The position numbers and the translations under genes were made by a program. Shown here one piece after another: positions 1-34,350 of a stretch of DNA of 34,350 bases (its first letter is position 1; each line of letters begins with the position of its first letter). The notes under the pieces are model-generated. The model was not told the origin of the DNA and did not search any database. It saw only the letters and a list, made by a program, of their open reading frames with translations. Source of the stretch: an uncultured cyanobacterium (GTDB taxonomy: Bacteria; Cyanobacteriota; Cyanobacteriia; Leptolyngbyales; Leptolyngbyaceae); NCBI GenBank assembly GCA_963766075.1, contig CAVYAN010000027.1, positions 1 through 34,350 of the forward strand. The letters are read 5' to 3'.

Positions 1-78
1 CTGCGATCGCTACCATAGAAGCAGGCCGACTCCTAGCTGACCGCTACCGGCTACTCGCTGACGGCTCTACTCCCACCC

Positions 79-1651
79 ATGCTGATTGATGCCGATCTTT
101 TGCTGAACTATCAACGCTGCCATCGACGGGCGTTTCTGGATACCTACGGCGATTTAAACCGGCGGGATCCCCCCAACGACTACCTACTCAAACTGATGCA
201 GGACAGCCACCTGAACCAGCAGTCGGTTTTAGGGCAGCAAGACTATCGCAAACCCAAGGTCCCCCAGGGCGACTGGGCCGCTGGTGCCCAAGCCACCCTG
301 GAACTGATGCAACAAGGCGTTGATCGGATCTTCCAAGGTATCCTGTTAACCACCCTTGATGACGGCACTACCCTGCTCAGCCGCCCCGACTTATTAACCA
401 AAGCGACTGGACAGTCGCTTTTTGGAGACTGGGTTTACGTCCCCACTGAAATTAAGCTGGGCAAACGTCCCAAGCTAGAATACCAAATCATCACCGCCTA
501 CCACACCTACGTGCTCGCCCATGTGCAGGGGGCTTGGTCCGAAACGGCGTGGTTAGCGCTACGAGAGCGGGGAGACTATGAGGTCGATCTCTGGGAGATG
601 CTCCCCCGCATGCAGGGCCTGCTGATGGACTGTCTCCAGATGCTGCGCCAGGTTGAAGAGCCGGAGGTCTTCATTTCCCGAAGCCGCTGTAGTTTATGCC
701 ATTGGTTTAATCATTGCTATGCGATCGCCAAAACCGACCAACACCTTTCCCTATTACCGGGAGTCACGGCAGCCCGCTACATCCACCTGCAGCCGCTGCA
801 ACTCACCACCGTCAAAGCCCTAGCCGAAGTCCCTCCCACTCAACTGGAACCCCTCCCCGGCTTCGGCCCTGACGCCACCCACAAGCTGATCCGGCAAGCC
901 CGCGCCACCCTGCACAACCAGGCCATCTTGATTGACCCGGCCCCACTACAAATCGCCGTTGCCCACCTAACCGATGCCCCCTCTCCAGAAGCCCTAGCCC
1001 GCGAACACCGTTTCCCCACGCCAGCACCGTTTCCCCCGGCCCCGGCCCTGCCGCCAACCCCACGCTACCGACCTCCGGGATCCTTTCCGATTGAACTGTA
1101 CTTTGATATTGAAGCCGAGCCCGCCCTCAACCTGATTTATCTCCACGGTGTCCTCGTCGTCGATCGCCTCACGCGCACCCAAACCTTCTACCCCTTACTG
1201 GCAGAGCGTCCCGAAGACGAAAATCGCGTGTGGCAGCAATTTTTGGACCTGGTCTGGGGTTATCCAGAAGCGCCCATCTTTCACTTCTGTCCCTTTGAGG
1301 TGCAAACTGTCCAGCGACTCGCCCAACTCTATAAGACTCCCTACGAGCGGGTTCAGCCATTGCTGACCCGCTTTGTTGATCTCCATGATATTCCTCACCC
1401 GCACAGTTACCCTGCCGGTAGAAAGCTATGCGCTGAAGCAAATTGCCCGTTGGATGGGGTTTGATTGGCGCGACTCCACCGCAAACGGCGCACAATCCAT
1501 TTACTGGTATGCCCAGTGGTTACAAACAGGCGATCGCGCCTATCTCGACTCCATCCTGATCTACAACGAAGATGATTGTCGGGCCACGCATCACATCAAA
1601 GAATGGCTCGTAGCCTTTCTGCAGGCTGAATATTCCGCCGCCCGCGCGTAA
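79..1651 (+). CDS. TM0106-family RecB-like putative nuclease with C-terminal RNase H-like domain; one frameshift near 1385-1395
   Basis: ORF 79-1464 has RPDLL...EIKLG (PD-(D/E)xK-like), CSLCHW and YFDIEA. The family C-terminus (LPVESYALKQIA...YNEDDCRAT) continues in a second frame to 1651. Confidence 0.8.
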
Positions 1652-1799
1652 ATTTACGGACAGGACTCCCAGAAATACGCAGGCGATCGCCCCTGCTTCA
1701 AAATCACCGCGACCTGATTCCGTAAAATCACTGCAAGCTTTTTAGGGACAGCCCAGTAGCCTGAGGATAAATTCCCCATTTAGCTTGATCAGAAGTGCT

Positions 1800-4724
1800 A
1801 TGCCATTATCCCTAAAATCGGTTGCCTGCCACCGGGTTGCGTTCGCGATTGCTACAACCTCCACACTGGTGGAAACCCTGCTGGGGTGGGGACTGTCTGC
1901 CCCGCTCCATGCGCAAACCCCACCACCGTCAGCAACCCCTGCCCCACCATCCGCTGGCAGGTTGTCCGCAGCTAATCTCAAGGTATTGCCCCGATTAGGG
2001 ATTGGCCATACCAGTTCTGGCGGTGGCTTTGATGGCTTCACTCGCTTCGAGGGATTTGTTCCACTCCATCAGGTGCCAGGACAGGATCTCCTGTTTCTGG
2101 AAACCAAGTTCCTCCTGGATAATGAGGCCAATGCGGGGGGCAATTTACTGCTGGGCTATCGCGCCCTTAGTCCCACAGGGAAGCATCTTTGGGGCGGCTA
2201 CCTCGCCTTCGATCATCGCGATACGGGGAATCACACCTTTTCTCAACTGGGCCTAGGTGTGGAGCACTTGGGCACCTGGGATTTCCGGGCGAATGCCTAT
2301 CTACCCCTGGGCGATCGCCGTCAAATCACCAGCGAACAAAGTCTGAATGGTTCCACCCTCCAAATCACAGACTTGCGCTTTCAGGGCAACTTTCTGCTCA
2401 CCACAGGCCAGCAGCAAACCCAATCCATCCGACAAGTGGAAGCCGCCCTCGGTGGTTTTGATCTCGAACTAGGGACAAAACTCGCCGCCCTGGGCAAAAC
2501 GGGCGACCTGCGCGGCTATGGCGGGCTGTACTACTACAATGCCCCCGGTAGCGACGGCGCGTTAGGTTGGCGCATCCGCTTAGCCGCCCGTCCCACGGAC
2601 ACCCTAACGCTAGGCATGGCGTTGCAGGATGATGGCCGCTTCGGTACCGTTTTTCAGGTCAACCTCGGCATCACATTCCCCGGCTCCCACCCCCAAGGCG
2701 CGGCTCCGGACAGTCTCCTCGCCCGCCTAGGAGAATCCACAGCCCGCACAGGCACCGTGGTGGTCGATCGCCAAACCGAGGTCGTAACCCAAAGCACGGC
2801 ATTTGCCGATGCACCCTTGCTCAATGCCGCCACGGGCCAACCCTATCTGTTCCAGCATCTGGCCCCTGGCACCTCCGGTGGCAATGGGACGATCGAGAGT
2901 CCCTTTGGCCAAATGCAACTCGCCCTGAACGCCACCCGTTCCGATGGCAACAGCATTGTCTATGTCCAAGGCAGCAATGCCGTGATTCCGGCCTTCACCA
3001 TTCCCGCCGCGGTGCAAGTGCTGTCCAGTGGTCCTGTGCAAACCTTAGCCTCCCTGGATCGCGGCAGCGTCCAAATTCCGAACTCCGGGGGGGGCGTATT
3101 TCCGGCGATCGCGGGCACCGTAATTCTAAATAACAACACCGTCCTATCTGGCTTCACCCTCGCCAGCACCACTGGCCCAGCGATCACAGGAAACGGCATT
3201 GGCACCACAACCATTCGCCAAAACCGCATCACCAGCGCCCAAGACCAAGGCATCGCCCTGCAAAACCTCACGGCAGGCACCATCACCATTACGGACAACA
3301 CGATCAGTACCATCCAGGGGGGCAGCATCTTTGCCCCCCCCATTCCCCTCCCAGGCTTAGGAACAGACTTCACCATTCCCGGTCCCGGCGGCAGCCTCAC
3401 CTTTTCGATTCCTGCGGCCATTCCCCTGCCCACGGGCCAAGGCATCGCTTTGAACGGCAGTCCCGGCCAAGTCAACATCCTGCGGAATGCGATCGCCAAT
3501 ACCACCAGCCAAGGGATCGTCATCCTCTCGCCCAGCGGGACCGTCACCCTGCAAGACAACACTCTGCGTAACACAATCGGCACCCCATCCCCCGTAACCG
3601 TTCTGGGTAGTCCGGTCCTAGTCCCCGCCGGACAAGGAATCATCATCGCCAACGCCAGCGGCCCCTTGAACCTCAACCGCAACACCTTAGACACCCTCAA
3701 CGGTCAAGGCATTGTCATTGCCGGATCGACCGCACCCACCACGATTGACTTCACCACCATCAATCGGGCCAGCGATCAGGGCATTCTGCTGAATGGCATC
3801 GGCGGGACAGTGGATGTGAATAGCAACAGCATCACCAACACCGCGCGACGCGCCACAGACATCACCGTCCCCACCCTAGGCACAGTGCCCCTATATACCG
3901 GCCAGGGAATTGCGATCGTTGGCGTCACAGGTAATGCCAGCGACTTCACCCTGCGCAACAACACCATCTCCGGCACCGAAGGCTTTACCAGCACAATCCC
4001 CATTCCACCCTCCAGTGGGCAGGGGGTGTTCGTTGCCCTCAACAGTGGCCAAACCCGCATCACCCTGACGAATAATCAAGTCCGCAACAACTTTGACGAC
4101 GGCATGGTATTCGGCTTTACGGGCACCAGTCAAGCCAGCCTTACGATTAACGGCAACACAATTGAAGGGAATGGCGGCATCCCAGTGCGGGGAGATGGCA
4201 TTGCTATTGCCCTCGAAGACAGCGCCATTCTCAACACCCTCTTGATTGAGAACAATACCATCCGCACCAATGGCGACGAAGGCATTGATATTCGCCTGGG
4301 CATTCTCCCCTTCACCCCCGCCACGGCCCAAGTCATAGGCACCATCCGCAATAACACCATTACCGGCAACGCTCAAAATGGCATTCAGTTGCAAACCTTT
4401 GACGGCGCGCAAGCAAATCTTACGATTACGGGCAACACTCTGACCAGCAACGGCTTCCGGGGGATTGATCTGGCTACGTTTGACACGGGCCGCATCTCTG
4501 CCGACGTTCGGCTCAATACCTTTACGGGCAATGCCACCCCCGGTTTACGGACGGTCAGCTTTGCAAATACCTCAACGCTCTGTGTCAATCTCACAGGCAA
4601 TACCAGCAATACAGGCTATCAGTTGGGCGCAGGCACACAGGTGGTTAATCTCCCCGGCGTGACGACAGCCAATACAGGCACAGTAACGGCAGCAGGGGCG
4701 ACTAACGTCCCGATCTGCCCCTAG
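1800..4724 (+). CDS. Large outer-membrane/surface protein: N-terminal inverse-autotransporter-like beta-barrel followed by right-handed parallel beta-helix repeats
   Basis: Signal-like N-terminus (..PLHAQT); barrel motifs GNLLLGYR, GGYLAFDHRDT, FSQLGLGVE, WDFRANAYLPLG; repeated 'NTI...GQGI' beta-helix units. ATG at 1800 preferred over TTG at 1785. Confidence 0.7.
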   Translation: MPLSLKSVACHRVAFAIATTSTLVETLLGWGLSAPLHAQTPPPSATPAPPSAGRLSAANLKVLPRLGIGHTSSGGGFDGFTRFEGFVPLHQVPGQDLLFLETKFLLDNEANAGGNLLLGYRALSPTGKHLWGGYLAFDHRDTGNHTFSQLGLGVEHLGTWDFRANAYLPLGDRRQITSEQSLNGSTLQITDLRFQGNFLLTTGQQQTQSIRQVEAALGGFDLELGTKLAALGKTGDLRGYGGLYYYNAPGSDGALGWRIRLAARPTDTLTLGMALQDDGRFGTVFQVNLGITFPGSHPQGAAPDSLLARLGESTARTGTVVVDRQTEVVTQSTAFADAPLLNAATGQPYLFQHLAPGTSGGNGTIESPFGQMQLALNATRSDGNSIVYVQGSNAVIPAFTIPAAVQVLSSGPVQTLASLDRGSVQIPNSGGGVFPAIAGTVILNNNTVLSGFTLASTTGPAITGNGIGTTTIRQNRITSAQDQGIALQNLTAGTITITDNTISTIQGGSIFAPPIPLPGLGTDFTIPGPGGSLTFSIPAAIPLPTGQGIALNGSPGQVNILRNAIANTTSQGIVILSPSGTVTLQDNTLRNTIGTPSPVTVLGSPVLVPAGQGIIIANASGPLNLNRNTLDTLNGQGIVIAGSTAPTTIDFTTINRASDQGILLNGIGGTVDVNSNSITNTARRATDITVPTLGTVPLYTGQGIAIVGVTGNASDFTLRNNTISGTEGFTSTIPIPPSSGQGVFVALNSGQTRITLTNNQVRNNFDDGMVFGFTGTSQASLTINGNTIEGNGGIPVRGDGIAIALEDSAILNTLLIENNTIRTNGDEGIDIRLGILPFTPATAQVIGTIRNNTITGNAQNGIQLQTFDGAQANLTITGNTLTSNGFRGIDLATFDTGRISADVRLNTFTGNATPGLRTVSFANTSTLCVNLTGNTSNTGYQLGAGTQVVNLPGVTTANTGTVTAAGATNVPICP

Positions 4725-4836
4725 CCGGTTGGTTTTGCGGTTTTGCATCTAGGGTTAACCGACTACTTTGTGCCCAGGGTGACCTATAGGGTTGGGAGTA
4801 GAGGGTTTAGACTAGGAGTAAAGGGGCAGCCTACCT

Positions 4837-5745
4837 ATGACTGTTCGTAAAGACACGCTATTTGAGCGGTTTCTGGCCCCCATAGTCAACACTTTTCTCA
4901 TCGACCAAGCCGCCCTCAAGCGACTGGCAGAGAGTATCGACTGGAACACCGAAACCCACCGCCTGACGGATCCACGCTTGGTCTATCCCGATTACTACAG
5001 CGGGCAAAACTTCCACGGCATTGCCGGAGGCTACCTCACCATCACCGCTGCTGTCACCTACGATCCCATTACTCAGTACGCGCTGCCACCGGGGGAGGCC
5101 CTCGTCCGCCAAGGGTTGATCGATCGCATCAACACCCACCCCCGCCGCATCCTCGATCTCGGCTGTGGTACCGGATCGATGACCCTGCTGCTCCAGCAAC
5201 GGTTTCCCCAGGCCACCGTAATCGGTCTCGATCTATCGCCTCACATGCTGGTGATGGCAACCCATAAAGCCGCTGCAAGGGCACAGTCGTCCAGCCCACC
5301 CCCACCTACCGCAATGCAACCTCCTGCCATTCAGTGGCGACATGGCAACGCTGAACATACCGGTTTGCCTCCGGCTTGCTGTGACTTAATCACCGTCGCC
5401 CTGCTGCTTCATGAAACCCCACCCACCGTGGCCCAAGCGATTCTGCGCGAAGCCTACCGCCTCCTGACTCCCGGAGGAGAACTTCTCATCCTAGACGGGC
5501 ACCAAGCCATCCTGCGTCAAGCGACGTGGCTGACTGATATTTTTGAAGAACCCTATATTCAGGACTATGCCGAGGGCAGCGTAGCCGCTTGGATGGGAGC
5601 CGCTGGCTTTGGAGAAGTGCGATCGCACGACCACTACATCCTGCACCAAATCACCCAAGGGGTCAAACCTCTCCCCCACCAGTCATCCAGCCACCCATAC
5701 CCCGGCGAATGGCCCAGGGAGTCCGGCCCCTGGGTAACCGCCTAG
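4837..5745 (+). CDS. Class I SAM-dependent methyltransferase
   Basis: Motif I ILDLGCGTG, GLDLSPHML, LLLHETP, LTPGGELLILD. Confidence 0.9.
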   Translation: MTVRKDTLFERFLAPIVNTFLIDQAALKRLAESIDWNTETHRLTDPRLVYPDYYSGQNFHGIAGGYLTITAAVTYDPITQYALPPGEALVRQGLIDRINTHPRRILDLGCGTGSMTLLLQQRFPQATVIGLDLSPHMLVMATHKAAARAQSSSPPPPTAMQPPAIQWRHGNAEHTGLPPACCDLITVALLLHETPPTVAQAILREAYRLLTPGGELLILDGHQAILRQATWLTDIFEEPYIQDYAEGSVAAWMGAAGFGEVRSHDHYILHQITQGVKPLPHQSSSHPYPGEWPRESGPWVTA

Positions 5746-5746
5746 A

Positions 5747-5788
5747 CCACAGCCTAGAAACCACAGCCTAGAAACCGTAGACTAGAAA
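5747..5788. repeat. 14-bp tandem repeat x3 (CCACAGCCTAGAAA x2 plus one degenerate copy)
   Basis: Read directly, immediately after the methyltransferase stop codon. Confidence 0.85.
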
Positions 5789-5868
5789 AAGTGGCATCTA
5801 TAGGGTATGAGTTAAAGAGTATGCATTAAAGAGCACAGATGAACCCGTGCTCCGAAGGGGGTAGCAGT

Positions 5869-6576
5869 ATGCTCAAGGCTGTCCTGTTTGACTTCAATGG
5901 CGTGATTATTAATGACGAGGCCCTCCATGATCAATTGCTGGAACAGCTTTTGATCGAGGAAAACCTGCGTCCCAAGCCAGGAGAGTTTCGAGAGCTTTGT
6001 CTGGGCCGCAGCGATCGCGCCTGTATTCAGGATCTATTAGCCGCCCGAGGCCGCATCATCACCAATGACTACCTAGACAGCCTGATCATCCGCAAGGCCA
6101 AAGCCTACGCCCTACAACTCAATGCCTTGGAAACGTTGCCCATCTACCCCGGTTTAGATGACTTAATCTTCCGGCTGCGATCGGCTCAGATCAAACTGGC
6201 CATCGTCAGCGGAGCGCTGCAATCAGAAATTGAGCAGGTCCTAGGCCGAGCCGAATTGCGCCAATACTTTACCGTGATCGTTGGCGGTGACGACAAGCTG
6301 CCCAGCAAACCCGCCCCCGACAGTTACCTCACCGCTATCGAGCGCCTTAACCAGGTTGATCCCACCCTCCATCTTCAGCCGTGGGAATGTTTGGCGATTG
6401 AAGACACCTTTGCCGGGATCGATGCCGCCAAACTCGCGGGTATCCCCGTCGTCGGCGTTGCTAATTCCTATCCCTTTCACATGCTGCAACGCCGCGCTAA
6501 CTGGACCGTAGATTATCTCTCAGACCTAGAACTCGATCGCATCCAAGACCTGTACACAACACCCAGAGCCAGCTAA
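5869..6576 (+). CDS. HAD-family phosphatase
   Basis: Motif I LFDFNGVI, SKPAPD, AIEDTFAGIDAA. Probable start at MLKAVLFD. Confidence 0.9.
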   Translation: MLKAVLFDFNGVIINDEALHDQLLEQLLIEENLRPKPGEFRELCLGRSDRACIQDLLAARGRIITNDYLDSLIIRKAKAYALQLNALETLPIYPGLDDLIFRLRSAQIKLAIVSGALQSEIEQVLGRAELRQYFTVIVGGDDKLPSKPAPDSYLTAIERLNQVDPTLHLQPWECLAIEDTFAGIDAAKLAGIPVVGVANSYPFHMLQRRANWTVDYLSDLELDRIQDLYTTPRAS

Positions 6577-6683
6577 TCCAATGTCTTCGGGTTAAAAAGA
6601 ACAAAACCTAAACATTGAAATTGAACTTCCCTTTCACAGTTCGTGATAGGGTCAATTAGTTGTTTGCTATAGAGAAAAGACTC

Positions 6684-6905
6684 ATGGACGAGCTAATTAG
6701 TCAAATCACGAGCCGCACCGGGATTTCTCAGGAACAGGCCCAGCAAGCGGTTGAAATGGTTATGGGATTCGCCAAATCCAAGCTGCCCGAACCCCTCGCC
6801 TCCCAAATTGATGGCCTGATGGGCAGTGGCGGCGGTAGCGGAGACATGCTGGGCCAAGTTCAAGATCAATTGGGCAACCTCGGCGGCCTGTTTGGTGGCA
6901 AATAG
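6684..6905 (+). CDS. Small conserved hypothetical protein (DUF2267-like helical protein)
   Basis: MDELISQITSRTGISQEQAQQAVEMVMGFAKSKLPEPLASQID...GGLFGGK; purine-rich segment before the ATG. Confidence 0.65.
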   Translation: MDELISQITSRTGISQEQAQQAVEMVMGFAKSKLPEPLASQIDGLMGSGGGSGDMLGQVQDQLGNLGGLFGGK

Positions 6906-7001
6906 TCAACCGCCAACTACCGCGATCGAACCCGAGGAGAACATGCTGAAATGGAGGAGAGGCGATCGCCTCTCCTCCATTTCACCCCGCCTGCCGCACC
7001 C

Positions 7002-7418
7002 ATGTCCCTCACCGCCTGCGTTCAAGCCCTCCACCTTGGCCAAATCCAGCGCCACATTTTCCTCTGCGCTGACCAAACCAAACCCAAATGCTGCGACAAA
7101 GCCGACAGCATCATCGCCTGGGATTACCTCAAAAGCCGCCTGAAAGAGCTCAATCTGGACCAACCCACAGCCACCCGACCGGACTGCATCTTTCGCACCA
7201 AAGCCAACTGCCTACGGGTCTGCGCCGAGGGGCCGATTCTCGTCGTTTATCCGGACGGCGTCTGGTACCGTAACGCCACCCCTGAAGTGATTGAACGCAT
7301 CATTCAGGAACATTTGATCGGGGGTCAGGTGGTTGAAGAGTACGCCTTTCTAGTGCACCCCCTCCCCCCGACCCCGCAGGATATAGCCACCATAGCCACT
7401 CACCCGCTCGTTCCTTAA
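7002..7418 (+). CDS. Thioredoxin-like (2Fe-2S) ferredoxin
   Basis: [42 protein letters not shown]. Start could also be 6951. Confidence 0.88.
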
Positions 7419-8002
7419 AATCTCCACGAAGCGCCAGCCAGTGCAATTGGAAAGACCTAAAATCTGCCCCCAGAGAAATTTACCCTTGCAGAAAGTCTAC
7501 CAACGAACCCTAATCCGTCAGGGTCGCGATCGCTACAGGTCAGGTAATATCCGCAGCTTCCCCCTGTAATTCCCGATCCCCTATGTCCGAAAGATTGCTA
7601 ATTTCTCCGTGAAAACTCGAAGCTTTTGCCCGTACCATTTCCGCGCAGAGACTATATAATAACCCAGAGCATCCAGATTCTGAATTAAGAATCCTTACTC
7701 ACGGAGACTGCACCTGTTTGAGTCGGCAGATGTCCTTATTGAGATGCAGCATTGGAGGTGGGGCGAGAACTCAGGAAATTCTCGGAGGCTAGTTATAATC
7801 CGTTAGAATGCGTTTTCGTTTGTCATCAGGCAATGCGCGATCGTCTAAGCTTTCGTCTCCTGGCATTCCCCCCTCCCGTTAACGTTTCATCATATTTTGC
7901 TGGATACATTCTGCTTGATACATTGAACCGTTGGCATCTCAGTCTTCGCGCAGATCGTCTTCCCCCAGACATTGACATTCAGGATGAGTTGAGTAGCACA
8001 CC

Positions 8003-8653
8003 ATGAAGGACACCAGCGTAGGAAATCATCGGCGATTGCTGCTTATCGATGATGACCCCAATCTGATTCTTTTAGTAAAGGATTACCTTGAGTTTCGGGG
8101 TTATGAGGTCGTAACAGCAGAAAATGGTCGCGAAGCATTAGAGGTCCTGGACAAAGACATTCCAGACATGATTATTTGCGATGTCATGATGCCTGAAATG
8201 GACGGCTACTCCTTGGTTAAACATGTGCGGGAAGACCCCCGGACCAATTGGGTCCCAGTCCTCTTCCTCTCCGCCAAGGGCCAAAGTCAAGATCGGGTCA
8301 AAGGGTTGAATACTGGCGCGGATGTCTACATGGTCAAGCCCTTTGAACCCGAAGAGCTGGTGGCACAAGTTGAGTCTTCCTTGAAGCAAGCCGCCCGCAT
8401 TGCCGAGCGTCCGGGCAAGTCTACGGGGGACAGCGGACCCAAAATTCAAGTTCCGTTTGATGTAGAGTTAACCCCCACCGAACTGCGGGTGGTGCAGTAT
8501 GTGGCCCGAGGAATGGCAAACCGCGAAATTGCCGATGAACTCAACGTGAGCCAACGCACAATTGAAAGTCACGTTAGCAATATGCTGGGCAAAACAGGAT
8601 TGCATAATCGGACTGAGTTAGCTCGCTGGGCGATTGAAAATAGTATGGCCTAG
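8003..8653 (+). CDS. rre1: NarL/LuxR-family response regulator (Rre1/Ycf29 type)
   Basis: Receiver LLLIDDDPNLILLVKDYLE...CDVMMPEMDG and LuxR HTH LTPTE...GMANREIA...RTIESHVSNML; matches my recollection of the conserved cyanobacterial Rre1. Confidence 0.8.
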   Translation: MKDTSVGNHRRLLLIDDDPNLILLVKDYLEFRGYEVVTAENGREALEVLDKDIPDMIICDVMMPEMDGYSLVKHVREDPRTNWVPVLFLSAKGQSQDRVKGLNTGADVYMVKPFEPEELVAQVESSLKQAARIAERPGKSTGDSGPKIQVPFDVELTPTELRVVQYVARGMANREIADELNVSQRTIESHVSNMLGKTGLHNRTELARWAIENSMA

Positions 8654-8816
8654 GTGCAAGGGCCAGGTTGGAGTTTATTGATCCGCCATGTCGTTACGGC
8701 GTGAGTCTTTAAGCTGGATCTGGCCGATCGCACCGAATTCAAATTTCTATCTATCTCATCGGGCAAGAAATTTGTTATGATCTGTAATCGACATCTCTTG
8801 CAACGAGAGATTTATT

Positions 8817-8889
8817 GCTGGTGTAGCTCAGTTGGTAGAGCAGCTGATTTGTAATCAGCCGGTCGCAAGTTCGAGTCTTGTCACCAGCT
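8817..8889 (+). tRNA. trnT: tRNA-Thr(TGT)
   Basis: Acceptor GCTGGTG/CACCAGC, D arm GCTCAGTTGGTAGAGC, anticodon arm GCTGA-TTTGTAA-TCAGC, T loop GTTCGAGTC; CCA not encoded. Confidence 0.97.
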
Positions 8890-8955
8890 TTCACTCAAAA
8901 TTTCCTGCAATTCCCTGGCTGTAGGGTCGTAGCCTTGATGTCGCCACTGCGGAAA

Positions 8956-8993
8956 TCCAGACTCAACCTCCATGTCCAGACTTAACCTCCATG
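8956..8993. repeat. 19-bp tandem duplication TCCAGACTYAACCTCCATG covering the thiE start codon
   Basis: Two copies with one mismatch; each ends in ATG. Confidence 0.85.
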
Positions 8994-10085
8994 ACTGAAC
9001 GCTATGCCCAGCACCCTCAAGGGCGATTTACCCAAACCGCCCTCCACCGCATCCTGGATGTCAATCTAGACCGCGCCCGTGAAGGCGTCCGCATTTTAGA
9101 AGAGTGGTGTCGCTTTGCCCTAGACAGCGCCGAACTCACAGCCCTCTGCAAATCTCTGCGGCAGGACATTGCCCAGTGGCATCATCCCGAATTGCGCAGT
9201 GCCCGTGATACTCCCGGAGATGCCGGAACCACCCTCACCCATCCCCAAGAAGCCCAGCGCGATACTCTTCAGGCCGTCCTGCAAGCTAACCTGTGTCGCG
9301 TCGAGGAAGCCTTGCGCGTTTTGGAAGAATACGGCAAAGTTTACGATCCCGCCATGGGGGCCGCTTTCAAGCAAATGCGCTACCAGGTTTACACCTTGGA
9401 CAGTCAGATCCTGTCCTATCAGCGTCAGCAAACCCTGGACCAGGCACAACTTTACCTAGTGACTACACCCCAGGTCATCCCAGGCTCAACGGTGGTGGCA
9501 ACGGTGGAAGCAGCGCTCCAGGGCGGGGTGACACTGGTGCAGTATCGAGATAAGGATGCTGATGATAGCCTACGACTGCAGACGGCTCAGGTCCTTTGCC
9601 AACTGTGCCGCACCTACGGCGCTCTATTTATTGTCAACGATCGCGTTGATCTGGCCCTCGCCGTCGATGCGGATGGCGTCCACCTAGGGCAACAGGATAT
9701 TCCCATTGCCTTAGCGCGGCAACTTTTGGGCCCCCAGCGCCTCATTGGGCGATCGACCCATTGCCCTGAGGACTTGCACCGCGCGATCGCCGAAGGGGCA
9801 GACTACATTGGCGTCGGTCCCGTGTACGAAACCCCCACTAAAGCGGGAAGAATCGCAGTCGGACTAGAGTACGTCCAGTATGCCGCCACCCATGCCCCAG
9901 TACCGTGGTATGCGATCGGTGGCATTGATCTCGACAATCTTGCCGACGTCCGGAAAGCAGGCGCGAGACGGGTAGCTGTCGTGCGCGCAATCATGCAAGC
10001 CGAACAGCCCACCCTGATCACGCAATCCTTTCTGTCCCACCTCGCGTCATCTTCGTTAACGGCAGTTCCCCCTCTCTGCTCTTAA
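8991..10085 (+). CDS. thiE: Thiamine-phosphate synthase, cyanobacterial long form with N-terminal extension
   Basis: RILDVNLDRAREGVRILEEWCRF N-domain; VQYRDK, IVNDRVDLA, GVHLGQQD, GRSTH, YETPTK, AIGGI. Confidence 0.95.
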   Translation: MTERYAQHPQGRFTQTALHRILDVNLDRAREGVRILEEWCRFALDSAELTALCKSLRQDIAQWHHPELRSARDTPGDAGTTLTHPQEAQRDTLQAVLQANLCRVEEALRVLEEYGKVYDPAMGAAFKQMRYQVYTLDSQILSYQRQQTLDQAQLYLVTTPQVIPGSTVVATVEAALQGGVTLVQYRDKDADDSLRLQTAQVLCQLCRTYGALFIVNDRVDLALAVDADGVHLGQQDIPIALARQLLGPQRLIGRSTHCPEDLHRAIAEGADYIGVGPVYETPTKAGRIAVGLEYVQYAATHAPVPWYAIGGIDLDNLADVRKAGARRVAVVRAIMQAEQPTLITQSFLSHLASSSLTAVPPLCS

Positions 10086-10122
10086 AGAGCTTCACCTTTC
10101 TGCTCTTAAAGAGCTTTACCTT
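10075..10122. repeat. 24-bp tandem duplication, each unit containing the palindrome GCTCTT-A-AAGAGC
   Basis: TCTGCTCTTAAAGAGCTTYACCTT x2, spanning the thiE stop and the thiE-thiS spacer. Confidence 0.85.
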
Positions 10123-10126
10123 AAAG

Positions 10127-10339
10127 ATGTCCCCTGTGATCAGCTTACAAGTCAATGGCAAAGCGCAAACCTGCCCACCCGATACCACATTGCCCGATTT
10201 TCTTAGCCAGCTAGGACTCAATCCCCGCTTAGTTGCCGTAGAGTACAACGGCGAAATTTTGCACCGCCAATTCTGGGAGCAGACCCGCATCCAAACCGGC
10301 GATCGCCTCGAAGTCGTTACCATTGTGGGGGGCGGCTAG
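10127..10339 (+). CDS. thiS: Sulfur carrier protein ThiS
   Basis: LQVNG, LVAVEYNGEIL, GDRLEVVTIVGGG C-terminus; directly after thiE. Confidence 0.95.
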   Translation: MSPVISLQVNGKAQTCPPDTTLPDFLSQLGLNPRLVAVEYNGEILHRQFWEQTRIQTGDRLEVVTIVGGG

Positions 10340-10346
10340 TGCAATT

Positions 10347-10398
10347 AAAAAATAGAAGTGCAAAATTAAAAATTTTTAATTTTGCACTTCTATTTTTT
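10347..10398. terminator. Perfect 52-bp AT-rich palindrome between convergent thiS and ftsH; probable bidirectional terminator
   Basis: AAAAAATAGAAGTGCAAAATTAAAAA is followed with no spacer by its exact reverse complement. Confidence 0.65.
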
Positions 10399-10422
10399 GA
10401 GTCTAATTTTTAATCCCGTCCC

Positions 10423-12342
10423 CTAGGACATCGCAGGCACCTTCACAGGCTGTCCCGTGTACTCTTCCACAATTTTGCGGAAATCTTCGCCTTCGATGGT
10501 TTCCTGCTCCAGCAACGCATCGGCAAGGCGATCGACGAGCGCCCGATGCTCACGGATGAGCCGGAGGGCTTCTTCGTAACAGTGAACGGCGATCGCCCGC
10601 ACTTGGCGATCGATCTGAGTGGAAATCTCTTCGGAGTACTCGTTGCGGGACTGCCAACCCCGGCCCAGAAACACCTCGTTATTCGGGCCTTCTAGGGCAA
10701 CTAGCCCCAATTCCGACATGCCGTAGCGGGTGACCATTTCCCGTGCCAAGTCCGCCACGGCTTTGATATCACTACTGGCCCCTGCCGTTACTTCCGCGTC
10801 ACCAAACACCACTTCTTCAGCCGCCCGCCCACCCAGGGCAATGGTGATGCGATCGGTCATCCACGCTTTGGTGTATAGGCCACTATCAATCATTTCTTCG
10901 TTAAACGCCTGCTGGGCAAAGCCACCCACCCCCCCGGACCGAGGAATAATTGTCACCTTATTCAAGGGATCCGAATTTTTCAGCAGGGTCATGAGCAGAG
11001 CATGACCGACCTCGTGGTAGGCAATCAGCCGTTTTTTCTTGCTGTCTAGGAGCGGCGTTAAGCTCATGCCAATGGTGATGCGATCGATGGCGTCATCGAT
11101 CTCCAGCATCGTGATTGCCTCTTTGCGTCGCCGCGCCGTCAAAATCGCCGCTTCGTTCAACAGATTGGACAAATCAGCCCCGGCAAAGCCTGGAGTGCGG
11201 CGGGCCACCGCATCCAGAGAAACTTCGGGATCCATTTTTTTGTTGCGGGCATGGACTTCTAGAATCCCCAGCCGCCCCTTAAAACTGGGCAGATCAACCT
11301 GGACTTGACGGTCAAACCGGCCCGGACGCAGCAGCGCCGTATCCAGGACATCCGGACGGTTGGTGGCGGCAATAATGATGATGCCGGTATTGCCCTCAAA
11401 GCCGTCCATTTCGGTCAGCAATTGGTTCAGGGTTTGCTCTCGCTCGTCATTACCCCCGCCAATGCCCGCGCCCCGCTGCCGACCCACGGCATCAATTTCA
11501 TCGATAAAAATGATGCAGGGTGCATTTTCCTTGGCTTTTTTGAACAGGTCCCGCACGCGGGACGCACCAACCCCCACAAACATCTCCACAAATTCTGAGC
11601 CGGAAATGCTGAAGAAAGGCACTCCGGCTTCCCCAGCGATCGCCTTAGCCAGCAGCGTCTTCCCCGTTCCCGGCGGGCCGATCAGCAGCACGCCCTTGGG
11701 AATGCGGGCACCAACCGCCGTAAAGCGCTCCGGTTTTTTCAAAAAGGTAACGACTTCTTGCAGTTCTTCCTTGGCTTCTTCAATCCCGGCCACATCGTCA
11801 AACATCACCCCGGTCTTGGCTTCCGCCTGAAAGCGCGCCCGAGATTTGCCAAAATTCAACGCCTGTCCCGGCCCGCCTGGCGCATTGCTGGAGCGCCGTA
11901 AAATCAACAGTAATCCTCCCAATAGCAGCAAGAACAGCAGCAAATTCGCCAGCAGCCCCATCAGGGCGCTGTTATCTGCGGTGCGGCGAATATCCACCTT
12001 AACATCCGGGTTGTCCGTTAACCGTTGCGTGAGTTCAGGGTTGCGATCAAACAACTCCACTTGCTTAGGCGGATCGTTTGGCTTCATCCCTTGGAGGCGC
12101 ACATTTGCGACCCGCTGCGCATCGTCAATTTGCACCTCGGTCACTTCCCCCGCATCAATTTTCTTGAGTAAATCGCCATAGGACAGGGGGGCAGCTTTAC
12201 CATCCGCGAAGGCGGGCGTCCCCAGCAGCAGCCCTTGAGAAATGACCCAAAAGGTTGTGATGAACGCCTTAGTCACGGAATTTTTGATGCGGGTTGCAGG
12301 AACGAGGGAAATCGTCGGGGCGTTTTTGGGGAAACGTGTCAT
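10423..12342 (-). CDS. ftsH: ATP-dependent zinc metalloprotease FtsH
   Basis: Walker A GPPGTGKT, Walker [22 protein letters not shown], zinc motif HEVGH; N-terminal hydrophobic segments. Confidence 0.97.
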
Positions 12343-12365
12343 AGGGGTTGGGATTCTCTATGGAA

Positions 12366-12417
12366 TTGTCTAGTGGCGGGGAAGTTATCTAATGGCGGGG
12401 AAATTGTCGAGTGGCGG
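12366..12417. repeat. 19-bp imperfect tandem repeat (about 2.7 copies) upstream of ftsH
   Basis: TTGTCTAGTGGCGGGGAAG / TTATCTAATGGCGGGGAAA / TTGTCGAGTGGCGG. Confidence 0.75.
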
Positions 12418-12717
12418 CATGTTCTCACCGCAAGGGACTAAAACCGCCTGTCCCAGGGGAACTTCGCAGGAAATGGCCTTTACGCACAAGGCTCTGTGCT
12501 CACTCACACAGTTCTCTGCATCACCCCTTAGTGTAACCTTCCCCCATCCTAGCGAATCAGGAACAATCGTGGGGCTGGCTCAGAACAGACGCATGGAAGC
12601 AAGTATCCCGGTTTCTCGGATTCAATACCCTGTACCACCCGATCGCAAGACCGACCAAAAAATAAGCAGCAGGGGGCAACGCCTGCTGCAGAGATGGATT
12701 CCCGAAGTTACCGCATC

Positions 12718-13935
12718 TTAATGGTGGTGGTGCCCGTGCCCATGGTGGTGCCCGTGCCCATGGGAATGCCCATGATCAACAGCATGAGCAGCAGGCTGGT
12801 GGGGTACGCCATCTGCGGGAGAGACCGGTACCTCCGCGAATAATGCATCAATTTGGGGATTCGCCCAATCCGCCGCCATTTGGAGAAACTCTGGATGATC
12901 GTTGACGCACGCCATTTGCACATACGTGACCTCGGGATGCTTTTTCTGTAGCCCATGAATAATGTGGTCCACATCGAGCAAGGTTTCATGGTTCTCGGTG
13001 GCAAACCCGATGGGCATAAACACGAGGGCCGTCGCGCCTAAATCAATCAAGTTCTGGGCAGCCAGGTCCGCATTGGGCTGGGTCCATTCAATCAGGGGGG
13101 TTTGGTGATTCAGCCAGCCAACGGAAATGAGGGGAAAGCGGTTGATCAGCCGCTCCCGCACGCGATCGTAGAGCTTTTGGCTTTCGTCAATTCCGGACGT
13201 AAACCCCTTGGCCTTGTGGGGACAGCCATGGTTCATCAGGATGATCCCCGTCTGCGAAGGCAGGTGGGCCACGGCTAAATCCGTGCGAATTTTGGTTTCT
13301 ACCAAGGTGGCCATTAAATTGATGTAGGCGGGTTCGTCGTAGAACGAGGGAATATAGCGCATCCCTTGGACCCATTGGGTGTTGGGCGAACTGAGGGTGG
13401 AGATCGCCTTATTCACTTGCTCCACCGCAATCCCACTGGTAAAAATCGAATCGACCACCAGCAAGGGATAAATCAAGATCTTGCTAAAGCCCTCGGCCTT
13501 GATCTCAGCGAGGACCTGCTCCGGTAGGCACGGGGCACAAAAGTTAAACGCCTTAAACACCTTGATTCGCTCCCCCCAGCGCGTCTGCAAGTTTGCCTCA
13601 ATGCCTTGGCGCTGCCGCTCAAAAATCGCATTGTGGGGCGAGACAAAGTGATCGTGCTGGTGACTCCATTCATGTAGGTCAAACACAGCCAGCAGCTTAG
13701 CTAAGGGCGGATAAATCCAGGTGGGCACGGGGGCAAACTTGGCTGTCAGCAGATTCAATGCCTGCTCGTTATAGTTGGCAAAGTCTTCGTAACGCTCAAC
13801 TTCGCCATATCCCATCAACAGAACGGCCACCCGTTCGCCAGCAGTTGCAGCCTGGGACATAGCCCCCAAGGATTCAGACTCTGGATTGGCAGACTCTGGA
13901 TTGGCAGACGTTAATCTTTCGGAAGAAGCAACCAT
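12718..13935 (-). CDS. Ferrochelatase-family (class II chelatase) protein with His-rich C-terminal tail
   Basis: AVLLMGYG, ILIYPL, LMNHGCP, EWTQP, FMPIGFATENHETLLD, ACVNDHPEF; ends HGHSHGHGHHHGHGHHHH. ATG at 13935 preferred over the 14025 start. Confidence 0.8.
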   Translation of the reverse strand: MVASSERLTSANPESANPESESLGAMSQAATAGERVAVLLMGYGEVERYEDFANYNEQALNLLTAKFAPVPTWIYPPLAKLLAVFDLHEWSHQHDHFVSPHNAIFERQRQGIEANLQTRWGERIKVFKAFNFCAPCLPEQVLAEIKAEGFSKILIYPLLVVDSIFTSGIAVEQVNKAISTLSSPNTQWVQGMRYIPSFYDEPAYINLMATLVETKIRTDLAVAHLPSQTGIILMNHGCPHKAKGFTSGIDESQKLYDRVRERLINRFPLISVGWLNHQTPLIEWTQPNADLAAQNLIDLGATALVFMPIGFATENHETLLDVDHIIHGLQKKHPEVTYVQMACVNDHPEFLQMAADWANPQIDALFAEVPVSPADGVPHQPAAHAVDHGHSHGHGHHHGHGHHHH

Positions 13936-14026
13936 AGAATAACCACTAGTGATGAGATAAATGGGGTATGGGGCTAGCTTAACATCCCCCCCCCCTGGCA
14001 TTTCCCAGACAATAGGATTTCTCAAT

Positions 14027-14631
14027 ATGCGCTTAATTATTTGCCCTGGGGTGCATCATCCCATTTTAACAGCAGGGTTTTTGGCGGGGTTAGGGAACAG
14101 CGTGCAGGCGTGGAGCCCGGTAATTATCCCAAGCGATCGCCCGCCCTACTGTGGCTGGCAGATCATGGAGTTTCTGCACAGTCACCTGGCCCTAAGCGAT
14201 CCGGACGGGGTCCTGAGCGATCCGGACGGGAAGCTCGATCCCCAGTTATTACCCCATTTATTGTTCATCGGCTTCAGTGCAGGAGTGGTGGGCGCAATGA
14301 CAGCGGCGCATCTCTGGCAAAATCAAGGGGGACGGGTAGCCGCCTTGATTGCCATAGATGGTTGGGGGGTGCCCCTTGTGGGATCTTTTCCCATTCATCG
14401 GGTTAGCCATGATGCCTTGACGCATTGGAGCACATTCAAACTGGCACCGGGGGGGACAGTTTCTACGCTGCCCCTGATGTGCCGCATTTGGAATTGTGGC
14501 GATCGCCCCACACCGCCGATGGGTGGCACGTTTCTGGGGACTGTGCCGGTTTTTCTAGCCGCACCACCGCAGCCACTTTCATAACTGCCCTCGTGCAGCG
14601 ATATGGCAACGATTACGGATGTATTGCTTAG
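14027..14631 (+). CDS. Conserved cyanobacterial alpha/beta-hydrolase-like protein; frameshift in the G run near 14449-14456
   Basis: IICPGVH, FIGFSAGVVGA (GxSxG), IAIDGWGVPL, HRVSHD..THWS; the expected C-terminus SFYAAPDVPHLELWRSP is in another frame. Confidence 0.7.
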
Positions 14632-14849
14632 GTAGCGTGTCGAGGAAAACCAAATCTTGTGGAAAATGCGGATCACGATGTGTTGCAGTCCATTCTGGGA
14701 AGGATAAAATTACTTATCCCCGTCTGCTAATGTCTCCCCAGGGTGTCTCCCCGTGTATCTGTACCTGTCCGTAAACCTGTATCCCCAGAACTGCACGCTC
14801 CAGTATCCAGGGCTGTCTGCCTGAGCAACTTTGAGCTGAGCGACCTTAC

Positions 14850-14900
14850 GTCAGGACAATCTTAGAGTCAGGACAATCGTAGAGTCAGGACAACTTTGAG
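14850..14900. repeat. 17-bp tandem repeat x3 (core GTCAGGACAA) upstream of the MFS gene
   Basis: GTCAGGACAATCTTAGA / GTCAGGACAATCGTAGA / GTCAGGACAACTTTGAG; no spacers. Confidence 0.85.
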
Positions 14901-14953
14901 TAACGGAGATAAGTCCCCTGGATCCCCACCAATTTTCTGAGCAAGACAACGCT

Positions 14954-16198
14954 ATGGTTTCCGCCAGTTCGTCGGGCAGCGGGTTTGCTGCGCTGCTGAA
15001 AAACCGTCCTTTTCTTTCGCTATGGACTGGACAAATTCTCTCCCAGATCGCCGATAAGGTATTTCTGGTGCTGTTGATTGTCTTGCTGGAGGTGTATTTG
15101 GTACCGCCAGAGTGGAAAAACTCGGCGCGATCGGCGTTACTGATCGCCAATACATTGCCCGCTGTGTTTTTTGGGTCGGCAGCAGGGATTTTTGTGGACC
15201 GCTACGACAAGCGCAAAATTCTAGTGGGCTCTAATCTGTTGCGCGGCTTGATGCTGCTTGTGGTGCCGCTCTTTCCCAAGGCGTTTGTTGTCCTATTGGT
15301 GATTGCTTTTCTGGAGTCGATTTTGACGCAGTTTTTTGCGCCAGCGGAACAGGCGGTGATTCCGCTGCTGGTGCCTCGCCAGGGGCTGATGAGTGCCAAT
15401 GCCTTGTTCACAACCACGATGATGGGGGCGATGATTGTGGGCTTTGCGATCGGGGAGCCGTTGCTATCGATCGCAAAGCAGTGGGGCGATTTTGGTCAAG
15501 AGTTCATGGTGGGCGGGCTGTATATGCTGGCGGCGTTGGTGCTCTATACGCTGCCCTTGCACCATACGGGGGCCGATCCCAAGCTGGAAACGGCGCATCC
15601 GTTGGAGGATTTAAAGGCGGGGTTGCGCTATCTGCGGCAGGATCGGTTGGTGAGTAATGCGATGCTGCAATTGACGGTGCTGTATTCCGTGTTTGCGGCG
15701 TTAACGCTGTTGGCAGCTCCACTAGTTGAGCAGTTGGGCTTGGATCAGAAGCGATTTTCACTGCTGCTGTCGGCGGCGGGGGTGGGCATGGTCTGTGGGG
15801 CGGCGCTGCTGGGACAGGTGGGCGATCGCCTGCGTCACAAGCCCCTGCCCTTGGTGGGCTTTTTGATTATGGCGGCGGCTCTGAGCCTCTTTGTCTTTGT
15901 GGATCAGATGCCGGTGGGCCTGGGTCTGAGCGTGCTGCTGGGCATTGGCGGATCCCTGGTGGGGGTGCCGATGCAAACCTTGATTCAGCAGCAAACGCCG
16001 GAGTCGATGCGGGGTAAGGTTTTTGGCTTTCAAAACAATCTGGTGAATATTGCCTTGAGTTTGCCGTTGGCGATTACGGGGGTGTTGACCGATCGCATTG
16101 GTTTGCGGGCGGTGCTGGTGGGGATGAGTGCGATCGTCTGTGTGGTGGGGCTGTGGGCCTGGAAAAATACTCGCAAGGTGCTGCGGGATGCGCTGTAA
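14954..16198 (+). CDS. MFS transporter
   Basis: LWTGQILSQIADK, AGIFVDRYDKRKIL (MFS motif A), QQQTPESMRGKVFG; many hydrophobic segments. Confidence 0.92.
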   Translation: MVSASSSGSGFAALLKNRPFLSLWTGQILSQIADKVFLVLLIVLLEVYLVPPEWKNSARSALLIANTLPAVFFGSAAGIFVDRYDKRKILVGSNLLRGLMLLVVPLFPKAFVVLLVIAFLESILTQFFAPAEQAVIPLLVPRQGLMSANALFTTTMMGAMIVGFAIGEPLLSIAKQWGDFGQEFMVGGLYMLAALVLYTLPLHHTGADPKLETAHPLEDLKAGLRYLRQDRLVSNAMLQLTVLYSVFAALTLLAAPLVEQLGLDQKRFSLLLSAAGVGMVCGAALLGQVGDRLRHKPLPLVGFLIMAAALSLFVFVDQMPVGLGLSVLLGIGGSLVGVPMQTLIQQQTPESMRGKVFGFQNNLVNIALSLPLAITGVLTDRIGLRAVLVGMSAIVCVVGLWAWKNTRKVLRDAL

Positions 16199-16334
16199 GG
16201 TTGGCGAAGCTGGGATGCTGTCAGGTAATACGTAAAGGCGACGTTCTGAGAACCCGAATTCACGCGTTGATCAAGCTGAGGATAACTTAGGCGATCGCGG
16301 AGTATTTAAGCAGCATTTCCGGCAATGGCGGGCG

Positions 16335-16595
16335 GGCTGTGTAGTATTGAGAACAAGCCCTTTTGCGATCGCCCCCGTCATTTCTTGGCAAGTTCAGCCC
16401 TATCTGCAATCGGTTTATGCGACCGATGAACGGTGGTGGCAGCTTTACACGTTGACCGATGCGGCGGGCAAGCAGCGGCAAGTGCAGGCGACTACGCCGC
16501 TATTTGATTTTGGATTGATGGTGCAGGCGATTGACCAAAGGCCGCCGCAGGTGTTGCTCGTCGGGCGGCCGAGCGCGGGCAGCGTGATAAACTGA
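16335..16595 (+). pseudogene. Degenerate 5' remnant of a NACHT-type gene (paralogue of 17210-17550)
   Basis: Shares upstream GGCTGTGTAGTATTGA and QPYL...WWQLYTLTDAAGK...FDFGLMVQAI with the 17255 gene; ATG lost, internal deletion, degraded P-loop VLLVGRPSAGS. Confidence 0.8.
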
Positions 16596-16599
16596 ACTT

Positions 16600-16878
16600 A
16601 TGAGATTTGAGTGGGACGAGTCTAAAAATCAAAGTAACCAACGAAAACATGGCTTGGACTTTGCTGAGGCTAAGCGAGTATTTAATCCTTCGTTGTTTGT
16701 GGATGTTGACGATCGCCAGGATTATGGAGAAGAGCGCTATGTCGGGATGGGGTTACTGGATGGACGGATTGTCGTTGTAATTTTCACCCAGCCTGATGAG
16801 GATACAGTTCGAGTCATCTCACTACGAAAAGCAACCTCTTATGAAAGACAACAATACTGTGAATACTTCCAAAACTGA
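16600..16878 (+). CDS. brnT: BrnT-family toxin
   Basis: MRFEWDESKNQSNQRKHGLDF, DDRQDYGEERY, RVISLRKA...ER. Confidence 0.93.
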   Translation: MRFEWDESKNQSNQRKHGLDFAEAKRVFNPSLFVDVDDRQDYGEERYVGMGLLDGRIVVVIFTQPDEDTVRVISLRKATSYERQQYCEYFQN

Positions 16879-17128
16879 TTGGGCGCGGGTTGATGCGATG
16901 GTCGATGAAGAAATTGATACGTCGGATAGTCCAGTGCTAACGGCCCAATTTTTCTCTCGGGCCAAGCCGTGGTCACCGGTTAACGCGAAGTCACAAGTTT
17001 CGGTGACGGTTGATGCCGAGACGTTGGCTTGGTTTGCCGGACAAGGTGAAGCGGCTGACCGACATTTGACTGCGGCGTTGCGAATTTATGCCGAAGCCCA
17101 GAAGTATGTAGAGACACCCTCGAATTGA
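16841..17128 (+). CDS. brnA: BrnA-family antitoxin
   Basis: SKTDWARVDAM.DEEIDTSDSP...FF, VSVTVDAETLAWF; overlaps the 3' end of brnT. Confidence 0.85.
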   Translation: MKDNNTVNTSKTDWARVDAMVDEEIDTSDSPVLTAQFFSRAKPWSPVNAKSQVSVTVDAETLAWFAGQGEAADRHLTAALRIYAEAQKYVETPSN

Positions 17129-17254
17129 GCCGGGTGATTATGCGCAAGCGGTTAGGGGCGATCGCGTCGATCTTCAGAAATCATCAACCGAAACTGGCGA
17201 TCGCCGTTTGGCTGTGTAGTATTGAAGACAACCCCCTTTGCGATCGCCCCCGCA

Positions 17255-17822
17255 ATGTCTGAGCCATTTCAGCCCTACCTAGAGTCGATTTGCGTCACCT
17301 ATGCCCAGTGGTGGCAACTCTACACGTTGACCGATGCGGCGGGGAAGGCGCAGCAGGCGAAACAAACCGCACCAACCTTTGATTTTGGGTTGATGGTGCA
17401 GGCGATCGCGCCACAAAAGCCTGGGATGGAAAGGGGCGATTCCAGCGATCGCGAAGAAAAAATTGAGCGTTTCGGCGTTCTAGAAGGTCTACGCAAGTAT
17501 GCCGATCTCCATGTGTTGTTGATTGGGCGACCGGGTTCGGGAAAATCGACGGCGTTGGCGCGGTTGATGTTAGAAGAGGCGACGCTTCAGACCTCGGAGG
17601 TTTTGGAAACCTCCGAGGTCTCGGACTCCCGCAGCACTCCCCGTATTCCCCTGCTGGTGGAGTTACGCTATTGGCAAGGTTCGATCGCCCAACTCATCCT
17701 CAATGCGTTGGCGCGGCATGGACTACCGCTAAAGACTGAGCAACTGGAGTCGGTGTTTTCGCGATCGCTCTTTCTGTTCGATGGGGTGAATGAACTGCCG
17801 TCGGAGGAGGAGCGATCGCAAA
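17255..17822 (+). pseudogene. 5' half of a NACHT (STAND NTPase) gene, truncated just after Walker B
   Basis: Walker A LIGRPGSGKST, IPLLVELR, Walker B LFDGVNELPS. Similarity ends at the HIP1 site 17812-17819, after which the frame runs into the retron 3' end. Confidence 0.85.
17589..17621. repeat. REP-like palindrome inside the NACHT reading frame (encodes TSEVLETSEV)
   Basis: AGACCTCGGAGGTTT-TGG-AAACCTCCGAGGTCT: perfect 15-bp arms, 3-nt loop, 33 bp in total. Confidence 0.85.
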
Positions 17823-17832
17823 AACACAGCTT

Positions 17833-19596
17833 CTACTGCTTTCTCTGTCTATAATGCGCTTCGATTACTTCTACAATTCGATCCAAAAGGGGTACAAATC
17901 CTTCAAAGTTGATTAAAGATGCCATCTCCTCGACAACCTTTTCGGCAAATACTGCTTTGCCGTATGTCGTTTCTGTTGCATTCTTAGCAGAACGATCAAA
18001 AGATTTTCCATTGATTTTTACAGCTAAAGTCGAGGCATCAAAGCAATCCTCAATTTGAGATTCAGTCTGACCTTGCTGAAGTGGGGTAAGAATGAGATAA
18101 AGGTTGCGATGGAGGTGGACATATGGTGGTTCCCCATTCTCTAGATTTGGTTTTGCCCTGTCGCCTTTTTTGACCATATTATTAATAACGTCACGAACCT
18201 CCTTCCCGGCTTTATCATGATCAACTAGCATAATGACTGGTTCCTGCATTCCAGGGGTGGAGAAATGCTCGAATTCGCTTTTAAATAACGGTATGAATTT
18301 CTTTAGATCTCCAGTACCTCCTTTTATGCCAATTATCTCAGCGGTGTTCCTCTTACTGGAATACTTAAGACGCTTAATCGCAAAAGTGACTTTTCCATCG
18401 GCATTCGACGATACAAGTGAAGGATACTGAGAGGCAAGTTGCCTTAGTGCGGTTTCAACATACACAAAATCAGTCAACCCTTCACAAATAAGTACAGGCT
18501 TAGATGCAACATAGAATTCTTTATAGAAAAGAAATCTGCGATATATCGTTTCTTTACTCTTGATTTGCGATTTATCAGAAGTAGAAAGTATTTCTATGTT
18601 ATCTCGATCAATACTATCAACATAGCCAAGCCTTCCATGAAGCTGATTTAGACTTCCCGGCTTCATTTCTAAAGCATAATCACCATTTGAATCTTTTTCA
18701 TAAGTTGGCAGAAGGAAACTTCCTTTTGTAAATAGACGATGCGCCATCGCTCGTATATTATGTCTATATTCACATCGGATATTGACTTTTTTATTAACTA
18801 CAAGGCCAGTAACTTCTTGCCTTGAATAGTAATATTGCATTCGGGTTTTCTTTGGATTAATTTCAAACCCTGAATGTGTTACTAAGCGCAAAAGTTCTGA
18901 ACCCGGAATCCAAGCATGATTGTCATCAGCACTTTGTATCGCAATACTTTTTGGGAAACAACGCTTGTTGGTAGAGAAAGTTAGATCATCCGCGTACCGT
19001 GTATAGCTACACCCTGTGCGAGCAGCCAGTCTTACCAAGTGCGCATCTAGTATATTACCGATCAAATTAGAGATGACGGGAGAGCAGGGACTGCCTTGAG
19101 GAAGACTCTTCTTGAAGCAAGCGATCTGTGCCAATATTGTGGCAACCTTAGGCTCTAGGTGAAATCGTTGATCTTGTATGAAAAAACCACGAACACGACC
19201 AAAATTGATCGAGCCAAAAAAGTTGGTTAAGTCAACATTAAATACATATCTTCGATTTCGATGCTCCTTTGCATTAGTACGGTTGGAAAGCCCACGTTTG
19301 AAGCCATGAGAGATTTGATCTAACGGTTTTGGCTGGTCGCTAGCGACACTCTGGTTAATTTCGTCTAAGCAGTCTTGCAGAAGATCTGCCAATCGCCTTT
19401 GAAGTACTTTTAGACCACTTTGTGGCGCTGCAATAGAACGCACTCCACCTGATCTCTTAGGAATATCAAATTCCTTGTATTTAACAGAATCAGGTTGTTT
19501 ATAGAGAATATACGACAGGCTTTTTGCTTGAAATCCAAAGATGCCTGCGACATCAGCAATAGTTTTAGCATCGCGTAACTTGCTTAGTGCAGACAT
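17833..19596 (-). CDS. Retron Ec67/Eco2-family reverse transcriptase fused to a TOPRIM nuclease (587 aa)
   Basis: RT motifs IPKRSGGVRSI.AP, SHGF, region X NAKEH, DLTNFFGSI, LPQGSPCSP, YADD (18985-18996), region Y VTGL; C-terminal TOPRIM LICEGLTD, VDHD, IEDCF, YGKAVFA. ATG at 19596 directly follows the ncRNA. Confidence 0.95.
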   Translation of the reverse strand: MSALSKLRDAKTIADVAGIFGFQAKSLSYILYKQPDSVKYKEFDIPKRSGGVRSIAAPQSGLKVLQRRLADLLQDCLDEINQSVASDQPKPLDQISHGFKRGLSNRTNAKEHRNRRYVFNVDLTNFFGSINFGRVRGFFIQDQRFHLEPKVATILAQIACFKKSLPQGSPCSPVISNLIGNILDAHLVRLAARTGCSYTRYADDLTFSTNKRCFPKSIAIQSADDNHAWIPGSELLRLVTHSGFEINPKKTRMQYYYSRQEVTGLVVNKKVNIRCEYRHNIRAMAHRLFTKGSFLLPTYEKDSNGDYALEMKPGSLNQLHGRLGYVDSIDRDNIEILSTSDKSQIKSKETIYRRFLFYKEFYVASKPVLICEGLTDFVYVETALRQLASQYPSLVSSNADGKVTFAIKRLKYSSKRNTAEIIGIKGGTGDLKKFIPLFKSEFEHFSTPGMQEPVIMLVDHDKAGKEVRDVINNMVKKGDRAKPNLENGEPPYVHLHRNLYLILTPLQQGQTESQIEDCFDASTLAVKINGKSFDRSAKNATETTYGKAVFAEKVVEEMASLINFEGFVPLLDRIVEVIEAHYRQRKQ

Positions 19597-19621
19597 CGAA
19601 CATTCGTTGCAATAAAGGTGG

Positions 19622-19752
19622 GCTTGCAGGCACTCCTTTGCGAACGCATAGAAGGAAACCCTAAGAGTAACCCTAGAGAGAAGTCTTAGCAGCCTAACGG
19701 CTAGCATTTGTTTCAAGTGTCACGAAGCATGACATAAAATCTGCCTACAAGC
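19622..19752 (-). ncRNA. msr-msd: Retron msr-msd RNA, Ec67-like
   Basis: 11-bp arms GCUUGUAGGCA (19752-19742) and UGCCUGCAAGC (19632-19622) with one G-U pair; G right after the 5' arm (19741); msr hairpin UGUCAU-GCUUC-GUGACA; both ends resemble the Ec67 ncRNA ends as I recall them (GCAUGUAGGCAGAUUU ... AAGGAGUGCCUGCAUGC). Confidence 0.9.
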
Positions 19753-19760
19753 TTAAGTAC

Positions 19761-19766
19761 ATACTA
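19761..19766 (-). promoter_or_regulatory. Candidate -10 element (TAGTAT) for the retron transcript
   Basis: TAnnnT hexamer 8 nt upstream of the 5' arm; no convincing -35 seen. Confidence 0.4.
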
Positions 19767-19798
19767 CAACATATAGACCTAAAGTGCGTCAGCTATTT

Positions 19799-19926
19799 GT
19801 TAGTGTCTTTAATTATTCGTCATCGACTGGAGAATAATCGAACGATTTTTGAAACCCTTATCTGGCGGATGCCCTGAAATCCAGGTTTTTATTCTCTAAT
19901 CAGTGGCGAAAATTAGTGACACTAAC
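19799..19926. mobile_element. 128-bp MITE-like element with about 39-bp imperfect terminal inverted repeats and 7-bp flanking direct repeat
   Basis: Ends GTTAGTGTCTTTAATT... and ...AATTAGTGACACTAAC; GCTATTT at 19792-19798 and 19927-19933. Confidence 0.75.
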
Positions 19927-20009
19927 GCTATTTCATGGTTTGTAGGTGCTTTAGTACTATCTGCGGACGTGATTTCGTCCATGTATGGGCTATTCGTGCT
20001 TTCCACATC

Positions 20010-20824
20010 TTCCCCGACCTCCTAAAACTCTTCCCTACAGAATCCGACGAACAGGCATTCTGAGCTAGCTACAAATACTACAATTATGAAATCTTCCGCT
20101 CCCCACCCGCCCAGCCCCAGCCCAGCCAGCAGGACACCCTTGCTAAAATCGGAACAACCGTAGACCTGATTGACTGACACAAGTCCTGCAAGCCTTGCGA
20201 GGAAGCGGTTTTGGTCTGGGGTGCTTTTTTTCGATTCTGAGGCTCTTGGGATTCGAGTGAAGTCCCTCCTGCGATTGAGTTTAAGCCCTATCACTGGGCT
20301 GTTGCCCAAACCCAGATAAGGCGGGGCATCCAAGAGATGTGTCAGTCAATCAGCCCGTAGACACCATCGCTAAAACCATGTCAGACCAACCCTCCATCGC
20401 CATCACCGGCGGTACCTTCAACGCCCCCGCCCCCAACCAAGGCCATCAACCTACCACCATCATCGGCACCCAACACAACTACTTCGGCACCGACGACACC
20501 CTCCTCCAACAAATCACCGAACTCCAACAATTCATCACCGAACTCGAAACCCAACACCCCCACATCCAAACCCTCCCCGAAGCCGAAGCCGCCCGCGACC
20601 AAGCCATCACCAAAATCCAAGCCACCAACCCCACCCGTTGGCAAACCATCCGCCACCAAATGCGCCTACTCAAACGCCAACTCCTCAACCCCGAGCGCCA
20701 CGCCCAAGCCGCCAAAGCCACCCTCATCGAAGTCACCAAAGCCGCATGGGAAAAAAGCCTGATCGCCAAAGCCACCATCACCTACATCGATAAACTCAGC
20801 GAAACCCCCGACCAAGGAGCTTAA
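20010..20824 (+). pseudogene. 3' remnant of a NACHT/HEAT-type gene, interrupted by a MITE; distal part intact as ORF 20378-20824
   Basis: Removing the MITE and one target copy gives a single frame FPDLLKLFPTESDEQAF*ASYKYYNYEIFRSPPAQPQPSQQDTLAKIGTTVDTIAKTMSDQP...; homologous to 21431-21590 and 23134-23538. The NACHT/HEAT link is from recall of similar cyanobacterial C-termini. Confidence 0.75.
20166..20353. mobile_element. 188-bp MITE with IS4-family (IS50/Tn5-like) 19-bp ends and 9-bp target duplication
   Basis: Left end CTGATTGACTGACACAAGT, right end (reverse complement) CTGATTGACTGACACATCT; flanks ACCGTAGAC (20157-20165) and CCCGTAGAC (20354-20362). Confidence 0.88.
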
Positions 20825-20830
20825 ATCATG
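20763..20830 (+). repeat. 68-bp near-identical direct repeat, copy 1 (copy 2 at 23477-23544)
   Basis: TCGCCAAAGCCAYCATCACCTACATCGAYAAACTCAGCGAAACCCCCGACCAAGGAGCTTAAATCATG; 2 mismatches; includes the stop codon, an AAGGAG RBS and the next ATG. Confidence 0.9.
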
Positions 20831-21055
20831 GAAATTGCACCTCACATTAATGTCGATCCGGCGATCTGCGGCGGTACCCCTGTGATCACGGGTACCCGTA
20901 TCCCAGTATCGATTGTCATTAGCGCCCTCGCCAGCGACATGACCGAAGCTGAAGTCATGGCCGAATACGTCCTTAGTCAACCTCAAATCAAGGCCGCTCT
21001 CGCCTACGCTGCCGATATGGTGAAACACGTCGAAGTCTTCCCAATTGGAGCCTAG
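20828..21055 (+). CDS. DUF433-family protein (putative antitoxin)
   Basis: INVDPAICGGTPVITGTRIPV...EVMAEY.LS..QIKAALAYA. Confidence 0.92.
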   Translation: MEIAPHINVDPAICGGTPVITGTRIPVSIVISALASDMTEAEVMAEYVLSQPQIKAALAYAADMVKHVEVFPIGA

Positions 21056-21058
21056 ACG

Positions 21059-21748
21059 GTGAATTTTCTAGTTGATGAAAATATGCCGCGATCGCTGGCC
21101 GCCAAAATCGCCGCGCTGGGCTTCGCCGTCCAAGATGTCCGAGACATTGGATTGGCAGGTTATCCCGATGAAGCAGTGATGCAAGTTGCCATCGCCACCG
21201 ATGCCATCATCATTACTGGCGATCGCCGCTTTGCTGATCCTCGCAGTTGGCCGGAAGCCTTCACCGCCGCTGTCATCTTCATTACACTGCCAGAAGGCAC
21301 ATCCAGTAGGATCTGGGTTGCTAAAGTCCTTGGACTCATCCAACATCGTCTACCCACTTCGCTCTTGGGTGCCTATACCACAGTAGAAATGAGTCGTTCC
21401 CTTTCGCGGCCCATCCGCCGTCGATCTAACGCGATCGCCTCCCACCTCCTGACCTTACTCCCCACCGATTCCGGTCAAAATGCCCATCGTGCCATCCTCG
21501 CCATCCAAGCCAACTGCAAATACTACAACCACGACATCTTCCGCTCTCCACCCGCCTTACCCCAGCCCAGCCAGTCCCCGACCCCAGGCACCACCATCCA
21601 CGTTGCAGGTGATTACATTGCGGGCGACAAAGTCCAAGGCGATAAAATTGCGGGTAACAAAACCGAATTCCCCAACGCCACCGAAGTCAAAATCTTCGAG
21701 CAAGTCGATCGCTACCACACAACCCCCACCCAAGATCCGCCATCATAG
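21059..21748 (+). CDS. DUF5615 PIN-like toxin (to about 21430) fused in frame to a NACHT/HEAT-type C-terminal remnant (21431-21748)
   Basis: FLVDENMPR, DVRDIGLAGYPDE, IIITGDRRF; after HIP1 at 21431-21438 the frame reads AILAIQANCKYYNHDIFRSPP...FPNATEVKIFEQV. Confidence 0.82.
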   Translation: MNFLVDENMPRSLAAKIAALGFAVQDVRDIGLAGYPDEAVMQVAIATDAIIITGDRRFADPRSWPEAFTAAVIFITLPEGTSSRIWVAKVLGLIQHRLPTSLLGAYTTVEMSRSLSRPIRRRSNAIASHLLTLLPTDSGQNAHRAILAIQANCKYYNHDIFRSPPALPQPSQSPTPGTTIHVAGDYIAGDKVQGDKIAGNKTEFPNATEVKIFEQVDRYHTTPTQDPPS

Positions 21749-21781
21749 AATCACACCCACCCATCCCGTTCAGAGAAAAAG

Positions 21782-22096
21782 ATGCTTGCACCCACTCCCT
21801 ATCCTCATCTCGAAACCCCCACGGGCCAACCCGCCTACCTTAAACGCCTCCCCCGTATCCGCGTCGCCCAGATCGTCATGGACTACCTCACCCACGGGTG
21901 GTCCGTCGATGAAATTTGCCACCAGCACCCCTACCTCCTCCCCGCCGAAGCCCACGCCGCCATGACCTACTACTTCGATCACCCCACCGCCATCGAAGCC
22001 GAAATTCAACAAGAACTGCAACAACTTGAACAAATCCGCGCCACCGCTCCTCCCTCGCGATTCCTTACCCGCATGCACACAGAAGGGAGACTGTAG
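21782..22096 (+). CDS. DUF433-family protein (putative antitoxin)
   Basis: RIRVAQIV, GWSVDEICHQHPYLLPAEAHAAMTYYFDH..IEAEI. Confidence 0.88.
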   Translation: MLAPTPYPHLETPTGQPAYLKRLPRIRVAQIVMDYLTHGWSVDEICHQHPYLLPAEAHAAMTYYFDHPTAIEAEIQQELQQLEQIRATAPPSRFLTRMHTEGRL

Positions 22097-22098
22097 GC

Positions 22099-22446
22099 AT
22101 GGCAATCGCGCTCTATATGGATGTCCACATCCCCCAATCCATCACCATCCAACTGCGTCGCCGCCACATCGACGTGCTGACCGCCCAGGAAGACAACGCA
22201 ATCGCACTGCCTGATCATGAACTGCTAGAACGCAGCACCACTCTCGGACGCGTCCTCTTTACCCAAGACATCCGCTTCCGCGCTCTAGCTGAAACTTGGC
22301 AACGCGAAGGCAAACCCTTTGCTGGACTGATCTTCGGTCATCAACTTGGCGGCACCATCGGGCAATTCGTCAAAGCTCTCGAATTCATTGCCCAAGCCTC
22401 CGACCCCGAAGACTGGCAAAACATGGTGGAATACATCCCATTCTAA
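22099..22446 (+). CDS. DUF5615 PIN-like protein (putative toxin)
   Basis: LYMDVHIP, LRRRHIDVLTAQED, LPDHELL, GRVLFTQD.RF, FAGLIF. Confidence 0.88.
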   Translation: MAIALYMDVHIPQSITIQLRRRHIDVLTAQEDNAIALPDHELLERSTTLGRVLFTQDIRFRALAETWQREGKPFAGLIFGHQLGGTIGQFVKALEFIAQASDPEDWQNMVEYIPF

Positions 22447-22486
22447 AATTCAAGCCCGTTAAACCTATCCCCCAGGACAAAAAATC

Positions 22487-22708
22487 ATGGTCTCAGCCCA
22501 ACTCATCGCCACCCTCGACAAACTCCCCCCCAACCTCCAAGCCGAAATCCTTCACTACGCCGAATACCTCGCCGCCCAATATACCCAAACCCCAAGCCCT
22601 GAAGCATCCCCACCCCAAACCTATCGGCAAGCCGGAACCATGAAAGGCATGTTCACCATGGCCGACGACTTCGACGCTCCCCTAGAAGACCTCAAAGACT
22701 ACATGTAA
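22487..22708 (+). CDS. DUF2281-family antitoxin
   Basis: LDKLPPNLQAEILHYAEYL...RQAGTMKGMFTMADDFDAPLEDLKDYM. Confidence 0.88.
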   Translation: MVSAQLIATLDKLPPNLQAEILHYAEYLAAQYTQTPSPEASPPQTYRQAGTMKGMFTMADDFDAPLEDLKDYM

Positions 22709-22710
22709 CC

Positions 22711-23092
22711 ATGACGCATCTGCTCGACACCCACACCCTGATCTGGTTTCTCGAAAACGACCCTCAACTTCCCACCGTCACCCGCATCCAGATCCAAACC
22801 ACCCCCACTCTCTTCATCAGCATCGTCTCCCTGTGGGAAATCGCTATCAAAGCCAACATCGGCAAACTCAAGCTCTCCTTTCCCTTCAACACAATTGAAC
22901 CTAACCTCATCGCCATAGGTATCACCCAACTTCCTGTCACCTTCAAAGACCTGGAAATCTACCTCTCTGCCCCTCCATCACCGCGACCCATTTGATCGAA
23001 TTCTTATCGCCCAAGCTATGAACCATTCCCTCACCTTCATCAGCCGAGATACCCAAATGGATACCTACCCCATTCAAAGACTTTGGGGCTAA
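22711..23092 (+). pseudogene. vapC: VapC/PIN toxin with a frameshift in a CT run near 22962-22970
   Basis: LLDTHTLIWF, SIVSLWEIAIK; continuation LPLHHRDPFDRILIAQA...ISRD...IQRLWG in a second frame ending at TAA 23092. May be a sequencing error. Confidence 0.85.
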
Positions 23093-23133
23093 TACAAGTC
23101 AAAAACCCCTCAAGTAAACCTAAAGATAATCAA

Positions 23134-23538
23134 ATGACGAATAATTCAAAATATAACTTTCCCAACGCTCAAAAAGTCCAAATCTTCGAGCAAGTAGAAA
23201 CCTATATCGAACACAACCACCTCACTGATCTTGAGATTAAAGCTGCCATTACCGATCTGCAAACCTTGATCAGCACCTTACAAACCCAGCACCCCACCGT
23301 CACTAGCGAAACCCAAGCCCTTGACATCATCGACGCCGAATTCACCGAAATTAAACACAACCCTAGCCACAAACTCGCCACCCTGCGCAAACAAATCCTC
23401 AACCCAGAACGTCATCTCCAAGCCACCAAAGTCACCCTCGGCGAAGTCGCCAAACACTATCTAGAAGAAAGCGTCTTCGCCAAAGCCATCATCACCTACA
23501 TCGACAAACTCAGCGAAACCCCCGACCAAGGAGCTTAA
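23134..23538 (+). CDS. Stand-alone C-terminal module, paralogue of 20378-20824
   Basis: FPNAQKVQIFEQV (compare FPNATEVKIFEQV near 21667), LNPERH.QA.K.TL.EV, ITYIDKLSETPDQGA. Confidence 0.75.
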   Translation: MTNNSKYNFPNAQKVQIFEQVETYIEHNHLTDLEIKAAITDLQTLISTLQTQHPTVTSETQALDIIDAEFTEIKHNPSHKLATLRKQILNPERHLQATKVTLGEVAKHYLEESVFAKAIITYIDKLSETPDQGA

Positions 23539-23541
23539 ATC

Positions 23542-23799
23542 ATGCAAATCACCACTCAGTTTGAAATCCCCGAAAACCTCGCCCCCTATCTCGCAGCCCA
23601 AATCACCACCGGAGCATACGCCACCCTCAACGACTACATCCAGTCCCTCGTTCAAGCCGACCTCACCCACAAAGTCCAACTCAAAACCAAATTGCTCGAA
23701 TCCCTCGAATCCCCCGCCACCCCTATGACCCCAGCCGACTGGGAGCACATCCGCGCCACCGTTCGCCAAAACATCAGTCAAGCCAATCCCAATGCCTAA
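23542..23799 (+). CDS. parD: ParD-family (RHH) antitoxin
   Basis: AQITTGAYATLNDYIQSLV, LLESLES..TPMTPADWEHIR; overlaps the start of a ParE-like frame. Confidence 0.8.
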   Translation: MQITTQFEIPENLAPYLAAQITTGAYATLNDYIQSLVQADLTHKVQLKTKLLESLESPATPMTPADWEHIRATVRQNISQANPNA

Positions 23800-23893
23800 A
23801 CTGATCAAACGTGCCGTCGTCATCCAAGATTTGATCGATATTGCCACCTACATCAGCCAAGACGCGCCAGCAAAATCGCGGGCATCGAACTGA
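23792..23893 (+). pseudogene. parE: 5' fragment of a RelE/ParE toxin
   Basis: MPKLIKRAVVIQDLIDIATYISQDAP then loss of similarity and a stop after 33 codons. Confidence 0.72.
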
Positions 23894-23991
23894 TGGAATT
23901 TCAAAAACTGATCAGCGATCGCGGCATCTGCATCCATTACGACGTTGAAGACTTTGCCCAAGATGTCCAACATCTCCGCGATCGGGGTTAA
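23863..23991 (+). pseudogene. 3' fragment of a UPF0175-family antitoxin
   Basis: ASKIAGIELMEFQKLISDRGICIHYDVEDFAQDVQHLRDRG*; the N-terminal half is missing. Confidence 0.7.
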
Positions 23992-25173
23992 TCATTCAGA
24001 AAGCATCTGGCGCTTTTTGACGGTGAAGTTACCGATCATGCCGATCGCGGCCAAACCCCAACCCACTAACCCGCCCAATAGTAATCCCGGCATTGATAGC
24101 CAATGGAAAAGCGCCAGCAAAGATGCGATCGCCGTCGCTATGCCCATGCCGCCAAAGTATAACCCCACGCCAAGTCCTGCATGATCGGGGGCAACCGTCA
24201 TTAATGCCCAGGGGACTTGAGCCACAAATAGCCAGCCCAATGAAATCCCTAAACTCGCCAGCATCATGGGTAATAGTAGGGTTGGCAAGCCTAGCAGCAA
24301 CACGAATAAGTTGAGTCCGACCCAACTGGCAGCGGTGAATAGGGCACGCCCCCACCCCCACCGCTGACTCGCCACCTCCATCGGCAACGTCGCGATCGCA
24401 CCAATGAGCAAAATTACCGTCACGATATAGGCGGGCGGCCAACCCAATAAGGGGTGTAGGATCGTCGGCGCTGTCCGCATCAGCAGATTCACCAAAAGTC
24501 CCAGCCCAATTCCAGTCACCAAAATTGTGCCCCTTTCCCAGGGAGAAGGCATTGCTGTTGGCGGTAGTTCGACGGTCACCTCTTGTAAACGCGGCTGACT
24601 TATCCACAGCACCAGGCCACCACTCACTAATAACCCTGCGCCCAATAGAAACGCCAATGACATGCCGATTTGCTGAATTAAATCTAAAAATAAAGGCCCA
24701 ATCGCTCCAGCCAATCCAAATACCACGGTCAAAATCCCATTCGCGATCGGCAATTCCCGACTGGGAGCCAACTGTCGGAGTAAGGCGATCGCGGGGCCGC
24801 GAAAAATGAGCATCGCGATGACCCAAAACGTCATCATCAATGGGACAAGCCAACGCCACATCGGGGGAATTTGAACCTGTAACACAGTGGCCGTCAAGAC
24901 AAAAATTAACCCCGCTAAGGTAATCCCAACGGTAATTTGTGGGAGGCGATCGCCGACTTTGCTCGCAAAGAGATCGGACAATGCGCCAATCCACGGTTCC
25001 ACCACGCCCCCCAAAAAACCTTGAAAGGCCGCTAGCAACACCACCCAATGACCAAAGCCCAGCTTTTGCAGAATGATCGGTTGATAGAAGTCATAAATCA
25101 TCCAACACAGCACAACCGCAATCAGCAATAGGGATAACCCTAAAACTTGTTTCCAAAGCATCAAAGGAGACAT
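23992..25173 (-). CDS. MFS transporter
   Basis: EPWIGALSD, IFRGPAIALL, GLGVGLYFGG; many hydrophobic segments. Confidence 0.85.
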   Translation of the reverse strand: MSPLMLWKQVLGLSLLLIAVVLCWMIYDFYQPIILQKLGFGHWVVLLAAFQGFLGGVVEPWIGALSDLFASKVGDRLPQITVGITLAGLIFVLTATVLQVQIPPMWRWLVPLMMTFWVIAMLIFRGPAIALLRQLAPSRELPIANGILTVVFGLAGAIGPLFLDLIQQIGMSLAFLLGAGLLVSGGLVLWISQPRLQEVTVELPPTAMPSPWERGTILVTGIGLGLLVNLLMRTAPTILHPLLGWPPAYIVTVILLIGAIATLPMEVASQRWGWGRALFTAASWVGLNLFVLLLGLPTLLLPMMLASLGISLGWLFVAQVPWALMTVAPDHAGLGVGLYFGGMGIATAIASLLALFHWLSMPGLLLGGLVGWGLAAIGMIGNFTVKKRQMLSE

Positions 25174-25310
25174 GGTAATTGTTGGCGTGAAAGAATGGCG
25201 AATGATTAAACGCACGGCTGTCCCGGCTTAAAACATGCCCCGACTTAAAACAATATACGCGATTGAACGGGGGGTGGATTCATGGCCATCGGCAGGGCTG
25301 GGGGAATTGC

Positions 25311-26201
25311 CTAGCTTTGGGAGACCTTGAATGGCGTGCCGCTGCGCAGCCGATCGCGTTGGCGATCGCGCTTCTCCGGCGTTAACTCGTCAATGCAATG
25401 GGGGCAGGAAATGCCAAATTCATAGCCATCGGCCTGTTTATCCGCTTCAGAAATCGGGTGGCCACAACTAAGGCACATCTCATGACTCCCCAACGCCAAA
25501 CCCTGCTGCATCGCCACCCGCTGGTCAAACACAAAACATTCCCCTTGCCACAGACTGGCCTCGGCGGGCACCGTTTCCAGGTACTTCAGGATGCCGCCCT
25601 TGAGGTGATAGACCTCGGCAAAGCCCTGGGTCACCAGCAAAGCGGAGGCTTTTTCGCACCGAATCCCCCCGGTGCAAAACATGGCAATTTTTTTGTGCTG
25701 GGTGGGATCGAGGTGCCGCTGCACATAGTCCGGAAACTCGCGGAAGCTGCGGGTCTGGGGGTTGATGGCCCCAGCAAAGGTGCCAATGCTGACTTCATAG
25801 TCATTGCGGGTATCGATTACCAAAACCTCTGGATCGGTAATCAAGGCATTCCAGTCCTGGGAATCCACATAGGTGCCCACCTGCTGACTGGGTTGGATTT
25901 CGGGCCGACCCAGGGTGACAATTTCGGATTTCAAGCGGACTTTCATCCGGTCGAAGGGGGGCGTATCGGCGGTGGAACGCTTCACCTCCAGATCGGCAAA
26001 GCGGGGATCCTGCTGGAGGGCCGCTAGGACTGTGGCGATCGCGGCCTCTGTCCCGGCAATCGTGCCATTAATACCCTCTGCTGCCAGCAAAATTGTGCCC
26101 CGAATATCCTGGGCTTGGCACAGGTCCAACAGCGGTTGCCGTTGGGCCGCCGCATCCGGCACGCTAACAAATTTATAGAAGGTGGCAACAACCAGAGACA
26201 T
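25311..26201 (-). CDS. trhO: Rhodanese-domain tRNA uridine(34) hydroxylase (TrhO/YceA)
   Basis: FYKF, GTILLAAEGINGT, IDTRNDYE..IGTF, MFCTGGIRCEKAS, LKGGILKY, WQGECFVFD.RV. Confidence 0.92.
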   Translation of the reverse strand: MSLVVATFYKFVSVPDAAAQRQPLLDLCQAQDIRGTILLAAEGINGTIAGTEAAIATVLAALQQDPRFADLEVKRSTADTPPFDRMKVRLKSEIVTLGRPEIQPSQQVGTYVDSQDWNALITDPEVLVIDTRNDYEVSIGTFAGAINPQTRSFREFPDYVQRHLDPTQHKKIAMFCTGGIRCEKASALLVTQGFAEVYHLKGGILKYLETVPAEASLWQGECFVFDQRVAMQQGLALGSHEMCLSCGHPISEADKQADGYEFGISCPHCIDELTPEKRDRQRDRLRSGTPFKVSQS

Positions 26202-26212
26202 GACGGCAGGGT

Positions 26213-26488
26213 TTAGGATTGGGGCGGAATCACTTGGATGGTATTGGTGGCGCGATCGCGCACCAGCAGAACGGCCTCGGCCTCGGGTTCGGCTCCCGCT
26301 TCTGCTAACTTGACATAGAGCTTTTCGCCACGAGACTCTACCGCAAAGTCAGCATTTTGGGCGTAGAGCACTTTGAAGCCGCGATCCTGTAAGCAGTACT
26401 TAGCCCAGTTTTTCAGCGTTTGGCGGGATTCATCAAACACCATGGGCGGATTGGCAAACACAGCTTGGATCAGGGCAACGGTGTCCAC
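26213..26488 (-). CDS. Conserved hypothetical protein
   Basis: TLKNWAKYCLQDRGFKVLYAQNADFAVE; co-oriented and tightly spaced between trhO and the ABC ATPase. Confidence 0.6.
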   Translation of the reverse strand: MDTVALIQAVFANPPMVFDESRQTLKNWAKYCLQDRGFKVLYAQNADFAVESRGEKLYVKLAEAGAEPEAEAVLLVRDRATNTIQVIPPQS

Positions 26489-26536
26489 AGGTAATCTCCA
26501 ACGACAGGGGCTAGCCTATTTTAGCCTTCCCCGGCT

Positions 26537-28450
26537 TCATCCCGTTGCCAGTCCACGCTTTGCTTGCTGGGCGCGGATTCGGTCCAAGCTGCCAATGGGG
26601 ATGGCGGCGATCAGGTCGCGGGTGTATTGCTGCTGGGGGTGGCGATAGATTTGTTCGGCGGGGCCGAATTCTTCGATTTTGCCGCGATTCATGACCAGGA
26701 TGCGATCGCTCATGAACTTGACCACGCTGAGGTCATGGGAAATGAAAATGTAAGTGAGATTAAAGTCGGTTTGCAGTTCCTTGAGCAGGTTCAACACTTG
26801 GGCTTGCACGGAGACATCAAGGGCGGAAACGGATTCGTCACAAATAATGAACTTGGGACGGAGGGCCAGCGATCGAGCAATGCAAATGCGCTGGCGTTGG
26901 CCCCCGGAAAATTCGTGGGGGTAGCGTTTCATGGCGTCGGCGGTGAGGCCCACCCGCTCTAATAAGTAGGCGGTTTGGTCGCGTTGTTCGGCACGACTGG
27001 GGGGCTGCTGGTGAATTTGCATCGGCTCCATAATGGCCTCACCGACGGACAGGCGAGGATCCAGGGCGCTGAAGGGATTTTGAAAGATGATTTGCATTTC
27101 CCGGCGCAGGAGGCGGAGGCGATCGCTGGCCAATGCCGTCACGTCATCCCCATCAAAAATCACCTGTCCCCCCGTGGGTTTAATCAGGTGCAGAATCGCT
27201 CGAGCTAGGGTAGATTTGCCGCAACCGGACTCACCCACAAGTCCCAGGGTTTCACCGGGATAAACGGTAAAGCTTACATCATTGACGGCCATGACGTAGC
27301 CTTTGGCCGCCCCAAGCACGCCCTTGATCGGAAAGGCGACTTGCAGATTCTTGACGGCGAGCAATGGGTTCATTTGCTGCAAATTAACAAGGCGTTGGGT
27401 GAGTTCCGCCTCAGTCACTTCCGTAGCAATTTCTAAGGCGTGGGCTACACCACTTTCGCGTTCTTCAATGATGACGTTCCCGGTGGCATCAGTGGTGACA
27501 GCCATGAAGTCCGAAACGGTGGGCAATAGTTTCAGGCGTTTGTCTAGGCGAGGACGACAGGTGAGCAAGCCTTTGGTGTAGGGATGTTGGGGATTGGCAA
27601 AGATTTGCCACACGGGACCAGATTCAACGATTTTGCCTTGGTACATGACGGCGACATGGTCGGCAATTTCGGCGATGATGCCCAGGTCGTGGGTGATGAA
27701 CATGATCGACATGCCCCGGCGATCGCGCAGGTCCCGCAGCAGATCCAAAATCGTCGCTTGCACCGTCACATCGAGGGCCGTTGTAGGTTCATCGGCAATC
27801 AGCAAAACTGGATCGCAGGAAATCGCCATGGCGATCATCACCCGCTGCATTTGGCCGCCGGACAGCTCGTGGGGATAACGGTTGAGGAAGGCTTTTTTCT
27901 GGCGCAGAATTTGGCGATCAACCTCAGATTCGTTCACAGGTTCCCCGTTGGCCCGCTGGGAATCTTGGGCGTAGCGCTGTTTCAGATCGGCGTCGTGGGG
28001 CAGCACCCGGACTTCTTGGAGCAGGGCGATCGCCGCCAATTCCGCTTGGCTTTTAGAAATGCGCTTATGCAAGCGAATCGCTTCGATAATTTGAAAGCCA
28101 ATCGTATAAACCGGATTCAGGGAACTCATGGGTTCCTGAAAAATCATCGAAATCTCGCCGCCACGATAGTCTTCGAGCCGACGCGGGGTCAACTTTGTCA
28201 GGTCCACGGCCTCGGCTTGATCCGCCAAACTGCGAAACCAGATCTCGCCTTGGGTAATTTTGCCCGTGGCGGGGACGAGGCCCATCACGGCCAGGGAGGT
28301 GATGGATTTGCCAGAACCCGATTCGCCCACAATGCCTAGGGTTTGGCCGCGCTGGACCTCAAAGGAAATGCCATCGACGGCCCGGACCAGGCGGGTATCC
28401 GATTGAAATTGCACTTCGAGGTGGTTGACGCGGAGGACAGGATCGCTCAT
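26537..28450 (-). CDS. Peptide/nickel-type ABC transporter ATP-binding protein with two ATPase domains
   Basis: Two GESGxGKS Walker A motifs, YPHELSGGQ and YPHEFSGGQ signatures, DEPTTALD and DESVSALD. Confidence 0.93.
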   Translation of the reverse strand: MSDPVLRVNHLEVQFQSDTRLVRAVDGISFEVQRGQTLGIVGESGSGKSITSLAVMGLVPATGKITQGEIWFRSLADQAEAVDLTKLTPRRLEDYRGGEISMIFQEPMSSLNPVYTIGFQIIEAIRLHKRISKSQAELAAIALLQEVRVLPHDADLKQRYAQDSQRANGEPVNESEVDRQILRQKKAFLNRYPHELSGGQMQRVMIAMAISCDPVLLIADEPTTALDVTVQATILDLLRDLRDRRGMSIMFITHDLGIIAEIADHVAVMYQGKIVESGPVWQIFANPQHPYTKGLLTCRPRLDKRLKLLPTVSDFMAVTTDATGNVIIEERESGVAHALEIATEVTEAELTQRLVNLQQMNPLLAVKNLQVAFPIKGVLGAAKGYVMAVNDVSFTVYPGETLGLVGESGCGKSTLARAILHLIKPTGGQVIFDGDDVTALASDRLRLLRREMQIIFQNPFSALDPRLSVGEAIMEPMQIHQQPPSRAEQRDQTAYLLERVGLTADAMKRYPHEFSGGQRQRICIARSLALRPKFIICDESVSALDVSVQAQVLNLLKELQTDFNLTYIFISHDLSVVKFMSDRILVMNRGKIEEFGPAEQIYRHPQQQYTRDLIAAIPIGSLDRIRAQQAKRGLATG

Positions 28451-28967
28451 AGGAAGTTCCGACAGGACAAGCAAGATCGGGCAGACAAGACGGGGTAGAC
28501 AAAGCCGGAAAGGGCCAAGGTTCCTGAGATTCTAACAGACTGGCGGCGGGGCGGGATCACTTTTGACCACAGCTTTGCCCTCCCTAAGAGGACGACTGCC
28601 GCAATCGTTGAATCTCGCTCACAGGCAGGCCCGTGGTGGTGGCGATCGCAGCATCGTCTCAGATAGGGAGTAACCCTATACTGGGCTGCGCTATTTGGCC
28701 AGTTGTCGTGAAGGCCAATTCAGAAAATTGATCAACCCCCATGACTCTGCTCAGGGCCAAATAGGTTTCTTGAAGGCAAAGTCAGTCTTGGGGGTGATGA
28801 ACATCCTGGGCCGTGGAGGCGGACTCTGGGTGCGCAGCTATCGCGGCGTACTCCTGCTTGTACCCAGTTCTCATCGAACCGGAGTCGGGCCCTATTCACG
28901 ACGGCGTGAGAGCCGATGGACTCCTGGGCACTCTAGTGGTGATCTTTAGATTTGGGTAGCAGCTACT

Positions 28968-31519
28968 ATGCGTGCGATCTTCTCCCCATCCTGGTTGGCC
29001 ATCACCTTGGGACTCTTTGCTGGATGCGTTGGGTGGGCGGGCGGGCCGGACTCTGGGTGTGGAGCAGCGTTTGCCCAGATCATCCCCGACGGCACGTTAC
29101 CGACCACTGTGACCAGTCCGAATAATTTGGATTTTGCGATCGCGGGCGGCAGTCGTAGCGGTAACAATCTGTTTCATAGTTTCAGTCAATTCTCTGTGCC
29201 GACGGGTGGCGCTGCGGTCTTCAACAACGCTACCAATATCCAAAACATCTTCAGTCGCGTTACCGGAGGGAGTATTTCCAACATCGATGGCGCAATTCGC
29301 GCCAATGGCAGTGCCAATTTATTTTTACTCAATCCCAGTGGCATTCTGTTTGGCCCGAATGCCTCGTTGAATCTTGGCGGGTCGTTCATCGGCACTACTG
29401 CCCATAGTATTAAGTTTGCGGATGGGACGGAGTTCAACGCGACTCAGACCACAGGAATACCCTTGTTGACCATGAGTGTCCCCATGGGTTTGCAGATGGG
29501 CCAAAACCCAGGAGCCATTACCGTGCAAGGACCTGGACATCGCTTGATTGGCGAACTTTTTATCCCCCTCGATCGCAGCCAGGATCCGATCGGGCTACAA
29601 GTTGGAGCGGGCAATACCCTGGCGTTCATTGGTGGTGCAGTCAATTTCTCCGGTGGCGTTGCCACGGTGGCAGGGGGCGGGCATGTAGAAGTTGGGAGTG
29701 TCGGTGCGGGGCAAGTCAGGCTCAATCCCACAGCACAGGGGTGGGTCGGGGATTACTCAGCCGTGGGGCAATTCAATGATATTCATCTGGCGCAGCAATC
29801 GTTACTCGATGCCAGTGGTAGCGGCGGTTCGATCCAAATCCGGGGCCGGAATATCAACTTCACAGAAGGTTCCGCTGCCTTAATCCAAAATTTCGGTGCC
29901 CAACCCTTCGAGGGCATTACCATCAAAGCCACTGAAGCCCTGAATCTAACTGGGAATACACGGGATGGCAGATTGGGAAATCTGATCCGAATTGAGAATT
30001 TAGGCATCGGTCAGACAGGCGATATTACCATTGCGGCGGCCCAACTCTCTCTGCAAAACGGGGGAGATATTCGAGCGACTACTTATACATCTGGCTTCGG
30101 TGGCAATGTTGTAGTAAATGTCGCGGGTTTGATTGAAGCCAATGGGTTTGCACCCCTGAATCCAGGCTTCACGTCTGCCATTGCAGCAGGCACCTATGGG
30201 GCGGGCAACGCCAGTAATCTGACGATTGCAACCGGCAACCTCCGGTTGCTCAATGGCGGGAACATTCTTGCGTTTAGTGTTGGTCAGGGGCAGGCAGGCA
30301 TCATCCGGCTCAATACAACTGACTTAATCGAAATTGTTGGCATTAACCCGATAACATTTGGCGGGAGTGCGATAAATTCCACTGACACTCGGTCCTGGCA
30401 ATGCGAATAACATTTTCATCGATACATCTCGACTGGTGATTCGAGAATCTGGCGTATTGGGGGCTAGTGCTCTGGCTACGGGTTCAGCAGGTAACGTAAC
30501 AGTCAACGCGTCCACATCAGTGGATGTGAGCGGTAGAACCGCTGGATTTCTTCTGCCCAGCCAAATCATTTCAACGGCTCAAATCATCGATTCCATTACT
30601 CAAGCTATCTTTGGGCTACCTGCCGTTCCTACTGGGAATGCGGGCTTTCTCACCATTAATACCCCATCATTACGCATCACCGATGGGGCCGCCGTCACCG
30701 TCAAAAATGATGGTCCTGGCAGTGCGGGGAATGTGACGATTAACGCCGACTCGATTGTCGTGGACAACCGGAGCAGCATTACGGCATCCACTGCCTCTGG
30801 GAATGGTGGGGATATTCGCTTAAACGCTCAAGCAGTGCTGTTAATGCGCCACGGTAGTCTGATTTCTGCCACTGCTGCGGGTGCAGGGGATGGGGGTAAC
30901 CTATTGATGAATGCCCCGGTCATAGTGGGCTTAGAAAACAGCGACATTATTGCCAATGCGGTGAAGGGGCGAGGTGGCACCATTAACATCACCACCCAGG
31001 GCATCTTTGGCCTGAACTATCGCGCTCAGCTCACACCCGAAAATGACATTACGGCCAGTTCAGAATTTGGCGTCAACGGCACGGTTAAGATTACGACTCC
31101 GGGCGTTGATCCCAATGCAGGATTGGTGGCATTACCGCTGAATCTAACCGATTCGAGTCAGCACGTTGCCCAAGGCTGTGCGGGGGAACCAGGGCAGCAG
31201 TTTTGTGATCACGGGGCGGGGCGGGGTGCCGCTGAATCCGATGGAGCAGGTGAGGAGCGATCGCCCTTGGACCGACACCCGCGACCTCTCCGCCTTGCGG
31301 GCCCACGGTGCGCCCACAGCTCAAGCCCCAGCATCAGTATCTCCCACCACGGCACCGCTCGTCCAAGCCACGGGTTGGCGACGGAACGCCAATGGCCAGG
31401 TGGAACTCTATGCCGACATTGGGGCAACGGCTGTCCCAATGCCCCCAGGGGTAACTTGTGCTGAGGCGATCCCCGCTGAAACCTCAAGGTTGAATGTGGG
31501 CTTGAACGTGGGGCCTTAA
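28968..31519 (+). CDS. Filamentous haemagglutinin-family protein, copy 1; frameshifts near 30390 and 31185
   Basis: [38 protein letters not shown]-terminal ENSDIIANA, NDITASSEFG, SSFVITGRGG, LVQATGW. Confidence 0.88.
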
Positions 31520-31606
31520 TTCCCCGTCTGGCGTAGGCCACTGCCGAGTTGAGAAAGACCGCCTCCTGGGCACTCTATCAGTACCCTCTCATCAAGGACT
31601 GCGACC

Positions 31607-34113
31607 ATGCGTAAAATTGTCCCCCTAACCTGCTGCGCTGTCACCACTGGATTATCCATTGGGTTAGTGATGTTATCGGGGGGGCTTTCGCTCAAGTCAT
31701 CCCCGATGGGACTTTACCCACGACTGTGACCAGTCCGAATAATCTGAACTTTGCGATCGCGGGCGGCAGTCGTAGCGGCAACAATCTGTTTCATAGTTTC
31801 AGTCAATTCTCAGTGCCCCTAAATGGCTCTGCCGTCTTCAATAACGCCGCCGATATTCAAAATATCTTCAGTCGGGTCACTGGGGGTAGTGTTTCCCACA
31901 TTGATGGTTTGATTCAAGCCAATGGCACGGCCAATCTATTCTTACTTAATCCTAATGGCATTCTGTTTGGCCCCAATGCGGCATTAAATATTGGCGGTTC
32001 GTTTATCGGTACCACTGCTAATAGCATGTCAAATTTGCCGATGGGGTGGAGTTTAGTGCACTAAATGCGAATGGAACGCCGTTGTTGACAATGAGTGTGC
32101 CGATCAGTTTACAAATGGGGAGCAATCCAGCAGAAATTACGATTCAAGGAGCCGGACATCCACTCGCTCTACCCATTCCCGTCTTCTCACCCTTTATCCC
32201 AACTGGATCAACTTCAGGGATCGGCGTTAACCCTGACAAAACTCTGGCGGTGGCGGCAACATCACCTTGGCAGGCGGCACTATCAGTGCACAACAAGGCC
32301 GAATTGAATTAGGCAGTGTGGCTCAGGGCATCGTTAATCTTAGTCAAATCGACCAAGGTTGGGCCCTTAGTTATGGAGATAACTTACAGTACAGAGATAT
32401 TAGTCTATCTCAAAAAGCCTTGGTGGATACCAGTGGAACCAAGAGTGGGGCAATTCAGGTGCAAGCGCGTAATCTCTCGCTCCATGATGGATCGGTAATT
32501 TTGTCCCAAAATCAGGGATCCCAAACGGGTGGCTCGTTGACAGTCAAAACAACAGACTCGATCAACCTCATTGGCACATCTTCTGATGGACAAATGTATA
32601 GCGGGTTAATTCACCGAAAATCTGAATAGTGGATCAGGTGGCAAGATTACTGTTTCGGACCCAACGATTACTTTTACAAAATGGGGGAAGTATTACGGCT
32701 GCAGCATTTGGAACCGGCAATGGCGGTGATATTGAAGTTCATGCTACCGCATCGATGCAATTAGGCGGGTTGCCACTACCGGGTTCCCTAGATAGTCGAA
32801 TTAATGCTTTAACCTTTAATTCAGGAAAAGCTGGAGATGTGCAAATCTTGACAGGACAATTGCAGCTTCGGGATGGTGGGACAATCAATAGCATTACTTT
32901 TAGTCCTGGTTTTGGGGACACTGGCAAGGTCAACATTAACGCTACAGACGTGATTGATTTAGCCGGTGCTGACCCCGTGACCTTTTCTAAATCCGTGATT
33001 TCAGCCGCAACGTTTGGCGAGGGCAATGCGGATAATTTAGTCATTAACACCCGAACGTTAGTCGTGCGGGATGGGGGAAGAGTGACAACCTCCACCTTTG
33101 CGACTGGAATGCGGGTAACCTATTGATAAACGCAACTGAATCCATCGATATCAGGTGAGTGGTAAGTTTCCAGGATTGATTAACCCGAATTTGCTTGATT
33201 CTTCAATGCCAATATTTTAAGTGAAGTGACTCGCAATTTATTTCGCCTTCCGCCTCAGCCTACGGGGAATTCTGGTAACGTCACGGTTAACACCCCCGAC
33301 TTGAGAGTTAAGGATGGCGGTCTGATTTCGGTTAACAATCAAGGATCTGGAAATTCTGGTCTATTACAGAGTGAGTGCAAATAATGTCTTCTTGGATAAT
33401 CAAGGCGCTTTAACAGCATCAACGTTTTTGGGACAAGGTGGAAATATTCTGATTCAGGCAGACACTTTACTATTGCGGCACAATAGTCGACTGACAGCAA
33501 CAGCGCTCGGAGGACAAGGCAATGGGGGTAATGTTATCATCAATTCTCCGATTATTATCGGATTAGAAAACAGTGACATCATTGCCAATGCTATCCAAGG
33601 CCAGGGGGGTAACATCAGCATCACCACCCAAGGACTCTTTGGCCTCAAGTATCGGGATCAACAGACCCTGGACAACGATATTACCGCCAGCTCCCAATTT
33701 GGCCTCAGTGGCACGGTGGAAATTGCTACTCCGGGCATTGATTCGAATACAGGTTTAGTGGCATTACCCGTTGATATCGTCGATCCAGTCAGAAAATTGC
33801 GCAGAGGTGTGCAGCAAACCAGGGCAGCAGTTTTGTGGTGACGGGACGGGGTGGAATGCCGCTGAATCCAATGGAGCAGGTGAGGAGCGATCGCCCCTGG
33901 ACCGACACCCGCGACCTCTCCGCCTTGCGAGCCCACGGTGCGCCCATGGCTCCAGCCCCAGCATCAATGACTCCCACCCCCGCACCACTCATCCAAGCCA
34001 CGGGTTGGCGACGGAATGCCAAGGGCCAGGTGGAACTCTATGCCGAAACCCAGCCCGCCAGTGGCACAGCGATCGCAGGGGTCACCTGTACCGTGAGTCA
34101 TCAATCCCCGTAA
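31607..34113 (+). pseudogene. Filamentous haemagglutinin-family protein, copy 2; many frameshifts
   Basis: Same N- and C-terminal motifs as copy 1, split across ORFs 31726, 32046, 32267, 32629, 33371 and 33835. Confidence 0.82.
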
Positions 34114-34252
34114 CTGCCAAGCGCCCTCGCTCCTAGGGCTGCCCCAACGCAATGTACCCCGACGCAAACCATTGACTGAAATCGCGAATAAAAGAAATGG
34201 CATAATGGAGGCACAAGCGAAAACAACTCTGGAAGCGATCGCCCATCCCCCT

Positions 34253-34350
34253 ATGAGCCTCCTCACCCTCGATGTAAAATCTGTCCAGTTGACCGATGGG
34301 CAATTCGAGCAGCTCTGTCAGCACAACACCAACTGGAAAATTGAACAAAC
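34253..34350 (+). CDS. Uma2-family endonuclease, 5' part (runs off the window)
   Basis: MSLLTLDVKSVQLTDGQFEQLCQHNTNWKIEQ resembles the cyanobacterial Uma2 N-terminus. Confidence 0.6.
   Translation, partial: MSLLTLDVKSVQLTDGQFEQLCQHNTNWKIEQ

Follow-up and report, generated by a model that had tools for sequence, protein, structure and literature searches.

Cyanobacterial NLR-like receptors of one family end in a C-terminal motif that is found again at the N-terminus of a small partner protein encoded downstream, and both proteins therefore likely couple through this motif. From the sequences analyzed here, we lean towards the view that this coupling is probably amyloid-like and that the TA genes and receptor tips at these loci are exchanged by recombination. 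An island in the window (i.e., the whole stretch of 34,350 nucleotides analyzed, to which all positions refer) is a decayed version of a NACHT-HEAT operon that is widespread in cyanobacteria and comprises an NLR-like receptor gene and a small partner gene.

Receptor, cargo and partner in related loci

In the relatives of the island, an NLR gene ending in a motif of approx. 20 residues (rich in N, Q, G, V and I) is followed by variable TA genes and then by a small gene encoding a helical (or TIR) domain, the N-terminus of which carries the same motif as the NLR end. The intact receptors L095, L096 and L028 present a NACHT module followed by HEAT repeats (the NACHT match of L028 being below the Pfam cut-off); PADLOC holds no specific family for the NACHT-HEAT protein. 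BLAST bore out the proposal of the first-pass annotation that the 5' and 3' pieces in the window come from one gene family, as head and tail pieces both match the same full-length proteins, i.e., a complete paralog that this genome carries (G000:C41:83126-85753) and the relatives L021, L023, L025 and L028.

TA-type genes of at least six kinds occupy the slot between NLR and partner in 43 of 52 pairs, such that cargo varies between fixed gene ends, as had also been proposed; they are found directly behind 19 of 27 fused genes as well. The TA pairs represent unrelated folds (RelE, ParE, PIN, HicA and MNT). Fused all-in-one forms account for 29 of 159 hits, among which 26 partial helical-domain hits and three tip remnants were also found. 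Among split NLRs with a complete start, 22 of 36 carry no N-terminal effector; the other 14 are extended at the N-terminus (by a trypsin-like pattern in 5 cases and by other sequence in 9) and may be independent of the partner.

Motif pairing and the partner domain

The motif at the NLR end matched that of the nearest partner in 47 of 52 pairs, with a mean score of 63.0 as compared to 31.4 ± 2.4 (maximum 42.8) after permutation; when the data were thinned to 43 loci, the scores were 61.2 and 31.0, respectively. The automatic comparison left the motif unmatched in 5 of the 52 pairs. There are at least eight motif types, unrelated to each other. Motif composition (N 11%, I 10%, Q 9%, V 9%, G 8%, L 2%) fits the bias of BASS motifs, which have about 25 residues, are rich in Q, N, G, V and I and are poor in L, K and P (bioRxiv 2020.01.06.895854, section 9). 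Type A includes Pro and several charged residues, and type F has its DLRGA start in common with C03 (BASS3-type) sequences. When 11 exact words were compared against part of the BASS supplement, DLRGA was found in C03, GNVEG and QIIE were found in unrelated contexts, and eight had no match; types A to E yielded no exact word in the searched part. Complex prediction for the two motif peptides (3+2 copies, without alignment) gave a score of 0.02, which has no bearing either way.

Both motif copies are under protein-level purifying selection, with dN/dS values of 0.12-0.24 for the receptor side and 0.03-0.15 for the partner side. After removal of anchor codons, receptor-side values were 0.15 and 0.27 as compared to 0.52 and 1.07 for the adjacent linker. 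Within-locus synonymous divergence of the motif copies (0.61-0.67) equals that between loci; synonymous sites are near saturation, and the copies would thus be poor DNA anchors. These data speak against the earlier suggestion that the repeats are kept as DNA anchors, as the motif copies are conserved as protein. Motif types have been swapped on the partner domain, with 28 changes on the partner tree (minimum 7) versus 47.7 in shuffled data, and are still clustered on that tree; as both motifs lie in one DNA block, linkage alone keeps pairs together.

The partner ORF (motif plus helical domain) has 694 homologs, the best of which are uniformly about 131-144 aa long, and a Met closely precedes 87 of 98 stand-alone hits. 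The helical domain shows dN/dS values of 0.09-0.12, and matches to the family profile occur in 61 of 301 genomes belonging to the class. Pfam recognized no family among 30 partner proteins, and the helical domain contains no hydrophobic transmembrane stretch (maximum 19-residue hydropathy 0.32). Structure models of the partner had pLDDT values of 61.0 and 61.8 (under 50 in the motif region); with these models Foldseek found no match at E ≤ 0.001, and the best VIA hits (Z 6.7 and 6.6) were only generic, middling helical-bundle matches, which provided no link to Bell/HeLo-like membrane domains. The Atlas places the partner in unnamed cyanobacterial clusters, with a weak TCAD2 lead (0.90).

Under the amyloid-like reading, the NLR would sense phage or stress via its HEAT repeats and then oligomerize, thereby clustering C-terminal motifs that would template the N-terminal motif of the partner; the templated motif would switch on the helical or TIR domain and cause growth arrest or death. 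TA pairs would represent either addictive cargo in the operon or an extra defense. We put forward more tentatively the wider proposition of an amyloid immune switch of reversed polarity, whose orthogonal channels would number at least eight and in which NLR tag, TA genes and partner tag make up one exchangeable cassette, so that a single recombination would rewire which effector is fired; if this is true, the addictive TA would lock the new receptor-effector wiring in.

In an unlikely alternative, the motif would serve as a homotypic adaptor without amyloid character (EAD-like) and the helical protein, rather than killing, would regulate the NLR or act as its decoy or adaptor, with TA toxins perhaps providing the real output. 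This would suit a helical domain with no catalytic signature, Pfam family or transmembrane helix and the high frequency of TA-type genes inside pairs and behind fused genes, and the capture of a TA unit by NTPase systems has been described for ParA (bioRxiv 2026.10.19.760177). However, TA pairs of unrelated folds are unlikely to offer a common interface, the same motif also heads TIR genes (L023 and L096), and motif length, composition and the many matched types mirror BASS pairs.

The decayed island and cassette exchange

Features of the island are listed in Table 1. Self-BLASTN identified repeats that confirm the previously noticed homology among 5' pieces and among downstream pieces, pairing 16335-16531 with 17210-17406 (77%, 197 bp, E 7e-39), 20678-20835 with 23392-23549 (83%, 158 bp), 20063-20129 with 21508-21574 (84%, 67 bp) and 21668-21708 with 23158-23198 (80%, 41 bp). 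The three downstream pieces, described before as mutually homologous, are so pairwise, through the end of the HEAT region (C1 and C2), the short motif (C2 and C3) or the helical domain (C1 and C3), and no single segment is common to all three. The pairing of receptor and partner motifs did not feature in the first-pass annotation.

Table 1. Positions of island features in the window
Feature	Position	Strand	Remarks
N1, decayed 5' stub of NACHT-HEAT gene	16335..16595	+	
BrnT-BrnA pair	16600..17128	+	
N2, main NACHT-HEAT gene from promoter-like box to codon ~190	17210..17820	+	
Retron type I-C RT-Toprim gene	17833..19596	-	intact, 587 aa
Predicted retron msr-msd ncRNA	19622..19752	-	
MITE-like element	19799..19926	.	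terminal inverted repeats of 9 bp, flanked by a 7-bp direct repeat
C1, 3' end of fused (all-in-one) NLR	20004..20824	+	
MITE within C1	20166..20353	.	15-bp terminal inverted repeats, ~9-bp target duplication
DUF433 + DUF5615 (PIN-like) pair	20828..21427	+	
C2, orphan NLR tip	21428..21748	+	
Second DUF433 + DUF5615 pair	21782..22446	+	
DUF2281 antitoxin-like gene + PIN toxin gene	22487..23092	+	
C3, partner gene	23134..23538	+	intact, 134 aa
ParD-like gene + ParE 5' fragment + UPF0175 3' fragment	23542..23991	+	collapsed array end

N1 retains an extended -10-like box (TGTGTAGTAT), has ATT at the position of the ATG of N2 and terminates in a degenerate Walker A. The BrnT-BrnA pair behind it shows 78% DNA identity to the pair that is flanked in L028 by a 5' stub on one side and an intact NLR on the other. 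N2 has both Walker A and Walker B (NACHT match, E 4e-7) and has lost the HEAT region; its homology to relatives ends where a HIP1 octamer ends (17812-17819). Among relatives, a 5' stub was found beside only 1 of 66 NLR genes (L101 has a further one, outside this count for having too little upstream DNA), and a 5' cassette array as a general feature was therefore rejected. The interval between MFS genes was likewise rejected as a common hotspot, as 0 of 29 other MFS-ortholog loci carried these genes within 1.5-kb flanks, some of which were ended by contig ends.

The main NLR of the window (N2 and C1) is dead because a type I-C retron took the place of its middle, a replacement that would have had one junction at a HIP1 site. 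The low-GC RT-Toprim gene has YADD at 201 and matches PADLOC RT-Toprim_I-C over residues 1-585 (E 1.2e-216); the predicted msr-msd, closed by an 11-bp a1/a2-type stem (z -2.98), is kept in two of three homologous retron loci (L231 and L232). The contexts of the homologous retrons were unrelated in all three other genomes, and the retron was thus rejected as regular cargo of NLR loci (0 of 3 homologs).

C1 runs from the HEAT end through YYNYEI, a linker and an internal Met (20378) to motif and helical domain, and is damaged by a stop, a short deletion and the MITE. The PIN gene of the pair that follows is without its stop at the junction, so that its reading frame continues into C2. C2 starts 3 bp ahead of a HIP1 octamer and is made up of a HEAT end, YYNHDI, a linker, the receptor-side motif (type A, ~21665-21718) and a stop. 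The second DUF433 + DUF5615 pair is missing in related contigs that join 21749 to 22481, and the PIN toxin gene behind DUF2281 is frameshifted near 22962. C3, previously taken for a remnant, is an intact gene of a conserved stand-alone family that combines N-terminal motif type A with a five-helix domain; the ribosome-binding site of the next gene lies within its 3' end.

Cargo families recognized in the island were BrnT, weak BrnA, DUF433 and DUF5615 (two each), DUF2281, the frameshifted PIN and the UPF0175 fragment; the ParD-like gene and ParE fragment were recognized via similarity to L094. As the modules each have a different best relative, the island is a mosaic. Consistent with the first-pass annotation, no integrase or transposase family was found in the 19 island ORFs and 23 other window ORFs (42 scanned), although the two MITE-like elements, one with a partial copy on contig C101 (19799..19926) and one with three further genome copies (20166..20353; two on C95 and one on C41), do represent transposon footprints. 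HIP1 sites are present at two window junctions. In relatives, CGATCG occurred at 4 of 20 remnant junctions versus 0.8 expected (three at one homologous position) and the full octamer at 1 of 20 versus 0.34 expected, which makes HIP1 weak as a general junction rule. Rfam gave no match at E ≤ 1, and the promoter/terminator scan stayed at chance level. Among the sequencing runs listed for the stretch there was no RNA run and none that covered half of it, no contig crossed the island, and no near-identical strain spanning the exact island site was found.

Two loci with 99.4% identical flanks directly document the integrase-free gain or loss of a cassette, as L183 equals L186 plus 1,034 bp, i.e., one TA-plus-motif cassette, between 242-bp repeats; integrase-free accumulation of cassettes had been proposed before. 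The recombination anchor in this case is helical-domain DNA (the partner-domain repeat); swapping of the NLR tip is visible as mosaicism only. Extra TA pairs in relatives are preceded by partial remnants. Orphan modules of tip, TA and cognate partner are present in 6 of 141 loci (L073, L093, L110, L205, L211 and the window), in line with a suggested reservoir of alternative C-termini. TA genes and motif tips are likely exchanged via homologous recombination across repeated gene ends, and the C2-TA-TA-C3 segment, an orphan module, could give an intact NLR a new tip if the two recombined at the conserved HEAT end. Overall, family unity, cargo variation, integrase-free gain or loss between repeats and orphan alternative tips stand from the first-pass interpretation; the all-remnant view, the 5' array and the MFS hotspot do not.

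It is improbable that every piece is a non-functional remnant of a single gene and persists solely as a DNA anchor at which TA cassettes recombine. Genuine remnants are present (N1, C1, C2 and the partial helical-domain and tip hits above), extra TA pairs follow partial remnants, and repeats did recombine in L183/L186; on the other hand, the anchor observed there is helical-domain DNA rather than the motif, partners have their own Met and uniform length, dN/dS values lie far below 1, and within-locus motif copies approach saturation at synonymous sites. An ordinary decaying defense island, with TA, retron and MITEs acquired through illegitimate, partly HIP1-assisted recombination and motif matches as an old duplication relic in each lineage, is equally improbable, as the visible decay of the window copy, its two HIP1 junctions, the CGATCG excess and the unrelated retron contexts are set against matched pairs without any TA (L202 and L204, genes 46-52 bp apart), the motif selection data and the need for at least eight independent motif-exact duplications, each then protein-conserved on both sides.

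Relation to known systems

In published amyloid pairs, the motif is located at the NLR N-terminus and the partner C-terminus; NLR-associated examples are BASS1-10/Bell (Dyrka et al., bioRxiv 2020.01.06.895854), Bab/Agp BASS11 (bioRxiv 2024.11.07.622273) and fungal NWD2/HET-S. BASS pairs resemble those described here in their linked receptor and small partner genes, common 20-25-residue N/Q/G/V/I-rich motif, many families, helical or TIR partners, all-in-one fusions and occurrence in cyanobacteria. In all matched pairs found here, however, polarity is opposite (motif C-terminal after HEAT in the NLR, N-terminal in the partner), the partner gene is located downstream, in most cases beyond a TA pair, and amyloid behavior is putative. 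By analogy, the pairs look like amyloid signaling with the known polarity reversed. Published amyloid-motif screens covered NLR N-termini and effector C-termini and thus could not detect these pairs; a literature search found no paper with this layout, and BASS Table S2 and Kibby Table S1, outside that search, may list these proteins. If real, the pairing would provide about eight natural, probably orthogonal motif pairs and an uncharacterized effector family, as well as a likely output for many cyanobacterial NACHT-HEAT proteins without N-terminal effector, and would account for TA clusters accumulating behind NLR genes without an integrase.

Integron cassette arrays carry promoterless TA and defense cargo in tandem behind one promoter-like site, as does the window; the latter differs in having no integrase among 42 ORFs, no evident attC-like site and repeats that are protein-coding gene ends. 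Orphan Rhs/CdiA C-terminal modules (PMC3967940), as far as the part of that source considered here describes them, are similar in being downstream tip fragments with linked cargo, able to replace the main tip by recombination, and start-less tips with cargo were indeed found downstream of the main gene; here the tip is a signaling motif and not a toxin, the cargo consists of type II TA and cognate partner, and secretion is not involved. bNACHT anti-phage proteins (Kibby et al., bioRxiv 2022.07.19.500537) share the NACHT module, HEAT repeats and frequent occurrence in cyanobacteria; the part of that paper considered proposes that the rarer C-terminal effectors lie near the N-terminal position and includes no C-terminal coupling motif, separate partner gene or TA cassettes, and the window copy is broken. 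The window retron, with a single RT-Toprim gene and an upstream structured ncRNA, is like other type I-C retrons (Eco2/Ec67-type RT-Toprim) and is peculiar in its position inside an NLR gene, not in kind.

A C-terminal motif shared with downstream partner genes

The more interesting feature of these loci, as compared to the cassette array proposed in the first-pass annotation, is a tag shared between a NACHT-HEAT (NLR-like) receptor and a small stand-alone gene downstream of it (the partner). The mapped loci (179 fetched loci, the window and C41, another contig of the same genome) were picked through matches to N2 (a 5' piece of the NLR gene), C3 (the window's partner gene) or a partner profile, and do not represent a random sample. 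For 52 stand-alone partner genes an NLR end was located in the 3.6 kb upstream, and in 47 of these pairs the C-terminal residues of the NLR matched the N-terminal residues of the partner; the mean match score was 63.0, as compared to 31.4 ± 2.4 (maximum 42.8) for permuted pairs, and 61.2 vs. 31.0 after similar loci were removed to leave 43. At least eight motif types occur across the loci, and the window's orphan NLR tip (C2) and C3 both carry type A. As for the misses, L024 reflects a wrong start choice (its motif does match), L126 and L210 carry the motif in a shifted frame, and the NLRs of L120 and L229 terminate in a different domain. In two loci the NLR and partner genes are 46 - 52 bp apart, without toxin-antitoxin (TA) genes in between. 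Fewer than 120 residues lie ahead of the NACHT module in 22 of the 36 split NLRs (i.e., those with a separate partner gene) with a complete start. Trypsin-like, cysteine-rich or small helical N-terminal domains were observed in some family NLRs (L022, L033, L039, L040, L094, L102, L152, L192), so that both NLR ends vary. In the window, a PIN gene is in frame with C2, and the resulting ORF would place the receptor-side motif on a PIN toxin.

The 159 distinct helical-domain matches comprised 98 short stand-alone frames (a Met lies immediately ahead of 87 of these), 29 long-gene ends, 26 fragments, 3 tip remnants and 3 matches at contig ends. The stand-alone form, motif plus helical domain, is a real family with 694 proteins, the best 120 of which are mostly 131 - 144 aa long; among 301 genomes from the class, 61 gave matches to the partner profile. 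C3 is an intact member, predicted to fold into five helices preceded by a low-confidence N-terminal segment, and matches no Pfam family. TIR genes in L023 and L096 are headed by the same motif as the helical partners.

dN/dS was 0.12 - 0.24 for the receptor-side motif, 0.03 - 0.15 for the partner-side motif and 0.09 - 0.12 for the helical domain; synonymous divergence of the two motif copies within a locus (0.61 - 0.67) equaled the level between loci (sets of 16, 11 and 4 loci; pairwise counts are not independent). Without alignment-anchor codons, receptor-side dN/dS was 0.15 and 0.27, as compared to 0.52 and 1.07 in the ungapped adjoining linker stretch. The motif copies are conserved at the protein level.

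Motif composition agrees with the residue bias published for amyloid signalling motifs of bacteria (bioRxiv 2020.01.06.895854), and the type F start resembles C03 (BASS3-type) entries of the PMC8086366 supplement, in the searched portion of which eight other motif words had no match. In the pairs described in PMC12261475 and bioRxiv 2024.11.07.622273, the motif lies at the N-terminus of the NLR and at the C-terminus of the effector. A C-terminal tag is plausible, since in some NACHT proteins the effector is located at the C-terminus, probably close in space to the N-terminal position (Kibby et al., bioRxiv 2022.07.19.500537). No description of the present layout was found in the literature searched; bioRxiv supplements, outside that search, may bear on it. 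The tags probably couple the two proteins, presumably through binding. Anti-phage cell arrest appears a reasonably probable output, and amyloid behaviour may, by a little better than even chances, be how the coupling works.

Toxin-antitoxin cassettes and their turnover

The slot between NLR and partner was filled by TA-type genes in 43 of 52 pairs, and such genes directly followed 19 of 27 fused genes (NLR and helical domain in one gene), with TA labels taken from Pfam-annotated neighbours. Under motif A alone, the slot contained RelE, ParDE, DUF2281/PIN, UPF0175 or MNT types. Along the partner tree (81 rows, 99 columns), motif type switches 28 times (minimum 7; shuffled 47.7). The clearest example is a pair of contigs from metagenomes, L183 and L186, with 99.4% identity in each flank and an extra 1,034 bp in L183 (a partner 3' end, an antitoxin, RelE and a different motif) bounded by 242-bp repeats that are 99.2% alike; this difference may represent an assembly collapse. 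Overall, recombination-driven cassette turnover is very likely. The cassette proposal holds on the 3' side, with the amendment that functional genes provide, with their ends, the anchors. A 5' array is not a general feature (1 of 66 NLR genes has a stub), even though L028 shows the same stub-BrnTA-NLR order as the window, and the MFS site is not shared either, as none of 29 other MFS-ortholog loci carries such genes (within 1.5 kb).

Six of the 141 distinct loci, the window among them, contain an orphan module made up of an NLR tip with its motif, TA genes and the cognate partner; these modules recall the orphan Rhs tips described in PMC3967940. The best relative differs for each window module. 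In contigs from two runs, derived from related organisms, position 21749 is joined to 22481, skipping one TA pair; as likeness is 85%, these contigs represent other strains or species. HIP1 sites lie at two window junctions, with a weak signal at junctions in relatives; HIP1 is reported to increase recombination in transformation (bioRxiv 2024.09.10.611283).

The probably interrupted NLR gene of the window and its setting

A complete 875-aa paralog on C41 was matched by N2, C2, C1b (a piece of C1, the 3' end of the fused NLR) and C3 queries. Head and tail queries match this paralog and the same full-length relatives, confirming the proposal of one gene family; NACHT and HEAT repeats were present in all three full-length relatives scanned. 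Since both ends find the same genes, N2 and C1 would most simply be two ends of a single gene, with the retron in place of the middle. The likeness of N2 to relatives breaks off where a HIP1 site ends; of 8 aligned relatives, 6 keep this site, either whole or as its core. The retron itself, a type I-C (Ec67-type) element, is intact and has a predicted folded ncRNA. Its homologs, found in 3 of 300 other genomes (L231, L232 and L233; type I-C, 66 - 76% identical, from three other cyanobacterial families), never adjoin NLR pieces (within 1.5 kb), and the retron position inside the NLR gene therefore looks like a one-off. The L233 copy carries a stop and lies behind a nucleotidyltransferase-type TA pair.

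The source genome bin, of which the window is contig C27, is 85% complete and the sole member of its genus; HIP1 octamers occur at 1.37 per kb. Two convergent MFS genes flank the island. Self-comparison of the window recovered the repeats noted initially, profile scans for domain families and defence systems agreed on the defence/TA cargo, and scans of 19 ORFs in the island and of 23 further ORFs elsewhere in the window gave no integrase or transposase family. Two MITE-like elements, different from each other, were found in the island. Most of the window copy is dead; the exceptions are BrnTA, C3, the retron and two DUF433/DUF5615 pairs, one of which contains the read-through PIN. The palindrome in N2 was also seen in other contexts in related contigs (loose ends in X1 and X2).

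Coordinates of features in the window and in related loci
Feature	Position	Remarks
Beta-helix protein	1785-4724	979 aa; weak inverse-autotransporter beta-domain match
Ferrochelatase/CbiX-like protein	12718-14025	histidine-rich C-terminal tail
33-bp palindrome	17589-17621	in-frame insertion in N2; single copy in this assembly
MITE-like element	19799-19926	terminal inverted repeats, target duplication
MITE-like element	20166-20353	terminal inverted repeats of 15 bp, ~9-bp target duplication; interrupts C1; 3 further genome copies
DUF5615 PIN gene with NLR tip	21059-21748	229-aa ORF
TPS secretion-domain (filamentous haemagglutinin-like) gene	28968-32064	apparently split across several ORFs
Second TPS fragment	31726	short
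Motif type A + TIR	L023:5447-6046	stand-alone gene, in same arrays
Motif type A + TIR	L096:6379-7002	stand-alone gene, in same arrays
C41 paralog	G000:C41:83126-85753	intact fused NACHT-HEAT-motif-helical gene; no TA behind; neighbours a two-component pair and a long uncharacterised gene

Follow-up and report, generated by a model that had tools for sequence, protein, structure and literature searches.

Does the 34,350-nt stretch of DNA analysed here (the window), from an uncultured cyanobacterium, hold a complete and working anti-phage retron, and how would such a system have come to lie among broken genes? An earlier note had read positions 17833-19766 as a complete Ec67/Eco2-type retron, with a reverse transcriptase (RT)-TOPRIM fusion and an msr-msd RNA, horizontally acquired, probably functional and perhaps active against cyanophages. 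We put the probability at roughly 0.8 that the locus (Table 1) is an intact anti-phage retron of type I-C (the Ec67/Eco2 family, and within it most likely I-C1): the locus holds the gene with all of its catalytic residues and, ahead of it, an msr-msd RNA supported by covariation, and the intact motifs together with low dN/dS suggest that the retron is probably functional.

Table 1. Features of the retron locus and of the sequences that adjoin it
Feature	Position	Strand	Basis or remark
RT-TOPRIM fusion gene (protein P0001), 587 aa	17833..19596	-	ORF, profile, PDB and fold matches
RT, residues ~1-365; TOPRIM, residues ~366-587			Boundary by analogy with Eco2 368/369 (PMC12405507)
Retron ncRNA (msr-msd), 131 nt, a2 arm to a1 arm	19622..19752	-	
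a2 arm, 5' inverted repeat, 11 nt	19742..19752	-	
a1 arm, 3' inverted repeat, 11 nt	19622..19632	-	
Unpaired branching guanosine, equivalent of Eco2 G15	19741	-	G in 12 of 13 aligned loci
msr stem-loop, 7 pairs and 3-nt loop, equivalent of Eco2 RSL	19718..19734	-	
Predicted msDNA strand, ~70 nt	19634..19704	+	Ends predicted from Eco2 dT1 and G52
Candidate -10 hexamer TAGTAT, 8 nt before a2	19761..19766	-	By eye, inferred only
N-terminal NACHT-HEAT-repeat gene remnant	17222..17820	+	55-60% identical to intact relatives of 750-930 aa
HIP1 octamer at junction of NACHT-HEAT remnant and retron 3' end	17812..17819	.	13 nt past retron stop
Decayed C-terminal NACHT-HEAT remnant	20010..20099	+	Weak match, tblastn E 0.026

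An intact type I-C RT-TOPRIM gene

The intact ORF described in the earlier note runs on the minus strand from an ATG at 19596 to a TAG at 17835-17833 with no internal stop, and all six of the RT and TOPRIM motifs named there were confirmed in the protein (NAKEH at residue 108, QGSPCSP at 167, YADD at 201, VTGL at 262, CEGLTD at 371 and DHD at 459). A longer start at 19716, giving a 624-aa version (P0002), was rejected because it overlaps the ncRNA and because close relatives start at the methionine equivalent to 19596. The NCBIfam model retron_Ec67_fus (NF038237) matched residues 4-580 at 696.4 bits (cut-off 450), models for TIR-retrons, St85, group II introns and DRT2 each stayed under their own cut-offs, and PADLOC, which had been proposed as a check, ranked RT-Toprim_I-C first (718.6 bits; runner-up type, 341.7). 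In the PDB, Eco2 entries 9LM3/9I2F matched residues 2-583 (E 5e-122). An AlphaFold2 model of P0001, built from 102 sequences (pLDDT 89), returned five Eco2 chains as the first-ranking PDB hits in Foldseek (E 1e-51, 37-38% identity), with a TM-score of just 0.55 and an rmsd of ~10.5 Å; the low TM-score may reflect domain orientation. Profile, PADLOC, PDB and fold matches, with the RNA covariation described below, thus bear out the family assignment of the earlier note.

Conservation among homologs follows the catalytic sites, with N108, H112, Y201, D203 and D204 of the RT invariant in 119/119 homologs, the TOPRIM acids E372/D376/D459/D461 invariant in 102/102, and F43 (Eco2 F46) kept in 101/102. 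Compared with four relatives, the gene has a dN/dS of 0.145-0.19, which indicates purifying selection. As to subtype, TOPRIM motif IV EGxxD with motif V DxD marks I-C1 and I-C3, and DxE marks I-C2 (PMC7736814); the DHD of P0001 (DxD, not DxE) therefore excludes I-C2. These motifs fail to tell I-C1 from I-C3, but I-C1 is favoured because the ncRNA is Ec67-like and the table in PMC7736814 gives no ncRNA family for I-C3, so that the retron is most likely an ordinary type I-C member of subtype I-C1.

The tree proposed as a further check gave the same placement. In a quick IQ-TREE analysis of 68 of the 129 aligned proteins, a set that did not include Eco2 itself, P0001 falls within a clade of 28 rows (SH-aLRT 99) with L001, L002, L005 and a Waterburya protein, and this clade is nested in a 58-row type I-C clade (SH-aLRT 96) that includes the RefSeq 'Ec67 family' proteins L020, L022, L040 and L042. 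The terminal branch of P0001 is short and unremarkable (0.076).

A covarying msr-msd RNA upstream of the gene

The structured non-coding region that the earlier note placed before the gene has exactly the length given there, 131 nt (19752-19622), and its structure is backed chiefly by covariation; folded alone, the RNA shows modest stability (z = -1.89; 7 of 200 shuffles fold equally well). We aligned 13 loci from cyanobacteria, Bacteroidota MAGs and proteobacteria, which have in common the layout a2, G, four unpaired bases, a hairpin with a 3-nt loop, a variable msd and a1. With this structure preset, two-sided changes occur in 17 of the 21 pairs and 94.5% of cells pair (slid controls, 27-43%; L020 lies one column off in the hairpin), and none of 500 shuffles matched, a count that is not a probability because the 13 sequences are kin. 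RNAalifold, unaided, recovered the same two helices. A model of the 13 loci, this one included, scored 90-124 bits on seven type I-C loci that had been held out, while 10 loci of other RTs gave a single weak match (24 bits). No Rfam model matches the retron ncRNA; the sole Rfam match in the window is a tRNA gene at 8817-8889.

In Eco2 the msDNA starts at dT1 and termination falls 37 nt after the branch G (PMC12916289, PMC12405507). The msDNA predicted here folds weakly as DNA (-5.8 to -8.7 kcal/mol), as do those of 11 relatives, which fits the report that Eco2 msDNA strands pair in trans, not as hairpins (PMC12916289). A scan for the sigma-70 consensus found no minus-strand promoter for the retron, with counts as in shuffles, and missed the candidate -10; TAnnnT hexamers also lie 8-9 nt before a2 in L002, L004 and L005. 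A 'terminator' called by the scan at 19678-19659 was rejected as the msd hairpin.

Comparison with Retron-Eco2

Using the published Eco2 structures (PDB 9LM3, 9I2F, 9I2G and 9S1F; PMC12916289, PMC12405507), we mapped Eco2 residues to P0001 through their sequence alignment. The two systems share a single ORF of 586-587 aa after an ncRNA of ~130 nt, the motifs YADD, NAxxH, VTG, EGxxD and DxD, and an RNA in which the branch G is followed by four unpaired bases and then a stem with a 3-nt loop. Eco2 YADD 199-202 corresponds to 201-204 here, E374/D378/D460/D462 to E372/D376/D459/D461, F46 to F43 and H281 to H286, and equivalents of K245, R247 and S253 are retained. The differences begin with overall identity (37-38%) and include Eco2 R184, replaced by H186 (present in 99/102 homologs), Y421, replaced by E420, and a TOPRIM dyad that reads DHD here and DND in 99/102 homologs; msd sequences vary greatly from one family member to another. 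The host is cyanobacterial, unlike that of Eco2, and no prophage context was seen here.

The most conspicuous difference is in the Eco2 loop 325-347, which is ~14 residues shorter here and lacks the equivalents of K325, K328, D331, R332 and Y333. Between its anchors the loop has 29 residues, compared with 42-49 in L020, L022, L023 and L042 and ~43 in Eco2. The Eco2 complex is a 3:3 trimer with a DNA three-way junction, in which this loop is the sole protein-protein contact and the msDNA, not the loop, is the main driver of trimer formation; alanine mutants of K325, K328 and R332 impaired defence and Y333A/V334A had no effect (PMC12916289, PMC12405507). For R332A, defence was abolished and trimers were partly impaired (PMC12405507). 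We rejected the idea that the short loop is a peculiarity of this copy, since 29 residues is the commonest form (48/119 homologs) and the loop of L040, from E. coli, is 28 residues long; judged from the homolog alignment, the short loop, H186 and E420 are clade traits rather than lesions.

Relatives and distribution

A protein search with P0001 gave 6,256 matches at E <= 1e-30 out of 7,995 candidates scored. Among the matches listed, a close group of ~40 lies at 64-86% identity (some of them partial), after which identity drops to ~55%. The majority of this group are unnamed metagenomic sequences, and the named members, like those of the sub-clade at 71-86% identity to which this copy belongs, are all cyanobacterial: five genome loci (71-76%), from Altericista sp. 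CCNU0014, Pseudanabaena sp. BL-A-41, Oscillatoriales SM2_2_1, Leptolyngbyaceae SM1_4_3 and Thermosynechococcaceae, and a Waterburya protein. RefSeq labels close relatives 'retron Ec67 family'. The cyanobacterial retrons compared resemble this copy in protein (71-76% identity), in a near-identical msr, in AT-richness and in the lack of HIP1, and four full-length loci are 74-78% identical to it in DNA from a2 to just beyond the stop (from ~19751 to 17830-17842 here), that is, over the RNA and the ORF and nothing else. They differ from it in neighbourhood, which is different at every locus and often consists of small TA-like genes.

None of 40 relatives carries a full-length match, and the NF038237 cut-off was passed by one of 400 other sampled genomes of the phylum, from another class; the Ec67 family is rare in the cyanobacterial phylum. 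The horizontal acquisition proposed in the earlier note is supported by this patchy distribution and by the different neighbourhood at each related locus. None of 21 candidates in viral contigs encodes a relative, and of 54 phage records matching P0001 one covers most of the protein, at 35% identity, so we found no link to prophages in the viral collection or the phage records.

Several related loci are of separate interest. At L001:2856 an A occupies the branch G position and L004:3001-4748 has an early ORF frameshift, each reflecting either a decaying copy or a MAG assembly error; because both look broken, copies of the retron do appear to decay. The Ec67-family retron L023 (G070), from another class of the phylum, is nearest to Shewanella and E. 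coli members, which suggests a separate acquisition. Two cyanobacterial RTs of ~590-600 aa, L010 (G003) and L026 (G184), carry the motif EGKTD and an a1/a2-flanked RNA of another kind, fall under the NF038237 cut-off (G184: 392 bits) and group with RT-only cyanobacterial retrons, not with the Ec67 clade; they are possibly a separate RT-TOPRIM fusion.

Composition

The earlier note also remarked that the segment is more AT-rich than its flanks and lacks the HIP1 octamer (GCGATCGC), and both observations hold. The GC content of 17833-19766 is 0.406 (2-kb flanks, 0.54 and 0.533; genome, 0.5355), a value matched by 8 of 2,549 equal-length genome tiles, and GC3 is 0.33 in the RT-TOPRIM gene but 0.61-0.70 in seven further window ORFs. 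HIP1 octamers number 6,932 genome-wide (1.37 per kb), which also identifies the host as cyanobacterial, but 185 of the 2,549 tiles are likewise free of them, so their absence is weak evidence by itself. In five cyanobacterial genome loci and L052 the cassette is also 35-41% GC and HIP1-free, although the flanks do carry HIP1. This likeness in composition persists despite a dS of 0.6-1.3 between the relatives compared and this copy. We therefore rejected the absence of HIP1, common to all cyanobacterial relatives checked, as proof of recent import: composition sets the segment apart from its host, as the earlier note had it, but with the same AT-richness and lack of HIP1 in the cyanobacterial relatives it dates no recent jump from another phylum. 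The composition marks a mobile cassette lineage that is not adopting host features.

Cassette-like relatives and a junction at a HIP1 octamer

Some relatives lie between sites that resemble integron attC sites, a reading based on attC anatomy rather than on IntegronFinder. A covariance model built solely from six such sites of the host genome gave 22 matches in that genome (the six included), scattered over many contigs. It also matched on both sides of the L001 retron (35.6 and 61.9 bits), downstream of the L052 retron (76.4 bits) and next to the retron in five of nine sister loci at 53-55% identity (both sides in L006, L056 and L058; upstream in L057 and L008). No match was found in L002-L005 or L053, two of which are without upstream sequence. 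L001 and L052 thus keep attC-like sites and this copy does not: with filters off, nothing in 16000-24300 scored better than E 2.1, and the window has no attC-like site. Elsewhere in the host, an intact integron integrase (IntI) lies on another contig (G000:C41:95203-96141; 464.6 bits, cut-off 265), and several short 3' fragments of integron integrase lie on other contigs. Integrons occur in cyanobacteria (PMC4889954), and integron cassettes carry anti-phage systems (bioRxiv 10.1101/2024.07.02.601719), though neither the abstract of the latter work nor its passage on defence cassettes describes a retron cassette. The relatives share the anatomy of such cassettes, one unit between attC-like sites; this copy, unlike them, has no attC-like site at its boundary.

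Instead, the retron lies head-on to the first ~190 codons of a NACHT-HEAT gene, whose similarity to intact relatives ends at 17820, at the HIP1 octamer. Among intact NACHT-HEAT relatives, the junction codon carries a full octamer in L044, seven of eight bases in another and none in a third; among retrons, HIP1 lies 10 nt past the stop of L004 and is lacking there in five other close loci. A random breakpoint would touch HIP1 with a chance of 1.6% genome-wide, or ~10% within the HIP1-rich remnant, and HIP1-linked site-specific and illegitimate recombination has been reported (PMC4390886); the pattern was spotted post hoc and is suggestive only. A 23-nt inverted repeat (87%) at 17753-17827, just past the retron stop, sits on two HIP1 sites across this junction; it may be a hairpin resembling a terminator, or may simply have arisen from the joining event.

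The earlier note fairly described the RT-TOPRIM gene as the one long gene left intact in an island of fragments, since 16300-24000 holds no other listed ORF longer than 229 aa and the NACHT-HEAT pieces and a PIN gene are broken. Short genes of the BrnT/BrnA-like, DUF433/DUF5615 and DUF2281 kinds, however, keep open frames of normal length. NACHT-HEAT remnants in this island are N-terminal at 16347 and 17222 and C-terminal at 20010, 21416, 21668 and 23128 (20010-20099 being an 84% DNA repeat of 21508-21574), and they are interleaved with small TA-like modules: a BrnT/BrnA-like one, two DUF433/DUF5615 pairs and DUF2281/PIN, frameshifted near 22970. Judged by eye, the island also seems to hold a gene of ParD type and the truncated start of one of ParE type; no integrase or transposase was seen within the island. 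Upstream of the retron, an AT-rich element at 19798-19926 has 16-nt terminal inverted repeats, is not attC by the model and shares 99 nt with an 88% copy at G000:C101:71903-72001, and 29-nt inverted repeats 130 nt apart at 20166-20353 resemble a small MITE remnant, with no second copy in the genome. Farther along the window, 28968-34136 holds fragmented large exoprotein genes, by eye of the filamentous-haemagglutinin family, with many ORFs and a duplicated 3' end.

Proposed function and alternative readings

By analogy with Eco2, for which msDNA caging, a nuclease trigger and an RNase have been described (PMC12916289, PMC12405507), the RT would prime on the 2'-OH of G19741 and copy the msd into a branched DNA of ~70 nt. 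RT-TOPRIM/msDNA units would then assemble with the msDNA caging the TOPRIM sites, a phage DNase that cut the msDNA would release the RNase, and the freed RNase would nick tRNAs and other RNAs, shutting down translation and limiting phage spread. As to history, the retron may stem from a mobile, AT-rich cyanobacterial cassette lineage, some members of which are integron cassettes, and this copy, without attC, would have ended in its present TA-rich patch between pieces of a NACHT-HEAT gene. Against the type I-C anti-phage reading we counted the shorter loop, H186 and E420, the broken L001 and L004, the lack of a consensus promoter and the TM-score of 0.55.

Three other readings bear on these points. 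That the RT is not of a retron at all, being instead that of a group II intron maturase, a DGR, an Abi system or a DRT, is scarcely credible: its weak matches to group_II_RT_mat (48.8 bits) and Drt2 (32.4 bits) fall far under the cut-offs of 300 and 390, the retron-specific NAxxH and VTG motifs, the TOPRIM fusion and the msr-msd RNA are present, and in the tree P0001 groups with proteins that RefSeq assigns to the 'Ec67 family' and stands apart from L013 and L011, the most divergent RTs included. We regard a non-retron identity as refuted by PADLOC, NCBIfam, the PDB match and RNA covariation. It is distinctly improbable, though less readily dismissed, that the locus truly belongs to the family but is silent or does not work in this host, whether stranded among gene fragments, deprived of its promoter context or untriggered by cyanophage nucleases. 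Its neighbours are gene fragments, two of the five named cyanobacterial relatives bear lesions, the minus strand lacks a consensus promoter and some phages with DenB or A1 evade Eco2 (PMC12916289); set against this are an ORF and RNA free of lesions, a candidate -10 at conserved spacing, the short terminal branch and a dN/dS below 0.2, albeit one that averages over the lineage and is blind to very recent silencing.

We also consider it unlikely that this is a type I-C variant that forms no Eco2-like trimer, and that, for want of the trimer loop, acts as a monomer or in some other oligomeric state, its msDNA cage folded in another way. The short loop, the loss of Eco2 defence in R332A and the poor pairing of the predicted msDNA as DNA would agree with such a variant, but it is msDNA that drives the Eco2 trimer, Y333A/V334A is without effect, the short form of the loop is the commonest and occurs in E. 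coli, and msds fold weakly throughout the family. Our preferred reading thus remains an intact type I-C anti-phage retron. An extension of it, which we offer as a doubtful conjecture, is that a cyanobacteria-adapted Ec67-type lineage spreads as an integron cassette and is re-homed outside arrays by HIP1 recombination, with this copy as a HIP1-anchored junction, a short loop that may alter assembly and a trigger tuned to cyanophage nucleases.

Significance

Retrons as such are known in cyanobacteria (PMC7736814, PMC9716671). In the literature on retrons with cyanobacteria, type I-C or integrons, we found no work dealing with a type I-C retron from a cyanobacterium; the supplement of PMC7736814 may list such sequences. 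The locus is an apparently intact new member of a known, structurally solved system, to which a rare host lineage, cassette mobility and a short loop are modest extras, and it leaves the known biology of type I-C retrons unchanged. If active, it would give cyanobacteria a small anti-phage system of their own, made up of two parts, which might be used to protect strains in culture and perhaps to supply msDNA for genome editing in phototrophs. As a natural short-loop variant, it offers a test of the need for the Eco2 protein-protein contact in trimer formation. Finally, the relatives flanked by attC-like sites, together with the junction at HIP1, hint at ways in which defence cassettes may move among cyanobacteria, movement that bears modestly on the question of what HIP1 does.
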